64,000 nucleotides of DNA, from the NCBI GenBank assembly GCA_017436645.1, contig JAFSCR010000012.1, positions 1,123 to 65,122 on the forward strand. Reading direction: 5' to 3'. Below, piece after piece: positions 1 to 64,000 of this stretch. Source of the stretch: Clostridia bacterium. Its GTDB lineage: Bacteria > Bacillota > Clostridia > UMGS1883 > UMGS1540. The first letter of the stretch is position 1; each line of letters starts with the position of its first letter. A model generated the notes under the pieces. It had not been told where the DNA came from and did not search any database. It saw only the letters and a list, made by a program, of their open reading frames with translations. A program made the position numbers and the translations under genes.

Positions 1-286
1 CCATACAAAGCGTACCGAAAATCACCGTAAGAATAAGTCCCGTCCGGCTTACGGAAATCAGTGGCACATTATAAAATAACTTCTTCAAGTTTTCCGCCTT
101 TAAAGCAACATAAGCACATGCAAGCTGTCCTAAAAAAGCAAGTGTTATAAATATGTATCCCGCCCAAAATGCACCGCCGAATTTACTCATGCCTGCCATT
201 TCACCCGGAGAAACAAACACGGCAACATTAAATACAATCAGCAGGATTGCCCATATGGATAAATAGGATTTAAAATTCTTATTCAT
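1..286 (-). CDS. multi-pass membrane protein, C-terminal part lies beyond window start; translationally coupled downstream partner of the SPFH gene
   Basis: ATG at 286-284 preceded by AAGGAGG; translation MNKNFKSYLSIWAILLIVFNVAVF... has several hydrophobic helices; no stop before the window edge. Confidence 0.45.
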   Translation of the reverse strand, partial: MNKNFKSYLSIWAILLIVFNVAVFVSPGEMAGMSKFGGAFWAGYIFITLAFLGQLACAYVALKAENLKKLFYNVPLISVSRTGLILTVIFGTLCM

Positions 287-298
287 CTTTCTGCCTCC

Positions 299-1423
299 TT
301 AAAGAATGCTTGCAAGAAGCTGTGCTTTCATGGAATTAAATTCTTCTTCCGTTAAAAGGCCTGCCTCTTTCATCATGGTAAGCTTTTCAATTTTCGCCTT
401 GAATGCTTCCATATCATCAGGCTTTTGTGTCGGCGTCTGTGCGCTTGTTACGGCATCCTGCATCTGTGCACCGACCATCCCGCCGACAGCACCGCCAACG
501 CCTGCCATGGTGCCAAAGCCTACGCCCATATTGGTAAACTGACCGACAGATTCGTTTCTTGCCACCTCGGTTGCAACGTCAAATCCACGTTCTTGCTGGT
601 ATGTATATCCTTCCTGTGCACGTTTGGTTGCTTGTGCCTGCGAATCAATTACAACTTTTTGCGCTTCGGTCTGTGCATATATCAAATCTGTCTGCTGACG
701 AAGCTTTGCTTCTGCAATATCTGCATATTGTCTGAAATGAAGTTCTTTAAACTTTTCGTACTGTCTGTCCCCGTCAGGTTTTACTATGTTAGTAACAAAA
801 AACTGTTCAAGACTAATTCCATACTCTGCAAAATCTGTAACGAGCAGATTTTTAATTGCAGCAGAGAACATTGTAAGGCTTTCGTCAATTTCAAAAATGT
901 TTATGGCATTTGCCTTCATTACCTGTGCGATGTAAGTCTTCACTCTTGCCATAAGGAAGGAGCGGAAAAAGCCGACAAGTTTTTGCTGTCCCAAAAAGTT
1001 TTCCGTACCAACCAATTTCAAAAGAAGTTTTCTTGAATCCTCTGCACGAAGGCTCATTTCACCGCTCGCACCAATGGAAATGGGGAATCCGTATGTCGGC
1101 TCTATGTACTGCACTTTGCTGTCCGTTCCCCATTTAATCGCCATTTGCTCCGTCTTGTTGATAAAGTAAACTTCTGCATGAAACGGCGTTTCATCCCCCG
1201 TCGTGCGATTTAAGAACTTTCCGATTTTAGGGATATTTTGTGTTTCGAGCGTATATCGCCCTGCGCCGAACAAATCAAGTGCCTGACCATTCATAAAGAA
1301 TATGGCTTCCTGGCTTTCGTGAACAACAAGCTGGGTGAGGCTGTTAAAGTCCTCACAAGGATGTTTCCAAATAAAGGTGGAGTTATCCCCTTCGTATTTA
1401 ATTACTTCTGCAATTTGAGACAT
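299..1423 (-). CDS. SPFH/band-7 domain protein (YdjI/COG4260-like) with Gly-rich linker and C-terminal SHOCT-like tail
   Basis: ORF track 299..1450; start moved to the internal Met (MSQIAEVIKYEG) that has a GGAGG RBS 7 nt upstream. Paralogous to ORF 55017..56315 (same N-terminal KY/WKxP.. motifs, GxGxG-rich region). C-terminus EEFNSMKAQLL resembles SHOCT. Confidence 0.6.
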   Translation of the reverse strand: MSQIAEVIKYEGDNSTFIWKHPCEDFNSLTQLVVHESQEAIFFMNGQALDLFGAGRYTLETQNIPKIGKFLNRTTGDETPFHAEVYFINKTEQMAIKWGTDSKVQYIEPTYGFPISIGASGEMSLRAEDSRKLLLKLVGTENFLGQQKLVGFFRSFLMARVKTYIAQVMKANAINIFEIDESLTMFSAAIKNLLVTDFAEYGISLEQFFVTNIVKPDGDRQYEKFKELHFRQYADIAEAKLRQQTDLIYAQTEAQKVVIDSQAQATKRAQEGYTYQQERGFDVATEVARNESVGQFTNMGVGFGTMAGVGGAVGGMVGAQMQDAVTSAQTPTQKPDDMEAFKAKIEKLTMMKEAGLLTEEEFNSMKAQLLASIL

Positions 1424-1623
1424 ATTCTTACCTCCTGCTTCCACAAACACGCATAAATGTGGCGTTTCTGCAAATTAATATAGATTATTATATCATTTTA
1501 TGTAAAAAAAAGCAATAATAATGGTTGTATTTTGCATAAATCACTTTTATTTTAAAAAATAACACGGAAAAATAATTCATGCACGTTTTTGCCGACTTCT
1601 GTCTTATATTGAATTTAAAATGA

Positions 1624-1653
1624 AATGGCAGACATTTTTTATGTCTGCCATTA
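1624..1653. terminator. bidirectional rho-independent terminator hairpin (AATGGCAGACAT-TTTTT-ATGTCTGCCATT)
   Basis: perfect 12-bp inverted repeat flanked by A/T runs between convergent/tandem genes. Confidence 0.5.
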
Positions 1654-1666
1654 TTATATCATTTTA

Positions 1667-2731
1667 TTATTTCGCCTGATTTATGCGGATTTTTGATGTT
1701 GTTTCCTGCTGGATTTTTTTCGCATCACGTTCAAGATTTTGCTGATGTTCTTTTTCGCTCATCAGGATTTCCTGCGCCATTTTCTCCGCAGAAAGGCGTG
1801 CCGCCTCATTTAAAGAGGTGATAAACTGCTTTTGGTCCGCTGTGAGTGTGCCGGCAGGGATCCCCAGAATACTTGCCGCTTCCGCATCCACTTCGCCCAT
1901 AGCAAGCACCTTATCAAGCTGATTTGCAAAATTCGTAGCTGCCAGTTTTTCTTGGTTGAACGCCTTTTCGTCAGCCGCCGCCTGCACTTCACCGGCAAGC
2001 TTCTTCTCAGAAAGGCGAAGGTCTGCCTCCCCTTGATATTCACGAAAGGCGTTGTCGGCAAGGCTGTCAAGAAGGGAAAGTCTTTCAATTTTCGCTTCTC
2101 GCTCGTCCTGAAACCTTTCATACGCCTTTTGTTCATACACGGGCACGAGGTCCTGCGCCGCCCGCTGGCGCATAATTTCCGCCGTGGAGCCGCCGAGAAG
2201 TCCTCTCGAATTTGCCGACTGCTTGGATGCAAGCATGGCCTCCTCCTGTGCCGCCTTTAAAGAAGCGTCGCTTTTGGGGTCATAGGAAAATTCCATATTG
2301 GCAAGCTCGGACAAAAGCGTTTTCGTCTGCCTTCCGTAAGGATCTTCATATTCCTTGGGGTAAAAGCTTTTGGCGTACTTTTCATCAATATAGTAATCGT
2401 CACCGATTTTTAAAAGACGGCTGTCATTACGATTGAGCATCTGCCCGTTTACAATGGGGGCATCGGCACTTTTATCGTATCCGATGGTAGCGCCCGCCGC
2501 AGAGAGTGTATTGCGAAGGGGCGTATACCCCTTGGGGGCGGAAGCGCCGCTTTTTGTAAGGGATGCACGGATAGAATCACCACTGCCCATAAAGCCGTTT
2601 TCCGTTTTTGAAAAATCTGCTCCGTCAAGCGTAAAGGAAGCGCCGCGGCCGTCAAAAACGGTAATGCCGCTATCCGACGAGGTCGTTTTATACCCTCTGT
2701 CCGATAGCCACTTTTCTACATTATACTCCAT
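1667..2731 (-). CDS. phage-associated protein of unknown function (coiled-coil rich C-terminal half)
   Basis: 354-aa ORF in the late-gene block downstream of the endolysin; no recognisable catalytic motif. Confidence 0.45.
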   Translation of the reverse strand: MEYNVEKWLSDRGYKTTSSDSGITVFDGRGASFTLDGADFSKTENGFMGSGDSIRASLTKSGASAPKGYTPLRNTLSAAGATIGYDKSADAPIVNGQMLNRNDSRLLKIGDDYYIDEKYAKSFYPKEYEDPYGRQTKTLLSELANMEFSYDPKSDASLKAAQEEAMLASKQSANSRGLLGGSTAEIMRQRAAQDLVPVYEQKAYERFQDEREAKIERLSLLDSLADNAFREYQGEADLRLSEKKLAGEVQAAADEKAFNQEKLAATNFANQLDKVLAMGEVDAEAASILGIPAGTLTADQKQFITSLNEAARLSAEKMAQEILMSEKEHQQNLERDAKKIQQETTSKIRINQAK

Positions 2732-2745
2732 TTCGTTCTCCTTTC

Positions 2746-4125
2746 TTATGCGTAGCTTCGTTTCCTTGCCCGCATTTCAAATTCAATGGCAGAAATTCTG
2801 ACTGCCCCACGCCCCGAAAGCTTTATCCGCATCTGGGGCGCATCCTGCATCTGGGGCGGGATTTCAATGACCGTAAGGCCGCTTTTTGAAACGGTTGCCA
2901 CCGTGCGGAAATACTCCATATCAAGCCATGGCGAAAGGGAAACCGTAAAAGATGCACCCTTTTCCACCTCGGCACGAATGTAAATGCGGTGCCAGTTCTG
3001 AAAAAGCGAGTTTTCAAAAATGAAGGGTGCCGAAATGCGGTACCACTCTACCATCTCATCGCCGCCGCCAAAGACAGATACGGTGCCGTCCTCCTCTGCC
3101 ATATACAATTTGCCGCCATACTCTGCAAAGGCAAAGATGGGGACATCATCCTCTTTAAACCATTCGCCGATGCGGGTGTCATAAACGAGGAGCTGCTGTC
3201 CTCCCCCTTTTTGGGGTAAGGAAAGGTAATACCGTTCCCCGTCGCTGCCGGAAGCTACCTTGTCTGCCTTTTCCGTGTCCATATTCTCAATATATTTTCG
3301 AATGGGAAAACTGATTTTCTTCGGGATGGTGCCGCCGCCGTAGCGGTACACCCCGTCCCTGCCCAGAAAATAAAGAATGCCCCCGATTTCACGGATACTT
3401 TCCTGTGCCATACAGCCGATATCACGGGAAAGGCACAGAAGGGAAAAGTTTACGGGATCCGTGCCGTACAGCTCAAACATGGCGTTTCTTTTAAAGTAAA
3501 TCACATGGCCGCCGTAGGCCGCAAGGCCGCCTGCATAGGCTTCTTTTGTGGTTTCCAAAAGTTCCTGCCCTGCATCCATGGGAGCAGACCAGTCGTCAAT
3601 GTTTTCTACCGCCGAGTAGCGGAGAAACTTATCCTTATCGGATGCCGTAAATAAATGCCATGCATGCGTCACAAGATACAGGGCATTTTCAGGCTTGCCT
3701 TTTTTCCCTACATCGGAAATGGCAGCGCCGTCAAACTTTTTGCATTCGTCGCCATCTGCAAAAACGGCATAGTCCATAAAGTCGGCACCATATACCCGTC
3801 CCGTTTCTTTGGTAAAAAGGTCGCCTTCGCTTTTCCATGCCCCCTCCGAAAGGGTATACAGGGTTTTGCCCACCACCGCAGAGAGGGTGGTGCCGAATAT
3901 GACGCCGAAAAAGCGCACCTCCCCTTCAGGGAGACGGGGCACTGCCGCTTTGTCCCGTGGGGGTCTCGGGCAAAGGTGGGGGTAGTGGGCGGAATGAAGA
4001 TTTTTCATATCCGTTGCCATACCCCCCGGGATTTCCGTTTCGGGAAGGCCCGTGTGAATTCCGCCGCCCGTTTTCGTTTCTATGTACCGCTTTTTTTCGG
4101 GCACATCCTTCCAGAAACTCTTCAT
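2746..4125 (-). CDS. phage-associated protein of unknown function (possible structural/tail-associated)
   Basis: 459-aa ORF, 4-nt overlap with upstream ORF 4122..4730 (operon coupling). Confidence 0.45.
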   Translation of the reverse strand: MKSFWKDVPEKKRYIETKTGGGIHTGLPETEIPGGMATDMKNLHSAHYPHLCPRPPRDKAAVPRLPEGEVRFFGVIFGTTLSAVVGKTLYTLSEGAWKSEGDLFTKETGRVYGADFMDYAVFADGDECKKFDGAAISDVGKKGKPENALYLVTHAWHLFTASDKDKFLRYSAVENIDDWSAPMDAGQELLETTKEAYAGGLAAYGGHVIYFKRNAMFELYGTDPVNFSLLCLSRDIGCMAQESIREIGGILYFLGRDGVYRYGGGTIPKKISFPIRKYIENMDTEKADKVASGSDGERYYLSLPQKGGGQQLLVYDTRIGEWFKEDDVPIFAFAEYGGKLYMAEEDGTVSVFGGGDEMVEWYRISAPFIFENSLFQNWHRIYIRAEVEKGASFTVSLSPWLDMEYFRTVATVSKSGLTVIEIPPQMQDAPQMRIKLSGRGAVRISAIEFEMRARKRSYA

Positions 4126-4730
4126 CGTTTTCCTCCTCTGACGTCTTTTGTAACCGGGTATTTCCCGTCTTTTTCGTATCGTTCCTGCCTTGCTCTTTGC
4201 AAAAGCATATTGTAGCTGAGCTTGTAATTATTGGCAAGGGCAATATCCTCTCTTGCCTCCGCAATGGTAATGAGAAGGGCAAGGCGAAGCATTTCTCCGT
4301 AGTCCTCGTCAAGGTCGATTTCCTGATCGGGATAGGAAACGCCTGCATCCATCGCTTCTGCCGCTGTTAAAATCCGCTCCGGCTTTTTAAAGTACCAGAC
4401 GGATATGGTTTTTCCACGTCCGGGCGGTGGATAAATGCCGATAAACCCTTCCGTCACCTTAAACCAGGAACCCGGGCAGGCATCCTCATCCATTCGTTTT
4501 TTTGTAAGCGCACGTCCGTCTACCGTAATGGCGCTGATAAGGTCGCATTGCACCGCACTCGGCATGGGGTACAGCATCTGCCCCGTTGCAGGAAAGCGAA
4601 TGCCTTCCCTGAGGGAAATCACCTTATAGATTTCCCGAAGTGCCGTATTGAGCCACATGATAAGTCTGTTTTCCTCAAACCCGTGTGGCATGCGCACATT
4701 TACATCTTCTAAAATATCGCACAGTTTCAT
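4122..4730 (-). CDS. phage-associated protein of unknown function
   Basis: 202-aa ORF overlapping the endolysin stop by 4 nt (ATGA-type coupling). Confidence 0.45.
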   Translation of the reverse strand: MKLCDILEDVNVRMPHGFEENRLIMWLNTALREIYKVISLREGIRFPATGQMLYPMPSAVQCDLISAITVDGRALTKKRMDEDACPGSWFKVTEGFIGIYPPPGRGKTISVWYFKKPERILTAAEAMDAGVSYPDQEIDLDEDYGEMLRLALLITIAEAREDIALANNYKLSYNMLLQRARQERYEKDGKYPVTKDVRGGKR

Positions 4731-5344
4731 ACGCCCTGCCTCCTAAGATATGCAACGCACTTTCTCGCCAGCCAGTAAATGTTTTCATCATCCTCCAGCT
4801 TCCCGAGCCAAAGCGCTATGTCCGACAAAATGCCTCTGTCGGCAAGTTCCCAGACGATATCGTTAATATTGTCGAGTTCCCGCACCTCACTAATCCTCCT
4901 TTTAAATGCATTCCATTTTTCCCAGTTGTTTGCCATAAGCGCCTCGGGACACAATTTCCGTGATGCATCATAGTGACGTACCACATGCACAATGCCCTCC
5001 TCCGCTTTCAGCCGTTTTACAAGTTCCACGGCGTGGGACAGAGCTTTTTCAAAATCCCCGTCTTCGTTTACGCAGATTTCAATGCCGATGGAATTTGCGT
5101 TGGTAATGCCGTATTTTCCTTTTCCGTCTCCCACATGCCATGTGTAATATTTATGATAATCGTTGATTCTGAGCGCCCCCTTGTCATCTACGACAAAATC
5201 GGCACTCTGCCCCACGTTTCCGCTGTTCCAGTATGCAAAATGCGCCTCGGCATCCGCTCCTTTTCTCGTGTTTCCCGTGGTGTGAATCACAATATATTTC
5301 GCTTTTTCCTGTCTTTTTGTTCTGTTATATGCAATTTGTCTCAT
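4727..5344 (-). CDS. phage endolysin, N-acetylmuramoyl-L-alanine amidase (Amidase_2/PGRP fold)
   Basis: motifs IVIHTTGN, YTWHVGD, NSIGIEICV, RHYDASRKLCP typical of Amidase_2 zinc amidases; sits directly after the holin genes. Confidence 0.85.
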   Translation of the reverse strand: MRQIAYNRTKRQEKAKYIVIHTTGNTRKGADAEAHFAYWNSGNVGQSADFVVDDKGALRINDYHKYYTWHVGDGKGKYGITNANSIGIEICVNEDGDFEKALSHAVELVKRLKAEEGIVHVVRHYDASRKLCPEALMANNWEKWNAFKRRISEVRELDNINDIVWELADRGILSDIALWLGKLEDDENIYWLARKCVAYLRRQGV

Positions 5345-5397
5345 GGTTCCTCCGTTTGTGCCGGCGGCGCCCCGAAGGGCGCACCGACAAATCTATA

Positions 5398-5577
5398 TTA
5401 AAAATGGCGCCTGTCACCGGGGTTATTCACAACGCCAAATGCTACTAAAACTGCAAGTACCAACTCTGTAAATGTATCAAACTGCGGAATTTCAAACCCG
5501 AGCCATGTTTTGGAAACGAATGCCAAAAGTGCAAGGCTTGAAACCCACAAAACAGGGCTTTTCAGTCTTTCAGACAT
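5398..5577 (-). CDS. small holin (59 aa, two predicted TM helices), not in ORF track
   Basis: manual translation MSERLKSPVLWVSSLALLAFVSKTWLGFEIPQFDTFTELVLAVLVAFGVVNNPGDRRHF. Start overlaps the stop of the upstream gene (ATGTCTGA) with a GGAGGAGG RBS. Lies between the XhlA-like gene and the amidase, as in the PBSX xhlA-xhlB-xlyA cassette. Confidence 0.6.
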   Translation of the reverse strand: MSERLKSPVLWVSSLALLAFVSKTWLGFEIPQFDTFTELVLAVLVAFGVVNNPGDRRHF

Positions 5578-5794
5578 AATGCGCCTCCTCCTTCAGTTCG
5601 TCAATGCGGTGGTGCGCACTTTTTATGCTTTGTTCGGCAATGGCCATGCGCTCCACCAAATTGTTATGCTTTTCCACCTTTTCCTCCAGTTTTTTAAGGC
5701 GGTAATTGGTCAGCTGATTGGCGGTAAGAATGCCGCCCAGCGTACCTACCCCCGTTCCCAGAAAGGAAAGGGCCGCTACCGTAATTTCCTGCAT
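5570..5794 (-). CDS. XhlA-like small membrane protein (one TM + coiled coil), lysis cassette component
   Basis: ORF track 5570..5842; likely start MQEITVAALSFLGTG... TM segment followed by a heptad-rich segment (LKKLEEKVEKHNNLVERMAIAEQSIKSAHHRIDELKEE). Confidence 0.5.
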   Translation of the reverse strand: MQEITVAALSFLGTGVGTLGGILTANQLTNYRLKKLEEKVEKHNNLVERMAIAEQSIKSAHHRIDELKEEAHYV

Positions 5795-5804
5795 ATACGC
5801 CTCC

Positions 5805-7352
5805 TTAAAGGATTTCGTATGTATCCGCATCCGTATAGACATGGCTTATGACGGTTGTCCCGTCAAGACGGAAAAACTCATGCCCTCGTTTTGTACGGTA
5901 GTAGAAAAGGAAGTCTCTGTCCATATCCTTTTGGAAGAACTGCGTAGGATACGCCAGCATGGGTTTCCCGATGGATTTTTCGGTAAATTTGTAAAAATAC
6001 TGGATGCCGGTATTATATCCCTGCACCAAAAATGTAACATCTCCGTCTTCACCGACAGAAAGCCCCCGAATGCCGCCAAGCGCCGCATCCTCGCAAAACG
6101 AGCCGTACATTCTTCCCGATTCCGTTTCTATTTTATAAATGCAGCCGGAAGGTTTAAAGCCGTATAAATGCCCATCATACACCAAAATGTCCATAAGAAC
6201 CTCCTGGGGTCTTGTAAAGCTTGTAAGGGGCATATATTTTCCGGTCAGCTCCCCGTCACGGCTGAGGCGAAGAACGGCATAGGGATGGCTCGTATCAAGA
6301 ACGGGCGCAACGTATAAATCGTCCCCTTCCATAACGGCTCTGCGGAACCGTCTGTCATACATTTCTGTGCCTTCGTGATTGGCAAGGCGTGCCGTGTGGG
6401 TAACAAACTCCCATTCACTTTCCCCTTCGTGGGTAATAGACTCAACAAACAAGGCGCTGTCGCTTGTGCCACCCATATAAATAACTACGATTCTGTCACC
6501 CATGACAAAAACGTCCTGCACTCTTGTAACGGGCGTATGCTTTACCGAAAGCGTCGTCACCATCGGGGTGCTCACATCAAGGTGGCGAAGAATAATGTTC
6601 TTTCCGTCCGTCTCGGCAAAATAGAGAATTGTATTATGGGCACAGAAACATTCTGTGTTTGCGGTGCCGTAAAACCTGTCGATTTTTCCGCTTCGACCGA
6701 TTCGATAAACCTTATAAATACCGTTTTCATCCCTCCCGGCGATATAGGTGCTCCCATAATTTGGATCCTCCGTCACCGTATAAAGCTCGCTGAATTCTTC
6801 GTTTGCAGCTCTTTCCACCTCGCCTTCCGACACAAGTTCTACACCGGTTTTCTTGAGGCGAAGGGGTGCACCTTTTAAAACGAGGGAAGTGGTATCTACC
6901 ATAAGCCCCTCGCCGTCCTTTACGGAAATGGCACCAAGCTTTGCTTTTTCCTCGTTGGTAAAGCTGTTCTGGGAAAGACCCATTCCTTCCACCTTGTCCA
7001 TTTTGGAAACAACAAGGTCTCGAAATGCAGGCACAAGACAGCGGGGCAAAATGCTGTCTGTTTTTATTTTTTTATCGTCTATTGTCCCGTCCGCAATTTT
7101 TTCGCCTGTTACGGCACCGTCTTTCAGCTTTTCGGTTGTAACGGAAGCGGCAGGGTGGTCGAGAACGGGGGCGGATTTATGGGCGTGAAAGTCTTTTTCC
7201 GCACACTGCTTTTCGTTTGTAACATTTCCCAGACCCACCTGACTTTTTGTAACCTTATGGGGATTTTCTCCGTCATTTAAGTGGCTTTCTATTTCGGGCG
7301 TCATTTTCAAAAAAGTTTCAACGCTTCCCGAAAGCACTTCAGATACACGCAT
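5805..7352 (-). CDS. phage structural protein, putative fiber/receptor-binding protein
   Basis: 515-aa ORF between the major capsid gene and the lysis cassette; N-terminal region with repeated K/E-rich segments (QNSFTNEEKAKLG), C-terminal beta-rich region. Confidence 0.4.
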   Translation of the reverse strand: MRVSEVLSGSVETFLKMTPEIESHLNDGENPHKVTKSQVGLGNVTNEKQCAEKDFHAHKSAPVLDHPAASVTTEKLKDGAVTGEKIADGTIDDKKIKTDSILPRCLVPAFRDLVVSKMDKVEGMGLSQNSFTNEEKAKLGAISVKDGEGLMVDTTSLVLKGAPLRLKKTGVELVSEGEVERAANEEFSELYTVTEDPNYGSTYIAGRDENGIYKVYRIGRSGKIDRFYGTANTECFCAHNTILYFAETDGKNIILRHLDVSTPMVTTLSVKHTPVTRVQDVFVMGDRIVVIYMGGTSDSALFVESITHEGESEWEFVTHTARLANHEGTEMYDRRFRRAVMEGDDLYVAPVLDTSHPYAVLRLSRDGELTGKYMPLTSFTRPQEVLMDILVYDGHLYGFKPSGCIYKIETESGRMYGSFCEDAALGGIRGLSVGEDGDVTFLVQGYNTGIQYFYKFTEKSIGKPMLAYPTQFFQKDMDRDFLFYYRTKRGHEFFRLDGTTVISHVYTDADTYEIL

Positions 7353-7375
7353 AATTCCACTTCCTTTCCGTTATC

Positions 7376-8296
7376 TTAAGCCTCTGTGCCGTCAGAGCCG
7401 ACAAGGCCGCGCCAATCCACATACCCTGTGTCAAAGCGGCAGTAACCGTAGAAGCGGTGGTCCATTTTGTTATCAATCTTTTCACTGTCAAAGATGGGCT
7501 TTTCACGCCACAGGAACATAAGGTTATCCATGGAGCTGTCCTGTACGAACCAGGGCTTTACGCTGCCGTCTTTATCGTAAAGGTAATCCCATACGACTAC
7601 ATCAAGATTGGGCAGGGTGTTCTTATCGTTATTAGCGGTGCCTGCCTGGAGGGTAGAGCCGATAAGGGCACGGGCAGTAAATTCCCAGTCAGGATGTACT
7701 ACGAGCTTGTCCGCATGTGCCGCTACCAAAACGCCGGCTTCGTCCTTCTGCAGGCGCATCATGGTAAGCGCTTCCTTTAAGGTTTCATCGGAAAGGGCAC
7801 CCGAAACCTTGTTGGAGCAGGTTTCTGTGCTGTTTACAAGGGTGTGGGCTTCCGAGAAAAGGGGTACGCCGTCGTAACCGTTTTCAGAAAAGCCCTTTAA
7901 GATAACATCGGCTGCCTGTGATTCTTCTGTGGCCTGCAGGCCGTTACCAAGTTTGGAAGCACTGCCGCCACGGCCAAAGCCCTTTAAAACATTATAAAGG
8001 TCGTCCTGTACGAGTTCCCAGGTCACTTCATAAGCCTTATCAAAGCGGCGGGCCGTAAAGGTTGCAACATCGCCCATGGCGATATCGGCAGTATTGAAGT
8101 CGTTGCCTTCTGTGTTTTCTTCCCACTTGCCGAATGCGCCGAGATGGGGGAATGTTTCTTCCTTGGCGTGCATTTCGTCTACCTTGAAAATATCGGTATA
8201 CTGTTTCTTTTTCTTGTTGTATGTTTCAAAAAATATTTTTCTGTGTACCGGCGTTAAGAGCGCCGCAAAATTACTTCTGTCCATTTTTGTTGCCAA
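7376..8296 (-). CDS. phage major capsid protein
   Basis: 306-aa ORF directly downstream of the scaffold-like gene in portal-scaffold-capsid order; its size and position fit a capsid gene. Confidence 0.55.
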   Translation of the reverse strand: MATKMDRSNFAALLTPVHRKIFFETYNKKKKQYTDIFKVDEMHAKEETFPHLGAFGKWEENTEGNDFNTADIAMGDVATFTARRFDKAYEVTWELVQDDLYNVLKGFGRGGSASKLGNGLQATEESQAADVILKGFSENGYDGVPLFSEAHTLVNSTETCSNKVSGALSDETLKEALTMMRLQKDEAGVLVAAHADKLVVHPDWEFTARALIGSTLQAGTANNDKNTLPNLDVVVWDYLYDKDGSVKPWFVQDSSMDNLMFLWREKPIFDSEKIDNKMDHRFYGYCRFDTGYVDWRGLVGSDGTEA

Positions 8297-8322
8297 AATA
8301 AATCATCCTTTCTGTTTTAAAA

Positions 8323-9051
8323 TCAGTATGCATACTTATATTTTGCATACTCTTCCGGGGTCATCCCCGCTTTTTTTGCAAGGCGGCTTTCCATCTCGGT
8401 AAGCTTTGCATGGCGAGGGGCATCGGGGGCTTCGCCGCCGGAGAGGGCAGGAATGTTCTTTGCCTTCTTTTTCGATTCCGTTTCTTTGCTTTCCATATCG
8501 GAAAGAAGAGAGCGGAGTCTTTCTTCCGCAAAAAGGGCAAGATATGCCTCTTTGGGGCTGATGCCCGTCTTTAAAATGAGCGCTTCAAGGGAAGGGCGTC
8601 TTTCGTCCACATCATCATAAAGAGGGTCCTGTCGCATTTTCGCATAAACGGCTTCCCGCTCTGCCGATTTCTCTGCCCTTCTTAAGGCACGTACCTTTTC
8701 CTGCTGGGACAAAAACAGCTTTGCCGCATCTTCGGAAAGGCCGTGGACGGAAATGAGTTTTCTTTCCTCCGCTTTGTCAATCATTTCGGATAATTCCTGA
8801 AGACTTTCTGCCCCCATGTCGTCCATAAGCCGTGTGACAATGGAAAGGAGCATTTCCTTCTCTGCATCCTTTTCTTTATGCACTTCCGGTTTCTTGTCTT
8901 CTGCCTTGGGGCTTTCTTCTTCCACATCCGGATTCACTTCAACCTCTTCTGCCGCAGCCATAAGCGCATGGGCGGAGGAGGTGGAAAGTCCCGTTTCTCT
9001 TTTTGCGTTCTTTACGGAAGAACGCTTTTTGCTTTTTGCCATATGGTTCAT
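8323..9051 (-). CDS. phage scaffolding protein (acidic, coiled-coil)
   Basis: 242 aa, highly charged E/K-rich low-complexity sequence; lies between portal and capsid genes. Confidence 0.5.
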   Translation of the reverse strand: MNHMAKSKKRSSVKNAKRETGLSTSSAHALMAAAEEVEVNPDVEEESPKAEDKKPEVHKEKDAEKEMLLSIVTRLMDDMGAESLQELSEMIDKAEERKLISVHGLSEDAAKLFLSQQEKVRALRRAEKSAEREAVYAKMRQDPLYDDVDERRPSLEALILKTGISPKEAYLALFAEERLRSLLSDMESKETESKKKAKNIPALSGGEAPDAPRHAKLTEMESRLAKKAGMTPEEYAKYKYAY

Positions 9052-9068
9052 CCTTTCTTTTTAAGCAA

Positions 9069-9302
9069 TTATTTGTAAAGCTCTTTCTTTGCATATTCTC
9101 CCACCGTTACGGGCATAGGCCCTCTGTGACCGCAGTATGGGCAATGGCCGATTTTCTCCTCTGCCCAGCCACGGTCACGAAGTGCCGCCCGCTCGCATCT
9201 GGGGCACACGGGGTTGTCCCGAAGCTTTTCAATGTCAATACTCTGGAGATACGCATGTCGCCGCATTCTGCGTGCAACGTGATTGGGTAAATAAATTTGC
9301 AT
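9069..9302 (-). CDS. small zinc-ribbon protein (CPRC...CPYC)
   Basis: 77-aa ORF with two CxxC pairs, located between the portal and scaffold genes. Confidence 0.4.
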   Translation of the reverse strand: MQIYLPNHVARRMRRHAYLQSIDIEKLRDNPVCPRCERAALRDRGWAEEKIGHCPYCGHRGPMPVTVGEYAKKELYK

Positions 9303-9348
9303 GTTTTCTCATCTCTTTCTCAAAATCTCTTTTTGTAAGTTCAAATTT

Positions 9349-10986
9349 TTACACCTTATGTCGCACGTGGCCTTTCTCTGTCAGGCCTTCCGCCTCCGCA
9401 CTTTCCATTTCCATGCTTTCTGCGGCCGCCTCCTCAGAATGGGGCGCCTCCGTTTTCAGCGGCATGCCCATATAGTCGGCAAGGAATGTGCGGATCTCTT
9501 CGCCCGTTACAAGGCCTTTGGCATATAAATCACTCATCATCTGATATGCCGCCGTCTTATTTCGGGGAAGGCCTGCGCCTACGGTGACAATCAGGTCAAA
9601 CGCCGCATCTTTTTCCAGTCCGTCCTTTGCCGCCCGATAGCGAAGGTCGCTTCCACGGAAGAAAATAAATTCTCCCTTCCTGTCTGCAACCCGAACGGCA
9701 ACCTCGTCCGTCCAGTATGCACGAATCATCTCAAGGCAATAGGCGAACACTTCTGAAAGTGTTTCCTGCAGAAGGAGCTTTTTGTGCTGAATGGACATTT
9801 GTCCCCCCTGCTGGAGTACGGTGGCCTCTGCCGCCGTTGTAACGCCTGCTTGCTTGGCGCCGGTCATCTGGTCGGAAAAACGGGTAATGCGCTGGCTTTC
9901 GTAGCGAAGTGCCGTATCCCTTCTTTGCAGAATGTAGGACGGAAGGGGCGGCGCCTCCAGATTCCGCACAGCCCCGACGCTTGTAGTCGGGATATTCAGC
10001 CCCGCCTCATTTGTCATTTTGTCAAGGTCAATGCCGCTGCCCGTTTCCACAAGCCTTTGCGGATTGCCGGTAAGGCGGGCATTGATGCGGATCTGATCAT
10101 CAAGGTCATTGATAAGGTCTTGTACGGGAATGAGAAGTTCCACATCCCCCTTTCCCCAAACGGAGCCTTCCCGATAATAAAGGGGCGTCATAAAATACGG
10201 ATATCGGCCGCCGGGATAAAAGTTTTCCTCGCCCTGAGCAAAGCTATCGGAAAGAATAATGCCGCAGCCTGTCATTTCCACAAGGCGCAGCTTGCCGTTT
10301 TCCTTGGTCCAGACCAACATGTGAAGGTACGTATCGTCTCCCCCGTCGTCCCCTTCATACTGGGGTCTGTAGCCCGGAACAATGGCCTCGGCAATCATGT
10401 CCCCGTACTGTTCTTTTGCAAAGTGTACGGTTTTGACTACCGTTTCGATGATAAACGCCGCTTCCTCCAGACGGTATACATCCGTTATCCCCGGATCGGG
10501 AAAAATGTTTTTGGGATGCACGGCATCAATTCGGGGCAAGCCTGCTCCGGAAAGGGCACCGGGGTCAAAAGATACCCGAAATACCCCTGTTCCGTACTTT
10601 TCCCTTCTTCGCTCATGCAAATCCAGTTTTCGCATGAGCCTGTTTTTCTCCTTAATAAATTCCAGCACTTTTTGTACGTTTGCGGCGAAGGGAGCGTCAT
10701 CGGGCGTAACCGGCACGGGCAAAATTCCAATGCTCTGATCCAAAAGCATGGATACCTGTCCTTCCACATTGGCATGCACAATATTGGTGCTTGAGCCGGG
10801 ATCGTTTTCCGATACGGGCAGGTTTACATCTCCTTCCCAATAAGCGTCGCAAAGGGCGAAACGCTCGGGAATACCGCGTCTTTTTTTATCCTCCCAGGCA
10901 TCGAGATAGTACTTTATGTATTTTGCCGCCAGCTTACGCTTTTCTTCGCTCATAAATGCTTCGCGCAATTTTCGTTTGTTTTTCAT
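9349..10986 (-). CDS. phage portal protein
   Basis: ORF track 9349..11019; start moved to MKNKRKL with GGAGGTGAC RBS. Size ~545 aa; first structural gene in the portal-scaffold-capsid block. Confidence 0.65.
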   Translation of the reverse strand: MKNKRKLREAFMSEEKRKLAAKYIKYYLDAWEDKKRRGIPERFALCDAYWEGDVNLPVSENDPGSSTNIVHANVEGQVSMLLDQSIGILPVPVTPDDAPFAANVQKVLEFIKEKNRLMRKLDLHERRREKYGTGVFRVSFDPGALSGAGLPRIDAVHPKNIFPDPGITDVYRLEEAAFIIETVVKTVHFAKEQYGDMIAEAIVPGYRPQYEGDDGGDDTYLHMLVWTKENGKLRLVEMTGCGIILSDSFAQGEENFYPGGRYPYFMTPLYYREGSVWGKGDVELLIPVQDLINDLDDQIRINARLTGNPQRLVETGSGIDLDKMTNEAGLNIPTTSVGAVRNLEAPPLPSYILQRRDTALRYESQRITRFSDQMTGAKQAGVTTAAEATVLQQGGQMSIQHKKLLLQETLSEVFAYCLEMIRAYWTDEVAVRVADRKGEFIFFRGSDLRYRAAKDGLEKDAAFDLIVTVGAGLPRNKTAAYQMMSDLYAKGLVTGEEIRTFLADYMGMPLKTEAPHSEEAAAESMEMESAEAEGLTEKGHVRHKV

Positions 10987-11145
10987 GCTGTCACCTCCTT
11001 TCTGCCGACAGGCGGGCACCCCCGCCGTCTGACAAAATAGAGTTTACCGCTTTCCGCTGCCGTTTTCCACGGCATCATTTATGCATCATAGCCTTGCATA
11101 TTCCGTGCACACGGAAAAGGCACAAAATTTTTTCTTAAAAGAATT

Positions 11146-11174
11146 GACTTTGTGCCTTAAAAAAGATATAATAA
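11146..11174 (+). promoter_or_regulatory. sigma-70-like promoter TTGACT-17-TATAAT
   Basis: consensus -35/-10 with 17-nt spacer about 30 nt upstream of the RBS of 11204..11677. Confidence 0.45.
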
Positions 11175-11203
11175 GGGATGTACAAACATTTAGGAGGTCA
11201 TTT

Positions 11204-11677
11204 ATGAAACAGCAAAAAACGAAAAAAAAGATTTCCCGCGAAGTGCGTGAAAAAATTGATAACAAGGTCGTTCTGGCAACTGCCATTGCCCTTGTGGCCG
11301 CTATGGTTCTTCTCTTTTTAATGAACTGGAGCCAGTCTGCATACGCTGCCGCAACCATCACCATCATTCAGGTTCTCCAGTGGGTATTTGTTGCCGGCAT
11401 TCTTGCATTTTTAGTGCTTTATTTTGTGAAGAAAGAAAATAAGTTCCTCTTTGGTATTCCTTATTGTGCCGCAGGCACCATCTTCATGATGGAAATTTTA
11501 AAAGGCACTATTTCCACATTCTTTATAAAGATTCTTTCCAAGATTCCGTTTCTTAAGATGGCAGGCGGCTATGCAACGACTGCACAGCGCTTTTCCACAC
11601 TGTTTATCTTCCTTGCCATCTATCTCGTAGCATCTTACATTTACTACGGCGTAAAGCTTAGAAAACTCTCTAAATAA
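11204..11677 (+). CDS. membrane protein of unknown function (4 TM)
   Basis: ORF track 11081..11677; probable start MKQQKTKKKIS with AGGAGG RBS; hydrophobic helices. Confidence 0.55.
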   Translation: MKQQKTKKKISREVREKIDNKVVLATAIALVAAMVLLFLMNWSQSAYAAATITIIQVLQWVFVAGILAFLVLYFVKKENKFLFGIPYCAAGTIFMMEILKGTISTFFIKILSKIPFLKMAGGYATTAQRFSTLFIFLAIYLVASYIYYGVKLRKLSK

Positions 11678-11692
11678 TCAAGTATGCAAAAA

Positions 11693-11723
11693 GGGTCTGT
11701 AAATTTATTTACAGACCCTTTTT
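11693..11723 (+). terminator. rho-independent terminator (GGGTCTGTAAAT/ATTTACAGACCC + TTTTT)
   Basis: perfect stem followed by a T-run immediately after the stop of 11204..11677. Confidence 0.6.
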
Positions 11724-11981
11724 AGGGGATAGGAAAAAATGTTCAGAATGGACAAACTGAGCCAAAGCCACAGGCTTTGGGATACCCGAAAGCGTACATT
11801 GGTACGCTGAGCGGCGAAGTTTGTTTCATAGCAAAAAGGCATATATAAAAAGAAAAACTTCAATTATTTGAAGTTTTTCTTCATTTTAGCTAAAACGTTT
11901 GTTTGTAGCGAGCTTTCTTTTGCTGTCCTTTCCGCCTTTTTGCGGTCTGGACTTTTTTTACAGCCCCTTTATCATTTCTTC

Positions 11982-12749
11982 TTATTCTTTATTTTCAGGA
12001 TACAAATATAACTTCGTTTTCTCCGAAAGCGGCGCCGCACCTCTATGCAGTTCTTCTGCCGGCATAGGCGGATTTTTTGCCCGCCTTTCTAAAAACGAAT
12101 CGTTTACCTCTACGAGAATTTCCGTCACAGATCCCAAAAGCCGATAACTCCCGTCACCGACCCGAAGCCTTATGGGAAGAAGTAAATCGTCCGCATCGCT
12201 CCGAAGTTCAATTTCGCCGCCTTCTCTGAAGTATCGGCGAAGGATGGTCTTTTTATCGGCGGTGGTTACGAGTACAAGGTCACCGTTTCGCACAGCGTAT
12301 GCATCTTCCCGAACCACCAGAATATCTCCCGCTTCAATGCGGTACCTCGTCATGGAATTATCGCCCCAGCGGACTGCCATATAAGAACTTCGGTCAGAGG
12401 CCGGCAGGGGCAGAATAATGTCCCTTGCGGGCGAAGATTCAGGCCCGTGTGTGCCTTCGCCAAATATATCCACGGAAACGGGGCGAAGTTTTACGAATCG
12501 CTGTGGCGACTGCACAGCCGTCTCTTCCCCTTCCGCCTTGAGGGTAATTTCCACGCTTCCCATCATATATCCCACGGTTACCCCGAAAAAGCCGGCAATG
12601 ATCCCGGCCACTTTTTCATCAGGCAGTATGTAACCGCTTTCAATATTTTCAAGGGTGGTCTCCCCCAGGCCCAGGGCCTCGCTCATTTCCTTAAGGCTTA
12701 TTTTATTTTTTCTTCTTAAATCCCTTTGTGTATATCCAAACAGTGTCAT
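11982..12749 (-). CDS. CI/LexA-like repressor: XRE-type HTH + S24 peptidase domain, with C-terminal extension
   Basis: HTH_3-like ISLKEMSEALGLGETTLENIESG; S24 signature WGDNSM (Ser) and a downstream Lys (KKTILRRY); adjacent to the prophage remnant. Confidence 0.65.
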   Translation of the reverse strand: MTLFGYTQRDLRRKNKISLKEMSEALGLGETTLENIESGYILPDEKVAGIIAGFFGVTVGYMMGSVEITLKAEGEETAVQSPQRFVKLRPVSVDIFGEGTHGPESSPARDIILPLPASDRSSYMAVRWGDNSMTRYRIEAGDILVVREDAYAVRNGDLVLVTTADKKTILRRYFREGGEIELRSDADDLLLPIRLRVGDGSYRLLGSVTEILVEVNDSFLERRAKNPPMPAEELHRGAAPLSEKTKLYLYPENKE

Positions 12750-12761
12750 TTGTATTTTCTC

Positions 12762-13112
12762 CTAAAAGCCGTCAAGACCAAAGCTGATTTCCAGCGCATC
12801 ATTTACCTTATGCATCATTGTATCATCCAGATGCCCGATTTTTTCCTTCAGCCGCTTTTTGTCAATGGTCCGCACCTGCTCGAGCAGCACTACGGAATCT
12901 CTCGAAAGGCCGTAGTCACGGGCATCAATTTCAATATGCGTGGGAAGTTTTGCTTTGTTAATCTGGCTTGTAATTGCCGCCGCAATCACGGTGGGGCTAT
13001 AGCGGTTGCCCACGTCATTCTGGACCACCAGCACCGGGCGAACGCCCCCTTGCTCCGAACCGATTACGGGACTTAAGTCTGCGTAATAAATATCGCCTCT
13101 TTTTACAATCAC
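12762..13112 (-). CDS. mazF: type II toxin endoribonuclease MazF/EndoA (PemK family)
   Basis: near-identity in pattern to B. subtilis EndoA: [33 protein letters not shown]...KLPTHIEID. Confidence 0.9.
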
Positions 13113-13375
13113 CCTAGATTCTCCTCATACCTCAGCATGGTTTCGGTATCAGCACAGTGACAGGCACGGGCAATTTCTAAGTTTATCTCACCCATCTCCC
13201 GATAACCCTGTTCCATTTGGAGGCGAATCTTTTCTTTTCGCTTTTCGTCCATATAGAACCGCATGGCCCGGCGGACGAATTCACTTCTCGTGATTTCCTC
13301 CGTCTCCAATAATGCATCTACTTCCGCCAGGAATGCTGTGGGTAGGCTGACCAATATTTTTTTCTTGTCTGCCAT
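13109..13375 (-). CDS. mazE: antitoxin MazE/EndoAI (RHH)
   Basis: ORF track 13109..13414; start at MADKKKIL; [24 protein letters not shown] matches the EndoAI C-terminus; 4-nt overlap with mazF. Confidence 0.8.
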
Positions 13376-13509
13376 ATTACCAAGCCTCCATTCGTCATGT
13401 GTATCTATACACATTATAAAACTTTCCGAGGGCCGAAGTCAAATGTAATTTCTGCCACATAGACCGCTTGGTAAAAGACTACGGTTCTATTTTGCACAAA
13501 AAAATCAAT

Positions 13510-14958
13510 TTACATACATTTACTTGCTTCGGAAATAAATTTTACCAGCGTTTCAGCAGTCATGCATCTCTCGCCTTCCGCCTCGGCCGCCATGTCGCCA
13601 CATTTTCCGTGGAGAAAAACGCCGCATTTTGCGCTTTCTTCGACTCCCTGTGCACAAAGTCCGCCGATGATACCTGCCAGCACATCACCACTGCCGCCTT
13701 TTGCCATGCCGGGATTGCCCGTCGTATTAATATATGTCCGGCCGTCCTTCTTTGCCACCACGGTATGGGCGCCTTTGAGTACGAGGGTAACGCCATATTC
13801 TTTTGCAAATTTTTCGGCTACTTCAACACGGTTTTCTGTTATTTCCGAGGCAGAAAGGCCGCAAAGACGGCTCATTTCTCCCATATGGGGCGTTAAAATC
13901 ACTTCTTTTGCCGCATCCTTTAAAAGGTGCAAATGCTTTGTGAGATGATAAAGACCATCCGCATCAATAATCAGTGTGTCCGCCCCCTGGTCGAGGGCTT
14001 TTAAAAGCGCCTTTTCGCCGTCCGCCTCTCGTCCCAGTCCGCATCCCACAATAAGAACATTGGCTTTTTCGGGAATTTTACCTTCTATATCCATGCACAT
14101 GGTACCTGTGAGCCGTTTGGAGAGAATCGGCAGGATTTCTTTTGGGACCATAGCCGTTACAAGGCCTGCACCTATTCTTTCCGCCGCCATGGAGGCAAGA
14201 ACTGCCGCCCCTGCCATGCCCATACTTCCGCCGAGAAAAACGGCATGCCCTCTTACGCCCTTGTGGGCAGCTTTGGAGAGGGGCAAAAATTTCACATCCT
14301 CCGCCTCGATTAAAAAGCGGCTGACAGCAGGCGCCGGAATAGAAATGTCATCACACACCACTTCTCCCACATAATCTGCGGAAAGCGGTGAATAAAGGCC
14401 AAGCTTTCTGTAGCCGAAGGTAACGGTTTTTGCGGCTTTGACAGCTCTGCCGCAAACCTTGCCCGTGTCTCCCGAAATGCCGCTTGGTAAATCGAGAGAT
14501 ACCACAGGCACACCGCTTGCATTTAAATAATCAATGGCGTCACCGATTACGCCGCCCACCTCGCCCCGCACGCCTGTGCCGAGGAGGGCATCCACCGCCA
14601 CCGTGCCCGAAGGCAAGGTGCTTCTTTTTGAAAAATCGGAAAATGCCGTAATCTTCACACCCAGATTTTTTGCCGCCAGAAAGTTTTCCGCCGCATCGCC
14701 CGAAAATGCCTCCGGGCTTTCCGTTAACACGATTTCCGTTTGGATGTTCCCGACGAAAAGACGGCGGGCGAGGGCAAAGCCGTCCCCCGCATTATTCCCC
14801 TTGCCGCAAAACACGGGGACAAACGAAGGGGAAAATTTGCGAACCTCAGAAAGTGCAAATGTGGCCGCATTTTCCATAAGAATGCGGCCGGGAATCCCGG
14901 CCGCAATAGCCGCACGGTCGGCCGTGCGCATTTCGTTGCAATTTACAAGCGGCAGCAT
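13510..14958 (-). CDS. nnr: bifunctional NAD(P)H-hydrate epimerase/ADP-dependent dehydratase (YjeF N+C domains)
   Basis: 482 aa; N-terminal YjeF_N (GKGNNGGDG) and C-terminal carbohydrate-kinase-like domain (GGxGDxLAG). Confidence 0.8.
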   Translation of the reverse strand: MLPLVNCNEMRTADRAAIAAGIPGRILMENAATFALSEVRKFSPSFVPVFCGKGNNAGDGFALARRLFVGNIQTEIVLTESPEAFSGDAAENFLAAKNLGVKITAFSDFSKRSTLPSGTVAVDALLGTGVRGEVGGVIGDAIDYLNASGVPVVSLDLPSGISGDTGKVCGRAVKAAKTVTFGYRKLGLYSPLSADYVGEVVCDDISIPAPAVSRFLIEAEDVKFLPLSKAAHKGVRGHAVFLGGSMGMAGAAVLASMAAERIGAGLVTAMVPKEILPILSKRLTGTMCMDIEGKIPEKANVLIVGCGLGREADGEKALLKALDQGADTLIIDADGLYHLTKHLHLLKDAAKEVILTPHMGEMSRLCGLSASEITENRVEVAEKFAKEYGVTLVLKGAHTVVAKKDGRTYINTTGNPGMAKGGSGDVLAGIIGGLCAQGVEESAKCGVFLHGKCGDMAAEAEGERCMTAETLVKFISEASKCM

Positions 14959-14982
14959 AAAACCACCCTTTCGTAAAATGAA

Positions 14983-15396
14983 TTATTCTGTAAGAGAAGA
15001 TGTGCAATGGGGGCAACGGGTTGCCTCGATTGCAACTGTGCTGCAGCAGAAGGGGCACTTCTTCGTTGTCACTTCTTCCACAACTTCTTCCTTTTTCTTG
15101 CCGAGTGCGGAAAGTGCATTGAGGGCCTTTACCAGCACGAAGATTACGAATGCCATAATGATAAAGTTAATTATGGCAGTCAGGAATGAACCGTAAAGAA
15201 TATCAACGCCAAGTACCTTTACGGAAAGGGCAGAAAGGTCCTTGTTTGCTATAAGGCCGATAACGGGGGAAATAACGTCCTTTACAAGAGAATCCACGAT
15301 ACCCTTGAAAGCACCACCGATAATAACACCGACTGCCAGATCCATAACGTTTCCACGCATGGCGAAATCTTTAAATTCTTTCAAAAACTTTTTCAT
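14983..15396 (-). CDS. mscL: large-conductance mechanosensitive channel MscL with C-terminal Cys4 zinc-ribbon tail
   Basis: ORF track 14983..15474; start [34 protein letters not shown] (canonical MscL N-terminus); C-terminus [18 protein letters not shown]. Confidence 0.8.
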
Positions 15397-15409
15397 TTGC
15401 TTTTTCTCC

Positions 15410-15808
15410 TTATTCTTCTGTTTTTTCTTCTTCCTCTTCCTGTGCGGTCTCTTTTTCAATATGAATGCCGTCAATATGAATATTGACCTTTTCTACAGAA
15501 AGACCTGTAAGGGACTCCACTTCGTCCTTTACCTTTTCCTGAATCTTCCATGCAACGTCAGGAATCCGTGCGCCGTAACGAACGATAATGTGCATGTCAA
15601 TCACGGCTGTACCGTCACTGATTTCCACCTTCACGCCACGGGAAACGGATTTTTTGCTGCCCAGAAGCTCTGCAATGCCGCCTGCAAAAGAATTGCTCAT
15701 GCCGTAAACGCCTTCGATTTCGCCTGCGGCAATGCCTGCAATAATCTGCACAACATCATCGGAAATTTTTACGCTGTTTGTATTCTCAAGTGTTTTGTTT
15801 TCTTCCAT
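15410..15808 (-). CDS. Asp23/Gls24 family envelope stress protein
   Basis: 132 aa, typical Asp23 features ([22 protein letters not shown]), acidic C-terminal tail. Confidence 0.75.
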
Positions 15809-15901
15809 TTTTATACCTTCCTTTCCGAAAGTTTATTCCGTATTTATTATAACAAACGCCGTCCCCATTTGCAAGCATTTTCTATTTCTTTTAGAAATTG
15901 G

Positions 15902-15930
15902 TTGACATTCTCGTTTCCCTATGATAGAAT
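15902..15930 (+). promoter_or_regulatory. sigma-70-like promoter TTGACA-17-TAGAAT driving the TPP riboswitch/thiT
   Basis: consensus -35, 17-nt spacer, near-consensus -10. Confidence 0.5.
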
Positions 15931-15937
15931 AAAACCA

Positions 15938-16030
15938 TAAATCCGGGGAGCTCGAAAGGGCTGAGAGGAAGCGCTCGCTTCGACCCGTAAACCTGATTTG
16001 GGTAATGCCAACGAAGGAAGGATATCGTTT
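15938..16030 (+). promoter_or_regulatory. TPP (THI-box) riboswitch
   Basis: GGGGAGCTCGAAAGGGCTGAGAGG ... ACCCGTAAACCTGATTTGGGTAATGCCAACGAAGG matches THI-element conserved cores (CUGAGA, ACCUGAUcUGGaUAAUGCCAGCGaAGG); followed by a hairpin + U-run attenuator, then the thiT RBS. Confidence 0.8.
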
Positions 16031-16082
16031 TTTTATGCTTCCTCATTTCGGGGAAGCAATTTTTATTTTAAGGAGAAAGTAT

Positions 16083-16625
16083 ATGACGAAAAAACTTACT
16101 ACCACAGGCGTCTTACTGGCACTGAGTCTTGTTTTATCCATGCTTCGCATTTTTGATGCACCTTACGGCGGCAGCGTAACCCCCGCCTCCATGCTGCCCA
16201 TTATTATTCTTTCCCTTCTGTACGGTACAAAGTGGGGGCTCCTTACAGGCACCGTATTTGCAATCCTTTCCATGCTTCTTACAGGCTTTCCCGCACCGCC
16301 CGTGGGAAACGCCGCCTCATACCTTCTCGTATTCTTCCTCGATTATATTCTGGCCTTCGGATTTTTAGGTCTTGCGTCCTTCTTCTATAAGCTTTACGGC
16401 AAAAAGCCCCTCTCCATTCCCCTTTCGGCCGCCACGGTTATTTTCCTTCGGTTTTTATGCCACTTTGCCTCGGGAATTCTTATATGGAGCGCATACGCCT
16501 GGGAAGGCTACGGCGCCGCCGCCTATTCCTTCCTCTATAATGGCAGTTATATGCTCTTTGAGCTTCTTATCACGACTGCCGCCGCTTTTGCCGCAAGAAA
16601 CTTTATAAGTAAACTTTTGAAATAG
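16083..16625 (+). CDS. thiT: thiamine ECF-transporter S component ThiT-like membrane protein
   Basis: ORF track 16005..16625; start at MTKKLTT with AAGGAGAAAG RBS; ~180 aa, 6 TM; directly controlled by the TPP riboswitch. Confidence 0.7.
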   Translation: MTKKLTTTGVLLALSLVLSMLRIFDAPYGGSVTPASMLPIIILSLLYGTKWGLLTGTVFAILSMLLTGFPAPPVGNAASYLLVFFLDYILAFGFLGLASFFYKLYGKKPLSIPLSAATVIFLRFLCHFASGILIWSAYAWEGYGAAAYSFLYNGSYMLFELLITTAAAFAARNFISKLLK

Positions 16626-16631
16626 AAAAAC

Positions 16632-16661
16632 GCTTTCGGGGTTCTCCCGAAAGCTTTTTTT
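16632..16661. terminator. bidirectional terminator hairpin (GCTTTCGGGG-TTCT-CCCGAAAGC + T7)
   Basis: perfect stem and T-run between convergent thiT and the MFS gene. Confidence 0.6.
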
Positions 16662-17907
16662 ATTGAATCTCTTTTTCTCCTATGAAGGCAGTCCACTTTC
16701 GCATCATACCTGCCGCCAAAAGTGTGGCCGCCAGAATGAAGCCTATCCAAAAAAGAACAATGCTTGACCATGACATACTTTCCGACATTTTCGGAATGAC
16801 ATAGGATGCAAAAATATTTCCCACGGCTGCCGCACCGTTTAAAATGCCGGATACGGTGCCGTTTCTTCCGCAATCGGAAAATCTTGCCGCCGCAAAAGAA
16901 TTGGAAAACGGATAGGCGCCATGTATAAACAAAGCCCCCACCGCCAAAACCGCCAAAATGATAAGATAGGATATTTTTCCTACAAAACATGTTACGAAAA
17001 GTGCAGGCAGACTCAACGCCAGCAAAAGCATAATTGCTTTCATTTCGTGCTGTGTCACTTTTGTACGGACAAAGTTTGCAACAAACATACCGAGGGTTGA
17101 AAAGACAACCAGCAAAACACTGAGTCGTGTTGCGATTGCCGCCGGCATATTGTGGTATGTTTCCGTCAGCATAACAGGCGTAACCATTTTAATGCCGTTG
17201 TTTATTGTAACAATCAGAAACGCTATCAGCGCCAAAACGGGGAATCCCGAAAGACGAACAAGGGATTTCATATCCGCTTTATTTTCATGTTTTTTACCCT
17301 CTTTCCCGCTCGCCGCTGTGTTTTCCACCATGCTTTTTTCTATGGTTTTATAAAATACTGCCCAAAAAACCAGCATGACGGTAAGTGACACCGCAGAAAC
17401 CACAAAGTTTTGCTCCCATCTTTTGACAAGGGAGGCAACAAAAAGACTGAGTGCCTGCCCAGCGCTGTTGGAAAGAATAACCCAGAAGACTGCGGTCCCC
17501 CGAATCGCAGGTGCCGTTTGTGAGGAAACAATTTTAAACACACCGGGCCAAAGGCCAAACTGGAACGCAGCATTCAGGCACCATACGACCATGATAACCG
17601 TATAACTTTGGTTTACGGAAATAATGAGATTTGAGATAATGCCGCTTACAAGGCCAATGCCAATGAGCCGAAACGGCGAAAACTTATCTGCCGCAAATCC
17701 GCCGAAAATCTGGAAGATGGCATACACAAACCAGAAGCTTGCGCTTATGGCACCGGTCTGGGCTTTCGTCATAACCCCTTCTTCCACAATGGTAGCCATG
17801 GCCGCCGAGAACATGTTCTTTGTCATATAAACCGTGGCATTCACGATAAATAACGCCAGAAACAACGCAATGCTCAGCTTTTCATTTTTTAAGTATTTGT
17901 TATGCAC
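16660..17907 (-). CDS. MFS transporter (12 TM), probable sugar/oligosaccharide permease of the downstream operon
   Basis: 415 aa, multiple TM helices, MFS-type loop motifs; last gene of the minus-strand kinase-isomerase-paralog-paralog-MFS cluster. Confidence 0.7.
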   Translation of the reverse strand: MHNKYLKNEKLSIALFLALFIVNATVYMTKNMFSAAMATIVEEGVMTKAQTGAISASFWFVYAIFQIFGGFAADKFSPFRLIGIGLVSGIISNLIISVNQSYTVIMVVWCLNAAFQFGLWPGVFKIVSSQTAPAIRGTAVFWVILSNSAGQALSLFVASLVKRWEQNFVVSAVSLTVMLVFWAVFYKTIEKSMVENTAASGKEGKKHENKADMKSLVRLSGFPVLALIAFLIVTINNGIKMVTPVMLTETYHNMPAAIATRLSVLLVVFSTLGMFVANFVRTKVTQHEMKAIMLLLALSLPALFVTCFVGKISYLIILAVLAVGALFIHGAYPFSNSFAAARFSDCGRNGTVSGILNGAAAVGNIFASYVIPKMSESMSWSSIVLFWIGFILAATLLAAGMMRKWTAFIGEKEIQ

Positions 17908-17990
17908 ATTACATCCCCTATTCCTCTATGTATTCGTCTGCAGGATAAGGTTTAAAATATGTCGATGGATGTCCCATCGGCATTTTTTTA

Positions 17991-19481
17991 TTATTCTGTA
18001 AACAGTTTGTTTATTTCTGTAATGGTTTTGCGGGTAAGCAGGTTGCCGCCCTCATACCCTGTGTCACCGCTTGCAATATATGCGCTGAAGTGACCGTGTT
18101 CTTCCGCCTTTTTCGTGGCAAGATAGGCGTGGGAGCCACAAGCAAGCTGTACAATAAACGTCTGCCGTGCAAGGCTTCTTGCCTTCATTACGTTTGCATA
18201 ATCCTGATAAAGTTCATAAGGATTTGTGGCAAATGCCACGTCACCAAAACGGACGAAATGACACTCGATGGGCACAACCTCTTCCGTCTGCTGGCGGCGG
18301 AATCTGGCAATGGTGCCTGTGTGGATGTACGTTTTCGCATTATCCTCAAAATCAAAGTCCCTGTCCTTATTCTTTTCAACATACGCCTCGATTGCCCGCA
18401 CCGCTTCTTCGTAATCTCCAAGGGTAGCTTTCCGAAGGGGCATATCCATATGTGTTACCGTGTGCCTGAAAACCGCCTCGGATTTATATTCCGTAATTTC
18501 TTCAAAAACGGAAATGATTTCATTGGAAATACGTCTTCCCACTTTATTACAGCCGCTTATGTCAAACATAGAGGGGTCTGCTTTTCTTTCGATATAGTTG
18601 GGGCGGCTGACGTGGGGATCGCATATAGGCGTTTCGGGGTTTACCCACCTTACAAGGTCACGGGGGCACTGGTCACCTGCCGCGCCGCAAAGAGCGAGAA
18701 GGTGAATGTCCTGCCCGAATTTTTCACGAAGGTTTGCTTTTGCCCTTCCCCAGAAGTCTGCGGAAATAAAGCTTCTCTGCTCTAAGATTTGTGCAGGGCA
18801 GGCAATGTTTGCCACAATGCCCGTAAGCTTTTTATTTTTATCAAAGGTGTAGATAAGTTCTATGCCCGAATCGTTTCCGCCTTCAAGGGAAATAAAGTTT
18901 GCGCTGTTTGTATCGCCCCACATCTTAGCTGTGCCGTCATTATAGCACACTCTTCTGTTCATCCCCACGGGTGCTCTGCCGAATTCGTTTGCATAAAGGG
19001 CTTCGCTTCTTCCCTTCCACGCCCTATCTGCCGCAAGGGCAATTTTATCCGTTAAAAGTTCAAACCCTTCTTCAGGGGATAAAACCGTTTCGTCCGTTTG
19101 CACACGGGCAATGTATTTCCTGCCTTCCGGCAAAAATTCTTCTAAAATACGGGCAGTGGACGAAACAGCAAACTGTGCGCCTCTGTCCCCGATTTCAAGT
19201 GAGGTATGGGTGTGGGTGGCACAAATGATAATTTTCTCCGGGTCCACCTCTTCGTTCATTTCGGCAAACTTTTCTCTCGCCGCCAAAACCACCGAATCCT
19301 TCGCTTCCCCCGTATCGCAGGAAACGATAATCATTTCCTCTCCGTCCGCTTCTACCGCCATTGCCGTTACGGAAATTTCGGATTCCACAAATTCGGAAAT
19401 TCTTTCATAGAACTGCCCTGCAAGGCTTACTTTTTTTTCGGGCACAAGGCTCTCTTCTGCCCAGCCGATTAAAATGCTCAT
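17991..19481 (-). CDS. neutral/alkaline ceramidase-like metallohydrolase family protein, tandem paralog A
   Basis: ORF track 17991..19721; start reset to MSILIGWAEESL (GGAGG RBS) because the 80-codon N-terminal extension would overlap paralog B. ATHTHTS metal-binding-like motif. Confidence 0.55.
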   Translation of the reverse strand: MSILIGWAEESLVPEKKVSLAGQFYERISEFVESEISVTAMAVEADGEEMIIVSCDTGEAKDSVVLAAREKFAEMNEEVDPEKIIICATHTHTSLEIGDRGAQFAVSSTARILEEFLPEGRKYIARVQTDETVLSPEEGFELLTDKIALAADRAWKGRSEALYANEFGRAPVGMNRRVCYNDGTAKMWGDTNSANFISLEGGNDSGIELIYTFDKNKKLTGIVANIACPAQILEQRSFISADFWGRAKANLREKFGQDIHLLALCGAAGDQCPRDLVRWVNPETPICDPHVSRPNYIERKADPSMFDISGCNKVGRRISNEIISVFEEITEYKSEAVFRHTVTHMDMPLRKATLGDYEEAVRAIEAYVEKNKDRDFDFEDNAKTYIHTGTIARFRRQQTEEVVPIECHFVRFGDVAFATNPYELYQDYANVMKARSLARQTFIVQLACGSHAYLATKKAEEHGHFSAYIASGDTGYEGGNLLTRKTITEINKLFTE

Positions 19482-19539
19482 ATTTTCCTCCAAATAAGGT
19501 TTTAAAATATGCCGACGGAAATCCGTCGGCATATTCTTA

Positions 19540-21027
19540 TTATTCTGTAAACATCTTATTGATTTCTGTAATGGTTTCACGGGTGAGAAGGTCGCCGCCT
19601 TCGTGGCCGGTGTCACCGCTTGAGATGTAGGCACTGTAGTGGCCGCCCTTTTCTGCCTTTTCTGTGGGCAGGTAGCCGTGAGAACCGCAGGCAAGCTGCA
19701 CGATAAATGTCTGGCGTGCAAAGCTTCTTGCCTTCATAACGTTTGCAAAATCCTGGAAGAGTTCATAGGGGTTTGTTGCAAAGGCTACATCGCCGAAACG
19801 AACAACGTGGTACTCAATGGGTACAACTTCTTCCTTCTGCTGGCGGCGGAACCGGGCAATGGTGCCGGTATGTACGTGCATCTTCGCATTATCTTCGAAG
19901 TTAAAATCCTTGTCGCCATTCTTTGCAATATAATATTCCAGTTCACGTACAGCGTGGTCGTGCTCCGCAATGGTTGCCTTGCGAAGGGGTACTTCAAGGT
20001 CAATAACCTTGTGTTTAAAGACAGCTTCACTCTTATATTCCGTAATTTCTTCAAAAACAGAAATAATCTCGTTAGAAATACGCTTACCGACTTTATTGCA
20101 GCCGCTTACGTCATACATAGACGGGTCTGCTTTTCTTTCGATGTAGTTGGGGCGTTTTACGTTGGGGTCGTCAATAGGTGTTTCGGGGTTTACCCATCTT
20201 ACAAGGTCACGGGGGCACTGGTCACCGCCTGCGCCGCAAAGGCCGAGAAGGAAAATATCATCGCCGAATTTTGCTCTGAGGTTTGCCTTGGTTCTGCCCC
20301 AGAAGTCTGCAGAAATAAAGCTTCTCTGCTCTAAAATCTGTGCAGGGCAGGCAATGTTTGCAACAACACCCGTAAGCTTCTTATTGGTATCAAAAGTGTA
20401 AATAAGTTCAACGCCGGAGTCATTACCGCCTTCAAGGGAAATGAAGTTTGCGGTATTGGTATCACCCCACATCTGGGCGGAGCCGTCATCATAGCAAACA
20501 CGGCGGTTCATGCCGACTGCTACTCTGCCGAATTCGTTAGCATATAACGCTTCTTTTCTGTTTTTCCAAGCTTTGTCTGCCGCAAGGGCAATTTTATCTG
20601 TGATAAGTTCAAGGCCTTCTATGGGGGTGAGAACCGTTTCATCAGGTGTTACCAGTTCTTTGTATCCCTTGCCTTCCGGTAAAAACTCTTGTAAAATCTG
20701 TGCCGGCACGGAGAATTCGCGTGCAGTGCCGGTTCCCACTTTAATGGAAGTGTGGGTGTGGGTTGCACCAACGATAATTTTTCTCGGGTCAACTTCCGTG
20801 TTCAGCTTTGCAAACTTTTCACGGGCAATGCGCATAACGTGGTCACCAACGTTTACAACGTCGGCACTTGCCATAATCATGTAGTCGCCGTCTGCTTCCA
20901 CCGCCATTGCCGTTACGGAAATTTCGGATTCCACATACTCGGAAATTCTTTCAAAGAACTGACCTGCAAGGCTTACCTTTTTCTCGGGCACAAGGCTCTC
21001 TTCTGCCCAACCGATTAAAATACTCAT
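19540..21027 (-). CDS. neutral/alkaline ceramidase-like metallohydrolase family protein, tandem paralog B
   Basis: 495 aa, same start MSILIGWAEESLVPEKKVSLAGQF as paralog A; collinear, high identity throughout. Confidence 0.55.
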   Translation of the reverse strand: MSILIGWAEESLVPEKKVSLAGQFFERISEYVESEISVTAMAVEADGDYMIMASADVVNVGDHVMRIAREKFAKLNTEVDPRKIIVGATHTHTSIKVGTGTAREFSVPAQILQEFLPEGKGYKELVTPDETVLTPIEGLELITDKIALAADKAWKNRKEALYANEFGRVAVGMNRRVCYDDGSAQMWGDTNTANFISLEGGNDSGVELIYTFDTNKKLTGVVANIACPAQILEQRSFISADFWGRTKANLRAKFGDDIFLLGLCGAGGDQCPRDLVRWVNPETPIDDPNVKRPNYIERKADPSMYDVSGCNKVGKRISNEIISVFEEITEYKSEAVFKHKVIDLEVPLRKATIAEHDHAVRELEYYIAKNGDKDFNFEDNAKMHVHTGTIARFRRQQKEEVVPIEYHVVRFGDVAFATNPYELFQDFANVMKARSFARQTFIVQLACGSHGYLPTEKAEKGGHYSAYISSGDTGHEGGDLLTRETITEINKMFTE

Positions 21028-21042
21028 TTTTTCTTCCTCCTG

Positions 21043-22392
21043 TTATCTGATAATCTGAATGCCTAAAATATCGCAAAGGTTTTCAATAACCTCTGTGTTA
21101 TCGCCATAGGAAATAATGTAGTGCTGGCACATAACGTTTTCTGCAAAGGCTTCCACGTCGTCCAGAAGAATTTCAAGACCGGGCAGCTGGGGTGCAGGCT
21201 GTGTCCAGCCGGCTTCTTCCCATTTCCGGGGGCTGATGCCTTCGCCACGAACCATGTGCATATAGTACTGACCGTCGTCGAAAGTGAGGCGACACATAGT
21301 AAGGGGACCGGGTTTTACTTTACTTACGTTTAAGATACCTTCGGAAAGTTCACCGAATGCCGCAGGCATAACGGTAACGCCGCCATCGGTTACTTCTGCC
21401 GGTACATAGTCGGGAACACCTGCCAGCACTCTGTCTTCAAAGAATTCATAAAATTCAAGATAGAATGCACACTGACCGGTCAGATATTTTACCATAAGCT
21501 GGGTGATATTGCCGAGAGAGTCATTTTCAGGAATGGTGCAAAGGCCTTCTTCGTCAGAAAGAAGCATAAAGATAGGTGCCGGCGGGAAACCGAGAAGTTT
21601 TTTCATGCCATCAACGTCTTTTAAGGAAATGGCATCGTATCCTCTTTCACGGCAGATATCACGAACAGCAAGATAGTATCCTGCTGCTTTTTTCATGCTT
21701 TCCGGGTTTGCAGGCTTTAAGAAGTTCCATTTTGCCATGCACTTGTCAATGACGGCCTGTTTTTCTTCGTCTGTAATCTTCTGGTAGCGCTGCTCCATTT
21801 CCAGCATTTCAAAGGTTTCAATTTCGGGGCCGATTTCACGCTTTAAGGAGCCGCCGTCAAACTGGGTGCCGTAAAGATTCATATCACGGTAGCCTGCCAT
21901 GCCGCTTCTTGCGTGGCGGAGCTTTGCGGCCGCCGCTGCAGCTACGCAGTAGTTATATACCTTCTTCGTCTTGGACGGAAGACCGATAATATCATATATG
22001 TACTTAAAGTCGTACCCGAGGTCATAGAAGGTCTTTCGGATTGCGGTGGTGCCTGCCTGATCAGCTGTTGTGACGATTCTGCCGTCTTCCATCCAGCCGC
22101 AAAGGCCCCAGAGGACCATAGGCTTATTTCTGAAATGCTCCGTCACCTTTACAACCGCATGGGTGGGAATCCAGCCTGCGATGCAGACAACCAGCACGTC
22201 AAAGTCATCCTTTTTAAGGGCTTCCACTGCTTTTTTAATGTCCTTTTCTTCGTAATCGTCGGTTACGGGGTAAACGCTGACAAGGTCAAGGCCTTCCTTC
22301 CCCAGAGCTTCCGCCGCATCGGTACATTTTTTGAGAATGATTTCTGCCGGGGTGTTTACTTCGCCGAAACCTACAAAACCTGCTTTAATCAT
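21043..22392 (-). CDS. L-fucose/L-arabinose isomerase family protein (COG2407-like sugar isomerase)
   Basis: 449 aa; N-terminal Rossmann-like MIKAGFVGFG and general isomerase family architecture; tight coupling with the FGGY kinase upstream (3-nt gap). Confidence 0.45.
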   Translation of the reverse strand: MIKAGFVGFGEVNTPAEIILKKCTDAAEALGKEGLDLVSVYPVTDDYEEKDIKKAVEALKKDDFDVLVVCIAGWIPTHAVVKVTEHFRNKPMVLWGLCGWMEDGRIVTTADQAGTTAIRKTFYDLGYDFKYIYDIIGLPSKTKKVYNYCVAAAAAAKLRHARSGMAGYRDMNLYGTQFDGGSLKREIGPEIETFEMLEMEQRYQKITDEEKQAVIDKCMAKWNFLKPANPESMKKAAGYYLAVRDICRERGYDAISLKDVDGMKKLLGFPPAPIFMLLSDEEGLCTIPENDSLGNITQLMVKYLTGQCAFYLEFYEFFEDRVLAGVPDYVPAEVTDGGVTVMPAAFGELSEGILNVSKVKPGPLTMCRLTFDDGQYYMHMVRGEGISPRKWEEAGWTQPAPQLPGLEILLDDVEAFAENVMCQHYIISYGDNTEVIENLCDILGIQIIR

Positions 22393-22394
22393 TT

Positions 22395-23804
22395 TTATTC
22401 TCCTTCCCTTCTGTTTAAAATGTTATCATATTTTACAAAATTTTCATACGTTTTCGTGTAATCAGCACCGCTGGGGGCATACTCTTTATCCGTTTCAATC
22501 ATGCTGCACGCACTTTCCACAGATTCGAAAATCCCTGCGCCAACACCGGCGAGTATTGCCGCACCAAGGCACGCTGTTTCTTTATTTTTAAGGGTGGTGA
22601 GCTTTTTGCCCGTAATATCCGCCTTCATACTGCACCAAAGGGGGCTTTTTGCGCCGCCGCCCATAATGCGAATTTCGTCCACCTCTTCCCCGAGGTAATC
22701 GAGGTTACTTTTTAAGGTACAGGCAATGGATTCCATAATGGCACGGACAAAGTGACCACGGGTGTGTTCGGGGGTAAGGCCCGTAAAGCTTCCTCTTGCA
22801 TCCGGATTATACTTCGGCATTGTGGAGCCGCAAAGGTAGGGGAGAAATGTCAGGCCGTCACTTCCCACGGGCACCTTTTCCGCAAGGACATCTAACTCCT
22901 TAAAGGAAACGTCACTTAAAAATGCATCCCTAAACCACTTCAGCGCCATACCTGCCGTGGCACTCCAGGAAAGGAGGCAGTAACTGCCGTCAAAGCTGTA
23001 GTGGCAGGGCACGAAGCTGTCTTCTTTGAATGCGGGCACCGTATCCGTCGGAACATAAATGGCCATGGTGGTCCCCGTCATAACGCTGATGACGCCTTTT
23101 TTAATAACGCCTGCACCGATTGCACCTGCAACCTGGTCCATGGCAGAGGTTACAACTTTTATGCCTTCATATTCCCCCACATATTCGCCGCTATCTAAAA
23201 GCGCAGGGAGCTGCGAAGTGGAAACGCCGAGAAATTCCAGCATTTCATCCCACCAAAGGGACTTTTTAATGTCAAAATAAAGGGTGGAGGACTGGAGGGT
23301 TTTTTCTGTTACGAATTTGCCTGTCAGTTTATAAAGAAGGTAATCCTCCAGCATAAAAATCTTCTTCGTTTTTGCCCACACCTCGGGTTCATTGTTTTTA
23401 ACCCAAAGGAGCTTGCAGGCAGGCCATGTGGCGGTAATTTCCGGCTGACCCGTAATTTCAAACACCTTTTTGCGGCCAAATTTTTCATTGATAATTTCTG
23501 CCTCTTTTGTGGCACGGTTATCAAGCCAGACAATGGCATCACGGACAGGGACCCCGTCCTCATCCGTTAAAATCAGTGTTTCGCACTGGGTGTCAATAGC
23601 GAGGCAGTCCACCCCACTCGTTTTCCGGATGTTGGCAAGGGCATTTTTAAGAAGGGACCAGTATTTTTCCGGTTCCAGTTCTACAATATTCCCTGCCGCT
23701 TTGACGGTGTAATCCTCGGTGCTGGAAGCAATTTCCCGAAGACGGTCGTCAAAGAGCACCGCTTTTACCGATGTTGTGCCAAAGTCAATTCCTAAACATT
23801 TCAT
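22395..23804 (-). CDS. FGGY-family carbohydrate kinase (xylulokinase/L-fuculokinase-like)
   Basis: MKCLGIDFGTTSVKAVLFD N-terminal actin-fold motif, 469 aa, C-terminal GGGAKS motif. Confidence 0.75.
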   Translation of the reverse strand: MKCLGIDFGTTSVKAVLFDDRLREIASSTEDYTVKAAGNIVELEPEKYWSLLKNALANIRKTSGVDCLAIDTQCETLILTDEDGVPVRDAIVWLDNRATKEAEIINEKFGRKKVFEITGQPEITATWPACKLLWVKNNEPEVWAKTKKIFMLEDYLLYKLTGKFVTEKTLQSSTLYFDIKKSLWWDEMLEFLGVSTSQLPALLDSGEYVGEYEGIKVVTSAMDQVAGAIGAGVIKKGVISVMTGTTMAIYVPTDTVPAFKEDSFVPCHYSFDGSYCLLSWSATAGMALKWFRDAFLSDVSFKELDVLAEKVPVGSDGLTFLPYLCGSTMPKYNPDARGSFTGLTPEHTRGHFVRAIMESIACTLKSNLDYLGEEVDEIRIMGGGAKSPLWCSMKADITGKKLTTLKNKETACLGAAILAGVGAGIFESVESACSMIETDKEYAPSGADYTKTYENFVKYDNILNRREGE

Positions 23805-23936
23805 ATTAAATCACCATTCTTTACGCCTTTATATTTTTTTATTATATCATACGCCCCTTGTGGAAGTCAACAATCTATTTGTGTTTTTGTTACGAATTAA
23901 TTTCGATTTTTCGCTCAATACGACAGCTTTTTGCAC

Positions 23937-23965
23937 TTGACAGCAATGCGATGCGGCGATATAAT
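23937..23965 (+). promoter_or_regulatory. sigma-70 consensus promoter TTGACA-17-TATAAT for trmO
   Basis: perfect -35 and -10 hexamers, 17-nt spacer, ~25 nt upstream of the RBS. Confidence 0.55.
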
Positions 23966-23994
23966 GAAAAAAAGTCGAAAAAGGAGCGTCCCAC

Positions 23995-24687
23995 ATGCTT
24001 TTCGTAAAACCCATCGCCCATATCGAAACGGATTTTAAAGAAAAATTCGGCATTCCCCGTCAGGCAGGACGGGTACCGTCCCTTTCGGGGCGCATCGTAT
24101 TTGAAAAAGAATACCAAAATCCGGATGCCCTTCGGGGTATCGAGGAATTTTCCCATCTCTGGCTTCTTTTCGATTTTTCTGCATCCCACAGAGAAGAATG
24201 GTCCCCCACCGTGCGGCCGCCCCGCCTTGGCGGAAATAAAAGAGTCGGCGTTTTTGCCTCTCGTTCCCCCTTTCGCCCAAATCCCATTGGTCTTTCCTCG
24301 GTGCGCCTCCTTTCGGTGGAAAAAACAGAAAATGAAGGCACGGTTCTCCATGTGGGCGGCGTGGACTTACTCGATGGCACCCCCATTTTGGATATAAAAC
24401 CCTATCTTCCCTTTGCCGATTCCCATCCCGATGCATGCGGCAGCTTTGCGGATGAGGCCGTGGATTATCACCTCAAAGTAGATTTTCCGCCCCACCTTCT
24501 CGAGGAAATTGACCCCGAAAAAAGAGAAGCGGTCACAGCGTGCCTCCGGGATGACCCTCGGCCTTCCTATCAGGATGACCCAACACGGGAATACGCCATG
24601 GCATTTTCCTCGTGGGACATTCACTTCACCGTAACGAATCAAACGGTGCACGTTTTTAAAGTAACCAAAAAGGACTGTTCAAATTGA
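23995..24687 (+). CDS. trmO: tRNA (adenine37-N6)-methyltransferase TrmO (YaeB/TsaA family)
   Basis: 230 aa; YaeB-like motifs FGIPRQ, SHLWLLF, RPNPIGLS. Confidence 0.8.
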   Translation: MLFVKPIAHIETDFKEKFGIPRQAGRVPSLSGRIVFEKEYQNPDALRGIEEFSHLWLLFDFSASHREEWSPTVRPPRLGGNKRVGVFASRSPFRPNPIGLSSVRLLSVEKTENEGTVLHVGGVDLLDGTPILDIKPYLPFADSHPDACGSFADEAVDYHLKVDFPPHLLEEIDPEKREAVTACLRDDPRPSYQDDPTREYAMAFSSWDIHFTVTNQTVHVFKVTKKDCSN

Positions 24688-24701
24688 ACAGTCCCTTTTT
24701 C
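24670..24701. terminator. bidirectional terminator hairpin GGACTGTTCAAATTGAACAGTCC + T-run
   Basis: perfect palindrome between convergent trmO and ddh. Confidence 0.6.
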
Positions 24702-25679
24702 TTATAACAGCGTAGCTCTTAAGGTTTCCACATTTTCAGGCGATAAATATTTGGGCGCAATGTCAAGAACCGTCATACATCCCGATTTGCCTTCTTTCTG
24801 GAGGCGATAAGCCGCTCTTGCATAAGCGCAGAGAACGGAAGATGTAAAGGCAGGATTAGAGTCCAGCTTTAACGCATATTCCACGGTATGCTTTGACCCG
24901 TCCCCCGTTTTTCCCGCGCGAATAACCATACCGCCGTGGGGAAGGCCGCTGTGGTTTGCACGGAGCTCTTCCATGGATATAAAGTGAACGGTTGTATCAT
25001 AATCGGAAAAATAGTTGGGCATTTCCTTGATTTCTTTTTCGATTCGTGCTGTATCTGCCCCTTCTTCTGCCACCACGAAGCATTCTCTCGTGTGCTTTTC
25101 TCTTGTGGTAAGGACAGGGTTTTCGCCGCTGCGGACTGCGGAGAGCGCCTTCTCTACGGGCACCGTGTACTGTCTTGCATCGACAACGCCTTCAATTCTG
25201 CGGATAGCATCGGAATGGCCCTGACTTACGCCCTTGCCCCAGAAGGTGTAGCTCTCCCCTTCCGGCAGCACTGCACCGCCATAAAGGCGCATGAGAGAAA
25301 AGAGGCCCGGGTCCCAACCCACGGAAATAACGCCCACCTTGCCGCCTTTTTTCGCCTTTTCATCAACGGCAGTAAAGTGAGAGGGGATTTTTGCATGGGT
25401 ATCAAAACTATCAATAACGTTAAAATGTTCGGCTAAAAGGGGCGTCTGCACCGGCAAATCCGTTGCACTGCCGCCGCAAAGAATCATAACATCAATTTTA
25501 TCCTGCATGGAAATGGCATCCTCTGCACGATATACAGGGGCCTTGGCGGAAACCGTTTTAGGGTCACGCCTTGTGAAAACACCTACAAGCTCCATGTCAG
25601 GGTTCTGGCCGATGGCGCTTTCCACACCACGGCCCAAGTTTCCATAGCCGTAAATACCGATTCTGATCATTCTAATCAA
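24702..25679 (-). CDS. ddh: meso-diaminopimelate D-dehydrogenase
   Basis: IRIGIYGYGNLGRGVE N-terminal NADP-binding motif and overall Ddh length/architecture. Confidence 0.75.
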   Translation of the reverse strand: MIRMIRIGIYGYGNLGRGVESAIGQNPDMELVGVFTRRDPKTVSAKAPVYRAEDAISMQDKIDVMILCGGSATDLPVQTPLLAEHFNVIDSFDTHAKIPSHFTAVDEKAKKGGKVGVISVGWDPGLFSLMRLYGGAVLPEGESYTFWGKGVSQGHSDAIRRIEGVVDARQYTVPVEKALSAVRSGENPVLTTREKHTRECFVVAEEGADTARIEKEIKEMPNYFSDYDTTVHFISMEELRANHSGLPHGGMVIRAGKTGDGSKHTVEYALKLDSNPAFTSSVLCAYARAAYRLQKEGKSGCMTVLDIAPKYLSPENVETLRATLL

Positions 25680-26560
25680 TCCTTTCTATAGGTAAAAATG
25701 GGAAGCTGTGATAATATAATGGCACCAAACGTCAGCCCACAGCCGAAAAGCTCACGGGCGGAAAAACCTTCATGCATGAGTAGCCAACCGCCAAGGAGCG
25801 CAAACACGGATTCCAGGCTGCATATCAGCGCCGCACTCGTCGGGTCCGTATCCTTTTGTGCCACAATCTGGAGTGTATAGGCAACGCCGCTTGACAAAAT
25901 GCCCGTGTATAAAATGGGCACGGCAGCATCCATTACGCTGATAAGCTTTACATCCTCTACGAAAAACGCCGTAATGAGGGATAAAACGCCTGTTACAAAA
26001 AACTGCAGGCACGCCATATGCACACAGTTCACGCTCGGTGCAAAGTGGTCAATCACAATAATATGAACGGCAAACACCGCCGCACAGCCTAAAAGGAGAA
26101 GGTCGCTTTTTGCCACAGAAAAAGTTGCTCCGTCCATGCAAAGAAGGTACATGCCGAATATGGCAATGCCAACGCTCAGCCACGTTATAAAGGACGCCTT
26201 CTTGCCGAGAAACAGGCGGAAAACAGGCACCAGCACCACATAAAGTGCTGTTATAAACCCTGCCTTCCCTGCACCCGAATCCATGATTCCGACCTGCTGG
26301 AGGCTGGATGCAATAAAAAGAGCGAGGCCACAGGCAAGTCCGCCTAAAAGGGGCCATTTTTTCTCTTTTTCATCCGTTTTATTCTTATCCAAAACAGCAA
26401 TCACAGGGAGAAGCACCGCAGCGCCCAGAAGACTTCTTACGCCGTTAAAAAGGAAGGGACCGCAGTTTTCCATGCCTCGGCTTTGTGCCACAAAAGCCAT
26501 ACCCCAGATAAACGCCGTAAGCATCAGAAGAAAATTGGCTCTGAGCTTTTTACCGTGCAT
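25676..26560 (-). CDS. DMT-superfamily (EamA) transporter
   Basis: 294 aa, 10 TM, two EamA repeats; overlaps the ddh start by 4 nt. Confidence 0.7.
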   Translation of the reverse strand: MHGKKLRANFLLMLTAFIWGMAFVAQSRGMENCGPFLFNGVRSLLGAAVLLPVIAVLDKNKTDEKEKKWPLLGGLACGLALFIASSLQQVGIMDSGAGKAGFITALYVVLVPVFRLFLGKKASFITWLSVGIAIFGMYLLCMDGATFSVAKSDLLLLGCAAVFAVHIIVIDHFAPSVNCVHMACLQFFVTGVLSLITAFFVEDVKLISVMDAAVPILYTGILSSGVAYTLQIVAQKDTDPTSAALICSLESVFALLGGWLLMHEGFSARELFGCGLTFGAIILSQLPIFTYRKD

Positions 26561-27737
26561 ACGAGTCCATCACTTCCTTAATAATATCCATCGCTTCATC
26601 CAGAAGTGCTTCCGTATGGGTTGCCATAAGACTCGTGCGGAGCAGACATTCTCCCGGCGGCGTTGCCGGCGGCAGAACGGGATTTACGAATACGCCTTTT
26701 TCATAAAGCATTTTATTTATAATAAGCGTATCTTCCATTTCATATGTATAAATCGGAACAATGGGCGTTTCCGCTTCTTTAATTTTTATGCCGCGCTTTT
26801 TAAGTCCTTCCCGCATATAGGCACCTAAATCCCGCAGGCGCTCTACTCTTTCCGGCTCTCTTTCAATCACGGAAAGTGCTGCTGCAGCCGCCGCACACTG
26901 TGCAGGCGGAATGGATGCGCTGAAAATAAAGGGACGGGAATTGTGACGGGTAAAGTCAATAATCTTCTCGCTTGCCACCATATACCCACCAAGGCTTGCA
27001 AGAGATTTGGAGAAGGTACCCATAATGACGTCCACTTCGTCCGTAAGGCCGAAATGGTCTGCCGTTCCTCTGCCGCCACGGCCCAGTACGCCAAAGCCAT
27101 GCGCATCGTCCACCATCGTGGCCGCATCATATTTTTTCGCAAGGCGTACAATTTCGGGAAGGTTGCAGATTTCACCGCTCATACTGAAAACGCCATCGGT
27201 TACAATGAGTTTCCCTGCCCCTTCGGGGATTTCCTTCAGATGTTTTTCAAGGTCCTCCATATCGTTATGCTTATAGCGTACGAGGGTTGCAAAGCTGAGT
27301 CTGCAGGCATCATAAATGCTTGCATGGTTTTCTCTGTCACAAAGAATATAGTCATTTCTGCCGGTAATGGCACTGATAATGCCGAGGTTGGACTGAAAGC
27401 CCGTTGAAAACGTCATACAGGCTTCCTTGCCGATATATTTTGCAAGGGCTTCCTCCAGCTCAAGATGCATCTTTAAGGTCCCGTTTAAAAATCGGGAACC
27501 TGAGCAGCCCGTGCCGTATTCTTTGGCAGCACCCACGGCCGCTTCCTGCACCTCGGGATGAACTGTGAGGCCGAGATAGTTATTGGAGCCAAGCATGATT
27601 CTCCGCTTGCCTTCCATGATAACTTCCGTATCCTGTCTGGATTCAAGATAATGAAAATAGGGGTAAATGCCTTTAGCACGGAAATCCCGTGCCAGGGTAA
27701 ATGCTTCGCATTTATCGAATAACGACATATAAATCAC
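26550..27737 (-). CDS. PLP-dependent alpha-oxoamine synthase (BioF/Kbl/serine palmitoyltransferase family)
   Basis: 395 aa; PLP-lysine motif GTFSKSLASLGGY, HASI, DDAHG; first gene of the AOS-EamA-ddh operon. Confidence 0.75.
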   Translation of the reverse strand: MIYMSLFDKCEAFTLARDFRAKGIYPYFHYLESRQDTEVIMEGKRRIMLGSNNYLGLTVHPEVQEAAVGAAKEYGTGCSGSRFLNGTLKMHLELEEALAKYIGKEACMTFSTGFQSNLGIISAITGRNDYILCDRENHASIYDACRLSFATLVRYKHNDMEDLEKHLKEIPEGAGKLIVTDGVFSMSGEICNLPEIVRLAKKYDAATMVDDAHGFGVLGRGGRGTADHFGLTDEVDVIMGTFSKSLASLGGYMVASEKIIDFTRHNSRPFIFSASIPPAQCAAAAAALSVIEREPERVERLRDLGAYMREGLKKRGIKIKEAETPIVPIYTYEMEDTLIINKMLYEKGVFVNPVLPPATPPGECLLRTSLMATHTEALLDEAMDIIKEVMDSYAR

Positions 27738-27920
27738 TCCTTAACGCCTTATTATACCATTTTTATGCACGTTTCGTCAAATATATTTCAAAAAATGTAT
27801 AAAATATACCCATTTTCTCGTTTCCGTCAAAATCGGGGGCCGAATCTGCCCATGTAACTGCAAGAAAAAACACTTCTCGCCTGCCGCAAAAATTTTTTCA
27901 AAAAATTTCAAAAAAAAATC

Positions 27921-27949
27921 TTGACAACCGCTATTTTCTGTTGTATACT
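27921..27949 (+). promoter_or_regulatory. sigma-70 promoter TTGACA-17-TATACT for perR-rbr
   Basis: consensus hexamers upstream of the perR RBS GGAGGTGGCG. Confidence 0.55.
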
Positions 27950-27990
27950 AAAACAGTAATAATTCCTATTATTATTTTGGAGGTGGCGAA

Positions 27991-28374
27991 ATGCAAAAAC
28001 GAAGTCGGCAACGTGAGCTTCTTCTGGAAATTCTTTGCGGCACCACCTGTCATCCGGATGCGGACTGGGTCTTTTCCAAAATGCGGGAGAAAATGCCGAA
28101 TGTGTCCTTAGGCACCGTATACCGCAATCTTGCCCGTCTTTCCGAAGAAGGCGTTATTCTGAAGCTGGATGTAGGGCAAGGTGCGGATAGGTTTGACGGC
28201 TGCAATGACCCCCATTACCATCTGGCCTGCCGCTGCTGTGGCGCCGTAGTAGATGTGCCCATGGCATACACCCCGGCATTAAATGATACGGCAAAAAAAG
28301 AAAGCGGCTGTGAAATTGAAAGTCACTCCCTTTTGTTTTTCGGTAAATGCCCGTCCTGTACGGGAATAAAATAA
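27991..28374 (+). CDS. perR: Fur-family peroxide-responsive repressor (PerR-like)
   Basis: 127 aa; Fur-family layout with C-terminal CxxC...CxxC structural zinc site; directly upstream of rubrerythrin. Confidence 0.7.
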   Translation: MQKRSRQRELLLEILCGTTCHPDADWVFSKMREKMPNVSLGTVYRNLARLSEEGVILKLDVGQGADRFDGCNDPHYHLACRCCGAVVDVPMAYTPALNDTAKKESGCEIESHSLLFFGKCPSCTGIK

Positions 28375-28408
28375 AAAATGAATGAAAATTTTTTGGAGGA
28401 ATGAAAGT

Positions 28409-28951
28409 ATGAAAAAATTTGTATGTGCAATCTGTGGTTATGTTCACGAAGGCAATGAAGCCCCTGCCGCTTGCCCCCAGTGCAAAGCGCCGGCTTCTAA
28501 ATTCTCCGAGCAGGCAGGCGAAAAATCCTGGGCTGCAGAACATATTGTAGGCGTAGCAAAAGGTGTAGACCCCGAAATCATCGAAGGTCTCCGCATGAAC
28601 TTTACAGGTGAATGCACCGAAGTCGGCATGTACCTTGCCATGGCAAGAGTTGCCCATCGTGAAGGCTATCCCGAAATCGGTCTTTACTGGGAAAAGGCAG
28701 CTTATGAAGAAGCCGAACACGCTGCAAAGTTTGCAGAACTTCTCGGCGAAGTTGTAACCGACAGCACAAAGAAAAACCTGGAACTTCGCATTGACGCCGA
28801 AAACGGCGCAACACAGGGTAAATTTGACCTTGCAAAACGTGCAAAAGAACTGAATCTCGACGCTATTCACGACACCGTTCATGAAATGGCAAGGGATGAA
28901 GCAAGACATGGCAAGGCTTTCGAGGGACTTTTGAAGAGATATTTTGGTTAA
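28409..28951 (+). CDS. rbr: rubrerythrin-family protein with N-terminal rubredoxin-like CxxC...CxxC domain (reverse rubrerythrin)
   Basis: ORF track 28382..28951; start [15 protein letters not shown]... with GGAGGAATGAAAGT RBS; ferritin-like ExxH di-iron motifs ([22 protein letters not shown]). Confidence 0.8.
28895..28951 (+). repeat. direct repeat copy 1 (native rbr 3' end, encodes [18 protein letters not shown]-stop)
   Basis: 57-bp segment repeated at 30348-30404 and 34010-34066 with synonymous differences. Confidence 0.8.
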
Positions 28952-28978
28952 TCTAAAATGTTGAAATAACAACACTTA

Positions 28979-29034
28979 AAAACCCCTTAACAGTAGGCAT
29001 TACCTATTGTCAAGGGGTTTAATTTTTATATTTT
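28979..29034 (+). terminator. terminator hairpin after rbr (AAACCCCTTAACA...TGTCAAGGGGTTT + T-rich)
   Basis: 13-bp imperfect inverted repeat followed by AATTTTTATATTTT. Confidence 0.4.
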
Positions 29035-29092
29035 CAAAATGGTTATTCAAATTGTGGTTGAAATCTCAACATTACAGTAAAATTGATGTTCA

Positions 29093-29232
29093 AACTGGCA
29101 ACAACTGGCGTTTTGAAGGTCATTTAAATAGTATTTTAGATACAACTGGCAACAAATTGCCGGTTAATCTCTTGAAAGTCTTGTCCTGCAAGGGTTTGAT
29201 GGTTGTTATAGAAGCAAATTTTGTTGCCAGTT
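29093..29232. repeat. three copies of 12-mer AACTGGCAACAA (two direct, one inverted); candidate arm-type recombinase or regulator binding sites
   Basis: AACTGGCAACAA at ~29093 and ~29144, TTGTTGCCAGTT at ~29221; also palindrome GTTGAAATCTCAAC at ~29057. Confidence 0.5.
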
Positions 29233-29325
29233 GCACACACTTTATGAAGTTAATTTATATAAACATATTTACATAATAGATAATTTAAGGTATAATTATA
29301 AAAAAATAAATTTGGAGGACTTTTT

Positions 29326-30273
29326 ATGAATAAGTCAGTAAAAATATTATCAATTATTTCTATTATACTTTCTCTCATAGGTGTTTTACTTGCTACAGCA
29401 ATTTTGACATTTCTTTGGGAGCCGATTAATGTTTTGTTAAATAGTCCTGAAGTTATTGCAAAAGCTACACCTATCATTCCAAGAGGAAATATGGTATATA
29501 TATTAGGATGTGTTATTATTTCTTTAGTTCTTCTTGCGAGTTATAAATCAAGAAAGTTTATTGTAATTGAGATTTTATCAATAGTTTTCTTAAGTTTTCT
29601 TCTTCCTTGTTTAACTTATAGACTTGAATTGAATCAAACTATGCTGGTAGGACATACTATGGGTAGCAATTCTATAGCTATCTTAGGGACTGCAAATAGT
29701 ATAATGGCTATTCCAGTAGGTTTTGTAAACTTGTCCGTTGCATTGAGCTTGATAACAAGCGGAATTAGAATTATAGAAAAAGTTTTTTCGAACAAGAAAA
29801 TACCGATTAATGTATTATCAATAATTTCGGTAATTATTTCTGCTATTTCATTTTTGATTTCGATAGCTGTATTAACAATCTTCTGGGAACCAATGGTTTC
29901 ACTCTATGTTTCCTCAGTTGATATTATTAATTACCGACCGATTTTACCTATTGGAAGTGTTTTATACATAGTTGCTTGCTTAATTATCTCGATTATTCTT
30001 GTAATTAGCAAAAAATCAAATGGATCTTTTGCAATTGAGATTATCACAATGTCATTGTTGGGCTTCGGAGTTCCGGTTTTGATGTGGATTTTAAATTTGG
30101 TGCAACAATTTAACGTAAACGCTATTGGCGTCAGTGCTGTAACAGAATTTCTTATATCAAACAAGGTGCTTGTATCTTCAATTGGTATTATGAAATTATC
30201 TTCAGCTATATGCTTGGTGGTTTGTGGAATGCGAATAGCATACAAAAACAATTATAAAAAAACAATGCAGTAA
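29326..30273 (+). CDS. integral membrane protein with internal tandem duplication (2 x ~155 aa), unknown function
   Basis: halves align: VKILSIISIILSLIGVLLATAILTFLWEPINVLL...PIIPRGNMVYILGCVIISLVLLASYKS versus INVLSIISVIISAISFLISIAVLTIFWEPMVSLY...PILPIGSVLYIVACLIISIILVISKKS; RBS GGAGGA. Confidence 0.6.
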   Translation: MNKSVKILSIISIILSLIGVLLATAILTFLWEPINVLLNSPEVIAKATPIIPRGNMVYILGCVIISLVLLASYKSRKFIVIEILSIVFLSFLLPCLTYRLELNQTMLVGHTMGSNSIAILGTANSIMAIPVGFVNLSVALSLITSGIRIIEKVFSNKKIPINVLSIISVIISAISFLISIAVLTIFWEPMVSLYVSSVDIINYRPILPIGSVLYIVACLIISIILVISKKSNGSFAIEIITMSLLGFGVPVLMWILNLVQQFNVNAIGVSAVTEFLISNKVLVSSIGIMKLSSAICLVVCGMRIAYKNNYKKTMQ

Positions 30274-30347
30274 ATGGCTATTGATAAAAATTAGTCCACG
30301 TTGAATTTACAGCAAAAAACTGATAAATTCAATTTGATAATAACTAT

Positions 30348-30404
30348 GACGAAGCTCGTCACGGCAAGGCATTCGAAGGTCTTTTAAAGAGATACTTTAA
30401 GTAA
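30348..30404 (+). repeat. direct repeat copy 2 (encodes [18 protein letters not shown]-stop, AT-rich codons)
   Basis: GACGAAGCTCGTCACGGCAAGGCATTCGAAGGTCTTTTAAAGAGATACTTTAAGTAA. Confidence 0.8.
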
Positions 30405-30473
30405 GATACAAAAACCAACAGGAGCAAAGGCTTTGAGCCTTTGCTCCTTGTCTTTTCCATATATTTGGATTTG

Positions 30474-31010
30474 TTAGTTTAATTTATGCAATAAAAAGTA
30501 AGGTTTCCTTCCCACTTGAATCAAATTTGTCACATCAGAAATATCATAATCGTTCTTTTTATACACTTGCAAAAATTCCTGTTCGCTTGAATAAATCATT
30601 TCTTGTCCATACCACGATTTAGATGATTGCGGAGTAAGCTCTAAATATACTGCTTTACCTTCTGCAACAAATGTAAGTATTGTATGTACTTTGTTTTTCT
30701 TCTTGTTATATATTAACCATATTTTATTCGAAACACTTAGATTATCAAGAATTGATTTCATTACTACGACAGCATCTACACAGGTCCCGATTTTTTCCTT
30801 CAGCGTGACAGACGGATCTTGAACCGTGTAAATCGTTTTAGAAAAATGATCGTATTCTTTGTCAAAACCCTTATCCATGTTTGGCTTGTATTTTTTACCT
30901 TCCACAATAAAGCCATATTCAAAACCGTTGTTATATAATTCCGCCCGCAGTATATCACATATTTCTTTGATGCTCATTTTTGTATTTTCCCCGTCCATGT
31001 TTATATTCAA
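30474..31010 (-). CDS. hypothetical protein (178 aa), possible Cys/His hydrolase fold
   Basis: ORF in island 2 on the opposite strand; contains GTCVDAVVVM (Cys) and KVHTILTF (His) about 37 aa apart, loosely papain/NlpC-like spacing; no firm family assignment. Confidence 0.4.
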   Translation of the reverse strand: MNINMDGENTKMSIKEICDILRAELYNNGFEYGFIVEGKKYKPNMDKGFDKEYDHFSKTIYTVQDPSVTLKEKIGTCVDAVVVMKSILDNLSVSNKIWLIYNKKKNKVHTILTFVAEGKAVYLELTPQSSKSWYGQEMIYSSEQEFLQVYKKNDYDISDVTNLIQVGRKPYFLLHKLN

Positions 31011-31180
31011 ACCGCTTTTATGCCTTCAGTATATCATAAGTGCGCTGCTATTTCAATACAGATCATGGTGTTTTGTCTACTTAAAACTAAAAAATATATC
31101 ATGTAAAAGAAAATGGTGAAATGCTGGCACACAAAATCTCCTATTTTTATTTAACTTTCTTAAGCCTTTGCGAAAATATA

Positions 31181-31209
31181 TTGAATTTATATGATGTTTG
31201 TGTTATAAT
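31181..31209 (+). promoter_or_regulatory. promoter TTGAAT-17-TATAAT upstream of the XRE-Fic-DUF262-HEPN cassette
   Basis: near-consensus hexamers with 17-nt spacer about 30 nt before the XRE gene. Confidence 0.45.
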
Positions 31210-31242
31210 ATAGAATAATGAATTATAATTGAGGTGACCATT

Positions 31243-31452
31243 TTGACTATATCTTATAATAAGCTATGGAAATTATTGATAGATAAAAAACTAAGTAAGG
31301 TTGCCTTGCGTAAAAATGCCGATATTGCACCAAATACAATGACAAAGTTACGGCGAGATGAGCCGGTTTCTATGTTGATACTTTTAAAAATAGCTGAATA
31401 TCTGGAATGTGATATAAGTGATATGTGTGAATTTGTAAAGGAGGAAAAGTAA
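31243..31452 (+). CDS. XRE-family helix-turn-helix DNA-binding protein (Cro/CI-type)
   Basis: ORF track 31234..31452 (GTG); TTG at 31243 has better RBS spacing (GAGGTGA). HTH_3/HTH_26-like LSKVALRKNADIAPNTMTKLRRDE; stop 1 nt before the Fic start. Confidence 0.65.
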   Translation: MTISYNKLWKLLIDKKLSKVALRKNADIAPNTMTKLRRDEPVSMLILLKIAEYLECDISDMCEFVKEEK

Positions 31453-31453
31453 T

Positions 31454-32182
31454 ATGAACTTTGAGAGAATACAAAAAAAGAAACTTAAATACGAACAAAA
31501 CAAGCATAAGATAAGTCCGATTACTTTATCTTCCTACGAAAAAGATTTTGAGCTTACTTTTACTCACAATTCAACTGCTATTGAAGGAAACACTCTGACT
31601 CTCATGGAAACAAAAGTTGTTTTGGAAGACGGAGTTGCAATAGGCGGAAAAGAGCTTCGTGAAATATACGAGGTTATTAATCATAAAAAAGCATATGGTT
31701 ATGTAAAAAAATGCATTGCAGAAAAGAAACCCATAGATGAGAATATCGTTAAAGACCTACATGCAATACTTACAGAAAATATAATAGTTGGCGGTATATA
31801 CAGGAATGAAGAAGTTCGTATAAGCGGTGCGGGATTTACACCTCCTGCCGGAAACGAAATGTATATGCAGATTAAAAAGTTCTATGAAGATTTAAAAATA
31901 AAAGAAAAAGAATTAAACACGATAGAACTTGCTGCATGGACACATGCTGAGTTTGTACGAATTCACCCATTTGTTGACGGTAACGGAAGAACAGGCCGCC
32001 TGATTATGAATTATCAGCTTTTGCTTAACGGATACCTGCCCGTTTCTGTTGCCAAGGAAAATAGACTTGAGTACTATAATGCGCTTGAACAATATGCAGT
32101 AAATGGAGATTTGGCTGTTTTTGCGGACTTCGTTGCAGAATTAGAAGAAGTGCAGTTAGATGAATACATGAAATTGATGTAA
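31454..32182 (+). CDS. Fic/Doc family protein (Fido domain), class II with N-terminal inhibitory motif
   Basis: active-site HPFVDGNGRTGR fits HxFx(D/E)GNGRxxR; inhibitory-helix motif STAIEG fits (S/T)xxxE(G/N) about 40 aa from the N-terminus. Confidence 0.85.
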   Translation: MNFERIQKKKLKYEQNKHKISPITLSSYEKDFELTFTHNSTAIEGNTLTLMETKVVLEDGVAIGGKELREIYEVINHKKAYGYVKKCIAEKKPIDENIVKDLHAILTENIIVGGIYRNEEVRISGAGFTPPAGNEMYMQIKKFYEDLKIKEKELNTIELAAWTHAEFVRIHPFVDGNGRTGRLIMNYQLLLNGYLPVSVAKENRLEYYNALEQYAVNGDLAVFADFVAELEEVQLDEYMKLM

Positions 32183-32239
32183 TACGTCTGGAATAATAAT
32201 ATAGTTTGAGTAATATAATATTAGGAGGAAAACATAAAC

Positions 32240-33394
32240 ATGGATACTAATTGGTATGTAGATTATAATGATGATATGGAGGAAAGCGTGAAAGAATACG
32301 ATATAACAGCGACTCCAAACGATTTTAATATTATGACAATTTTTAGTTTGATTGATAATGGAGTAATTAAAATGCCTCCATTTCAACGCAATTATGTATG
32401 GGATGAAAAAAGGGCATCTAAACTCATAGAGTCTATTATATTAGGATTGCCGGTTCCTCAAGTATTTTTATATGAACAGGATAAAAATAGCTTTTATGTC
32501 ATTGATGGTCAGCAACGCCTTTTATCAATATACTTTTTCATAAAACAAAGATTTCCAACAAAAGAGGGAAAAGTAGCTCTCAGGCAATATCTTATGGGGG
32601 ATACAAAGATTAATGATGAGATTTTGGCTGACGATAAACTTTTTAGAAACTTCAAACTCAGATTACCTGCTTTAGCAAACGAGGAACAAAACAAATTTGA
32701 TAAATTAAAATACGACCAATTGGGTGATTATAAAAATACATTTGAAATAATGAGAACAATACGTTCAGTTGTTATTAAGCAAAACGAACCAGATGACGAT
32801 TCTTCTATTTATGAGATATTTAATAGGTTAAATACCGGCGGGCAGAATCTATCTCCTCAGGAAATAAGAATGAGTTTATATTATTCAGAATTCTACAAAG
32901 AACTGATTCATTTAAACGAAAATCCTGTATGGAGAAAATTTTTAAGAAGAGATGTTTGTGATGTTCATTTTAAAGATGTTGAGATATTGCTACGTGCATT
33001 CGCAATGTTGTTAGAATACAAATCATATCGTTCTCCTATGGGTAAATTTCTTAACACATTCTCAAAAAAGACAAGTAATTTTAAAAGTGAAACATTAAGC
33101 TATTTATCGTCGTTGTTTTTATCATTCTTAGATAGTTGTAAAAATTTAGATGATAATATTTTCTGTACAAAAAATGGACAGTTTGCAATTTCTTTGTTTG
33201 AGGCGGTATTTGTCGCTGCATGTTACAAATGTTTGGAAGAGAAGAAGACCTTAGACGGAAATCTTAGTCAAGATAGCATTTTAGAATTAAAAGAAAATAA
33301 AAAGTTTATAGACTCAAATCAAGGCAGTGTTGCCTCAAAAACAAACTTAACAACACGAATCGAAAAAGCAATTGAGATAATTAAGTTTGAATAG
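32240..33394 (+). CDS. DUF262 (ParB/Srx-like nuclease-fold, GmrSD N-terminal-type) domain protein
   Basis: hallmark motifs PFQRNYVWD and DGQQRL in the first 100 aa; 384 aa; no DUF1524/HNH C-terminal partner domain recognised. Confidence 0.75.
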   Translation: MDTNWYVDYNDDMEESVKEYDITATPNDFNIMTIFSLIDNGVIKMPPFQRNYVWDEKRASKLIESIILGLPVPQVFLYEQDKNSFYVIDGQQRLLSIYFFIKQRFPTKEGKVALRQYLMGDTKINDEILADDKLFRNFKLRLPALANEEQNKFDKLKYDQLGDYKNTFEIMRTIRSVVIKQNEPDDDSSIYEIFNRLNTGGQNLSPQEIRMSLYYSEFYKELIHLNENPVWRKFLRRDVCDVHFKDVEILLRAFAMLLEYKSYRSPMGKFLNTFSKKTSNFKSETLSYLSSLFLSFLDSCKNLDDNIFCTKNGQFAISLFEAVFVAACYKCLEEKKTLDGNLSQDSILELKENKKFIDSNQGSVASKTNLTTRIEKAIEIIKFE

Positions 33395-33404
33395 GAGGTT
33401 TTTT

Positions 33405-33923
33405 ATGTCATCTCCTATTCAAAAATTTATTGAAGATTATAAGAATTTAAATAATTTTCTTATTTCGAATGGACAAATTTCATCTTCGGTAGATATAAAT
33501 GAACATTACAGAAAAATTCTTCTATTATCCTGTGCCAGTTATTATGAAACGCAGATAATTGATATTTTGAAAGCGTTTGTAAAACTAAATTCTACTGACG
33601 ATAGAATATTTTCGTTTATGAATAATAAAGCTATTCAACGGCAGTATTATACATATTTTGATTGGGATCAAACAAGTAATATAAATAAATTTTTAGGAAT
33701 GTTTGGTGAAGAATTCAAAACAACGATTTCGAACGAAATAAAGAGAAATAATGATTTAACATTGCAAGTAAAAGCTTTTCTTGAAATAGGTTCAGAAAGA
33801 AATAAAATGGTTCATAGGAATTTTTTGGAATATAAACTTGATAAAACATTTGATGAAATTACAGAGCTACATAATAAAGCACAATTATTTATAGAGTATA
33901 TAAGACAAAAATTATGCGATTAA
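33405..33923 (+). CDS. HEPN-like protein (Rx4H motif, MAE_28990/Abi-like), putative RNase partner of DUF262
   Basis: ORF track 33387..33923; start MSSPIQKF with AGGAGG RBS 6 nt upstream, 10 nt after the DUF262 stop. Candidate HEPN motif ERNKMVHRNF (R-x4-H) near the C-terminus; all-helical character. Confidence 0.5.
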   Translation: MSSPIQKFIEDYKNLNNFLISNGQISSSVDINEHYRKILLLSCASYYETQIIDILKAFVKLNSTDDRIFSFMNNKAIQRQYYTYFDWDQTSNINKFLGMFGEEFKTTISNEIKRNNDLTLQVKAFLEIGSERNKMVHRNFLEYKLDKTFDEITELHNKAQLFIEYIRQKLCD

Positions 33924-34009
33924 ATTTTCTTGCATAATTTTACAAAATATGCTATAATAAAACTATAAAACAGATGCAACGACAAAAGACTTTTTGATTG
34001 GACCTCTGT

Positions 34010-34066
34010 GACGAAGCTCGACACGGTAAGGCATTCGAAGGTCTTTTAAAGAGATACTTTGGTTAA
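34010..34066 (+). repeat. direct repeat copy 3 (encodes [18 protein letters not shown]-stop)
   Basis: GACGAAGCTCGACACGGTAAGGCATTCGAAGGTCTTTTAAAGAGATACTTTGGTTAA; immediately followed by the RBS of the bfd-like gene. Confidence 0.8.
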
Positions 34067-34084
34067 AGAAAAGGAGGTCTTCCC

Positions 34085-34288
34085 GTGGAAAACTATATGG
34101 TTTGTAACTGCAAACAGGTAAGTCATTTTGACATTGTGGATGCTATGCAGAAAAGCACACACTTTGATGATGTGCTCCTCGCTTTTGAGGATGTGCAGAA
34201 GCTGACAAACTGTTCTACCGGTTGCGGCGGATGTTATCCCAAGGTTCTGGATATTATTTCTGAAATCATGCAGGGAAATGTTCGTTAA
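34085..34288 (+). CDS. BFD-like [2Fe-2S]-binding domain protein (bacterioferritin-associated ferredoxin-like)
   Basis: GTG start with AAGGAGG RBS; Cys pattern CxC...CxxC (MVCNCKQV...CSTGCGGC) typical of BFD-like domain; 67 aa. Confidence 0.65.
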   Translation: MENYMVCNCKQVSHFDIVDAMQKSTHFDDVLLAFEDVQKLTNCSTGCGGCYPKVLDIISEIMQGNVR

Positions 34289-34303
34289 ATACGCTTTGAA
34301 AAG

Positions 34304-34331
34304 GTCACGCCCCACGGGGCGTGATTTTTTT
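34304..34331 (+). terminator. rho-independent terminator (GTCACGCCCC..GGGGCGTGA + T7)
   Basis: GC-rich hairpin followed by a T-run right after the bfd-like stop. Confidence 0.6.
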
Positions 34332-34421
34332 ATGTAAAAATAATTTTAGTGTACTGTTTTTGGGACACCTTCTTTACTATACTGATATTGTAAGCAAAAG
34401 AAAGTATTGGAGGTACAAACG

Positions 34422-34742
34422 ATGAAAACAAGAGAAAATTCTTCTTATAACAGAAAATTTGCCGAAGTTTATGAAATGGTTATGGAAAACGGAAACACGG
34501 CTTTAAAACCCCTGGCACCCCTTCCCGCTCGCCCCAATTTATATCTTGTGCCGAAAACGGATGTGGCCGAGGCGAGGGAAGATGCCCCCTGTCGCCCCCA
34601 TTCTCTTTCAAAATACATTCTGGGCTTTGTGGGACTTGCCTGCCTTTTTGCGCTCCTTGGCCATAGTGGCGCCCTCGTTGGCGATTTGCTCGGCTGTGGC
34701 GCCGTTGCGTATTTTGCCACAAGAAGCCTTGTGGAAGAATAA
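34422..34742 (+). CDS. small membrane protein, unknown function
   Basis: ORF track 34407..34742; ATG at 34422 with GGAGGTACAAAC RBS; C-terminal hydrophobic segments; followed by a hairpin. Confidence 0.45.
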   Translation: MKTRENSSYNRKFAEVYEMVMENGNTALKPLAPLPARPNLYLVPKTDVAEAREDAPCRPHSLSKYILGFVGLACLFALLGHSGALVGDLLGCGAVAYFATRSLVEE

Positions 34743-34822
34743 AAGCATCCCCCCTCGCCTTCTCCCTCCCCATATATAGCATGAGGAAATGCAAGGCGCC
34801 TTGCGTTTCCTTATGCAAAAAT

Positions 34823-34851
34823 TGACTTTTCCTTGCACCTGTGCTATACTT
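34823..34851 (+). promoter_or_regulatory. promoter TTGACT-17-TATACT for the PAP2 gene
   Basis: near-consensus hexamers with 17-nt spacer. Confidence 0.45.
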
Positions 34852-34876
34852 TTAAAAAAACGTGCCGAGGAAAACA

Positions 34877-35413
34877 ATGCTTGAAACGATTTATCACTAT
34901 GATTTTTTAATACTGGACTTTCTAAGAGACCATTTGCATTGTCCCTTTCTGGATGGGGTGATGCCCGTTTTCTCCTTTCTCGGGAACGGGGGCGCTTTGT
35001 GGCTTTTAGTGACGCTTTACCTCATCACTACGAAAAAACACCGAAGGCACGGTGTCCTTCTGCTCATCGGCCTTGCAGTAGGGTTTATCTGTGTAAGCCT
35101 TCTTTTAAAGCCCCTCATCGCACGGCCCCGCCCCTCCTGGCTTATGCCCGAGGTTCTGCTTTTAATTCCGAATCCTGCGGATTTTTCTTTTCCGTCAGGG
35201 CACACCATGGCATCCTTCGTCGCTGCCTTTCTTCTTCTGAAATACCGTCGTCCCTTAGGACTTGCGGCACTCCCCGTGGCAATTTTAATTGCCTTTTCAA
35301 GGCTGTATCTTTATGTGCATTACCCGAGCGATGTGCTGTTTTCCATTCTCCTTGCCGCCATGGTTTCATTTTTAATTATAAAATTCGATAAAAGAAGGAG
35401 CTGTTCAAAATGA
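34877..35413 (+). CDS. PAP2-family phosphatase (undecaprenyl-diphosphatase-like)
   Basis: ORF track 34862..35413; PAP2 motifs KPLIARPRP, PSGHT, SRLYLYVHYPSDV. Confidence 0.8.
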   Translation: MLETIYHYDFLILDFLRDHLHCPFLDGVMPVFSFLGNGGALWLLVTLYLITTKKHRRHGVLLLIGLAVGFICVSLLLKPLIARPRPSWLMPEVLLLIPNPADFSFPSGHTMASFVAAFLLLKYRRPLGLAALPVAILIAFSRLYLYVHYPSDVLFSILLAAMVSFLIIKFDKRRSCSK

Positions 35414-35427
35414 ACAGCTCCTTTTTT
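35394..35427. terminator. bidirectional terminator hairpin AAGGAGCTGTTCAAAATGAACAGCTCCTT + T-run
   Basis: perfect palindrome between convergent PAP2 and rapZ; shares core CTGTTCAAAWTGAACAG with the terminator at 24670. Confidence 0.6.
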
Positions 35428-36283
35428 ATGCCTTATGTATATCTCTGTGCGAAAGTTGGCAGGCAACACCTGCATTGCTGAGCGCCGCCGCCAAAAATCT
35501 TGCCACAGTAACCGAACGATGCTTACCGCCCGTGCACCCTATGGAAATGACAAGGTTACTCTTCCCTTCCTCCATGTACTGGGGAACAAGGAAGTTTACC
35601 ATTTCCACGAGCTTGTCGCAAAACACCCTGCTTTGGGGGTACGCCATAATAAAGTCGTAAACGGGGGCATCAAGGCCTGTAAGCGGCTTTAGCTCCGGTT
35701 CATAAAAGGGATTGGGGAGAAAACGCACGTCAAATACCAGGTCACTATCCAGCGGAATGCCGTATTTAAACCCGAAGGACATAATATCCACCGTCATCCC
35801 CGTACCGCCGGCCGTCTCGGAAAAGAGATCCCGCATCCGTTTTTTCAGGTGCTGGGGAAGCATATTTGAAGTGTCCACCACATGGGTGGCCATTTTTTTA
35901 ATGTCCCCGAGAATTTCCCGTTCTTTCACAATGCCGTCAATGGCACGGCCGCCGGGTGCCAGAGGATGAGAACGGCGGGTTTCCTTGTAACGGGCAATCA
36001 GGGTTTCGTCCTGTGCATCGAGAAACAGAATTTCAAACGGCAACCCTTTTTCCCGCATTTCTTCCAGTTCTCCGGAAAGCTCTTTGAACATACTGCCGCT
36101 TCGAACGTCTACCACAAGTGCCACATGGTCCAGTTTTCCCTGAGACTGGGCGCACATTTCCGCAAACTTGCTGACAAGAATGGGCGGCAGGTTGTCCACA
36201 CAATAATAATTCATGTCCTCAAGGCATCTGAGGGCACGGGTACGCCCTGCCCCCGAAAGACCTGTTATCACTATAAATTTCAT
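35426..36283 (-). CDS. rapZ: RNase adapter protein RapZ (YvcJ, P-loop NTPase)
   Basis: MKFIVITGLSGAGRTRALRCLEDMNYYCVDNLP Walker A and family-typical sequence; 285 aa. Confidence 0.85.
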   Translation of the reverse strand: MKFIVITGLSGAGRTRALRCLEDMNYYCVDNLPPILVSKFAEMCAQSQGKLDHVALVVDVRSGSMFKELSGELEEMREKGLPFEILFLDAQDETLIARYKETRRSHPLAPGGRAIDGIVKEREILGDIKKMATHVVDTSNMLPQHLKKRMRDLFSETAGGTGMTVDIMSFGFKYGIPLDSDLVFDVRFLPNPFYEPELKPLTGLDAPVYDFIMAYPQSRVFCDKLVEMVNFLVPQYMEEGKSNLVISIGCTGGKHRSVTVARFLAAALSNAGVACQLSHRDIHKA

Positions 36284-37170
36284 GTAAATTCCCCCACGAA
36301 CTGTATTTCAGGCTCTAAAAGAACGCCATGGGTTTCTCTGACTTTTTCCTGTACCGCCAGAAGAAGCCGCCGCACGTCTTTCGCCGTTGCATTTCCCGTA
36401 TTTACCACAAAGCCTGCATGCTTTTCCGACACGGCCGCACCGCCTATGGAAAAGCCCCGAAGGCCCGCTTCATCTATCATTTTCGCCGCAAACCCATCTT
36501 TCGGGCGCTTAAAGGCACTGCCTGCGCTGGGCAGGGTCAGCGGCTGTTTTTCCCGTCTTTTTACGGAGAGTTCTTCCATCTCTCGCCTGATTGCATCACT
36601 TTCGCCCGCCCAAAGCTTAAAAACGACGTCGGTGATAATCATGTCTTTGCCCATATAAACGCTGTGGCGGTAGGAAAAGCCGTGGTCGAAGGATTCCCCT
36701 TCTTCGCCGTCCGGCGTTACAAAGCGTACGCTTTCTATCACATCCGCCATCTCGCCGCCATAGGCCCCTGCATTCATAATAACAGCGCCGCCGCAGGTTG
36801 CCGGTATCCCCGAAAGTGGTGCCATACCGCAAAGTCCTTTTTCCATGGCCATACGGCTGACTGCCCCAAGGGACGCCCCTGCATCGGCATAAATACGGTT
36901 CCCTTCCGCACGGATAGAGGAAAACCGACTTCCCATACGGATAATGACGCCTCTATATCCTCCGTCCCCTACAAGAAGGTTTGTGCCGTTCCCGATGACA
37001 AGATGGGGCACAGCTTTGCAAGCTTCCAAAACGGCCCGAAGCTGTGCGGTGTTTTCAGGCTCTGCCAGAAGGTCCGCCGGTCCGCCGATTTTAAAGCTCG
37101 TATATTTTTTCATGTCTGCACCCCTTTTCGAGGGGCAGATTTTTTCTATGGCAGAAAAAACTGCTTCCAT
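36280..37170 (-). CDS. murB: UDP-N-acetylenolpyruvoylglucosamine reductase MurB
   Basis: FAD-binding KIGGPADLLAEP, VIGNGTNLLV motifs; the start could instead be at the internal MKKYTSFKIGG. Confidence 0.85.
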   Translation of the reverse strand: MEAVFSAIEKICPSKRGADMKKYTSFKIGGPADLLAEPENTAQLRAVLEACKAVPHLVIGNGTNLLVGDGGYRGVIIRMGSRFSSIRAEGNRIYADAGASLGAVSRMAMEKGLCGMAPLSGIPATCGGAVIMNAGAYGGEMADVIESVRFVTPDGEEGESFDHGFSYRHSVYMGKDMIITDVVFKLWAGESDAIRREMEELSVKRREKQPLTLPSAGSAFKRPKDGFAAKMIDEAGLRGFSIGGAAVSEKHAGFVVNTGNATAKDVRRLLLAVQEKVRETHGVLLEPEIQFVGEFT

Positions 37171-37260
37171 AAAAAACTCCTATCCGTATTCGCAAGCCTT
37201 TCAACGTATGATTGCGAAAAATATGCCGCATAAAACCCTATGTGTTTAGCGCCTCTCGGC

Positions 37261-38196
37261 TTAATCTTTCCCCAGAAATGCGGCGCCGATAAGGCCTGCA
37301 TCGTTTCCCATTGCCGCCCCGCGAATCTGTGGGACGGAAACGCCGCTTTTATACATTTTTTCCTCCACCCGTTTCCGAAGGGGCGCTAAAAGAAACTCTC
37401 CTTCACGGCTGACGCCTCCCCCAATGAGAAGCAGAGAAGGCTGCAGGATATTAATAAGGTCTGTCACGCCTTCCGCCACATAGGAAATCCACCTGTCAAC
37501 AATTTTTTGTGCCTCTGCATCTCCCTTTTTGGCGAGGGCAAAGGCGCTTTTGCCTGATAAATTTTCAAAATTTTCGCCCAAAGATTTCCGAAGGGCACTT
37601 TCGGGATGTGCCTCGGCAAAGCGGCGGGTATCGCCAATCAGTGCCGTAACCGAACCATAGGTCTCCCAGCATCCACGTCTGCCGCAGCTGCAAGGTCTGT
37701 CGCCAAGGCACACCATGCTGTGGCCGATTTCCCCTGCAATGCCGTTTGACCCCGTATAAAGCTTTCCGCCAAGAATAAGGCCGCCGCCAATGCCTGTGCC
37801 GAGCGTGACGAGAATCATATTGTCTACCTTCTCGGAAAGCGCAGAATATTCACCAAGTGCAGCGCAGTCTGCATCGTTTCCGAGGCGCACGGGAATGCCG
37901 CATTCCCCTTCCACTACGCCTCTCAGTGGAAACCGCTCGAAATTTACGTTGGGCGTATAGATAACCTCTCCCGTTTTATCGGAAACGGCACCCGGAAGAC
38001 CAATGCCGATACTGCCGATTTCTTCCTGTGCATCTGCCATCAGGCTTTTCGCAAGGGCCGTAATGGTGGCGGCAATCTCCTCTGCCGGACGGCGTGCCCC
38101 TGTCGGCACCTCGTCTCTTTTTAAGATTTCGCCCTCCGCACTTACAAGGCCTGCCTTAATGTGCGTACCGCCAACATCTATCCCGATATAATACAT
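37261..38196 (-). CDS. glcK: ROK-family glucokinase
   Basis: MYYIGIDVGGTHIKAGLV, ROK zinc motif CSCGRRGCWET. Confidence 0.8.
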   Translation of the reverse strand: MYYIGIDVGGTHIKAGLVSAEGEILKRDEVPTGARRPAEEIAATITALAKSLMADAQEEIGSIGIGLPGAVSDKTGEVIYTPNVNFERFPLRGVVEGECGIPVRLGNDADCAALGEYSALSEKVDNMILVTLGTGIGGGLILGGKLYTGSNGIAGEIGHSMVCLGDRPCSCGRRGCWETYGSVTALIGDTRRFAEAHPESALRKSLGENFENLSGKSAFALAKKGDAEAQKIVDRWISYVAEGVTDLINILQPSLLLIGGGVSREGEFLLAPLRKRVEEKMYKSGVSVPQIRGAAMGNDAGLIGAAFLGKD

Positions 38197-38214
38197 ATTG
38201 GATTTACCCCTTCC

Positions 38215-39150
38215 TTATTCCGTTTCCTGTTTCATCCAGCGTTCATTGAGAGCCGCCGCCGCATTGTAGCCAAGCTTTTTCTGCTTATTGTTCATGGCCG
38301 CAACCTCTACAATCACCGCAAGATTTCGTCCCGGTTTTACCGGCACGGTAAGGGATGGGATGTCTACGCCAAGAAGGTTTGTACTTTCACCTTCAAGGCC
38401 GAGCCTGTCATAAAACTTGCCTGCCTGCCAGGCCTCAAAATTCAAAACAAAATCAATGCGCTCCGTTTCCTTTACGGCACCTGCGCCGAAAATGCGCTGC
38501 ACGTCCACAATGCCGATGCCGCGAAGTTCAATAAAGTGGCGAATCATTGCAGGTGCAGAGCCGACGAGGGTTTTCGAGGAAACCTTTTTGATTTCCACCG
38601 CATCGTCCGCAATGAGGCGATGGCCTCTTTTTACAAGCTCAATGGCCGTTTCGCTTTTACCCACACCGCTTTCCCCTAAAATCAGAACACCTTCGCCGTA
38701 CACCTCCACCAGTACGCCGTGGCGGGTAATACGGGGTGCAAGATGGAGATGGAGAGAGGCGATAAGCGCCGCAATAAAGGAAGAGGTGGTATGCTCGGTG
38801 CGGAGCACGGGCACATTGCAGGCCTTTGCCGCCTCGAGAATTTCCGGAATGACATCCAGCCCTCTTGTAATCACAAAGCAGGGAATGCCTTTTTCAAAAA
38901 GCCGTTTTAAAAGCGTCAGGCGTTCCACAGCCTCCTGCTGAAGAAGGTAGGTGTGCTCCATTTTGCCGAGAATGGAAATGCGCTCTTTATCAAATTCATC
39001 AAAAAAACCTGTTGCAAGCTGCATACCGGGACGGAGAACGTCTGTAGAGCGTATCAGGCGCTCGTCCAAATCCGCCGTTTCATATATCACTTCCAAAGAA
39101 AATTCGTCAATCAGTTTCCTGAGTTTTACGGTAATTTCAGGTGCGCTCAT
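38215..39150 (-). CDS. hprK: HPr kinase/phosphorylase
   Basis: Walker A GESGVGKSETAIELVKRGHRLIADD and HprK signature; 311 aa. Confidence 0.85.
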   Translation of the reverse strand: MSAPEITVKLRKLIDEFSLEVIYETADLDERLIRSTDVLRPGMQLATGFFDEFDKERISILGKMEHTYLLQQEAVERLTLLKRLFEKGIPCFVITRGLDVIPEILEAAKACNVPVLRTEHTTSSFIAALIASLHLHLAPRITRHGVLVEVYGEGVLILGESGVGKSETAIELVKRGHRLIADDAVEIKKVSSKTLVGSAPAMIRHFIELRGIGIVDVQRIFGAGAVKETERIDFVLNFEAWQAGKFYDRLGLEGESTNLLGVDIPSLTVPVKPGRNLAVIVEVAAMNNKQKKLGYNAAAALNERWMKQETE

Positions 39151-39162
39151 ATGCTTTCCTCC

Positions 39163-40404
39163 TTATCTCGTCTGGCCGCAGCCACGGATTCTGTACTGAT
39201 AGGCCGTCATTTCCCGAAGGCCCATAGGTCCTCTTGCATGCAGTTTCTGGGTGCTGATGCCGATTTCCGCCCCAAAGCCGAATTCGCCGCCGTCAGTAAA
39301 GCGAGTGGAAGCGTTTACATATACCGCCGCCGCATCTACCCTGCGCAGAAAATATTCCGCCGTGTCCTCGTTTTCCGTTACAATCGCCTCCGAATGGAGG
39401 GTGGAATACTTTGCAATATGGGAAAGGGCCTCATCGGTGGAAGGAACCACCCGAATGGCCAGAATATAATCTAAAAATTCCGTACGGTAGGCTTCTTCGT
39501 CCGCTTCTTCGGCTTCTATAATTTCTCTCGTCCTCTCGCAGCCGAGTAGCTTTACCCCTGCATTTTGGAGCGCCTCTGCCGCTTTCGGCAGGAAGTTTTC
39601 TGCAATATCTTCATGGACAAGAAGTGTTTCTGCCGCATTGCAAACACCGGGGCGCTGTGCCTTGGCGTTTACGATAATGGAAACGCCTTTTTCTATATCT
39701 GCGTCCTTGTCAATATAAATGTGGCAGTTGCCCGTACCCGTTTCAATGACGGGGACTGTAGCATTTTCCACCGTGTACCTTATAAGACCGGCACCGCCTC
39801 TTGGAATAAGAAGGTCCACATATCCTCTAAGGCGCATAAGGGCAAGCGTAGCGGCTCTGTCCGTTTCCGTTACAAGCTGTACCCCATCCATGGGAAGTCC
39901 GGCCCGAGAAAGGCCTTCTCTCAAAGCCTCGCATATGGCAATATTGGAATGAATTGCATCGCTGCCGCCTTTTAAAATTACAGCGTTTGCCGTCTTTATG
40001 CAAAGCGCCGCCGCATCCGCCGTCACGTTTGGACGGGACTCATAAATCATGCCGATAACCCCCATGGGCACCCGCACTTTTTCAATGTGGAGGCCGTTGG
40101 GGCGGTCAAATTTTTCTATCACTTCCCCCACAGGATCGGGAAGGTCCACAATTTTTTCCATATCGGCACTAATGGACAGGATTCGCTCCTTTGTAAGGCG
40201 AAGGCGGTCAATCATGGCCTCGCTTGTGCCTTTTTCCAGCGCCGCCTTCACATCCTTTTCGTTTGCCGAAAGGATTTCATCCACGTGGGCGCGAAGAGAT
40301 GCGGCCATGGAAAGAAGTGCCTCATTTTTCTTTTTTGTATCTTGTGCCGCCAAAATTCTTGCGGCTTCTTTTGCTTTTTTGCCGAGAATTGTAAAATCCG
40401 TCAT
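39163..40404 (-). CDS. proA: glutamate-5-semialdehyde dehydrogenase (gamma-glutamyl phosphate reductase)
   Basis: 413 aa aldehyde-dehydrogenase fold; operon with proB (4-nt overlap). Confidence 0.85.
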   Translation of the reverse strand: MTDFTILGKKAKEAARILAAQDTKKKNEALLSMAASLRAHVDEILSANEKDVKAALEKGTSEAMIDRLRLTKERILSISADMEKIVDLPDPVGEVIEKFDRPNGLHIEKVRVPMGVIGMIYESRPNVTADAAALCIKTANAVILKGGSDAIHSNIAICEALREGLSRAGLPMDGVQLVTETDRAATLALMRLRGYVDLLIPRGGAGLIRYTVENATVPVIETGTGNCHIYIDKDADIEKGVSIIVNAKAQRPGVCNAAETLLVHEDIAENFLPKAAEALQNAGVKLLGCERTREIIEAEEADEEAYRTEFLDYILAIRVVPSTDEALSHIAKYSTLHSEAIVTENEDTAEYFLRRVDAAAVYVNASTRFTDGGEFGFGAEIGISTQKLHARGPMGLREMTAYQYRIRGCGQTR

Positions 40405-41189
40405 ATTTCCTTACCTTGAAACCTTGTTCCTATCGGTTTCCCTTCGAGAATATCATAAAGAATTTCGGGTCTGTCGCCGCTGGTAATGAGCACATCCACG
40501 CCCTTTTCCGTGGCAATACGGGCGGCGCTGATTTTCGTTGCCATACCGCCTGTGCCGAGGCCCGACCCTGCGCCCCCTGCCATCTTTTCAATTTCGGGGG
40601 TGATTTCATGCACCGTGCGGATAAGGCGGGCATCGTCATTTTTCCTCGGGTCCTTATCGTAAAGCCCGTCAATATCCGAAAGGATAATGAGAAGGTCTGC
40701 CCGAGATACAACGGATACGACCGCACTTAGGGTATCGTTATCCCCAAACTCCAGTTCGTAGCTGGAAACGGGGTCATTTTCGTTAAAAATGGGAATGGCG
40801 CCGTAGGAAAGAAGGGTGTCAATGGTGCCCATAACGTTCTTTTCACGCTCGGCGTGGTCTAAAACGTCCCTCGTCATGAGAATCTGGGCAACCTTATACC
40901 CATACTCTGCAAAAAGACGCCCGTAAATGCCCATCAGCTCGCATTGGCCAACGGCCGCCGCCGCCTGTTTTTCTCTCGTTTCTTTCGGCCGCTGTGTCAT
41001 ATCCAGCTTTGCCATGCCCACGCCCACAGCACCGGAGGAAACCAGAATAATTTCCTTATCCATATTCTTAAGGCCGCTTAAAACCCTCGTCAGGTGCTCT
41101 ATGCGGCGAAGATTCAGGCGCCCCGTTTCATGGGTTAGCGTGGAGGTGCCCACTTTGATTACAATTCGTTTTGCTCTTCTTATATCCAT
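40401..41189 (-). CDS. proB: glutamate 5-kinase (short form, no PUA domain)
   Basis: KRIVIKVGTSTLT amino-acid-kinase N-terminus; 262 aa. Confidence 0.85.
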   Translation of the reverse strand: MDIRRAKRIVIKVGTSTLTHETGRLNLRRIEHLTRVLSGLKNMDKEIILVSSGAVGVGMAKLDMTQRPKETREKQAAAAVGQCELMGIYGRLFAEYGYKVAQILMTRDVLDHAEREKNVMGTIDTLLSYGAIPIFNENDPVSSYELEFGDNDTLSAVVSVVSRADLLIILSDIDGLYDKDPRKNDDARLIRTVHEITPEIEKMAGGAGSGLGTGGMATKISAARIATEKGVDVLITSGDRPEILYDILEGKPIGTRFQGKEI

Positions 41190-41190
41190 A

Positions 41191-41607
41191 TTATTCTCCG
41201 ATAATTTTAATTAAAACTCTCTTTTCACGCTTGCCGTCCAGTTCATAGTAGAAAATCTGTTCCCATGGGCCGAAATCGAGGCGGCCGCCTGTGATGGCCA
41301 CCACCACTTCACGCCCCATAATGGTGCGCTTTAAGTGTGCATCGCCGTTATCCTCAAAACCGTTATGCTGATAGCGGGAATAAGGCTTTTCCGGTGCAAG
41401 ACCTTCAAGCCATTCTTCAAAATCCTGATGAAGACCCGCCTCATCATCGTTTATAAAAACGCTTGCGGTAATGTGCATGGCGTTAACGAGGACGAGGCCT
41501 TCCTTTACACCACTTTCCATAAGGGCTTCCCTGACTTTATCTGTAATATTGACAAGGCCCCTTCTTCTCGGAATATTAAAATACAGTTCTTTTCTGTAAG
41601 ACTTCAT
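41191..41607 (-). CDS. YjbQ-family (UPF0047) secondary thiamine-phosphate synthase-like protein
   Basis: 138 aa, UPF0047 characteristic length and motifs ([23 protein letters not shown]). Confidence 0.7.
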
Positions 41608-41621
41608 GGCGATTCTCCTTT

Positions 41622-42023
41622 TTAGGAAATTTCAATGCGCCTTTCCGTATCGGAAAGACGGGTAATGCGAATTAAGGTAGAGGGGCCGATTCTGTCATAA
41701 AAGGCATCGGGCCACTCGATCACGGAAATCCCCTCCGCAAGAAAGCTGTCAAACCCGATTGCATCCAGCTCCTCCTCATCCTCAATGCGGTAAAGGTCAA
41801 AGTGGTGCACCGTAGTGTCCCCTTCATAGATGTGCATAATCGTAAAGGTGGGGCTTGAAACTCTGCCCGAATACCCGTACCCACGGGCGATGCCACGGGT
41901 CATGGCCGTTTTGCCGGCACCAAGGTCACCCGTCATGCAAAAAATGCACGGCGCAGGATTTTCCTTCGCAAGCTTTTCTCCTAAAGCTTCCGTTTCTTCT
42001 ACGCTTTTTGTAATATATTCCAT
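41622..42023 (-). CDS. tsaE: tRNA threonylcarbamoyladenosine biosynthesis ATPase TsaE
   Basis: P-loop [17 protein letters not shown], 133 aa. Confidence 0.8.
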
Positions 42024-42032
42024 GTGTTTCTC

Positions 42033-43661
42033 CTAGAAAAGGCCGGAAATTACGCCCTTTTCATCAATGTCTATTTTTTCTGCGGCAGGTACTTTGGGAA
42101 GCCCCGGCATGGTCATAATTTCACCCGTTAAGGCCACCACAAAGCCGGCCCCTGCACTGACTTTTGCATCACGGACGGTAATGCGGAATCCCCGTGGTCT
42201 TCCGAGCAGCTTGGGGTTATCCGAGAGAGAATACTGGGTTTTTGCCATACATACGGGGAAACTGCCGTAGCCGGCTTCTTCAAAGTCCGCCAGTTTTTTG
42301 GCCGCAGATGGGGTAAAGTCCACCCCGTCTGCCCCGTAAATCACCTTTGCCACCGTTTCAATTTTTTCCGTAAGCGGCATATTGTTCGGATAAATGGGGG
42401 CAAAGTTTGCTTTTTCCGTTTCGAGAATATGAAGAAGGGCGTCTGCAAGGTCCAGTCCTCCTTCGCCGCCACGGGCAAAGACTTCTGCCGGCGCACAGGC
42501 GGCGCCGTATTTTTTGCAGTATTCTGTAAGTTCCCGAATTTCCTCATCCGTATCATCCGCAAAGCGGTTTATGGCAACCAAAACAGGCAGGCCAAAGGCA
42601 CGAAGATTTTCAATATGCTTGCCGAGGTTTTCAAATTTATCTGCACTATTATGGTATTTAAGGGCACGAAGGGTTGCCACAAGAACTACCGCATCAGGGG
42701 AAAGCCCTGCCATGCGGCACTTAATATCCAGAAACTTTTCGGCACCAAGGTCTGCCCCGAAGCCTGCTTCGGTCACACAGATGTCACCAAGCTTTAAGGC
42801 ATGGCGGGTAGCGATGACGCTGTTGCAGCCGTGGGCAATGTTGGCAAAAGGTCCGCCGTGCAGGATACAAGGCGTATTTTCAAGGGCCTGGACAAGGTTC
42901 GGCTTTATGGCATCCTTTAAAAGAAGTGCCATGGCGCCTGCAGCACCGAGGTCCTTTGCCGTTACGGGCTTTTTGTCATAGGTCTGGGCCACCACAATGC
43001 GGGAAAGCCGCTCCTTCATGTCAATATGATTTTCGGAAAGGCAGAGGATTGCCATAACCTCACTTGCCACCGTAATCATAAAGCCGTCCTCTCTCGGCAC
43101 GCCATTGGTGGCACCGCCGAGGCCGACCACTACATTACGAAGGGCACGGTCGTTCATGTCAAGCACTCTTTTAAATACAATTCTTCTCGGGTCAATGCCG
43201 AGGGCATTTCCCTGCTGGAGGTGATTGTCAATCATGGCGCAAAGGAGATTGTTTGCAGCCGTGATGGCGTGCATATCCCCCGTAAAGTGTAAGTTGATAT
43301 CCTCCATGGGCACAACCTGAGCGTAGCCGCCGCCGGCCGCACCGCCCTTAACGCCCATAACAGGGCCGAGGGACGGCTCACGAAGGGCCGCAATGGCATT
43401 TTTTCCTTTTTTGCAAAGCGCCTGGGTAAGTCCCACGGTAATCGTCGTTTTCCCTTCCCCTGCAGGGGTGGGGTTAATCGCAGTTACAAGCACCAGCTTG
43501 CCATCGGGCCTATCTTTAATTCTTTCCCAAAGGCAGGGGGCAAGCTTTGCTTTATAGTGGCCGTATGGCTCCAGTTCTTCTTCACGGATGCCGATTTTAT
43601 CCGCCACCGTTTTAATGGGCTCCATTTTCGCATTTAAAGCAATTTCAATGTCAGAAAGCAT
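42033..43661 (-). CDS. fhs: formate--tetrahydrofolate ligase
   Basis: 542 aa; MLSDIEIA N-terminus, P-loop [15 protein letters not shown]. Confidence 0.9.
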
Positions 43662-43678
43662 TCTTTTTCCTCCTATTT

Positions 43679-45199
43679 TTAAACTGAAAGCCTGTCCTGG
43701 GGCAGATGGTACCTGACCGCCTCGGCTATGTGCATTTCATTTATCTTTTCGCTCCCGTCAAGGTCCGCAATGGTTCTGGCAACTTTTAAAACTCTCGTAT
43801 ACCCTCGGATGCTCATGCCCATGGCAGAAAATGCATCCTTTGCCATTCTTGCCGCCTCGCTCGTTAAAACGCAGTATTTTTCCACATCTTTGGAAATCTG
43901 GGCGTTACAGAAAACGCCTTCCTCTTTCAGTCTTTCGGCTTGCAGTTTTCGTGCCGCCGTCACCCGCTTCCGAATGTCCGCCGAGCTTTCCGCTTTCGGG
44001 GAAACAAACTGGCCGTAAGTCACCGTTTCCGCCTCGACCCGAATGTCAATTCTGTCAAGAAGGGGGCCGCTGATTTTGCCTGCATACCGTGCGATGGAAC
44101 TTGCCGTACAGCGGCATCGGTGTGTTTTATCCCCATAATATCCGCATCTGCACGGGTTCATGGCCGCCACCAGCATAAAATCGCTGGGATACGTATAGCT
44201 TGCCGCCGCCCTCGTAATGGTGACCACGCCGTCCTCCATGGGCTGGCGCAAAACCTCCATGGCATCTCTGTGAAACTCGGGCAATTCGTCTAAAAACAGG
44301 ACACCTCGGTGTGCAAGGGAGATTTCGCCCGGCTTTGCCGACTGTCCGCCCCCTGCAAGGCCCACGGTAGAGGCGCTGTGATGGGGTGCACGGAAAGGCC
44401 TTGTGGAAATCAGCGTTTTCCCGGAAAGCGCACCGGCGGCGCTGTGAATTTTTGTAACTTCTATGGCCTCTTCCACCGTCATGGGCGGTAGAATGGACGG
44501 GAGCCGCTGGGCGAGCATACTTTTCCCTGACCCCGGCGAGCCCACAATGAGAATGTTATGGCCGCCTGCCGCCGCAATTTCAAGGGCTCTTTTTACGTTT
44601 TCCTGCCCTTTAACCTCCTGAAAGTCACCGCCCGAATAAACCGCTTCCGCAAGAAGGGCTTCCGCATCGGCCTTGGCAGGCACAAGCGGCTTTTCGCCGG
44701 AAAGATGCTTTATCGCATCCGAAAGGGTTTCGGCACCGTATACGGTCATGCCACGAACCAGCGCGCCTTCCTCGGCGTTTTCTTTCGGGACGATGCACTT
44801 TGTAAATCCTTGTTCCTTCGCTCCCAGAAGAAGCGGTAATACGCCCGCAACGGGGCGGATTTCCCCTGCAAGAGAAAGCTCCCCGAGTAAAATATAATCA
44901 GCCGCATCGCCCTTCGCCTGCTCGGTGGCATATAAAATACCAGCCGCCACAGGAAGGTCAAACATGTTGCCCACTTTTTTCATATCCGCCGGCGCAAGAT
45001 TTATGGTAAACCGCCGTGGCGGAAATTCATAACCGCAGTTTTTGATTGCGGCACGGACTCTTTCTCTGGCTTCCTTTACGGTAGCATCCGGAAGGCCTAC
45101 CACATCAAAGGCAGGCATGCCCTGAGATACGTCCGTTTCCACCGTAACCGGGTGCCCACCTGTGCCGAGAAGGCAACAAGTGCTTATCTTCGTAAACAT
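43679..45199 (-). CDS. YifB/ComM-family Mg-chelatase-like AAA+ ATPase
   Basis: 506 aa; Walker [14 protein letters not shown], ChlI-type sensor motifs. Confidence 0.8.
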
Positions 45200-45270
45200 A
45201 AAATTCTGCCTTTCCTAAAAACACGTAAGGGGATGCAAAACGTTTTTCGTTTTTCCATCCCCGTTTTTCG

Positions 45271-45717
45271 TTATTCTTCGTCTATGCCGTCATCCGATAG
45301 CATAGCGCCAAGCGCCGCTTCGTAATTTCGAAGCGCCGCCGCCGCACCGACACGCATAGAACGGATGTCTCCCCGAATCCGGTCTGCTTTTTCGGAAACC
45401 TCTTTTGCTTCCGCTTCCGCACTAGCCACAATTGCATCGCCCTTTTCTCTGGCTTCGGCGAGAATGTTTTCCGCTTCACGCTGGGCAGAAATGACTGCAC
45501 GGGAAACAGAATCCCGATCTTCTTCAAGCATGCGTACCTTTTCAAAAAGCTTGGCGTTTTCCGCACACGCCGCCTCCAGTTCTGCCTTTGCCGCTTCCTG
45601 TTCTTCACGGGCCTCTGTTAAAAGATCTTCGTATTTTTTCACAAGGGCTTCAATATAGGCCTTTACATCATCCCTTTTATAGCCGCCCACGGTTTTTCGA
45701 AGTTGTAATTCTTCCAT
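45271..45717 (-). CDS. DivIVA-domain protein
   Basis: N-terminal LRKTVGGYKRDDVKAYIEAL DivIVA motif, coiled-coil remainder. Confidence 0.65.
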   Translation of the reverse strand: MEELQLRKTVGGYKRDDVKAYIEALVKKYEDLLTEAREEQEAAKAELEAACAENAKLFEKVRMLEEDRDSVSRAVISAQREAENILAEAREKGDAIVASAEAEAKEVSEKADRIRGDIRSMRVGAAAALRNYEAALGAMLSDDGIDEE

Positions 45718-45740
45718 GCTTTTCTCCTTTTCTCAAGAGA

Positions 45741-47186
45741 TTATGCTTTTAAAAGCGCAATTCCCTTTTCAATTCGGGAAATGGTTTCTTCTTTGCCGAG
45801 TATTGCCGCAAGCTCAATGCCGCCGCCGGGGGTGAAAGCTTTGCCGGAAAGGGCCGTGCGAAGGGGCCATAAGATAACGCCGTTTTTCACTTCCATTTTC
45901 TGTGCAAGACCTAAAAGCGCTTCATGCAGTTCGTCCTTCGTCCAGCTTTCCATGTTTTTCAGAAGGGGCAGAATTGCCTCAAGAGAAGTGAGGGAATTTT
46001 CCGTATCCGTCTTCATCTTCTTGTGGCAGTAAAGTTCCTTATCGTATGTGGGCAGTTCGTTTATAAAATCAATCTGCTCGGTGATGTCACAAAGCCGCTC
46101 TGTTCTCTGCTGGAGCACTGCGCTTAAAAGGGCAAAATCTATGTCTTTCGTAATGCCCTTATAGTACGGCTTCGCCTTTTCGTGGAATTCCTCGGGCGAG
46201 AGGGCACGGATATATTCGCCGTTAAGCCAGCGGAGTTTTGCTTCGTCAAAAATAGCGGGGGATTTACTGATGCCTTTCACGTCAAAAAGCTCTATCATAT
46301 CAGAAAGGCTCATAACTTCCTTTTCGTCCCCGGGGCTCCAGCCGAGAAGGGCAATGTAGTTTAGTACCGCTTCTTTGAGGTACCCTTTTTCAATAAAGTC
46401 CGCATAAGATGCATCGCCTTCACGTTTGGAAAGCTTTTTATGTGCATCCTTCATAATGGCGCTGCAGTGGACATATTCGGGAATTTCCCAGCCGAATGCT
46501 TCATAGAGAAGGTTATATTTCGGTGTGGAAGAAAGGTATTCACTGCCACGGACAACATGGGTAATGCCCATGAGGTGGTCGTCCACAACGTTTGCAAAGT
46601 TATAGGTGGGCATGCCGTCGCTCTTTAAAAGAATCTGGTCGTCGAGGGTGTCATTGGGTGCCGTAATGGTCCCGAACACCGCATCCGTAAAGGAAGTGGA
46701 GCCTTCCTTGGGGATTTTCTGGCGGATAACGTATGGCTCGCCTGCTGCAATTCTTGCCTCGACCTCTTCCTTGGAAAGGGAGGCACAGCGGCTATCGTAT
46801 TTTGAAGGAATTTTAAGTGCTTCCTGCTTCTGGCGGAGCTCTTCAAGGCGTTCTTTTGTGCAGAAGCAGTAATAAGCCGCACCCTTTTCTACGAGTTCTT
46901 CCGCATATTTCTTGTAAATGCCCATTCTTTCGCTCTGCACATAGGGGCCATAGTCCCCACCTACATCGGGGCCTTCGTCGTGAACAAGGCCTGTTTCGGC
47001 GAGGGTGTGGAAAATAAGGTCAACAGCGCCGTCTACATAGCGTTCTCTGTCTGTATCCTCAATGCGGAGAATGAAATCACCGCCCTGATTTTTTGCAATC
47101 AGGTATGCATAAAGGGCAGTACGAAGATTGCCGATATGCATATAGCCCGTGGGACTGGGCGCAAAACGTGTTCTGATTTTTGTCAT
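45741..47186 (-). CDS. gltX: glutamate--tRNA ligase
   Basis: HIGH motif region [19 protein letters not shown] and KMSKS-like KLSKR. Confidence 0.9.
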
Positions 47187-47198
47187 AATGGTCTCCTT

Positions 47199-47654
47199 TT
47201 ATTTCTCCATGAGAAGCTTTCTCAGCTCCTGCATAAATGTATTGATATCTTTAAACTGTCTGTATACGGATGCAAAGCGTACGTATGCCACCTCGTCAAT
47301 GCCTTTGAGCTGTTCCATGACAAGGTCGCCGATACGGACGGACGTAATTTCCCTGTCGAGAGAGTTCTGGATAATGTTTTCAATGGTGGACACCATGTTT
47401 TCCATAATCTCCACGGAAACGGGGCGCTTTTCGCAGGCCTTTACAATGCCTCGAAGGAGCTTTTCCCTGTCAAAGGGCTCTCTGCCCTTGTCCTTTTTAA
47501 TGACCATAATGGGCACGCCTTCAATTTTTTCATAGGTTGTAAACCGCCGTTTACATTTCAGACATTCTCGTCTTCTTCTGATGGATGCGCCCTCTTCGGT
47601 GGGACGGGAGTCGAGCACCTTACTGTCTTGGGTATCGCAATACGGACACTTCAT
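47199..47654 (-). CDS. nrdR: transcriptional repressor NrdR (zinc ribbon + ATP-cone)
   Basis: [17 protein letters not shown]...[12 protein letters not shown]. Confidence 0.9.
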
Positions 47655-47702
47655 TTTTCTATCTTCCTTTCCTCCGGTTTTCGTACAGAGTCCGGTTTTC
47701 GC

Positions 47703-48128
47703 CTAGTCATTCATTTTGGCAATTCTGTCGGCGTGTCTGCCGCCGGCAAATTTCGTTTCGAGCCATGCATCCACACATGCCGCCGCAAGCACATTCCCTG
47801 TCACTCTGCCGCCGAGGCATAAAATGTTGGCGTTATTGTGTTCGGAAGCAAGGGATGCCGAAACGGGCTCAGATACAAGCGCCGCACGGATGCCGTGGTG
47901 CTTATTTGCCGCAATGGAAATGCCGATGCCCGTGCCGCAGCATAAAATGCCCTTTTCGCACTTGCCTTCCTGTATCATTTCCGCAACGGCGGCGGCATAC
48001 TGGGGATAATCGCAGGATTCGGTGCTGTGACAACCAACGTCCAAAACCTCTATCCCTTTCCCCGCAAGATATGTTTTTAAAAATTCTTTCAGTTCGTAAC
48101 CGCCATGGTCGCTGCCGATTGCTATCAT
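47703..48128 (-). CDS. rpiB: ribose-5-phosphate isomerase B
   Basis: MIAIGSDHGGYELK, 141 aa RpiB/LacAB fold. Confidence 0.85.
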   Translation of the reverse strand: MIAIGSDHGGYELKEFLKTYLAGKGIEVLDVGCHSTESCDYPQYAAAVAEMIQEGKCEKGILCCGTGIGISIAANKHHGIRAALVSEPVSASLASEHNNANILCLGGRVTGNVLAAACVDAWLETKFAGGRHADRIAKMND

Positions 48129-48814
48129 TTTGCATTCCCTTTCTCTTTTTCCATATATTCTCGTTCCGCCTGAGAAAGCCGCAGGTAGAAAGGTTCCACC
48201 TCGTGGGGACTTTTCGGCTCTACCGCCATTGCCGCAAGGCCGACGGAAGATGCCCTGTGGTGAAGAAGGTGGTCAGGCGCAAAGTGTGCCCTCTCCCCCA
48301 TTTTATCAAGGATTGCCGCTTTGTGTACCATCACGCCGTCGCCGACGAACATGGCTTCCTCCACTTCTTCCAGAAGGTCGGAAAGCGGTATGGCACGCAT
48401 GGGCGTAATTTCTGTTAAAGTTTCCCCATCGGAGCGGTACGTTGCCGTATATACTTCGCCCCGTCTTGCATCCATAATGGGTACGATCATCCCTTTGTAG
48501 CTTACCACATTATAGGCAAGGGCCAAAAGGGTAGGCACGGAATATAAAGGCTTCCCTGCGCCCAGGGCAAGGCCCTTGGCTGTGCCAAGACCGATACGAA
48601 CACCCGTAAAGGAGCCGGGGCCACATGATACCGCCACACCGTCTATCTCCCCGATGGAAACGCCTGCCAAAGAAAGGGCAGCATCCACAAGGGGCATAAG
48701 GGTCTGGGAATGGGTAAGTCCTGTATTTATAAACTGTTCAGAAAGTAATGTACTGCCGCAAAAAACTGCGGCGCCGGCACTTTTTGCCGCACTTTCAATG
48801 GCTAAAATTTTCAT
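48125..48814 (-). CDS. tsaB: tRNA t6A biosynthesis protein TsaB (inactive Kae1 homologue)
   Basis: MKILAIESAAKSAGAAV N-terminus; 229 aa; adjacent housekeeping context. Confidence 0.75.
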   Translation of the reverse strand: MKILAIESAAKSAGAAVFCGSTLLSEQFINTGLTHSQTLMPLVDAALSLAGVSIGEIDGVAVSCGPGSFTGVRIGLGTAKGLALGAGKPLYSVPTLLALAYNVVSYKGMIVPIMDARRGEVYTATYRSDGETLTEITPMRAIPLSDLLEEVEEAMFVGDGVMVHKAAILDKMGERAHFAPDHLLHHRASSVGLAAMAVEPKSPHEVEPFYLRLSQAEREYMEKEKGNAK

Positions 48815-48826
48815 AAGTTAACTACC

Positions 48827-50599
48827 TCAAAGCTCTGCCGCTTCTTCTCCGCCACCGTAAATGGGCAGGAGAATCCGCACGCTTGTTCCTTTGCCCTTGC
48901 CGCTCTTTATGGTAATTCTGCCGCCGTGGGCTTCCACAATTTCCTTGGCAATGGCAAGACCAAGGCCAGTGCCGCCCATTTTGCGGCTTCTTGCCTTGTC
49001 CACCCGATAAAACCGTTCAAAAATGCGGGGCAGATCCGCTTCGGGAATGCCGATGCCTGTGTCCGTCACGGTAATAATGGCTTCTGTAAGCCGTGCCGCA
49101 CATTCCACATGCACCATGCCGTTTTTCGGGGTATACTTAATCGCATTGGAAACAATATTTACAAGCACCTGTTCGATTCTGTCCTTGTCACCGTTGACAA
49201 GGGGCATATCGGGTGCTTTGTTGGTAAAAGTCAGCTGTTGGTTATTTTTCTCCGCCTCAAGAGAAAGCCTTTTTACAACGCTCTCGGAAAGCTTCGGGAG
49301 GGAAAACGGCATTTTCTTTATAACGTGGCCATAATCAAGCTGGGAAAGCATAAGAAGGTCACGGACAAGTCGAGTCATGCGGTCCGCCTCGTCACAGATA
49401 ACAGAGAGAAAGTTTTTCTCCATGGAGCCTTCCGCCGCACTTTCCATAAGGGTTTCGCCGTAGCTTTTTACGTTGGTCAGCGGCGTTCTGAGTTCGTGGG
49501 AAACATTTGCAACAAATTCTCTTCTCGAGTCATCAAGCCTTTGCTGTTCGGTAATATCCTGCAGCACCACAACAATACCGCTTGCAGGCCCCTTTTCGGG
49601 GGTAAGCTTTGCAAAATATGCACGGATATGCATATTGTCGAGGGTAATGGTCTTTTCCACCGTGTTGTTTTCTTCAAGATAAAGAAGGGTATTCATGGAA
49701 ACGCCCACGGAAAGCCGTTCCATAAGCCTGTCAAAGGGCTCCCCCTCTTCTCCGAGGGATAAAAGACGCCTTGCGGCAGGGTTTATGTGCATCACCGAGC
49801 CGTCACGGTAAAACGCCATAACGCCGTCGGCCATGTAAGTCAGCACCGTTTCCACCTTATTTTTTTCCGCCGCAATATCAAAAAGCGTTTTCCGAAGTTC
49901 TGCCGCCATGGTATTAAAAGAACCTGTCAGCTGGCCGATTTCGTCGTTGTGTTTCACTTCCGTTTTGCCGTCAAAATCACCTGCGGCAAGCTTTTCTGCA
50001 CGTTTTTTCAGGCTTAAAAGCGGCGCCGTAATCATACGGGAGAGAATCAGTCCTAAAAATACGGCAAGGAATAATCCAAGGAGAAGGCCCCACAGAATAA
50101 TGGTGAAAATATTTTCCAAAATGCCGTAAAGCTCTTCTTTTGTATCGCTGATGTAAATAATATACTGTGTTCTGCCGCCGTCCTCCACGGGATAGGCATA
50201 GTCCATTACGCTGCTTCGCCTGTCCACACGGCTGCCCACTTCGCCCGAAAGGGCGGTGAGCACATTTTCCGAAGGCGCCACGGCCGTACTGCCGTCAGGG
50301 GCATAGAGCACCCGCCCGTCCGTACCGGACAAAATGTAATAATTACGGTACGAATCAATCCCCATTCGGCCTACATACGTATCGAGAAGTGTTTCCAGTT
50401 CGCCTTGTGTTTCTCCGGCCGCCGCTTGCAGCTGGTCGGTAAAGTCACGGGAAAACACCACCGTTTCCATCTGGGTGCAAAACTCGTCATGATAATATTT
50501 ACTGATACTTATTAAAAGGAACGTCCCCACCACAAGCATAACGGAAACAACCAGAAGCAAAAACAGGGTGAGGATTTTCCACTGAATACTTTTTAACAT
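48827..50599 (-). CDS. sensor histidine kinase (TM-HAMP-PAS-HisKA-HATPase; WalK/PhoR-like)
   Basis: H-box SHELRTPLT, N/G1/G2 boxes (NAIKYT, DTGIGI, GGTGLGLAI), two TM segments, HAMP. Confidence 0.85.
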   Translation of the reverse strand: MLKSIQWKILTLFLLLVVSVMLVVGTFLLISISKYYHDEFCTQMETVVFSRDFTDQLQAAAGETQGELETLLDTYVGRMGIDSYRNYYILSGTDGRVLYAPDGSTAVAPSENVLTALSGEVGSRVDRRSSVMDYAYPVEDGGRTQYIIYISDTKEELYGILENIFTIILWGLLLGLFLAVFLGLILSRMITAPLLSLKKRAEKLAAGDFDGKTEVKHNDEIGQLTGSFNTMAAELRKTLFDIAAEKNKVETVLTYMADGVMAFYRDGSVMHINPAARRLLSLGEEGEPFDRLMERLSVGVSMNTLLYLEENNTVEKTITLDNMHIRAYFAKLTPEKGPASGIVVVLQDITEQQRLDDSRREFVANVSHELRTPLTNVKSYGETLMESAAEGSMEKNFLSVICDEADRMTRLVRDLLMLSQLDYGHVIKKMPFSLPKLSESVVKRLSLEAEKNNQQLTFTNKAPDMPLVNGDKDRIEQVLVNIVSNAIKYTPKNGMVHVECAARLTEAIITVTDTGIGIPEADLPRIFERFYRVDKARSRKMGGTGLGLAIAKEIVEAHGGRITIKSGKGKGTSVRILLPIYGGGEEAAEL

Positions 50600-51288
50600 T
50601 ATTCCGCCTTCAAATAGTAACCTACGCCACGCTTTGTAATAATATAGCGGGGTTCGGCAGGATTATCTTCTATTTTCTCACGAAGGCGCCTTATGGTAAC
50701 GTCCACCGTACGCACCTCACCGAAATATTCATATCCCCATACCTGCTCGAGAAGATTTTCACGGGTGAAAATCCGTCCCGGCTGCTGGGCAAGGAATTTT
50801 AAAAGCTCAAATTCACGAAGCGTAAGCTCCACCACCTGCCCGTCACGGGTGATTTCGTATCTGTCACAAAGAATGCTGTATTCCCCGAAACGAATAACCT
50901 GGCTTTCCTTCGTTTCCGTGCCTTTGTCGGTACGGCGAAGGTGTGCCTTTACTCTCGCCATCAGCTCTCTGACGCCGAAGGGCTTCGTGATGTAATCATC
51001 CGCCCCCATTTCAAGGCCTACAACCTTATCGAGTTCTTCGTCTCTTGCCGTCAGCATAAGTATCGGCACCGTGCTCTTTTCACGGACTCTTCGGCAAACG
51101 TCAAACCCGTCCATGCCGGGGAGCATCACGTCAAGAAGTATAAGGTCCGGCGCTTTGGAAAGAGCAAGGGATAAACCCTCTTCTCCATCCATTGCATAAA
51201 TGACTTTATAATTTTCTCTTTCCAGATTAAATTTTAAAATGTCAACAATCGGTTTTTCGTCCTCAATAATCAGAATTAACCGCTGCAT
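50599..51288 (-). CDS. OmpR-family response regulator
   Basis: receiver domain (ILIIEDE...DLILLDVMLPGMDG) + winged-helix C-terminus; overlaps the kinase start by 1 nt. Confidence 0.85.
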   Translation of the reverse strand: MQRLILIIEDEKPIVDILKFNLERENYKVIYAMDGEEGLSLALSKAPDLILLDVMLPGMDGFDVCRRVREKSTVPILMLTARDEELDKVVGLEMGADDYITKPFGVRELMARVKAHLRRTDKGTETKESQVIRFGEYSILCDRYEITRDGQVVELTLREFELLKFLAQQPGRIFTRENLLEQVWGYEYFGEVRTVDVTIRRLREKIEDNPAEPRYIITKRGVGYYLKAE

Positions 51289-51440
51289 GCCGTCACCTCG
51301 CTATTCCTCTGTTTTCCTATAATTATACAATAAGTTTGTACCATTGTCAAGAAATTACCATACATTTTGTGCTTGACTTCTGTATATACGATATGGTATA
51401 CTTTTCCTAATGAATTTTATGAAAAAAAGGAGAATGTCAG

Positions 51441-52862
51441 ATGAAAATATTTGAAAAATCCATCCGCGAAAAAGACGGCGTTCGCATTTACATGGCAGAA
51501 GTAAATGGCGAAACGGTTCTCATTTCCGAAGGCGATGCAGGTTTCAAAGGCGAAAAGGCAGAAATTGACGGCAAAAACGTCGTTGTAGCTCCCCAAAACC
51601 ACGAAAATGCCAACGTGCTCCGCGCCCTTTTCCCCTTCACGGCACCCACCCGTGTCCTCGGCAAGGAAAGAAGCTTCGGCGTTGGTGACCGCCTCGGCAT
51701 TGCCACTCCCGGCCATATTGCCGTTTTTGAAAAATATGATGCTTACCCCGTGCTTGCACAGCAGTCCATGCGTGAGCTGACGCTTACCGACCGCACATAC
51801 GAAGATGTTCTTGACTGTGCTTCCTTCGCAGTATTCCGTGACGGCTTTGAAAAAGGCTTCGGCGCTGACGGTGACCATCTCAAAAAAGCAGAAGACGTCC
51901 GCTATGCTCTGGACCTCGGCTTTTCTATGATTACCCTTGACTGCTCCGATTTTATTGATAATAACGCCGCTGCACTTTCCGATGCGGAAGTGGAAAAGGC
52001 ATATGTAAAAAACGAAGAGCTGGAAGGCATATACCTTGGCAAATCCTTTGATATTGGCGAAGGCGTTACCCTTGCCTTCTCTGCCGAAGAGCTCCGCCGC
52101 ATCATTCTCGTATACGGCAAGGCCATAGATTTTGCCGTTTCCATTTACGAAGAATTCTTTAAAGACGGCAAGTATAATGCAGACTTTGAAATTTCCATTG
52201 ACGAAACCTTAACACCCACCACCCCCCTTCAGCACTTCTTTGTTGCAAACGAACTGACCCGTCGGGGCGTAAAATTTGCCACCATGGCACCCCGTTTCTG
52301 CGGTGAATTCCAGAAGGGGATTGACTATATCGGTGACCTTCAGCAGTTCACAAGCGAAATGACCGTTCACGCCCAGCTCGCCCGTCACTTTGGCTATAAG
52401 CTGAGCATCCACTCCGGTTCTGATAAGTTCTCCACCTTCCCCATTATCGGTGAGAAAACACGTGGCATCTTCCACGTTAAAACCGCCGGCACAAACTGGC
52501 TGGAAGCGATGCGTGTTATTGCTATGGTAGACCCCAAATTCTACCGTGAAGTACATGCCTACGCACTCGAAGCTTTTGACGAAGCTACCAAGTACTACCA
52601 CGTTACCACGGACCTTACAAAAATCAAGCCTTTAAGCGAAGTCAGCGACGAAGACCTTCCCAAATACTTTGACGAAAATGATGCCCGTCAGCTCATTCAC
52701 ATTACCTATGGCCTTATCTTAAGCCGCAAGAATGCAGACGGCAGCTTTGCTTACCGTGACAAGCTCTACAGCCTCTGGCGTGAGCACGAAGCCGTTTACA
52801 CCGATGCACTCGTTCGTCACATTGGTCGTCATCTGGCACTTCTCGGCGTAAAGGATAACTAA
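51441..52862 (+). CDS. tagaturonate/fructuronate epimerase UxaE-like protein
   Basis: 473-aa TIM-barrel-like protein; assignment from overall resemblance to the UxaE/GatZ-like family, not verified. Confidence 0.4.
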   Translation: MKIFEKSIREKDGVRIYMAEVNGETVLISEGDAGFKGEKAEIDGKNVVVAPQNHENANVLRALFPFTAPTRVLGKERSFGVGDRLGIATPGHIAVFEKYDAYPVLAQQSMRELTLTDRTYEDVLDCASFAVFRDGFEKGFGADGDHLKKAEDVRYALDLGFSMITLDCSDFIDNNAAALSDAEVEKAYVKNEELEGIYLGKSFDIGEGVTLAFSAEELRRIILVYGKAIDFAVSIYEEFFKDGKYNADFEISIDETLTPTTPLQHFFVANELTRRGVKFATMAPRFCGEFQKGIDYIGDLQQFTSEMTVHAQLARHFGYKLSIHSGSDKFSTFPIIGEKTRGIFHVKTAGTNWLEAMRVIAMVDPKFYREVHAYALEAFDEATKYYHVTTDLTKIKPLSEVSDEDLPKYFDENDARQLIHITYGLILSRKNADGSFAYRDKLYSLWREHEAVYTDALVRHIGRHLALLGVKDN

Positions 52863-52916
52863 AAACCATAAGCGGACGGCACGGGCCGTCCGCTTTTTAA
52901 AAAAGGGGACCTATGT

Positions 52917-53663
52917 ATGTTTGATACTGAAAAAATTAAAAACGACTGCATAAAATGGATTGCCGATTTTTTTGAAGAAAACGGCAAGGGCTGCACGGCC
53001 GTTGTAGGCATTTCCGGCGGAAAGGACAGTAGCGTGGTTGCCGCCCTTTGTGTCGAGGCTCTCGGCCGAGACAGGGTTTTGGGCGTTTTAATGCCCTGCG
53101 GCGAGCAGGCGGATATTGATGCGGCCTATCTTCTTGTAAACCACCTCGGCATCCGCCATTATGAGGTGAATATCCGTGCCGCCATGGACGGTATCCTCTC
53201 CGCCCTGCCGAAGGACCTGCCCCTTTCGTCCCAGTCTATGCAGAATCTGCCGCCCCGCATCCGCATGGCTACCCTTTATGCCGTGTCCCAAAGCGTAAAC
53301 GGCAGAGTGGCCAACACCTGTAACCTTTCAGAGGACTGGGTGGGATATTCCACACGGTACGGTGATGCCGCAGGGGACTTTTCGCCCCTTGCCCACCTGA
53401 CGGTGACGGAAATCCGCGAAATCGGTATGAGCCTCGGTCTTCCCGAAGACCTTGTTTATAAAACACCCATTGACGGGCTTTGCGGCAAAACGGACGAGGA
53501 AAATCTCGGCTTTACCTATGCCGATTTGGACGTTTATATCCGGGAAGGCAAAATCGAAAATCAGGAAACGAAAGCGATTATCGACCAAAAGCATAAAAAT
53601 AATTTGTTTAAATTACAGCTTATGCCCTCCTTTATGCCGGAAGGTCTTTACGAAGGGCAATAA
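52917..53663 (+). CDS. nadE: NH3-dependent NAD+ synthetase
   Basis: PP-loop SGGKDSSVVAAL, 248 aa. Confidence 0.85.
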   Translation: MFDTEKIKNDCIKWIADFFEENGKGCTAVVGISGGKDSSVVAALCVEALGRDRVLGVLMPCGEQADIDAAYLLVNHLGIRHYEVNIRAAMDGILSALPKDLPLSSQSMQNLPPRIRMATLYAVSQSVNGRVANTCNLSEDWVGYSTRYGDAAGDFSPLAHLTVTEIREIGMSLGLPEDLVYKTPIDGLCGKTDEENLGFTYADLDVYIREGKIENQETKAIIDQKHKNNLFKLQLMPSFMPEGLYEGQ

Positions 53664-53674
53664 AATCAAAAACA

Positions 53675-53721
53675 AACCCTCTCAAAAGGCTTTTGCCTAT
53701 AGAGAGGGTTTCTCTTTTTTT
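53675..53721. terminator. bidirectional terminator (AACCCTCTC...GAGAGGGTT + T7)
   Basis: 9-bp perfect stem with long loop followed by a T-run, between nadE and the RHH gene. Confidence 0.45.
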
Positions 53722-53863
53722 ATGCTTTCTCTTTCAAATATTCCTTTAAAATCAAATTGATAAACTGGGAAAGAGAACGGTCGTCCGCTTCCGCTTCTGT
53801 ACGCAGTTTTTCCAAAATATCTTTATCAATGGTAATGCTGACTTTTTCTTTTAACGGCTTCAT
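53720..53863 (-). CDS. ribbon-helix-helix (CopG/ParD-like) small DNA-binding protein
   Basis: ORF track 53720..53917; start at MKPLKEKVSITIDKDILEKL with GGAGG RBS; RHH beta-strand + two helices pattern; 47 aa. Confidence 0.5.
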   Translation of the reverse strand: MKPLKEKVSITIDKDILEKLRTEAEADDRSLSQFINLILKEYLKEKA

Positions 53864-53910
53864 ATTCCCGCCTCCTTGCAAATCATTATACAATAAAATG
53901 CGCAAAAGTA

Positions 53911-53939
53911 TTGACAAGTAGTATAAAGTAGTATAAAAT
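53911..53939 (+). promoter_or_regulatory. promoter TTGACA-17-TAAAAT containing direct repeat AGTAGTATAAAGTAGTATAAA
   Basis: consensus -35; spacer and -10 formed by a tandem 9-10-bp repeat. Confidence 0.45.
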
Positions 53940-53973
53940 AGGATTTGTAAACTGAAGAAATGGAGGAATCAAA

Positions 53974-54153
53974 ATGGCAGTCGGCATACCGAAAAAAATT
54001 GATAATTTAGGGCGGCTTACAATTCCGAAAGAATACCGGGATTTTTATCATATGGTGCCGGAAACAGAAGTCTCTGTCGAGGGAACACCGGAAGGCCTTC
54101 TAATCACGCACCCCAAATACAAAATGGTGGAAATTGAAACGAAAAAGGTATAA
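53974..54153 (+). CDS. AbrB/MazE/SpoVT-family swapped-hairpin DNA-binding protein (59 aa), not in ORF track
   Basis: manual translation MAVGIPKKIDNLGRLTIPKEYRDFYHMVPETEVSVEGTPEGLLITHPKYKMVEIETKKV; RBS GGAGGA; signature GRLTIPKEYR. Confidence 0.6.
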   Translation: MAVGIPKKIDNLGRLTIPKEYRDFYHMVPETEVSVEGTPEGLLITHPKYKMVEIETKKV

Positions 54154-54345
54154 AAAAGTGAAAAACCCCACTATGCGGCACACCTATCTAGATGTCTTGC
54201 GCAGGCAACCAACTGCGTAAGGTTTACGTTTGTAACCATGAAGAAGAACCCGATTTTTGCATGATGCAAAGTCGGGTTCTTTGATAGCCTGAAAGGACGC
54301 ATCTTATGTCCTTTGTTATACTTTATCTTTCGAAATTTCGATTTC

Positions 54346-55002
54346 CTAAATTGTATTTTTTGCAAAAATGTTTCTCCGGTCAATCTCGTTTGAAATCGCT
54401 TTAATATGTTCTGCTACTGCAAAATTTTCATTGTCAATGTTATTATCTAGCTCTATTAACATTCGGCGAATATTCGCATCCATCTCTAGAATTACAGCAT
54501 CATTGGAAAAATGGAGTTTTTCTTCTATTTCATCCAACTCGTTTTTGAACTTCACTGCATTTGGCTTCAGCATGACACACTTCACCAGTTTGCGCAATCC
54601 AAGCATATTTGTTTTTGCATTTTGCAATATGTCATTGTCATTTTTTCTATTATTTGAGAACTTCCAAATAATGGAACTTATTGCTAAAAGAATTGCAAAT
54701 GCTGAAAAATAGAATCCCAAATATGAACCATATCCTTCAGGAAAATTTAGGATATACACTATCGAAAGAGCTACTGCTATTGGAATCATAAAAGAAAGAA
54801 CAACTGTTGCGGCGACCTTTCTTGGCTCACTTTTTGAAAAATACGCCAAGGCGGTAACAACCAGTTCCGCAACAACAACGCCAACAAGTGTTATAAGACA
54901 TATAATCTCAGCAAAAATACTTTCAACTACAGTAAAATACAAAATAACAGTAAGTAAAATTGCAACTATACCGCACAGAATGCTAGTAGGCATCTTTTTC
55001 AT
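54346..55002 (-). CDS. membrane protein (4 TM N-terminal, coiled-coil cytoplasmic C-terminal), partner of SPFH paralog 2
   Basis: ORF track 54346..55038; start MKKMPTSIL with GGGAGGG RBS; 14 nt after the SPFH stop. Confidence 0.55.
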   Translation of the reverse strand: MKKMPTSILCGIVAILLTVILYFTVVESIFAEIICLITLVGVVVAELVVTALAYFSKSEPRKVAATVVLSFMIPIAVALSIVYILNFPEGYGSYLGFYFSAFAILLAISSIIWKFSNNRKNDNDILQNAKTNMLGLRKLVKCVMLKPNAVKFKNELDEIEEKLHFSNDAVILEMDANIRRMLIELDNNIDNENFAVAEHIKAISNEIDRRNIFAKNTI

Positions 55003-55016
55003 TTTTATCCCTCCCA

Positions 55017-56288
55017 TTACTCTGTTTTTGTTCCGCACTCACTGCAGAATTTTTTTCCATCAGTGAGTTCCGCGCCACAGTTGGCACATTTTTTTACCAT
55101 TGATTTTCCACATTCGGGGCAGAACTTGGTCCCCGCAGATAATGTTCCACCACATTCAGGGCAAAGAATTTGACCGCATCCCGGACATTTATTTGAGCCA
55201 TCAGGAATATCTGACCCACAATTTTTACAAGGATTAATTTTTTTACCGCATTCGGGACAGAATTTTGTTCCCACTGCAAAAGACCCTCCGCAAGAAGCGC
55301 ACTTCGCTTCGGATGTGTTCTTTCGAGTATCTGCACCGCATTCAGGACAAAATTTTAAACTTTCACCTATTGTAGCGTGGCAAGACGGACATTCCTTTGT
55401 TCCCTCTTTTGTCGACAGGACTGCATCCATATTGCCTACCGCATTCCCAACCGCGCCACCAATTCCAAAGCCGAGGCCAACCCCCATACCAGCACCCATA
55501 ACGGTACCGGCTGCCCCTTGATTTCCTGCGGCGGTATTTAAAGTATCAAATGTTCTTTCTTGCTGATAATTATAGCCCAAAATATCCATCTCGGCTCTTT
55601 TTGCCAATGCCGCCTTAAGTTGCTTAACAGCAGGATCATTTTCAGGAACATTTATATCATTTACATAAAAAGAATGAACCCTTATTCCAAATTCAGAAAA
55701 TTCTTCCTGAAGTTGCTTGCTCAAAGTCGATGATATTTCGTCTAAATGGGAGTTTATCTCCAATATTGAAATTTTAGATGCAACAAGGCATGTAGACAAT
55801 CTATCTTTAACGCGAGTTATATATAAGCCCTTAAAATAATCTGTTAAAGTATTCGTATTAAAGAACGGCATGGTGCCAACAAGCTTCACAAGAAACTTTC
55901 TGGAATCCTCAATTTGTATGCCGAACTGGCCAAAAGCTCTCAAAGGCACAAACACGCCATATTTAGGGTCTTGTACTTGTATTGGTGTGGTAGTTCCCCA
56001 TTTAATATCCAAGGCAAAGGCTTTGTTTATAAACCAAACCTCCGCCGAAAAAGGCGATTTTCCACCAAAAGGAATGTTTACAAGTTTTTGCAAAACAGGA
56101 ATGTTGTCGGTTGTCAGCTGATAATGCCCGGGACCAAAAGTATCGGTTATCTGGCCATTTTTCAACAAAACCGCCTCTTGCGATTCATTAACGATAAGCT
56201 GCGTCCATGTTGCCAATTCTGTATTTGGGTATTTCCAAGCAAAAATGCTTGCATCCGAATTAAATTTCAAAACATCCACAATTGCCAT
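55017..56288 (-). CDS. SPFH/band-7 domain protein (YdjI/COG4260-like) with five C-terminal zinc-ribbon repeats
   Basis: ORF track 55017..56315; start at MAIVDVLKF (RBS AGAGGTG); paralog of 299..1423. C-terminus has 5 x CxxC-x9-12-CxxCG units (CPSCHA..CPECGA, CASCGG..CPECGK, CKNCGS..CPGCGQ, CPECGG..CPECGK, CANCGA..CSECGT). Confidence 0.7.
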   Translation of the reverse strand: MAIVDVLKFNSDASIFAWKYPNTELATWTQLIVNESQEAVLLKNGQITDTFGPGHYQLTTDNIPVLQKLVNIPFGGKSPFSAEVWFINKAFALDIKWGTTTPIQVQDPKYGVFVPLRAFGQFGIQIEDSRKFLVKLVGTMPFFNTNTLTDYFKGLYITRVKDRLSTCLVASKISILEINSHLDEISSTLSKQLQEEFSEFGIRVHSFYVNDINVPENDPAVKQLKAALAKRAEMDILGYNYQQERTFDTLNTAAGNQGAAGTVMGAGMGVGLGFGIGGAVGNAVGNMDAVLSTKEGTKECPSCHATIGESLKFCPECGADTRKNTSEAKCASCGGSFAVGTKFCPECGKKINPCKNCGSDIPDGSNKCPGCGQILCPECGGTLSAGTKFCPECGKSMVKKCANCGAELTDGKKFCSECGTKTE

Positions 56289-56367
56289 AAGTACACCTCT
56301 TTTGAAAAATAACATTTACTTTATTATATAGTACAGCGCGAAAAATGTCAATATTTTTCAAAAATAC

Positions 56368-56396
56368 TTGAATTTTGTTTTTTTATGTTATATAAT
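56368..56396 (+). promoter_or_regulatory. promoter TTGAAT-17-TATAAT for the zinc-ribbon/TM2 gene
   Basis: near-consensus hexamers in the divergent AT-rich intergenic region. Confidence 0.4.
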
Positions 56397-56424
56397 ATAA
56401 AAAAATGTAAAGGAGTTTTATAAT

Positions 56425-56817
56425 ATGAGTAAACTTTGTCCGCAATGCGGTGCTCCCGCACCAGAAAATACAACTAAATGCGAATATTGTGGCGCAGCAA
56501 TTGCCAACAATACAACTTCTGCAACTGCACAACCTGCTCCTCAGCCCCAAGTTGTCTATGTGCGACAACCTCAAGGTGTAAATCCCGAAAGAGCAAATTG
56601 GCCCGTTAAAAACAAAGTGGTAGCTGCTCTCTTAGCCATCTTGTTAGGTTCATTAGGCATTCACAAGTTCTACCTTGGTCAGTCAGGAAAAGGAGTTCTG
56701 TATCTTTTATTCTTCTGGACCTACATCCCTTCTCTCCTTGGTCTTATAGAGGGAATTACCATTCTCTGTTCCAATGACGAGAATTTCCAAATCAAATACA
56801 AATGCCGTATAGGCTAA
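56425..56817 (+). CDS. zinc-ribbon + TM2-domain membrane protein
   Basis: N-terminal CPQCGA...CEYCGA ribbon, Pro/Gln linker, TM2 domain (VAALLAILLGSLGIHKFYLGQSGKGVLYLLFFW). Confidence 0.65.
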   Translation: MSKLCPQCGAPAPENTTKCEYCGAAIANNTTSATAQPAPQPQVVYVRQPQGVNPERANWPVKNKVVAALLAILLGSLGIHKFYLGQSGKGVLYLLFFWTYIPSLLGLIEGITILCSNDENFQIKYKCRIG

Positions 56818-56904
56818 GCGCAGGCTAAACAAAAAATAAAAAAATTTGCATCCTTTCTCCGTTTATGATACACTTAAGGTAAGAACATAAACGGAGAATT
56901 TTTT

Positions 56905-57645
56905 ATGGAGAAAAACGCTTCCCGCATTCCGTGGATTGACGAGCTTCGCGGCATTTCCATTCTCGCCATGATTATCCACCACATTGCCTTTAATCTCATC
57001 TACTTTCTGCGCCTTCCGCTCCCATGGCTCTCCGGCTTTTTAAACGGGGACGTTTTTCTGGCGGTACAGACGGTTTTTATCGCCATATTTTTGGGGCTTT
57101 CCGGTGTCTGCTCTCATTTTTCACGCCATCCGTACAAAAGAGCGGCAAAAGTTCTTTTCGGGGCATCACTCGTTACCCTTGTAACCTATATCCTCTATCC
57201 CGATGAAGCCATATATTTCGGCATTTTGCACTTCCTCGGCATTTCCATGCTCTTTGCCGCTGTTTTGCGGAAAATGCCCCGCATAAAAAAGCCGCTTTTA
57301 TGGGCGGCGGTTTCTCTTCTCTGGTTTTTGGTCATGTTCCATTTGCCTGACGGCTATTTAGGCTTCGGCCCCCTTTCCGTCCGTTTGCCGAAAGCACTTT
57401 ATCGGGGCGGTTTTCTAATGCCCCTCGGCTTTGCCTCCCCCCATTCGGCATCGCTGGATTATTTCCCCGTTTTCCCGTATATCTTTTTATTTCTTGCCGG
57501 CTTTTTCCTCGGTCAGCTTCCCCTGCCGAAGGGCAGAAGCCACGCCCCCTTTCTTGCCCTTTGCGGCAGAAAGAGCCTTTGGATTTACTTACTCCATCAG
57601 CCCGTAATTTTCGGCATTTTCCTTCTCCTTGAGAAGATTTTATAA
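56905..57645 (+). CDS. DUF1624/HGSNAT-like acyltransferase-family membrane protein
   Basis: 246 aa multi-TM; N-terminal RIPWIDELRGISILAMIIHH motif typical of the family. Confidence 0.5.
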   Translation: MEKNASRIPWIDELRGISILAMIIHHIAFNLIYFLRLPLPWLSGFLNGDVFLAVQTVFIAIFLGLSGVCSHFSRHPYKRAAKVLFGASLVTLVTYILYPDEAIYFGILHFLGISMLFAAVLRKMPRIKKPLLWAAVSLLWFLVMFHLPDGYLGFGPLSVRLPKALYRGGFLMPLGFASPHSASLDYFPVFPYIFLFLAGFFLGQLPLPKGRSHAPFLALCGRKSLWIYLLHQPVIFGIFLLLEKIL

Positions 57646-57660
57646 GAGGTGATTTCTATG

Positions 57661-58437
57661 GATTGGTACCGCATGAAAACCGTTTTGATTTTTTTATTTT
57701 TAGCCATCAATCTTTTCCTTGGCGCCCTTCTCGGTTACGAAAGCTTTGCCGAGCATAAATCGGCAAAGGAACGGACCGAAGGGACTGTCACGGTGCTCCA
57801 AAACGGCGGTGTTTCCGTCTCGGCACAGGTGCCCACGTCTGCCCGTCGTCTCCGTGCGCTGACCCTTGAAAACCCTTATGCCGACAAAGCGGCTTTTGCA
57901 AGTCGTCTCCTCGGCGAAGGTGCCACGGCCTCCGGCGATGGCTATGAAAAGGACGGGAAAAGCGTCCGCTTTATGGATAAAGGCTTTGTCTATCAAAGCA
58001 CCGCCGCCCTCACCGCTGATAAAAAGCATATTGCCGCCATGAAAAAAGCACTCGAATCCATGGGCTTTTCCATGCGGTATGCCAAAGGGAGCTTAGAGGA
58101 TGGCGCCGTCGTTTTTACGCAAATCATCGATAAAGTGCCGCTTTTCGGTTGCCGCCTTTCTGTCTCTCCGGCTTCTGACGGCTCGGTGGCCAAAATGGAA
58201 GGCACATGGGCAAACGTACAGAATGTAAACGGCGAGAAAAAGCAGGTTTCCATTGCCGCACAGGCACTCCTCGCCTTTTTGCAGGAAGGCACACACGAAG
58301 GGGAAACTGTAAAGCGCATAGAATGTGGCTATGCCGTTCTCCTTTCTCCGGGTGGATACCGCACGGCGGATGCCGTTCCTGCATGGCGCATCGAAACAGA
58401 AAACGGCACAGTCGCTTTCTTCGATGCAAGGCAGTAA
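57661..58437 (+). CDS. YycI-like membrane-anchored regulatory protein
   Basis: ORF track 57649..58437; N-terminus MDWYRMKTVLIFLFLAINLFLGALLGY resembles B. subtilis YycI (MDWNKTKSIFI...FL); single N-terminal TM + ~230-aa extracellular domain. Confidence 0.45.
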   Translation, partial: DWYRMKTVLIFLFLAINLFLGALLGYESFAEHKSAKERTEGTVTVLQNGGVSVSAQVPTSARRLRALTLENPYADKAAFASRLLGEGATASGDGYEKDGKSVRFMDKGFVYQSTAALTADKKHIAAMKKALESMGFSMRYAKGSLEDGAVVFTQIIDKVPLFGCRLSVSPASDGSVAKMEGTWANVQNVNGEKKQVSIAAQALLAFLQEGTHEGETVKRIECGYAVLLSPGGYRTADAVPAWRIETENGTVAFFDARQ

Positions 58438-58582
58438 TTTGTGCAATTTAACTAAAATTTTTTAAAAAATATTGGCTAAAATAGGCATTTCGCAAATGCA
58501 TTTTTTATATTATAATAAAGAGTAACGGACACATTGTAAAAAATACAAGTTCCAAACATTTATTATAGAGGAGGAAACGCAT

Positions 58583-60658
58583 ATGAAACAGTACACAGTT
58601 GACAAAATCAGGAACGTTGTGCTCATGGGGCACGGTGGGGCCGGTAAGACGTCTTTTGCAGAAGCCATGCTTTTTAATGCAGGCGAAGTGGACAGATTAG
58701 GCAAATCCAGTGACGGTACCACCACTTCCGACTATGATCCCGAAGAAATCAAACGTTCCATTTCCATAAATACCACCATGATTCCTTATGAATGGAAAGA
58801 CACCAAAGTCAATATCATGGATACGCCGGGTTATTTTGACTTTGTAGGCGAAGTGAAAGAAGGCGCCCGTGTTGCCGGTGCTGCCATTATATTGGTTTCC
58901 GGCAAAAGCGGCGTGGCAGTCGGCACGGAAAAGGCTTGGGAATATGCAAAGGAAAGAAGAATTCCTGCCGCATTTTTCGTAAATAAAATGGACGATGAAA
59001 ACGCAAACTTCGTCCGTGTTATGATTGAACTGAAGAACACCTTCGGCAAGGCTGTTGCACCCTTCCAGGTGCCCCTTCGTGAAAATGGCAAATATATCGG
59101 CTACGTTGACACGGTAAAGCTCATTGCCTATCGCTTTGAAGGCATGAAGCGCATCCAGATGGATGCCATTCCCGATACGGTTACGGCAGAGGTTGAAGAA
59201 GCCCGTCAGTTCCTTATCGAAGCCGTTGCGGAAACCGACGATGCACTCATGGAAAAATACTTTGAGGGCACCGAGTTTACAACCGAAGAAATTTCCACCG
59301 CCATTAAACGTGGCTTTAAGCTTGACGAAATCGTTCCCGTATTCTGCGGCAGCGCCACAGCCAATATGGGTATTATGAACGTAATGGATGCCATCGCTTC
59401 CTACTTCCCGTCCCCCTTAAATGCAAACGAAGTACATGCGACGACCGAGAGCGGCGAAGACAAAATTCTGCCCCATGACCCCCAGGGTCCTCTTGCCGCC
59501 ATCGTCTTTAAGACCATTGCAGACCAGTTTGTCGGTAAGATTTCCCTCTTCCGTGTATATTCCGGTACTTTAAAGGCTGATTCCACCGTTCTGAATGCCG
59601 CCACCGGTACAACGGAAAAAATCGGCAAGCTTTATGTTCTTCGTGGCAAAAAGCAGATTGAAGTGGACAGCATTGGAGCGGGCGACATCGGCGCCGTAAC
59701 AAAGCTTGCTTCCGTACAGACGGGTCACACCCTCTGCGCCCCCGGTGCACCCCTTACCCTTGAAGGCATTGCCTTCCCCAAACCCAACCTTTCCCTCGCC
59801 ATTGTGCCGAAAGCAAAAGGCGATGAAGAAAAGATTTCTTCAGGCCTTCGCAAGCTGGAAGAAGAAGACCCCTGCTTCATGGTTACAAACAATACCGAAA
59901 CCCGTCAGCAGGTTATCTCCGGTATCGGCGAACAGCATCTTGATGTTATCGTCAGCAAGCTGAAAACAAAATTCGGCGTGGATGTTGACCTTATCGAACC
60001 GAAAGTTCCCTACCGTGAAACCCTCCGCAAGAAGGTTAAGGTACAGGGCAGACATAAAAAACAGTCCGGCGGTCACGGCCAGTTTGGTGATGTATGGATT
60101 GAATTTGAACCGGGCGAAAGTGAAGACCTCGTTTTCGAAACCAACATTTTCGGCGGCGCTGTTCCGAAGAACTTCTTCCCTGCCGTTGAAAAGGGTCTTC
60201 GTGAATGTATCCAGAAGGGCGTACTTGCAGGCTACCCCGTTGTAAACCTCAAGGCCACACTGGTTGACGGTTCCTATCATCCTGTTGACTCTTCCGAAAT
60301 GGCATTTAAGGTTGCCGCTTCCCTCGCTTATAAGGAAGGCCTGAAACAGGCCGGTCCCGTTCTTCTTGAACCCATCGGCAAACTGTCCGTCGTCATTCCC
60401 GAATCTTATATGGGTGACGTTGTAGGCGATGCCAACAAACGCCGTGGCAGAATCCTCGGCATGCATCATACAGGCAAAGGCATGGGGCTTGTCGAAGCCG
60501 AAGTGCCCATGAGCGAAATGCATAAATACGCTACCGACCTTCGCTCCATGACGGGCGGCCGTGGCAGATTCACGCTGGAATTTGAACGCTACGAGGAAGC
60601 ACCCGCCAATGTTGCACAGGCAATTATTGCAGCATCTAAAGTAGACGAAGAAGAATAA
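58583..60658 (+). CDS. elongation factor G paralog (EF-G-like translational GTPase)
   Basis: 691 aa; G-domain GHGGAGKTS, NIMDTPGYFDF, NKMD; domains II-V collinear with EF-G. Confidence 0.8.
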   Translation: MKQYTVDKIRNVVLMGHGGAGKTSFAEAMLFNAGEVDRLGKSSDGTTTSDYDPEEIKRSISINTTMIPYEWKDTKVNIMDTPGYFDFVGEVKEGARVAGAAIILVSGKSGVAVGTEKAWEYAKERRIPAAFFVNKMDDENANFVRVMIELKNTFGKAVAPFQVPLRENGKYIGYVDTVKLIAYRFEGMKRIQMDAIPDTVTAEVEEARQFLIEAVAETDDALMEKYFEGTEFTTEEISTAIKRGFKLDEIVPVFCGSATANMGIMNVMDAIASYFPSPLNANEVHATTESGEDKILPHDPQGPLAAIVFKTIADQFVGKISLFRVYSGTLKADSTVLNAATGTTEKIGKLYVLRGKKQIEVDSIGAGDIGAVTKLASVQTGHTLCAPGAPLTLEGIAFPKPNLSLAIVPKAKGDEEKISSGLRKLEEEDPCFMVTNNTETRQQVISGIGEQHLDVIVSKLKTKFGVDVDLIEPKVPYRETLRKKVKVQGRHKKQSGGHGQFGDVWIEFEPGESEDLVFETNIFGGAVPKNFFPAVEKGLRECIQKGVLAGYPVVNLKATLVDGSYHPVDSSEMAFKVAASLAYKEGLKQAGPVLLEPIGKLSVVIPESYMGDVVGDANKRRGRILGMHHTGKGMGLVEAEVPMSEMHKYATDLRSMTGGRGRFTLEFERYEEAPANVAQAIIAASKVDEEE

Positions 60659-60774
60659 TCGCACAGGGAATGTAAAAAAAGTCCAGATTGCAAAAAGGGA
60701 GAAAAACTATTTTAATCCGCAATTGTGTTCCCCCAACGGCAATGGGAGCCTATTCAGGGATAATCATTTATGAA

Positions 60775-60806
60775 GAGAACCTTCTTTCGGAAGGTTCTCT
60801 TTTTAT
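60775..60806 (+). terminator. rho-independent terminator (GAGAACCTTC-TTTCG-GAAGGTTCTC + T-run)
   Basis: perfect 10-bp stem and T5 after the EF-G paralog. Confidence 0.6.
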
Positions 60807-61036
60807 ATGCCCTTTTTGCTATAACCAATTTGTGCCTCTCGGCGTACGCCAGTACGCCGTCGGGTTCCCCTTCGGGCACAAATTGCTTATTCTGAACATT
60901 TTTTCCTATTCCCCTAAAGCCTGCAAGGTCAAGGCGTAAAAAGCGAGTCGCATACGGGGGCGCAGGGTATCGTGCCATACCCCACAAAAAAAGAATATAA
61001 TATTTTTTCTTCACTATTCTTTTCCCCCTCTCCGTG

Positions 61037-61065
61037 TTGACATTCCGGTAGCAAAGTGCTAAAAT
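61037..61065 (+). promoter_or_regulatory. promoter TTGACA-17-TAAAAT for the MATE gene
   Basis: consensus -35, 17-nt spacer. Confidence 0.45.
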
Positions 61066-61097
61066 AGTAGGGTACTTTTTATTTGGAGGAAAATGCC

Positions 61098-62501
61098 TTG
61101 ACAGAAAACAAAGAAAAAAGCTTTTTGCATATCCTTCTGACCCTCGCCCTTCCCATTGCCATTCAGAATCTTCTCACCAGCTCCTTCACCCTTGTGGACA
61201 CCCTTATGGTAGGCTCACTCGGGGATGTGCCCCTCGCCGCCGTGGGCATGGCAGGGCAGTGGAGCTGGCTTCTCAATATGATAACTTTTGGCATCTGCTC
61301 CGGTGCCTCTGTTTTCTTTGCCCAGTATTTCGGCGAAAAGAATAAGCGTGGCATTGTGCATACTTACGGGCTTTCTCTGGCCCTCGGCCTTGCCGTGGCA
61401 TTTTTCTTTATGTTGGTGGGCCTTTTTTTACCGGAAGGCGTTATCCGCATATTTAATCGGGAGCCGGCAGTTGTCTCGGCAGGTACCCAGTATCTGAAAA
61501 TCGCCGTATTTTCCTATCCTGCAATTCTACTGAATATGCTCATTAACACGGTGCTCCGCTCCACCGGCAGAGTGCGCCTTCCCATGGTGGTTTCGTTTTT
61601 TACCACCATACTCAACGCCATCCTTGACTATGGCCTCATTTTCGGCGCTTTCGGTCTGCCCCGTCTCGGCATTTCCGGCGCCGCCATCGCCACGGTCATA
61701 TCCGCATGGAGCGGCCCTGTCATTATATTCACGATTACGGCTTTTATGAAGGACGAAATTTTCTTCGCCCCTATAAAAGAGCTTTTTGGCTTTTCAAAGT
61801 CCTTTTCTGTTTCCTTTTTGAAAAAGGCTGCGCCCGTTGTTTTAAACGAAACCCTGTGGGGCCTCGGCACGGTGATTTACAGCGTTATTTTCTCCAATAT
61901 GGGGTATGAATACTCCGCCGCCGTTTCCGTCTTCCGCACTTTTGAAAACATTGCCCTTGCATTCCTGATTGGCCTTATCAACGCCGCAAGCGTCATTGTA
62001 GGGCAGGATATCGGCAGCGGCAACCTTCGAAGCAGCCTGAAAAATGCGGCGAGATTTATGGTCGCCGTGCCCGTTTTAAGCCTTTTCATCGGCTCCCTTT
62101 TCATCATTTTCCGCACGCCGCTCGTTTCCTTCTTTGACTTTGGCGGAAACCTTTCCGAAAAGACCCTCTCCGCCGCCCGTGCTATTTTTGTGGTATCGGG
62201 GATAGAGCTTGCCATCCGAAATGTGCCCTATGTTGCCATTTGCGGTGTGTTCCGTGCAGGCGGTGATACGAAGACGGGTACGAAGTATGAACTCGTTACG
62301 CTCTGGGCCATCTCCGTGCCCATGACGTTTCTTGCTGCCTTCGTCATAAAGCTTCCCTTTATCGCCGTTTTCACCTGCAGTCTCCTTTGCGAGGATGTAC
62401 TGAAGTCCATCTTATGTCTTAAGCACTATAAATCAAACCGCTGGATAAAACCCGTAACGGATACGGGCAAAAAGGCGCTGGAAGAATATCTGTCCAATTA
62501 A
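61098..62501 (+). CDS. MATE-family efflux transporter
   Basis: ORF track 61083..62501 (TTG); TTG at 61098 has better RBS spacing (GGAGGA). 12 TM, MATE characteristic N-terminal region. Confidence 0.75.
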   Translation: MTENKEKSFLHILLTLALPIAIQNLLTSSFTLVDTLMVGSLGDVPLAAVGMAGQWSWLLNMITFGICSGASVFFAQYFGEKNKRGIVHTYGLSLALGLAVAFFFMLVGLFLPEGVIRIFNREPAVVSAGTQYLKIAVFSYPAILLNMLINTVLRSTGRVRLPMVVSFFTTILNAILDYGLIFGAFGLPRLGISGAAIATVISAWSGPVIIFTITAFMKDEIFFAPIKELFGFSKSFSVSFLKKAAPVVLNETLWGLGTVIYSVIFSNMGYEYSAAVSVFRTFENIALAFLIGLINAASVIVGQDIGSGNLRSSLKNAARFMVAVPVLSLFIGSLFIIFRTPLVSFFDFGGNLSEKTLSAARAIFVVSGIELAIRNVPYVAICGVFRAGGDTKTGTKYELVTLWAISVPMTFLAAFVIKLPFIAVFTCSLLCEDVLKSILCLKHYKSNRWIKPVTDTGKKALEEYLSN

Positions 62502-62534
62502 AAAATCAAGGCGGCACTTTTGTGCCGCCCTTTC
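62502..62534. terminator. bidirectional terminator (AAGGCGGCAC-TTTT-GTGCCGCCCTT)
   Basis: perfect GC-rich stem between convergent MATE gene and 62535..62978. Confidence 0.55.
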
Positions 62535-62978
62535 TTATAAATACGGTCGAAGTTCTATGGCCAGTTCTGCCTCCAAATTGATTAACCTTTTTGCAATATC
62601 CTTGGAAACCTCGTCCGCCGCCTTGTACTGGTTAAGGTACTGATTCAGGCTTTTTACACCCATGTTGCACCCCTCCGTCATAAGGTCGGCAACGGTCTCG
62701 TCCGAAGGGTTTAGACTCATCTTCATATTGGTTTTCATTTTCGACATCGTCTTTGCAATCGGTGCAGGCTCTTTCCCCTCATCTTCGTATTTTCTGAGTA
62801 GCGAGCCAATTTCCCCGTCCAGTTTTTCATGCGCCTGCTTTGAATCTCTCAGGTGCTTTCGCATCTCTTCATTTTCCACACGGTCAATGACATCTTCAAT
62901 GGAGGCAACCCCCATCTTCACGCCTGCATCGCATTCCCGTAAAAGCTTTACCGTATCCTGTTCTACCATTTCAATCAT
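62535..62978 (-). CDS. hypothetical helical protein (147 aa)
   Basis: ORF followed by a strong hairpin + T7 terminator at ~63025-63057; no family assignment. Confidence 0.4.
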   Translation of the reverse strand: MIEMVEQDTVKLLRECDAGVKMGVASIEDVIDRVENEEMRKHLRDSKQAHEKLDGEIGSLLRKYEDEGKEPAPIAKTMSKMKTNMKMSLNPSDETVADLMTEGCNMGVKSLNQYLNQYKAADEVSKDIAKRLINLEAELAIELRPYL

Positions 62979-63059
62979 CCTTTCCTGAAGATAGACTCAG
63001 TATGCCCCATTTTTCCATATACTATAAAAAGACTGTGAAAAAACACAGTCTTTTTTTGT

Positions 63060-64000
63060 TTATTTAACGAGTCCGGCACCTCTTGCACCGCCACAGTCAC
63101 CGCTTGCATCTGCAAAGCCGAACGCATAAAGATGCCCTTTCACCGTAAATTGCAGGCGAAAAACTTTATCATTTAAATCACGGACAGAAAGGTTGTCAAA
63201 CGTAAGCTCTGCCCCCGTCTTGTCCCCTTCAAAGAAAGTCTTGCCGAGAAGGGCACCATTTTCGTCAAGCACTTCGCACGTCACTTTGCCTTTTGCATTG
63301 AGAATCATTTTTTCCTTGCCGGTAAACCGGAGCTTCCGCGTCAGAAGAGTACCTTCTCCGTGCATGGAAACAAATCCGTCACGGCGAAGCTTTGCAAGCC
63401 CTGTGGAAGCATTTCTGTACATGCCGTTTGTAATCCAGTATTCCTTTTTAAATCGTTCATCGCCGCGAAAACCGATGTAGTATAGCCACAGCTCGTCACC
63501 GCAAATCATCACCACGCCGCCTGCGGACTGGACGTACCCTCTGTCCCACGCCCCCTCCTTTTTGGAAGAGCCGATGAAAATTTCCCTTGAAGGGCGGGAA
63601 AAATGGTAACCGTCTCGGCTGTACATGGGGATAAGCCCCGTCACCTTGGGCGTCGCCGTTTCCTCGCACGCCTGATTTTCCGGTCCGTGCATCATCTGAA
63701 ACATACCGAGCATAATGCTTTCGTACCCGACGCAGTCCACATTGTAAAGCTGGGGAGGCATACCGATTTCGGGGTCGGGAAGGTCCTTTTCGTCGCAGGA
63801 AAGCCACGGCAACGCTTCTTCCGCCTTCCACTTGGCACCACCTAAAAAATCGTCACACTCTCTGTATCTTCTTGCCCTGTACCAGCCGTTTTCATTCGTT
63901 TCAATGCTTCTTATACTGTAAACCCATTTTTTGCGGAAGGGGTTATAAAAGGTGGTGCTTCTGTCCCCCACTTCGCTCGTAAATTGAAATTTCTCAAAGT
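63060..64000 (-). CDS. glycoside hydrolase, beta-propeller type (GH43/GH32/GH130-like), N-terminus beyond window end
   Basis: ORF track 63060..63971 uses an internal GTG, but the frame stays open to the window edge (…FEKFQFTSEVGDRSTT…); W/Y/G-rich propeller-like sequence. Confidence 0.4.
   Translation of the reverse strand, partial: FEKFQFTSEVGDRSTTFYNPFRKKWVYSIRSIETNENGWYRARRYRECDDFLGGAKWKAEEALPWLSCDEKDLPDPEIGMPPQLYNVDCVGYESIMLGMFQMMHGPENQACEETATPKVTGLIPMYSRDGYHFSRPSREIFIGSSKKEGAWDRGYVQSAGGVVMICGDELWLYYIGFRGDERFKKEYWITNGMYRNASTGLAKLRRDGFVSMHGEGTLLTRKLRFTGKEKMILNAKGKVTCEVLDENGALLGKTFFEGDKTGAELTFDNLSVRDLNDKVFRLQFTVKGHLYAFGFADASGDCGGARGAGLVK

Follow-up and report, generated by a model that had tools for sequence, protein, structure and literature searches.

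Two integrase-less elements probably inserted in tandem into the last codons of a rubrerythrin gene in a Clostridia bacterium

In Streptococcus thermophilus, the fda gene, a site of the ICESt1/ICESt3 family, has CIMEs (cis-mobilizable elements) accreted in tandem at its 3' end (PMC5704250). There a protein-coding gene is the target, and its 3' end is present twice, as attL and as attR; both att sites are kept, integration and transfer genes are lost or absent, and elements are stacked at one site, through a proposed history of integration, decay, and further integration into a resident att site. Of the ssrA-specific genomic islands of Dehalococcoides, 15 of 31 have no integration module; they lie in tandem 3' of one gene, whose end recurs as a direct repeat between one island and the next, with cargo that varies among strains and an insertion point mapped by comparing gene with repeat (PMC3146451). 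Firmicutes IMEs insert site-specifically at gene 3' ends, often in tandem with decayed elements (PMC5704250). In the tycheposons of Prochlorococcus, each new integration at a site moves the elements already there inward, with partial target copies between them; degenerate elements and fragmented integrases remain, and the cargo is adaptive or defence-related (bioRxiv 10.1101/2020.12.28.424599). Integron arrays, too, consist of short, mostly promoter-poor cargo units between recombination sites, served by a tyrosine recombinase.

The locus described here lies in a window (the whole stretch of DNA analysed) of 64,000 nt from a Clostridia bacterium (GCA_017436645.1, contig JAFSCR010000012.1, positions 1,123 to 65,122, forward strand). 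Between the rubrerythrin gene rbr and a bfd-like gene lie 5.1 kb that are very probably a tandem array of two integrase-less, att-flanked (CIME-like) elements, called E1 and E2, put into the last 19 codons of rbr by site-specific recombination of the tyrosine-recombinase type. The features, in window coordinates, are these:

27991-28374, + strand: Fur/PerR-family regulator gene, the host gene 5' of rbr (Pfam FUR, E 1.9e-22)
28409-28951, + strand: rubrerythrin gene rbr, 180 aa, intact (Pfam RUBY_RBDX and Rubrerythrin)
28895-28951, + strand: copy 1 (attL), the replacement 3' end that came with the element and continues the rbr frame
28980-29034, + strand: intrinsic terminator belonging to E1 (I13, an inverted repeat with 89% complementarity)
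29062-29300, + strand: E1 noncoding block, in which a AACTGGCAACAA box occurs three times (twice direct, once inverted)
29326-30273, + strand: E1 cargo, 315-aa polytopic (8-TM) membrane protein
30348-30404, + strand: copy 2, the replacement end of E2 and a hybrid att site where E1 meets it
30420-30448, no strand assigned: terminator hairpin brought by E2 (terminator scan; inverted repeat I2)
30474-30977, - strand: E2 cargo, conserved hypothetical protein of 167 aa in which Cys66 and His98 are invariant
31243-32182, + strand: E2 cargo, HTH_26 regulator abutting a Fic-domain protein
32240-33923, + strand: E2 cargo, GmrSD_N/DUF262 and HEPN_RiboL-PSP genes
33924-34009, + strand: conserved right-end module of E2, with a predicted outward promoter facing bfd
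34010-34066, + strand: copy 3 (attR), displaced native rbr 3' end, now untranslated
34085-34288, + strand: BFD-like [2Fe-2S] ferredoxin gene, GTG start (Pfam Fer2_BFD, 1.7e-12)

E1 and E2 resemble the fda CIMEs in all the respects given above, the proposed history included. Unlike them, they target rbr, for which a search of the full-text literature found no report of use as attB; their partners are not ICEs but small Rep(+Mob_Pre)+Int elements; they show no backbone debris; and the duplication is 57 bp long with synonymous divergence, not a short identical repeat. The Dehalococcoides islands share the arrangement and the strain-variable cargo but differ in having a tmRNA gene as target, a repeat of 20 bp, a large serine recombinase adjoining attL, and no coding frame to restore (PMC3146451). 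Tycheposons differ in their tRNA gene targets, their own integrase and replication module, and their marine cyanobacterial hosts (bioRxiv 10.1101/2020.12.28.424599). Since E1 and E2 have neither an integrase nor a relaxase gene, they are not IMEs, a class whose make-up the integrase-bearing relatives described below do have (a tyrosine integrase, Rep and, in L108, a Mob_Pre relaxase). Unlike integrons, the E1-E2 array has no IntI gene, attI site or Pc promoter adjacent to it, its recombination sites are copies of a gene 3' end rather than attC hairpins, and each unit bears its own terminator.

An earlier note on this DNA had reported three copies, each about 57 bp, of the rbr 3' end, and they are found at 28895-28951, 30348-30404 and 34010-34066, at intervals of 1453 and 3662 bp. 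A pair of 57-mers with at least 43 matches has a chance expectation of about 8e-5 anywhere in 9 kb. The encoded peptide is the same in all three up to the last residue, G or K, and translation bears out the note's reading of K in copy 2 (YFK-stop). Copies 2 and 3 lie outside ORFs, with only 8 and 5 open codons 5' of them. They are, as claimed, closest to each other (5 mismatches in 57, against 13 between copies 1 and 2 and 10 between copies 1 and 3), but they are no richer in AT than copy 1, their GC fractions being 0.42 and 0.42, compared with 0.40 in copy 1. The contrast proposed between a block of about 30% GC and flanks of about 50% holds: the GC fraction is 0.298 in 28952-30347 and 0.308 in 30405-34009 vs 0.475 and 0.506 in the flanks. 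So does the arrangement at the right end, where 18 nt, with AGGAGG as the native bfd ribosome-binding site, separate copy 3 from the GTG of bfd.

The empty site that the note had suggested seeking in relatives exists. Three contigs of the same species (L004, L009 and L011) have rbr, 18 nt, and then bfd, the host gene directly 3' of rbr at such sites, and L004 encodes an identical 180-aa rubrerythrin. The window is 98.4% identical to L011 on the left (255 nt 5' of copy 1) and 99.0% identical over 500 nt 3' of copy 3. Counted over 57 positions, the rbr end of L011 is 2 mismatches away from copy 3, 7 from copy 2, and 8 from copy 1. Copy 3 is the native end, and copies 1 and 2 are ends brought by E1 and E2; the last 19 codons of rbr thus come from E1. 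The 8 positions at which copy 1 departs from the native end are synonymous without exception (P ~5e-6), so the replacement end evolved as coding sequence. A hairpin terminator of its own stands 3' of copy 1 and likewise 3' of copy 2, which sets the units at about 28895-30347 and 30348-34009. The earlier note had taken copy 1 as native and placed the element copies at the right ends (28952-34066), and with copy 3 native, its polarity and element boundaries are wrong. The core of its proposal, serial integration at the rbr 3' end with a replacement end in each element, stands on the empty sites and on integrase-bearing elements at the same junction.

Those elements, 5-6.5 kb long, follow Fur-rbr in other gut Clostridia (L099, L107, L108/L109, L112) and carry Rep, sometimes Mob, and a tyrosine integrase of about 443 aa: L099 has Rep, a small Int and Int, and L108/L109 have HTH_26, Viral_Rep, Mob_Pre and Int. 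Fur-rbr is the conserved left context at all occupied sites seen (L115 among them). At their attR junctions, TATGAC, TGTGAC or TTATGAC precedes GA(A/G)GC, and the nucleotide is the same as for copies 2 and 3. The sequence 5' of copy 2, CTATGAC, is that of the integrase-bearing L107, L110 and L112, L108 having TTATGAC; the 5' edge of copy 2 forms the palindrome TGACGA-AGC-TCGTCA. A related clade of integrases, 35-38% identical, adjoins a displaced rbr end in L016 and L024. In L115, from a second species, four copies bound three cassettes, of which the first is an E1 homolog and the second has an 81-aa integrase remnant, an AbiL-like pair, and a right-end module as in E2.

The junctions suggest that exchange falls in GAAGC (28898-28902), at the Asp-Glu-Ala codons (Glu-Ala of DEARH). 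At attL, the native GAT stands 5' of GAAGC and element sequence 3' of it; at attR, the element's GAC stands 5' and native sequence 3'. The reconstructed element sites are CTATGAC-GAAGC-AAGACAT and CTGTGAC-GAAGC-TCGTCAC, and attB is GATGAAGCTCGACAC. Tyrosine recombinases usually have an overlap of 6-8 bp, and it counts against the integrase reading that the reconstructed attP and attB are identical at the exchange point over only 5 bp (GAAGC). Against it also is that arm-type repeats like TTGTGTAAAATGGTGTG, which the integrase-bearing elements have at each end, can be made out only weakly in E1 and not in E2.

Neither segment encodes an integrase, as the earlier note had said: Pfam, PADLOC and phmmer found no recombinase domain among the genes of 28895-34066. 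A wider search of the 64 kb turned up no recombinase either among the ORFs it covered (by phmmer, with four integrases as queries, every ORF of 80 aa or more; by Pfam, most larger ORFs). Without an integrase, the elements are either decayed or served in trans. That no member of the ~443-aa family was found in the 64 kb of this organism examined weighs against the integrase reading, as does the finding of no backbone genes common to E1/E2 and the integrase-bearing elements, so that descent of E1 and E2 from such elements by deletion is not established in the window.

In the E1 terminator, 18-nt arms (28980-28997 and 29003-29020) precede a T-rich run, and in an alignment by eye with the homologous L115 hairpin, some paired positions are altered on both arms. 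The noncoding block has a promoter (TTTACA-17-TATAAT, 29268-29296) and an RNA fold z-score of -2.95 on the + strand, with no match in Rfam; it is 98% identical to that of the L114-L118 cassette, whereas the product of the adjacent gene is only 51% identical. The membrane protein consists of two homologous units of about 155 aa, each with about four hydrophobic segments (internal repeat score 242 vs a shuffle mean of 50 +/- 8). It has no match in Pfam, PADLOC or NCBIfam, and only 5 clusters of homologs among 5.8 billion proteins.

The E2 terminator has a 13-bp stem with T runs on both strands. The 167-aa protein beyond it is Cys-His enzyme-like, with a predicted papain/transglutaminase-like fold. 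Next come the HTH_26 regulator (31243-31452; Pfam 2.1e-15) and the Fic protein (31454-32182; Pfam 7.1e-22; motif HPFVDGNGRTGR, from translation); the PADLOC matches in 31243-32182 are PDC-S04 (2.6e-44) and SoFic (1.6e-30). The GmrSD_N/DUF262 gene (32240-33394; Pfam GmrSD_N 2.3e-33) has a DGQQR motif, and the HEPN_RiboL-PSP gene (33405-33923; Pfam 8.1e-20) an Rx4H motif; together they make a candidate two-gene defence pair, of which PADLOC matches only the GmrSD_N gene (NsnA, 1.7e-55; PD-T4-2_A, 2.7e-39). The pair is missing from variant L008. The E2 cargo is most plausibly anti-phage defence. The right-end module has TTGCAT at 33930-33935, 17 nt, and TATGcTATAAT ending at 33958, which may serve as promoter for bfd, and it ends in CTCTGT, directly before the GAC that opens copy 3. 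The module, about 90 bp long, is kept behind four different cargo genes (window, L008, L012, L115) at 86-90% identity.

According to the preferred model, the attP of each element carried surrogate last-19 codons followed by the element's own terminator. Exchange inside GAAGC would join the surrogate codons in frame to rbr, so that Rbr remains 180 aa, while the former gene end would be moved distally and left as an untranslated remnant; copy 1 would come from E1, copy 2 from E2, and copy 3 from the host. The recombinase would belong to the ~443-aa family of the Rep(+Mob)+Int elements found at the same nucleotide. E1 and E2, as CIME-like units either decayed or cargo-only, could move only with such an integrase acting in trans, or in cis by accretion. 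We infer in this way an integrase-mediated origin, and likewise the order of insertion and the elements' present-day mobility. It counts against the model that no allele with E1 only or E2 only was found, and no circular junction.

Perhaps, though this is the less expected history, integrases assembled the island elsewhere and it entered ready-made, brought in by transformation, transduction or conjugation and joined to the chromosome through homologous recombination within rbr and bfd on its two sides; the copies would then be inert scars, with no site-specific event in this lineage. No integrase was found among the window ORFs tested. In L095, E1 is attached to a different rbr allele, so that two alleles carry it, a pattern that spread by homologous recombination may fit as well as integration does, and the rbr of L009 is a mosaic, divergent in its 5' half and like the window in its 3' half. 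The exact E2 gene occurs in four contigs, all four with E1, so the configuration is fixed; in L119, no distal copy is detectable beyond the E1-like gene, and the core of copy 2 in L115 is degenerate. Such a history, however, explains arrival and not structure, whose origin would still need the integrase model. TGAC followed by GAAGC is, moreover, intact at both window junctions, and the module retained behind four cargos suggests continued selection on the ends. It is rather unlikely that the rbr 3' end is an integron-like platform whose integrase-less cassettes are genuine satellites (replacement end, terminator, cargo, promoter-bearing right end), captured and shuffled in trans by a Rep-Mob-Int integrase. 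Arrays in two species, of two cassettes in the window and three in L115, would suit it, as would the shortness of the cassettes (0.5-3.7 kb, one to five genes, several defence-like), the shared module behind unrelated cargos, the absence of backbone remnants from E1 and E2, and at least five alleles at the rbr site within one species (empty, E1+E2, E2 without GmrSD_N-HEPN, L012 type, L003 type). But the integrase remnant in L115 points to decay rather than to a purpose-built satellite, the platform, in contrast to integrons, has no linked integrase, no direct evidence of cassette movement or reshuffled order was found, and two species are a small sample.

That the copies arose with no site-specific recombinase, through illegitimate or homology-facilitated illegitimate recombination anchored in rbr or through local duplication, is highly improbable. 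The low GC of the foreign DNA and the lack of a recombinase in the segment would agree with it; yet one and the same codon opens both window junctions and the junctions at six other loci from different genomes (L012, L099, L107, L108/L110, L112, L115), the copies differ by synonymous changes instead of being identical duplicates, and integrases adjoin the same junction in other genomes. Short-read contigs do break within the repeats (L006, L007, L095-L097), as would be expected if collapse, or chimerism between strains whose rbr ends differ, had given rise to these, but an assembly artefact is scarcely credible: at least four independent metagenome contigs show the three-copy structure, rbr-E1-E2-bfd was assembled from independent samples in contigs of 26-27 kb, more than one of which spans it all, and copies 5-13 positions apart are resolvable.

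Events of this kind are known already, and the stacked islands illustrate one clearly without pointing to a new mechanism. For the host, insertion as modeled here would set two terminators between rbr and bfd, and the outward promoter of E2 probably re-drives bfd, which would uncouple that gene from the Fur/PerR-controlled operon.

The last 18 codons and the stop codon of rbr, the rubrerythrin gene, occur three times in the window as direct repeats, spaced 1453 and 3662 bp apart. Over their 57 positions, copies 1 and 2 differ at 13, copies 1 and 3 at 10, and copies 2 and 3 at 5, and the encoded peptide is common to all three, except that the final G is K in copy 2. The chance expectation for a pair of such similarity is about 8e-5 in 9 kb. 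Alignment bears out the positions of the three repeats reported in the earlier note and the low GC of the DNA between them (0.30-0.31, versus 0.48-0.51 in the flanks). The same note had taken copies 2 and 3 to be AT-richer than copy 1, which they are not: their GC is 0.42 and 0.42, versus 0.40 in copy 1. Since stop codons occur 8 and 5 codons upstream of copies 2 and 3, respectively, these two are untranslated remnants. The GTG of bfd (a Fer2_BFD gene, encoding a BFD-like [2Fe-2S] ferredoxin) follows copy 3 by 18 nt. The complete arrangement is found also on independent metagenome contigs of 26-27 kb, and an assembly artefact is thereby excluded. The locus, with its two low-GC segments termed E1 and E2, is laid out as follows.

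Features of the rbr-bfd locus
27991-28374, Fur/PerR regulator gene
28409-28951, rbr
about 28895-30347, E1: replacement end, terminator, noncoding arm, membrane protein gene
28895-28951 (+), copy 1
28980-29034, hairpin terminator of E1
29326-30273, 315-aa membrane protein, no family match
about 30348-34009, E2: replacement end ending in K, terminator, five genes, right-end module
30348-30404 (+), copy 2
30420-30448, second terminator, after copy 2
30474-30977 (-), 167-aa conserved hypothetical protein
31243-31452, HTH_26 protein
31454-32182, Fic protein
32240-33394, GmrSD_N/DUF262 protein
33405-33923, HEPN_RiboL-PSP protein
last 86 bp of E2, noncoding right end, then copy 3, then bfd
34010-34066 (+), copy 3

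Which copy is native can be judged from unoccupied sites. A look-up of the two proteins, Rbr and BFD, by exact match in public assemblies gave three contigs (L004, L009, and L011) in which bfd comes directly after rbr. The 180-aa Rbr of the window is identical to that of L004. Ahead of the repeat, L011 and the window agree at 251 of 255 nt, and behind copy 3 at 495 of 500 nt; by this identity L011 is judged to belong to the same species. Its rbr end, GATGAAGCTCGACACGGTAAGGCATTCGAAGGTCTTTTAAAGAGATATTTTGGTTAA, has 2 mismatches to copy 3, 7 to copy 2, and 8 to copy 1. Copy 3 is therefore the displaced native gene end, the reverse of the polarity proposed in the earlier note, in which copy 1 was native, and copy 1, now fused to rbr, arrived with the foreign DNA. 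The flanks of L011 and L009 are 98-99% identical to those of the window, and the native end matches copy 3. Copies 1 and 2 each have an intrinsic terminator of their own behind them, and copy 3 retains the native ribosome-binding site of bfd; the units are therefore E1 and E2 as delimited in the list. Direct repeats of the 3' end of the target gene thus stand at both boundaries, the target ORF is kept intact by an end that the element supplies, and relatives have the unoccupied site, the classical layout of elements that have a gene's 3' end as their integration site and bring a surrogate end with them.

In the empty-site contig L009 (1-470), the end of another rbr-like gene (..ARYFG*) lies 150 nt upstream of rbr, and rbr itself is a mosaic, its 5' portion of about 300 nt divergent and AT-richer and its 3' part close to the window, which suggests tandem rbr paralogs or recombination within rbr in some strains. 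L010 (1-50) has a hybrid end, GCAAGACA (like copy 1) joined to CGGTAAGGCATTCGAAGG... (like copy 3), followed directly by bfd. Homologous recombination of copy 1 with copy 3 could have removed the array here and left this scar, or the sequence could simply be another native allele.

Comparison with the empty site also locates the crossover. At attL, the left junction, the sequence is native through GAT and foreign beyond GAAGC; at attR, the right junction, it is foreign through GAC and native beyond GAAGC. Exchange therefore took place inside the 5 bp GAAGC. The right junction of E1 reads CTATGAC/GAAGC and that of E2 CTGTGAC/GAAGC (the slash marking the boundary), with the surroundings of the exchange point intact at both. 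Copy 1 departs from the native end at 8 positions, every one of them synonymous (P about 5e-6), as would be expected if the element-borne end serves as coding sequence at each integration.

The membrane protein of E1 is built from a 4-TM unit, about 155 aa long, that is duplicated within it, and it has only five clusters of homologs, the most distant 51% identical. Upstream of the gene, 238 nt of noncoding DNA (29062-29300) are 98% identical to a cassette of another species (L115, 3303-3539), while identity is no more than 51% in the product of the adjacent gene and 56-76% in the DNA on the left. The block contains the promoter of the cargo gene and three AACTGGCAACAA boxes forming a stem of about 18 bp, and it folds with a z-score of -2.95 on the + strand. 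It has no match in Rfam and is absent from the other compared loci outside the E1 family. The block could act in cis or encode an sRNA, or it could have been exchanged recently as a module. No arm-type repeats common to the ends of E1 and E2 were found; the only repeats were the AACTGGCAACAA boxes internal to E1 and the arms of the terminators.

The Fic protein of E2 matches Pfam Fic (7.1e-22) and the PADLOC models PDC-S04 (2.6e-44) and SoFic (1.6e-30), and its translation contains a motif of the HxFx(D/E)GNGRxxR type, HPFVDGNGRTGR; the HTH-Fic pair are, by these matches, candidate anti-phage genes. The GmrSD_N gene matches PADLOC NsnA (1.7e-55) and PD-T4-2_A (2.7e-39), and its HEPN partner matches Pfam HEPN_RiboL-PSP (8.1e-20) and nothing in PADLOC. 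The 167-aa protein belongs to a family whose best 120 matches, 65-95% identical, carry no functional name. The family is well conserved, Cys66 and His98 being invariant, and the fold is predicted to be papain/transglutaminase-like. Several homologs of the protein are on long contigs, and the gene may be an ordinary chromosomal gene elsewhere, captured by E2.

At its right end, E2 carries a module consisting of TTGCAT, 17 nt, TATGcTATAAT, and then ...AAAGRCTTTYTGATTGRAYYTCTGT just ahead of the GAC of the next copy. Four different cargo genes (in the window, L008, L012, and L115) are followed by this conserved module. At empty sites, with the two genes 18 nt apart, bfd is presumably co-transcribed with rbr. 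In the window, two terminators stand between them, and the predicted outward promoter of E2, with its extended -10, is the only evident one facing bfd. The insertion would then cut bfd off from the Fur/PerR-controlled promoter of rbr, and the promoter of E2 probably takes over.

What, then, put these segments in place? As the earlier note had it, neither encodes an integrase: domain searches of 28895-34066 gave no Phage_integrase, resolvase, relaxase, or Rep domain, and none of the window ORFs of 80 aa or more was matched at E<=10 when four integrases were used as phmmer queries. Nor was a recombinase found elsewhere among the window ORFs tested; Pfam searches of most of the larger flanking ORFs gave housekeeping and some prophage-like genes and no recombinase. 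The prophage-like genes form a cluster at about 1667-12749 (-), which may extend past the left end of the window and which has no integrase among the ORFs tested. It includes the following.

Members of the prophage-like cluster
4122-4730 (-), SU10-type adaptor
4727-5344 (-), amidase
7376-8296 (-), Mu gpT-like capsid protein
9349-11019 (-), SU10/P22-like portal
11982-12749 (-), LexA-like HTH+S24 repressor

A recombinase beside the attachment site, not found among the tested ORFs of the window, is present at the same gene in L099, L107, L108, L112, L016, and L024. Of 80 species-representative rbr loci, four (L015, L016, L024, and L059) show the rbr end again, truncated, at 3-9.5 kb downstream. 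Beside this displaced end, L016 and L024 encode a tyrosine integrase of 405-424 aa; L059 has a truncated remnant of such an integrase. A related integrase lies downstream of rbr in L061, where no distal copy was found within 10 kb. L099 was found by scanning metagenome contigs for the attR-type junction. It reads, in order, Fur, rbr, replacement end, terminator, Rep (Rep_OBD and SF3 helicase), a 319-aa recombinase, and an integrase of about 445 aa, after which comes the distal junction, ..CTTTGTGAC/GAAGCTCGTCAC... This integrase has 364 database relatives at E<=1e-20. All three of the relatives whose context was retrieved (L107, L108/L109, and L112) belong to elements of 5-6.5 kb directly after rbr, with Fur directly upstream of rbr as far as the contigs reach; L108/L109 contains HTH_26, Viral_Rep, a Mob_Pre relaxase, and Int. 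A second tyrosine-recombinase-like gene, for a protein of about 300 aa, occurs upstream of or near Rep in L099 (8407-9366), L107 (1118-2023), and L112 (7350-8243); its product may serve as a resolvase or directionality factor, or it may confer a second specificity.

In every case the distal junction of these elements reads TATGAC, TTATGAC, or TGTGAC and then GA(A/G)GC, and the junctions of E1 and E2 coincide to the nucleotide with this attR of the integrase-bearing elements. Integrases that share this junction are 51-71% identical among themselves, versus 33-38% to the L016/L024 clade, in which the junction is a few codons further upstream. Just inside both ends of the integrase-bearing elements are direct repeats of the TTGTGTAAAATGGTGTG type, which look like arm-type sites; E1 has a weak counterpart at the equivalent position, and E2 none that can be recognized. 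Directly beyond the rbr-specific element, L112 has a further island (11474-21335) with AbiEii, an unrelated 463-aa integrase, HTH_17 genes, BubE/ThiF/Multi_ubiq (Bil-like), Fic_N-Fic, and a PIN protein; that genome thus has a more extensive defence hot spot behind rbr. Circularity was considered for the small contigs L107, L111, and L113 and set aside because terminal overlap is absent; L113 breaks within repeats.

The array is not the only one of its kind. In another species (L114-L118), the gene for the 51% identical homolog of the E1 membrane protein comes directly after Fur-rbr, and in L115 the rbr end occurs four times (3144, 4708, 7488, and 8079), with a terminator of its own behind each copy. 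The copies bound three cassettes. The first carries the membrane protein; the second an 81-aa C-terminal remnant of an integrase of the same family, an AbiLi-like ATPase, and an OLD-type TOPRIM protein; and the third a zinc-ribbon protein. By its sequence, the integrase remnant shows decay in place to occur in this family of elements.

Within the species of the window the site is polymorphic, with at least five alleles seen: empty, E1+E2, the E2 variant in L008, L012, and L003. L008 (NCBI MAG GCA_045579415.1; 1380-1540, compared with window 32183-33923) lacks the GmrSD_N-HEPN pair, although the promoter module and roughly the last 25 nt of the HEPN gene are still there. The pair was apparently lost by deletion between short, AT-rich stretches of similar sequence. 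L012 has other cargo and an E2-type right end. L003 (981-1208), with the same Rbr protein, has a third kind of replacement end and its own terminator; its repeated GTGGGCAAA / GCCCACCA boxes recur in L115, where the second cassette has them in its right arm, and are possible arm sites for a different subfamily of integrases. No allele with E1 only or E2 only was found, exact matches to E2 genes all being accompanied by E1, and no restored site derived from the window array was found. Three pattern scans of IMG/VR for attP or circle junctions and attR-type junctions gave no matches. The array probably spreads by homologous recombination in its flanks as well, because E1 is located on two rbr alleles and the rbr of L009 is a mosaic.

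Several other identities might be entertained for such an array. A tRNA or tmRNA gene as the target is set aside, since the window contains neither, and the sole Rfam matches in the segment are two sub-threshold chance ones. An origin in a phage or plasmid finds only short blastn matches of the whole segment to DUF262, Fic, and rbr genes. Phage records do match rbr, three of them unannotated "Bacteriophage sp." entries, of which the two checked contain full-length bacterial rbr genes, and the phage-collection matches in general are bacterial rbr genes or unrelated cargo genes. Packaging, capsid, and phage-interference domains are absent from the segment, as is any IMG/VR match; the segment is not a prophage or phage satellite. 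The succession of cassettes recalls an integron, but there is no intI, attI, or attC and no integrase in the tested window ORFs, and what is repeated is the coding end of a gene, with no more than a palindrome of 6-7 bp at its 5' edge, not an attC hairpin. E1 and E2 have neither the integrase nor the relaxase gene of an IME.

The best-supported reading of the sequence is that two elements, now without recombinases, accreted in tandem at the attachment site of a tyrosine integrase. E1 and E2 are CIME-like in the sense of PMC5704250: attL and attR are kept, and integration and transfer genes are absent throughout 28895-34066. The two may have originated as deletion products of integrative elements or as cargo-only satellites. 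The integrase remnant of L115 speaks for deletion; on the other side, E1 and E2 have no genes in common with the integrase-bearing elements among the islands compared by tblastn, save a distant Fic paralog in L112, so their cargo is not recognizable as remnants of an IME backbone. The order of arrival is not deducible, because insertion of E1 into the attL of E2 gives the same product as insertion of E2 into the attR of E1. Excision would be predicted to yield an E1 circle with the junction ..AATAACTATGAC/GAAGC/AAGACATGGC.., an E2 circle with ..GACCTCTGTGAC/GAAGC/TCGTCACGGC.., or a joint E1+E2 circle with ..GACCTCTGTGAC/GAAGC/AAGACATGGC.., and to restore the rbr-bfd site as GATGAAGCTCGACACGG.

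A bolder and rather improbable alternative is that the rbr 3' end of gut Clostridia is an integron-like cassette platform without a resident integrase, at which the integrase of small Rep-Mob-Int elements acts in trans on autonomous, integrase-less satellite cassettes, capturing them, stacking them, and exchanging them. Every cassette would then have four parts: the replacement end, a terminator, its cargo (defence or membrane genes), and the conserved right end with its promoter. The 238-nt block of E1, 98% conserved between species, might in addition be a cis-acting site. If this were true, the cassettes would be parasites of integrase-bearing elements, not decay products.

Tandem accretion, the preferred reading, has precedents. 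The anatomy of the array is like that of CIME/ICE accretion at fda in Streptococcus thermophilus and of IME tandems (PMC5704250), of the arrays of ssrA-specific islands in Dehalococcoides, 15 of whose 31 members are without an integration module (PMC3146451), and of tycheposons, in which successive integrations are separated by partial tRNA copies (bioRxiv 10.1101/2020.12.28.424599). The observations need no new mechanism; their value is as a well-delimited example with an empty site and a candidate helper family. What is new is the target gene (a full-text literature search found no earlier report of rbr as attB), the integrase/IME family that uses the rbr end, and the defence-type cassettes that accumulate there. 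E2 has candidate defence cargo, E1 and E2 may still be mobile today or may be inert relics, the role of the promoter in bfd expression we infer from its position, and the integrases at related loci are a candidate family for a helper acting in trans, none being visible in the 64 kb.

The rbr 3' end is thus a recurrent attachment site in gut Clostridia. Its tyrosine integrases, of about 443 aa, form a large family borne on very small Rep/Mob elements, and integrase-less defence-type cassettes accumulate at the site in at least two species. Assemblies often break at these islets, and the rbr-end repeats can be used as landmarks for strain-variable defence islets in metagenome-assembled genomes. 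For the bacterium itself, the insertion probably rewires an oxidative-stress operon by separating bfd from rbr.

Follow-up and report, generated by a model that had tools for sequence, protein, structure and literature searches.

The genes described here lie on the forward strand of a 64,000-nucleotide stretch of a Clostridia bacterium genome (GCA_017436645.1, JAFSCR010000012.1:1123-65122), which is referred to as the window and from whose first nucleotide all positions are counted. Four intact open reading frames, all on this strand, encode in this order an XRE regulator, a Fic protein, a DUF262 protein, and a HEPN protein, and they are separated by gaps of 1, 57, and 10 nt. They belong to an islet at 28952-34005 whose GC content is 0.306 (30.6%) compared to 0.478 and 0.503 in its two flanks and to 48-50% for the genome. 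A sequence-only reading of this DNA had proposed four same-strand genes with these spacers behind one promoter on a foreign AT-rich island, with domains of the kind found in defence or toxin systems, and all of these elements were recovered, as were the four domain assignments given below. The islet is small and lacks an integrase, and the site at which it inserted was probably a rubrerythrin gene's 3' end. The intact rubrerythrin gene contains this 3' end at 28891-28951, a further copy lies within the islet at 30344-30403, and a right-hand copy at 34006-34065 on the forward strand forms the islet boundary (direct-repeat family D1). The two islet copies are 95% identical to each other and 75% identical to the resident gene end. 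Such copies flank the islet and they travel with the modules in other contigs too. No tRNA that might serve as an attachment site was found within the window, the search for tandem repeats gave no meaningful arrays, and there was no Rfam match at E <= 0.1 in 26000-37000 that would indicate an RNA antitoxin or other structured RNA.

The promoter that had been proposed upstream of the first gene, TTGAAT-17-TATAAT, is located at 31181-31209 on the forward strand, and its -10 hexamer is preceded by TG, as in an extended -10 element. Across seven diverged loci with an overall column identity of 71%, neither hexamer varies; by count, promoter-like matches in the AT-rich stretch are not above chance (31 observed and 28.6 expected). 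The first gene (31243-31452, forward strand) encodes a small Cro/C1-type regulator of 69 amino acids that matches Pfam HTH_26 at 2.1e-15. The program-made reading frame spans 31234-31452 but the real start is the TTG at 31243, because the ribosome binding site TTGAGGTGA is invariant and the aligned start in locus L114 is an ATG; the gene is annotated as 69 amino acids in L214 as well. Its stop lies 1 nt ahead of the ATG of the Fic gene, and the regulator is probably an HTH repressor that is translationally coupled to the Fic gene, the two together having their own conserved promoter. As a partner of this Fic family it was found only among the closest relatives.

The Fic protein (31454-32182, forward strand, 242 amino acids, Pfam Fic 7.1e-22) carries the inhibitory motif STAIEGN at residues 40-46 (31571-31591) and the active-site motif HPFVDGNGRTGR at residues 171-182 (31964-31999). 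Since STAIEGN is N-terminal to HPFVDGNGRTGR within the same chain, the protein is a class II Fic, as had been proposed, and with its inhibitory glutamate intact it should by default be inactive. It has the Fic core HPFx(D/E)GNGRxxR and the N-terminal inhibitory helix (S/T)xxxE(G/N) in common with SoFic, PDC-S04, and FICD-like class II proteins. Among solved structures human FICD comes closest (2.8e-31), in an alignment that takes in its TVAIEGNTLTL region, and the sequence is nearer to FICD than to SoFic. A class I FicT-FicA or Doc-Phd toxin with the XRE protein as its antitoxin was ruled out, given that the inhibitory helix is in cis and that the partner is an HTH_26 DNA-binding protein; the score against the Doc model TIGR01550 was 24.6 bits where the cut-off is 38.65.

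The DUF262 gene (32240-33394, forward strand) encodes a ParB-like NTPase of 384 amino acids that matches Pfam GmrSD_N at 2.3e-33. The match covers residues 33-214 only, no other Pfam domain was found, and the C-terminal half is all-helical and has no HNH nuclease domain; a Pfam hmmscan gave no match to the DUF1524 domain. The motifs FQRNYVW (32381-32401), DGQQR (32504-32518), and FNRLN (32819-32833) are all on the forward strand. The protein would be an NTPase of the ParB/Srx fold in which the QRxxxW, DGQQR, and FxxxN motifs are intact and whose helical C-terminal domain is like those of NsnA, GmrSD, and SspE. Matches to the PADLOC models for SspE, HEC-05, and HEC-06 were limited to the N-terminal 70 or so residues. 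In the AlphaFold model the N-terminal half is poor (mean pLDDT 67.8) and therefore the fold matches of this protein carry little weight. The last gene (33405-33923, forward strand) starts with an ATG behind an AGGAGG ribosome binding site and encodes a HEPN protein of the RiboL-PSP family (172 amino acids, PF18735 at 9.1e-20). It has both the Rx4-6H motif and the four-helix core that define the HEPN superfamily, the motif being R132-N-K-M-V-H137 at 33798-33815 on the forward strand, and N139, which is two residues past the catalytic histidine, is invariant across 38 HEPN homologs. Searches of PDB sequences with the DUF262 or the HEPN profile returned nothing useful. Beyond this gene, at 33930-33958 on the forward strand, lies an outward-facing promoter-like element (TTGCAT, 17 nt, TGCTATAAT) that is almost invariant across L002, L019, and L020 and whose function is putative.

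When the locus was compared by blastn to other contigs, it resolved into two forward-strand blocks of homology, one containing the XRE and Fic genes (module 1, 31132-32199) and the other containing the DUF262 and HEPN genes (module 2, 32207-33985). Locus L020 matches module 1 over 31132-32199 at 92.5% and L021-L026 match it over 31134-32183 at 87%, and module 2 is matched by L002 over 32207-33985 at 90.8% and by L019 at 98.5% up to 33985. The boundary between the modules falls within the 57-nt spacer (32183-32239, forward strand), where homology to XRE-Fic loci stops at 32183 or 32199 and homology to DUF262-HEPN loci begins at 32207, so that the junction is at about 32200-32206. This spacer also holds the ribosome binding site of the DUF262 gene and a weak -10-like TATAAT at 32214-32219 without a good -35.

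What lies next to each module in other genomes also differs. The nearest relatives of the XRE-Fic pair (93-96% identity) have different genes downstream, DUF262-HEPN is not downstream of XRE-Fic in any of L020-L026, and about 95 loci have Fic or XRE-Fic but lack DUF262-HEPN. A set of 80 metagenomic Fic loci contained neither DUF262 nor HEPN genes. The DUF262 and HEPN genes on the other hand are strictly paired, and in about 110 other loci, spread over several phyla, they form this pair with no Fic beside it. We fetched 117 loci with a near-full HEPN homolog, from bacteria, archaea, and viral contigs, and a full DUF262 gene is directly upstream of HEPN in 110 of them. Viral-contig loci had the pair in 15 out of 15 cases. 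Across all fetched loci, the identities of the DUF262 and HEPN proteins to the copies in the window co-vary (Spearman 0.82). When one genome per species was taken, from Bacillota, Cyanobacteria, Proteobacteria, Chloroflexi, Bacteroidota, Actinobacteria, and archaea, a DUF262 homolog was immediately upstream on the same strand in 76 of the 79 HEPN loci that could be assessed, and a Fic gene was within 10 kb of HEPN in only 1 of 80, and there the two genes are 9 kb apart and on opposite strands, with the Fic at 28% identity. From the plasmid collection came one HEPN match only, a distant one carried by an Exiguobacterium plasmid, and an E. coli prophage has a pair, distinct from the PD-T4-2 pair of E. 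coli discussed below, whose proteins are 43% and 35% identical to those in the window (found by blastn from a Stutzerimonas homolog). Pairs of DUF262 with RiboL-PSP HEPN make up a very widespread family whose two members are strictly linked and co-vary, and besides bacteria and archaea it extends to prophages and viral contigs. What precedes the pair differs between loci and may be an SLFN_AlbA_2 ATPase, an HTH gene with a DNA methylase, or an AlwI-type restriction-modification system; in the closest relatives, L002 and L194, whose HEPN proteins are 91% and 83% identical, it is the SLFN_AlbA_2 ATPase and not Fic.

We therefore put the probability at about 0.8 that the cassette is two independently mobile two-gene modules side by side, an XRE-Fic module and a DUF262-HEPN module of the PD-T4-2 type. 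No locus but this organism's own (L214 and similar contigs) was found to have all four genes together. The arrangement is stable there, and apart from a remnant in L020 no other adjacency of Fic and DUF262-HEPN was seen among 99 Fic loci and 117 HEPN loci. L020, from a related MAG, has kept XRE-Fic along with the final ~53 nt of the HEPN reading frame, joined across a 7-nt microhomology, ATAATAA, via which DUF262-HEPN was deleted. The remnant shows that the four-gene arrangement was already present in a lineage about 8% diverged, before the split from L020. A likely course of events is that the intergenic region which usually precedes the DUF262-HEPN pair was lost here and that transcripts from the XRE-Fic promoter now probably run on into the pair, in which case the arrangement would be an operon fusion by accident of insertion and not a four-part machine.

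The sequence-only reading had favoured one unit instead, an arrangement it did not know as a described system, in which Fic, DUF262, and HEPN would be effectors that act together in abortive infection under the control of XRE. Its appeal is in the layout, since the genes are co-directional and closely spaced, one conserved promoter is upstream, no terminator-like hairpins were found between the four genes, which makes their co-transcription possible, the order is the same in several assemblies of this organism, and the L020 remnant places it in a second lineage as well. Against it, the homology blocks break within the spacer, the nearest relatives of DUF262-HEPN have another gene upstream, L020 dropped one half and kept the other, and outside this lineage Fic adjoins none of about 115 DUF262-HEPN loci while DUF262-HEPN is in none of about 95 Fic loci. 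The neighbourhood comparison by which that reading was to be checked therefore found essentially no co-occurrence of the four genes elsewhere, the exceptions being this lineage and the L020 remnant, and we consider a composite of all four very improbable. A narrower form of it is that Fic AMPylates or de-AMPylates the HEPN RNase or DUF262 and so gates the RNase as MntA gates HepT, with XRE setting the level of all three. In HepT-MntA a HEPN toxin is neutralised by AMPylation. However, MntA is an MNT-fold AMP-transferase whereas the enzyme in the window has the Fic fold, HepT has a tyrosine two residues past the catalytic histidine (RX4HXY; Y109 in 7ae2) whereas this HEPN family has the invariant N139 there, and this HEPN family is normally found without any Fic. 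A HepT-like AMPylation site in the HEPN protein was ruled out accordingly, N139 being in place of the tyrosine. The gating idea is kept in view because the genes are probably co-transcribed and the arrangement was inherited by two lineages about 8% diverged, but it is a very long shot; if true, it would amount to a Fic-regulated HEPN defence system. More generally, the stable and older arrangement with no terminator between the modules leaves room for a secondary functional interaction.

As for what module 2 does, the two-module reading would make it an anti-phage system with the architecture of PD-T4-2, and this half of the cassette is of a system type that had already been described. PD-T4-2 of E. 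coli ECOR65, listed as 'DUF262, HEPN', protects against T4, as tested also by deletion in the native strain, and the top HHpred hits of its components A and B are PF03235 at 99.7% and PF18735 at 97.8% (Vassallo 2022, PMC9519451). Both PD-T4-2 and module 2 are two-gene operons of similar sizes in which a small HEPN gene follows the DUF262 gene, they share the Pfam families PF03235 and PF18735, and a DUF1524 nuclease and a methylase are absent from both. They differ in that the pair in the window is without its own intergenic region, is behind a Fic gene, and is in a low-GC Clostridia host. The PADLOC model PD-T4-2_B gave no match to the HEPN protein in the window at E <= 0.1 and matched its relatives weakly (L039 at 6.7e-5, L106 at 0.009, and E. 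coli L193 at 2e-4), and PD-T4-2_A matched the DUF262 protein at 2.7e-39 but with a lower score than NsnA. Module 2 is therefore a distant branch, and its link to PD-T4-2 is one of shared Pfam families and architecture and not of close similarity. The same association was recorded earlier by Anantharaman 2013 (PMC3710099), where the RiboL-PSP HEPN is entered in Table 1 as 'operon with ParB' and as distant kin of AbiD/AbiF, and where its predicted role is that of a defence RNase beside a DNA-targeting partner, a purely computational prediction for which no mechanism was proposed. DUF262 may sense invading DNA, possibly modified DNA, and its NTP-dependent switch may license the partner HEPN RNase, which with its catalytic residues R132 and H137 would cut RNA so that phage multiplication stops.

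The best PADLOC match of the DUF262 protein is to NsnA of the Menshen system (1.7e-55, full length), which has a ParB-DUF262 domain followed by a helical C-terminal 'ParBDB' domain and for which a role as a sensor alongside an RNase effector has been proposed (Millman 2022; Gu et al. 2025, PMC12065111). This match is real and it could be taken to mean that the protein is a Menshen NsnA, or else a GmrSD-type type IV restriction enzyme, and that the HEPN gene is incidental. Menshen, however, has the NsnB ATPase and NsnC, whereas here a separate HEPN effector gene is directly downstream of DUF262 and is followed by the end of the islet, the islet having neither an NsnB ABC ATPase nor an NsnC gene, and on these grounds Menshen was ruled out. 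A GmrSD, BrxU, or SspE type IV restriction enzyme was likewise ruled out, as there is no DUF1524 His-Me/HNH nuclease and the C-terminus is helical throughout. That the HEPN gene accompanies DUF262 in 110 of 117 loci and co-varies with it argues against its being incidental, and this explanation of the pair has very little chance of being right. DARNA is the same system as PD-T7-3 and has a different HEPN protein, and hence it is irrelevant.

Quite another question is whether module 1 also works against phage, in which case the islet would be a miniature defence island and harbour two functional anti-phage systems, each independent of the other, XRE-Fic itself causing abortive infection by AMPylating a host target such as EF-Tu. 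The Fic protein matches the PADLOC models PDC-S04 at 2.6e-44 and SoFic at 1.6e-30, and members of its family are found on prophages (phrog_11900, 1.1e-50) and on integrative or conjugative elements. SoFic, a class II Fic, is a validated single-gene defence active against T5 and has been termed an Abi toxin (PMC11514479, PMC12249575), and it AMPylates EF-Tu (bioRxiv 10.64898/2026.07.09.737422). PDC-S04, however, is a candidate and not a validated system, and the SoFic match covers only positions 62-269 of the 361 in the profile. The C-terminal domain of SoFic, which is needed for its toxicity (PMC12249575), is absent from the 242-residue Fic, whose score against the NCBIfam SoFic equivalog is 40.7 bits where the cut-off is 550. 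The short 'SoFic' homologs of S. thermophilus gave minimal protection (PMC11514479), EcSofic has a downstream AS1 antitoxin instead of the upstream HTH_26 gene seen here, the closest solved relative, FICD, is a regulatory AMPylase and deAMPylase, and the protein in the window is expected to be inhibited in the resting state. Two working systems on one islet are possible, though at somewhat less than even odds. In the two-module reading the Fic protein is an autoinhibited FICD-like class II AMP-transferase, common cargo of mobile elements and independent of module 2, and it may act in abortive infection in the manner of SoFic or PDC-S04.

These results call for caution, in that tight co-directional packing of genes on a foreign islet is no evidence for a single system, and they show that such cases are settled quickly by the boundaries of homology blocks together with a comparison of neighbourhoods. 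In these bacteria small cargo islets appear to have inserted repeatedly at the 3' end of rubrerythrin genes, which would make it an insertion hotspot. Finally, module 2 points to a branch of the DUF262-HEPN family in gut or rumen Clostridia that the standard PADLOC PD-T4-2_B model would miss.

The four genes are all intact and lie on the plus strand with spacers of 1, 57 and 10 nt. The first codes for a 69-aa Cro/C1-type HTH protein, XRE (31243-31452; Pfam HTH_26, 2.1e-15), and its TTG start at 31243 was preferred to the GTG at 31234 from which the mechanical ORF runs because its RBS is invariant and the comparison locus L114 has an ATG at the aligned position. It is followed by the genes for a 242-aa Fic protein (31454-32182; Pfam Fic, 7.1e-22), a 384-aa DUF262 protein (32240-33394; Pfam GmrSD_N, 2.3e-33) with the motifs FQRNYVW, DGQQR and FNRLN and, behind an AGGAGG RBS, a 172-aa HEPN protein (33405-33923; Pfam HEPN_RiboL-PSP, 9.1e-20) with the motif R132-x4-H137. 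The promoter TTGAAT-17-TATAAT (31181-31209, plus strand) came from a sequence scan, and promoter-like matches in this AT-rich DNA occur at chance frequency (31 found, 28.6 expected); this one is invariant in seven loci whose identity is otherwise only 71%. The GC content is 30.6% over 28952-34005 and 48-50% in both flanks. The sequence-only reading thus held for the gene families, strand, spacers, promoter and foreign AT-rich DNA, but it had also taken the four genes as a single composite defense unit under XRE control, and this part is not supported because the genes fall into two homology blocks with separate neighborhoods.

When the region was compared by blastn with contigs that carry homologs, those with XRE-Fic aligned from 31132/31134 to 32183/32199 (92.5% in the related MAG L020 and 87% in L021-L026) and those with DUF262-HEPN aligned over 32207-33985 (90.8% in L002 and 98.5% in L019), the junction of the two blocks falling inside the 57-nt spacer. 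On these alignments, the cassette is two modules rather than one. In the closest relatives of DUF262-HEPN, L002 and L194, the gene upstream is a 487-aa SLFN_AlbA_2/HATPase_c_4 gene; other DUF262-HEPN loci have an HTH gene, a DNA methylase gene and a gene without assigned function, with serine recombinases on both sides, and another set of neighbors is an AlwI-type R-M system. Where XRE-Fic has its nearest relatives (93-96% identity at the protein level), the genes that follow are alcohol dehydrogenase, PepSY or small genes without assigned function.

An alignment of HEPN homologs served to scan one genome per species, and the neighbors were identified by tblastn. The scan gave 80 loci, spread over archaea and many bacterial phyla, and in 76 of the 79 that could be assessed a DUF262 homolog was directly upstream on the same strand, the other three having different upstream partners. 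Fic was within 10 kb of HEPN at a single locus, where it was 9 kb off, on the opposite strand and 28% identical, and in the viral contigs all 15 loci had the DUF262-HEPN pair and none had Fic. Conversely, neither DUF262 nor HEPN was found at any of 80 loci with Fic relatives (62-94% identity) in a metagenome scan, and XRE was present only beside the two closest of these; it accompanies only the closest Fic clade. Over all fetched loci, 117 HEPN genes are near full length, and 110 of them have a full DUF262 gene directly upstream; DUF262 and HEPN co-vary in their identity to the window copies (Spearman 0.82). Fic is in the same locus as the pair only in L214, which is the window organism in another assembly, and in L001 and L062, which have unrelated Fic genes some distance away. 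Conservation of the four genes as one unit is therefore largely contradicted, since across the censuses, outside this lineage, DUF262-HEPN pairs occur without Fic and Fic without the pair. Two independent assemblies of the same organism from other samples, L215 and L216, end within the 3' end of Fic, at 102-103 nt before the start of DUF262, which would be expected if a highly conserved Fic module occupies several genomic contexts in those metagenomes.

L020 carries the same islet, in which the rubrerythrin 3' end, the terminator, XRE and Fic are followed directly by what is left of the HEPN ORF, its final ~53 nt, and then by its downstream sequence. The junction (L020 6735-6750) reads GGAATAATAA followed by AGCAC, the equivalent of window 32200-33870, that is DUF262 and most of HEPN, is missing, and the heptamer ATAATAA is present at both window sites, ~32193 and ~33866 (32190-32199 and 33864-33877). 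Given the shared heptamer and the HEPN remnant, L020 is a microhomology-mediated deletion derivative. It shows that the four-gene order is older than the ~8% divergence of the window and L020 lineages and that XRE-Fic persists without DUF262-HEPN.

The intergenic DNA upstream of DUF262 is 146-243 nt in other loci, of which the window retains 33 nt; the 57-nt spacer has a -10-like TATAAT (32214-32219) with no good -35, and no terminator was found after Fic in a hairpin scan of the window cassette. Read-through from the XRE-Fic promoter into DUF262-HEPN is therefore likely, but it would be a consequence of the juxtaposition. A functional coupling in which Fic AMPylates HEPN as MntA does HepT is very improbable, because this HEPN family has an invariant Asn in place of the HepT tyrosine two residues past the catalytic His and because the family normally occurs without any Fic.

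Within the XRE-Fic module, XRE is translationally coupled to Fic across the 1-nt gap. The inhibitory motif STAIEGN (aa 40-46) of Fic is in the same chain as the active-site motif HPFVDGNGRTGR (aa 171-182) and N-terminal to it, and Fic is therefore class II, as had been proposed; with its inhibitory glutamate intact, the enzyme is expected to be inactive by default. The nearest solved structures are human FICD/HYPE (2.8e-31), a match that takes in the TVAIEGNTLTL-type inhibitory helix, and C. elegans FIC-1, followed by BtFic and C. difficile Fic; SoFic and similar bacterial structures are further off, SoFic matching at 1e-7 only, in the active-site region. In PADLOC, Fic matched PDC-S04, an unvalidated candidate, at 2.6e-44 and the SoFic Fic core at 1.6e-30, but against the NCBIfam SoFic equivalog it scored 40.7 bits, below the cut-off of 550, and it lacks the C-terminal domain that is needed for SoFic toxicity (PMC12249575). 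The Fic family is very large (>7,500 matches) and is carried on mobile elements, as seen from a match to phrog_11900 (1.1e-50) and from relatives that adjoin a Tn916-type integrase or VirB4/TraG-like ATPases. A defense role of Fic is possible but doubtful.

The AT-rich DNA adjoins an intact rubrerythrin gene (28382-28951), the 3' end of which (28891-28951) is repeated as direct repeats of ~55-60 nt at 30344-30403 and 34006-34065, and it is therefore split into two tandem islets. Identity is 95% between these two copies and 75% between them and the end of the resident gene. The first islet holds a gene for a 315-aa multi-pass membrane protein (29326-30273) for which Pfam, PADLOC and NCBIfam gave no match; the protein is internally duplicated, with the DNA repeat D4 at 29422 and 29803 and matching halves in translation. 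The second begins with a bidirectional terminator with a perfect 13-bp stem (30420-30448), followed by a 178-aa minus-strand ORF (30474-31010) that faces away from the cassette, and then by the XRE, Fic, DUF262 and HEPN genes. The 178-aa ORF matched nothing in PHROG and had only sub-threshold matches elsewhere (transglutaminase-like DUF553, E 0.018), and L020 is without most of it (window 30584-31131). There is no integrase in the islet; related contigs have tyrosine integrases or integrase fragments close by. The same rubrerythrin fragment accompanies the modules elsewhere (L002 53-108, L019 1521-1596, L021-L026 ~5339-5410) and FUR-rubrerythrin is directly upstream of XRE-Fic in several unrelated contigs (L020, L024, L027-31 and L197). 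The rubrerythrin 3' end looks like a recurrent att-like integration/recombination hotspot. The third rubrerythrin copy is directly before a Fer2_BFD gene, a place held in L001 and L002 by a rubrerythrin/ferritin gene. A stretch of ~74 nt that separates the rubrerythrin remnant from the region downstream of HEPN in L019 (1448-1520) and L020 (6854-6926), absent from the window at 33985/33986, holds GTGGGCAAA three times (TCTGTGGGCAAAAAATTCTTGTGGGCAAACGGTGGGCAAA), and these repeats could be recombinase-binding repeats of the islet attachment site. After the HEPN stop, an outward-facing promoter-like element (33930-33958; TTGCAT, 17 nt, TGCTATAAT), almost invariant in L002, L019 and L020, points toward the Fer2_BFD gene, and this putative promoter might allow the gene that the insertion displaced to be expressed again.

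The RiboL-PSP HEPN family was listed as paired with a ParB-like protein in 2013 ('operon with ParB', Table 1, PMC3710099). PD-T4-2 of E. coli ECOR65, labelled 'DUF262, HEPN' by its discoverers, confers protection from T4 as a cloned system and also in the strain it comes from (PMC9519451), and the best HHpred matches of its A and B proteins are PF03235 (99.7%) and PF18735 HEPN_RiboL-PSP (97.8%), respectively (PMC9519451 supplement). The window proteins also match phage families (DUF262, phrog_2598, 4.6e-83; HEPN, phrog_15536, 1.4e-48) and are 43% and 35% identical, respectively, to a DUF262-HEPN pair in a prophage of E. coli NRG 857C. That pair (NC_017634.1 1208536-1210252) lies between the head and tail genes of a lambdoid prophage, adjoins a truncated duplicate major capsid gene and by appearance is a moron-like insertion; its DUF262 gene is present in 31 of 5,426 complete E. 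coli genomes. Like PD-T4-2, the second module is a two-gene DUF262 and HEPN pair of the families PF03235 and PF18735, and we conclude that it belongs, as a distant member, to the PD-T4-2-type DUF262-HEPN systems. Going by these families, the DUF262 NTPase may act as a sensor of foreign DNA and would then license the HEPN RNase.

What the first reader, a model, noticed from the sequence alone, without database searches (positions are those of the whole stretch)
32240..33923. DUF262 (ParB-like) protein lacking a DUF1524/HNH partner domain, translationally coupled to a small HEPN-like protein
The DUF262 hallmarks PFQRNYVWD and DGQQRL are present. GmrSD-type enzymes normally fuse DUF262 to a C-terminal DUF1524 nuclease domain. 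Here the 384-aa protein has no such domain recognisable. A 172-aa helical ORF follows 10 nt later with a strong AGGAGG RBS and contains ERNKMVHRNF, a candidate Rx4-6H HEPN RNase motif. This could be a split architecture in which an RNase replaces the DNase module.
Basis: partly seen in the sequence, partly recalled or inferred. Interest (0 to 1): 0.7.

Follow-up and report, generated by a model that had tools for sequence, protein, structure and literature searches.

The report
DUF262–HEPN (PD-T4-2-like) defence gene pair
This is a two-gene module, a ParB-like DUF262 NTPase with no nuclease domain followed by a small HEPN RNase-family protein. The pairing was described in 2013, and a version of it (PD-T4-2) was shown in 2022 to protect E. 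coli from phage T4, so this is a correct reading of an ordinary, already-known kind of system.

Summary
ORF1 (32240-33394, 384 aa) is a DUF262/GmrSD_N protein with all three motifs (QRxxxW, DGQQR, FxxxN). It has a helical C-terminal domain and no DUF1524/HNH module. ORF2 (33405-33923, 172 aa) starts 10 nt after ORF1's stop, and an AGGAGG overlaps that stop codon.

The HEPN guess is right:
- ORF2 hits Pfam HEPN_RiboL-PSP at 72 bits (cut-off 28.4).
- Its confident AF2 model (pLDDT 89) has mostly HEPN-fold proteins among its top PDB matches.
- R132/N133/H137 (Rx4H) are 97-99% conserved across 147 cluster representatives.

The pairing is conserved. In 75 of 79 assessable genome loci from many bacterial phyla and three archaea, a full-length DUF262 homologue lies directly upstream on the same strand.

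The architecture is not new. Anantharaman et al. 2013 listed "Ribo L-PSP-HEPN: operon with ParB". Vassallo et al. 2022 validated PD-T4-2 (DUF262 + HEPN_RiboL-PSP) as anti-T4 defence. PGAP already annotates such pairs on plasmids.

The likely mechanism is inferred, not shown: a DNA-sensing ParB-like NTPase licenses a HEPN RNase effector.

The pair sits in a low-GC island inserted at the 3' end of a rubrerythrin gene, next to an HTH-Fic module.

Verdict: a new, divergent member of a known kind. Interest is low.

The parts
32240..33394 (+). ORF1, 384 aa: ParB-like DUF262 protein (component A). It has no nuclease domain.
32336..32881 (+). DUF262 (ParB/Srx-fold NTPase-type) domain, residues 33-214. 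It carries QRxxxW (48-54), DGQQR (89-93) and FxxxN (194-198).
   Evidence: Domain limits come and motif positions. All motif residues are invariant in the 39-sequence alignment A2.
32882..33391 (+). Helical C-terminal domain of ORF1, residues about 215-384. It is probably the 'ParBDB' DNA-binding domain described for NsnA, GmrSD-M and SspE-M. It is not a nuclease.
   Evidence: The NsnA and PD-T4-2_A profiles align through to residues 381-382. The AF2 model is all-helical here, with pLDDT about 80-97. There is no DUF1524 hit at E<=1. The domain concept comes from PMC12065111. The DNA-binding role is inferred.
33392..33407 (+). Gene junction: TAG stop of ORF1, AGGAGG overlapping it (33393-33398), a T6 spacer, then the ATG of ORF2.
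   Evidence: Read directly from the sequence. Annotated relatives have gene junctions ranging from an 8-nt overlap to an 11-nt gap.
33405..33923 (+). ORF2, 172 aa: HEPN_RiboL-PSP family protein (component B, putative RNase effector).
33798..33815 (+). HEPN catalytic motif R132-N133-K-M-V-H137 (Rx4H).
   Evidence: R132, N133 and H137 are invariant in 38 homologues. They are 99%, 97% and 99% conserved in 147 representatives of 50%-identity clusters that share 29-54% identity with ORF2.
30344..30403 (+). Left boundary of the low-GC island that carries the pair: a duplicated copy of the rubrerythrin gene's 3' end.
   Evidence: Direct-repeat family D1, alignment A3 and the GC drop to 0.25-0.33.
34006..34065 (+). 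Right boundary of the island: the third copy of the rubrerythrin 3' end, 95% identical to the copy at 30344.

Best explanation
The two genes form a PD-T4-2-type, two-component anti-phage module carried on a small horizontally acquired island. Component A (ORF1) is a ParB-like DUF262 NTPase joined to a helical, probably DNA-binding domain. By analogy with GmrSD, BrxU and SspE, it senses some feature of invading DNA, such as a base or backbone modification, and changes conformation through NTP binding or hydrolysis. In those enzymes the signal goes to a fused DUF1524 DNase. Here it would go to the separately encoded component B (ORF2), a small HEPN protein. Like other HEPN RNases, ORF2 would dimerise to build a composite Rx4H active site and cut RNA (tRNA, rRNA or mRNA), stopping phage growth. 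Shown here: the domain identities, the intact catalytic and NTP-binding motifs, the absence of a DNase domain, the tight gene junction, and the conservation of the pair across phyla. Known from the literature: a DUF262 + HEPN_RiboL-PSP pair protects E. coli against T4. Inferred: the division of labour between sensor and effector, the RNase activity, the physical A-B interaction, and the trigger.
For: ORF1 is DUF262 with invariant QRxxxW, DGQQR and FxxxN motifs. Its best structural match is the GmrSD-family enzyme BrxU, followed by Srx, ParB proteins and SspE. ORF2 is HEPN_RiboL-PSP with a HEPN fold. Its R/N/H motif is 97-99% conserved across 147 divergent representatives, which indicates selection for catalysis. 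In 75 of 80 genome loci (79 assessable) from Bacillota, Cyanobacteria, Pseudomonadota, Chloroflexota, Bacteroidota, Actinomycetota, other phyla and 3 archaea, a full-length DUF262 homologue lies directly upstream on the same strand. Nothing else is conserved around the pair in most loci. The same pair at 91-93% identity sits in a different island, next to an integrase fragment and a Schlafen/AlbA_2 protein. Other copies lie between two serine recombinases and on plasmids, so the mobile unit is the pair. The literature gives three supports: 'Ribo L-PSP-HEPN ... operon with ParB' (PMC3710099); PD-T4-2A = PF03235 and PD-T4-2B = PF18735 by HHpred; and deletion of PD-T4-2 in ECOR65 restores T4 plaquing (PMC9519451). 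The local context is a low-GC island beside an HTH-Fic module that matches the PADLOC candidates PDC-S04 and SoFic.
Against: No experiment exists for this lineage. The mechanism of PD-T4-2 itself is uncharacterised in the searched literature. ORF2 does not hit the PADLOC PD-T4-2_B profile at E<=1. Only three of the relatives tested hit it weakly (5e-4 to 6e-3), so direct homology to the validated B protein rests on shared Pfam family membership. ORF1 scores better against the Menshen NsnA profile than against PD-T4-2_A. The A-B interaction was not modelled. The ORF1 model is only moderately confident (pLDDT 76.7, and below 50 for residues 182-212, which include FxxxN).
Confidence: 0.75

Rival explanations
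1. The pair is a toxin-antitoxin style addiction or stabilisation module. The HEPN protein is a constitutive toxin that the DUF262 protein neutralises, and its main role is to maintain the island or plasmid rather than to sense phage DNA.
Against: The validated relative PD-T4-2 is a chromosomal phage-defence system. The upstream partner is a 384-aa protein with invariant NTP-binding motifs, which is far more machinery than an antitoxin needs. TA and abortive-infection roles are also not mutually exclusive.
Confidence: 0.1
2. The pair is the 'restriction' arm of a cytosine-methylation-linked system. DUF262 reads the C5-methylation state set by a partner methyltransferase, and the copy in this window is an orphan remnant that has lost its methylase.
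For: In 15 of 80 genome loci a C5 DNA methyltransferase is nearby, co-oriented upstream in most. A Vsr homologue is nearby in 10 of 80. In L018, L024, L049 and L056/L083 the methylase abuts the DUF262 gene with no ORF between. [quoted passage not shown]
Against: About 80% of loci, PD-T4-2 itself and this window have no linked methylase. tblastn of the methylase representative against the whole 64-kb window finds nothing at E<=1. In several loci a 260-415 aa ORF lies beside the methylase and could be an ordinary restriction enzyme, in which case the linkage is only defence-island clustering.
Confidence: 0.1
3. ORF1 is itself the effector, a ParB-like nuclease acting on DNA, and the HEPN protein is a non-catalytic adaptor or RNA-binding regulator.
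For: ParB-fold proteins were historically annotated as nucleases (PMC3710099 calls them 'ParB nuclease'). Some HEPN families are catalytically inactive (same table).
Against: R132, N133 and H137 are almost invariant across the family, which argues for a catalytic HEPN. In GmrSD, BrxU and SspE the DUF262 domain is the NTPase/sensor and cleavage is done by DUF1524 (PMC10952713; PMC12065111).
Confidence: 0.05

Closest known systems
PD-T4-2 (Vassallo et al. 2022, E. coli ECOR65)
   Same: It is also a two-gene, co-oriented system. Gene A is DUF262 (PF03235) without DUF1524 and gene B is a protein of about 165-170 aa assigned to HEPN_RiboL-PSP (PF18735). ORF1 matches the PADLOC PD-T4-2_A profile at 2.7e-39 through to its C-terminus.
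   Different: ORF2 does not match the PADLOC PD-T4-2_B profile, so the B proteins are very divergent. The host here is a low-GC Clostridia MAG, not an enterobacterium. Phage specificity is unknown.
Ribo L-PSP-HEPN / MAE_28990 HEPN families in ParB operons (Anantharaman et al. 2013)
   Same: This is exactly the catalogued association: a HEPN protein with a conserved Rx4-6H motif encoded next to a ParB(DUF262) gene. E. coli IncF plasmids carry the MAE_28990 variant.
   Different: That work was a computational catalogue only. It assigned no function beyond a predicted role in defence or R-M systems.
Menshen NsnA (NsnABC system)
   Same: ORF1 aligns end to end with the NsnA profile (1.7e-55, residues 12-382). 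It therefore has the same two-domain chassis, ParB-DUF262 plus a helical 'ParBDB' domain.
   Different: No NsnB ATPase or NsnC effector gene follows. A HEPN gene follows instead, and host genes come after it.
GmrSD / BrxU / SspE (type IV restriction and PT-sensing enzymes)
   Different: Those enzymes carry a fused DUF1524 His-Me finger DNase. ORF1 has none, and the putative effector is a separate RNase-family protein.
HEPN-MNT and other small HEPN toxins (e.g. 5yep, 7ae2, 8xdj)
   Different: Their partner is a nucleotidyltransferase antitoxin. Here the partner is a DUF262 protein, and sequence identity is only 11-15%.

Membership tests
PD-T4-2 type system (DUF262 + HEPN_RiboL-PSP) | Gene A is a DUF262/GmrSD_N protein that lacks a DUF1524 nuclease domain | tested here: met
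PD-T4-2 type system (DUF262 + HEPN_RiboL-PSP) | Gene A matches the PD-T4-2_A profile | tested here: met
   PADLOC PDLC04027 at E 2.7e-39, in two stretches, reaching profile position 361 of 363. The NsnA profile scores higher (1.7e-55). The same holds for every HEPN-linked DUF262 protein tested.
PD-T4-2 type system (DUF262 + HEPN_RiboL-PSP) | Gene B belongs to HEPN_RiboL-PSP (PF18735) and has the Rx4-6H motif | tested here: met
   72 bits against a cut-off of 28.4. R132-x4-H137 is conserved. The fold is HEPN. Vassallo's HHpred table assigns PD-T4-2B to PF18735.
PD-T4-2 type system (DUF262 + HEPN_RiboL-PSP) | Gene B matches the PD-T4-2_B profile used by defence-finder software | tested here: not met
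   ORF2 has no PADLOC hit at E<=1. Three relatives (L048, L067, L094) reach only 5e-4 to 6e-3. The profile looks narrow, because the HEPN partners on enterobacterial IncX1 plasmids miss it too.
PD-T4-2 type system (DUF262 + HEPN_RiboL-PSP) | A and B are adjacent, co-oriented and conserved as a pair | tested here: met
   The gap is 10 nt. The pair is conserved in 75 of 79 assessable genome loci, and further pairs occur on plasmids and metagenome contigs.
PD-T4-2 type system (DUF262 + HEPN_RiboL-PSP) | Confers resistance to phage | not testable with these tools
   This needs cloning and phage challenge.
Menshen (NsnABC) | An NsnA-like gene is followed by an NsnB ATPase and an NsnC effector | tested here: not met
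   ORF1 is NsnA-like. Downstream come HEPN and then Fer2_BFD and PAP2 host genes, with no ATPase.
GmrSD-family type IV restriction enzymes | DUF262 is fused to, or paired with, a DUF1524 His-Me finger nuclease | tested here: not met
   No DUF1524 is present in ORF1 or in any of the island's proteins that were scanned.
HEPN superfamily RNases | An all-alpha HEPN fold with a conserved Rx4-6H motif | tested here: met
HEPN superfamily RNases | Metal-independent endoribonuclease activity | not testable with these tools
   This needs biochemistry.

The most novel reading that the evidence does not exclude
DUF262 + RiboL-PSP-HEPN pairs may form a much larger, cross-domain class than current defence-finder profiles capture. 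In this class a reader of DNA modification state would be wired to an RNA-cleaving effector. In the roughly one-fifth of loci where the pair sits directly behind a C5 methyltransferase (with or without Vsr), it would act as the 'restriction' half of an R-M-like system whose output is RNA cleavage rather than DNA cleavage.
Probability: 0.2. Interest if true: 0.55.

Novelty: new member of a known kind. Interest (0 to 1): 0.2.

Why it matters
For this window it matters little. The region is a small defence island with a recognisable, previously described two-gene system.

Three general points have modest value:
- **Under-calling by software.** The PADLOC profile for the HEPN component of PD-T4-2 misses this protein and most of the relatives tested, although all those scanned against Pfam pass the family cut-off. 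Automated defence annotation therefore under-calls the class.
- **Breadth.** The HEPN sub-family spans many bacterial phyla and some archaea (at least 163 species genomes and 815 clusters at 50% identity). It is almost always locked to a DUF262 gene, which makes it a clean model for asking how a ParB-like NTPase controls an RNase.
- **A lead on the trigger.** The recurrent linkage to C5 methyltransferases hints at what the DUF262 sensor reads.

The mechanism of PD-T4-2-type systems is still unknown, so a biochemical study would be new. This locus adds no special handle for one.

Tried and rejected
- **PADLOC scan of ORF2.** No hit at E<=1, so PD-T4-2_B membership could not be shown by profile.
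- **hhalign of the ORF2 family alignment against the IncX1 plasmid HEPN protein.** Not significant (probability 1.3%). The two are linked only through PF18735.
- **Getting the real ECOR65 PD-T4-2 sequences.** This failed. Only accessions are given in the paper's supplement, and the E. coli collection cannot be searched with a protein.
- **Profile searches of both families against PDB sequences.** No meaningful hits.
- **NCBIfam.** No family for ORF2, and only a sub-threshold DGQHR hit for ORF1.
- **Rfam scan of the island.** Nothing near a gathering score.
- **Promoter and terminator scan.** Counts are no higher than in shuffled sequence. One good promoter-like site at 31181-31209 lies ahead of the HTH gene, and no terminator follows ORF2.
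- **Search for a linked methylase or Vsr in the window.** None found.
- **Menshen and GmrSD membership.** Both considered and rejected, because partner genes or domains are missing.
- **Prediction of the A-B complex.** Not possible with the tools offered.

Full report
**Observation**

ORF1 runs 32240-33394 on the + strand and is 384 aa. It contains PFQRNYVWD from residue 47, DGQQRL from residue 89 and FNRLN from residue 194. These are the three DUF262 motifs QRxxxW, DGxQR and FxxxN (motif definitions from PMC12065111).

Its TAG stop (33392-33394) is overlapped by AGGAGG (33393-33398). Six T follow, and the ATG of ORF2 is at 33405, so the gap is 10 nt. ORF2 runs 33405-33923 and is 172 aa. The mechanical ORF list extends it to a TTG at 33387, but 37 homologues align from the ATG-encoded methionine. 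ERNKMVHRNF begins at residue 131.

**What the proteins are: ORF1**

- With the E-value limit at 1, ORF1 hits only Pfam GmrSD_N/DUF262 (PF03235, E 2.3e-33, residues 33-214). There is no DUF1524/GmrSD_C or HNH match.
- No DHxxP or HNH-type pattern is present.
- In PADLOC it aligns end to end with NsnA, the DUF262 component of Menshen (1.7e-55), and with PD-T4-2_A (2.7e-39).
- It also matches PHROG 2598 (4.6e-83).
- All three motif blocks are invariant in a 39-sequence alignment.
- The C-terminal 170 residues are helical and confidently modelled. Because the NsnA and PD-T4-2_A profiles align through them, they correspond to the 'ParBDB' domain that Li et al. 2025 propose as a DNA-binding module shared by NsnA, GmrSD and SspE. 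That assignment is by homology to the profiles, not by direct test.

**What the proteins are: ORF2**

- ORF2 hits Pfam HEPN_RiboL-PSP (PF18735) at 72 bits against a cut-off of 28.4 (E 8.1e-20), over the whole protein.
- It also matches PHROG 15536 (1.4e-48).
- Its AF2 model is confident (pLDDT 89.3, pTM 0.84, eight helices).
- R132, N133 and H137 (RNxxxH) are invariant in 38 homologues.
- They are 99%, 97% and 99% conserved in 147 representatives of 50%-identity clusters, which share only 29-54% identity with ORF2.

**Is the pairing conserved?**

A scan of one genome per species (185,579 species) with two peptide patterns found 163 genomes that encode an ORF2 relative. This is a lower bound, because the search depends on the patterns. 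The best 80 loci come from Bacillota, Cyanobacteria, Pseudomonadota, Chloroflexota, Bacteroidota, Actinomycetota, Nitrospirota, Planctomycetota and others, plus three archaea (L016, L021, L027).

In 75 of these 80 loci a full-length DUF262 homologue (query residues about 3-382) lies immediately upstream on the same strand. The five exceptions are:

| Locus | What is upstream |
|---|---|
| L008 | The contig ends at the HEPN gene, so it cannot be assessed |
| L007 | Only the last 35 codons of the DUF262 gene remain |
| L037, L071, L074 | Other genes lie upstream |

This gives 75 of 79 assessable loci. Annotated examples show junctions from an 8-nt overlap to an 11-nt gap.

The pair travels as a unit through different contexts:
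- in this window, with an HTH-Fic module;
- at 91-93% identity, next to an integrase fragment and a Schlafen/AlbA_2 protein (L090);
- between two serine recombinases, with an HTH, a C5 methylase and a 412-aa ORF (L001);
- on Exiguobacterium, Hymenobacter and Phaeobacter plasmids and on enterobacterial IncX1 plasmids.

An exhaustive HMMER search of 1.84 billion cluster representatives finds 815 clusters at E<=1e-3 and 295 at E<=1e-30. Nearly all of the 150 listed are stand-alone proteins of about 170-190 aa.

**What is already known**

- Anantharaman et al. [quoted passage not shown] - Vassallo et al. 2022 isolated PD-T4-2 ('DUF262, HEPN') from E. coli ECOR65. Their HHpred table gives PD-T4-2A = PF03235 (99.7%) and PD-T4-2B = PF18735 HEPN_RiboL-PSP (97.8%). 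Deleting the system in its native strain restored T4 plaquing (PMC9519451).
- Reviews list PD-T4-2, Menshen and Dazbog as DUF262 systems that lack DUF1524 and remain uncharacterised (PMC10952713; PMC12065111).
- I found no paper describing a mechanism for PD-T4-2.
- PGAP already labels such neighbours 'DUF262 domain-containing protein' and 'HEPN domain-containing protein'. A protein identical to ORF1 is in NCBI from a Clostridia MAG.

**Membership**

The locus meets the architectural definition of a PD-T4-2-type system:
- gene A is DUF262 without DUF1524 and matches the PD-T4-2_A profile;
- gene B is in PF18735 with an intact motif;
- the two genes are adjacent, co-oriented and conserved as a pair.

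It fails one operational criterion. ORF2 does not hit the PADLOC PD-T4-2_B profile at E<=1. Of the sixteen relatives tested, only three reach it, at 5e-4 to 6e-3. The HEPN partners on enterobacterial IncX1 plasmids also miss that profile while passing PF18735. I therefore read this as a narrow profile over a fast-evolving effector, not as evidence of a different family. The ECOR65 sequences themselves could not be obtained for a direct comparison.

Menshen is excluded because no NsnB or NsnC gene follows. GmrSD-type enzymes are excluded because there is no DUF1524.

**Likely mechanism (inferred)**

In GmrSD, BrxU and SspE the DUF262 domain binds and hydrolyses NTPs and senses modified DNA. It then activates the fused DUF1524 nuclease. 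ORF1 keeps the NTP-binding motifs and the helical middle domain but ends where the nuclease would begin. An RNase-family protein with an intact active site is encoded 10 nt downstream and is co-inherited with it.

The most economical reading is a sensor (A) that licenses an RNase effector (B), with phage growth arrested by RNA cleavage. The text available here does not say whether PD-T4-2 acts by abortive infection or by direct immunity, so that is left open.

Three rivals were considered: a TA-like addiction module, an orphaned arm of a methylase-linked system, and ORF1 acting as the nuclease. Each is given lower weight, for the reasons listed under the rival explanations.

**Context**

The pair lies in a low-GC stretch (0.25-0.33, against 0.45-0.55 in the flanking sequence). 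Three copies of the last ~57 nt of the rubrerythrin gene are present, at about 28891, 30344 and 34006. They delimit two tandem insertions:
- one carries only a 315-aa multi-pass membrane protein;
- the other carries a 178-aa ORF, an HTH_26 regulator, a Fic protein (PADLOC PDC-S04 at 2.6e-44 and SoFic at 1.6e-30) and the DUF262-HEPN pair.

No integrase is present. A promoter-like site at 31181-31209 precedes the HTH gene, but promoter-like sites are no more frequent here than in shuffled sequence.

**Verdict**

This is a new, divergent member of a known kind. Interest is low (0.2).

The residual novelty has two parts. Defence-finder profiles under-detect the class. And a minority of loci show operon-like linkage to C5 methyltransferases and Vsr (15 and 10 of 80 loci), which might point to what the sensor reads.

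Noticed in passing
window 28891-28951, 30344-30403, 34006-34065: There are three copies of the last ~57 nt of the rubrerythrin gene, all encoding [17 protein letters not shown]. They bracket two low-GC segments (28952-30343 and 30404-34005), which look like tandem insertions into the 3' end of the gene. Neither segment has an integrase. Copies 2 and 3 are 95% identical to each other and 75% identical to the copy that ends the intact gene.
   Followed up: partly
window 31234-32182 (+): An HTH_26 regulator (72 aa) is followed 2 nt later by a Fic-domain protein (242 aa). The Fic protein matches the PADLOC candidate defence families PDC-S04 (2.6e-44) and SoFic (1.6e-30). This looks like a second defence-type module immediately upstream of the DUF262-HEPN pair. 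It does not travel with the pair elsewhere (L090, L001).
   Followed up: partly
window 29326-30273 (+) and 30474-31010 (-): A 315-aa multi-pass membrane protein with an internal duplication (repeat D3, 29422 and 29803) and a 178-aa protein have no significant hit in Pfam, NCBIfam, PADLOC or PHROGs. The 178-aa protein has only sub-threshold transglutaminase-like hits.
   Followed up: no
loci L011, L012, L018, L024, L038, L049, L056, L063, L064, L066, L083: In 15 of 80 genome loci a C5 DNA methyltransferase is near the DUF262-HEPN pair, and in the loci listed it sits co-oriented upstream of it. A Vsr homologue is nearby in 10 of 80. In L018, L024, L049 and L056/L083 the methylase abuts the DUF262 gene with nothing between. 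The window itself has no such methylase.
   Followed up: partly
L092 (E. coli IncX1 plasmid NZ_CP062857) 2923-4563; L091 (Salmonella pK43): IncX1 plasmids of E. coli and Salmonella carry a DUF262 (365 aa) + HEPN_RiboL-PSP (180 aa) pair immediately after, and overlapping the end of, the replication initiator gene. PADLOC finds NsnA and PD-T4-2_A for the first gene but nothing for the second.
   Followed up: partly
L095 (E. coli IncF plasmid NZ_CP137740) 3378-5078: A DUF262 protein (353 aa) is paired with a 211-aa 'MAE_28990/MAE_18760 family HEPN-like nuclease'. The same DUF262 chassis is therefore coupled to a second HEPN family.
   Followed up: no
L007 4021-4649: In one Ruminococcus MAG only the last ~35 codons of the DUF262 gene remain upstream of an intact HEPN gene, which suggests a deletion or insertion event. 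An intact HEPN gene without its partner seems to be tolerated there.
   Followed up: no
L071 3663-6231: This is one of the few HEPN relatives with no DUF262 neighbour. Instead it follows a 441-aa ORF and a 236-aa ORF, neither of which was identified. The first has an N-terminus that looks ATPase-like by eye. This could be an alternative partner set for this HEPN family.
   Followed up: no
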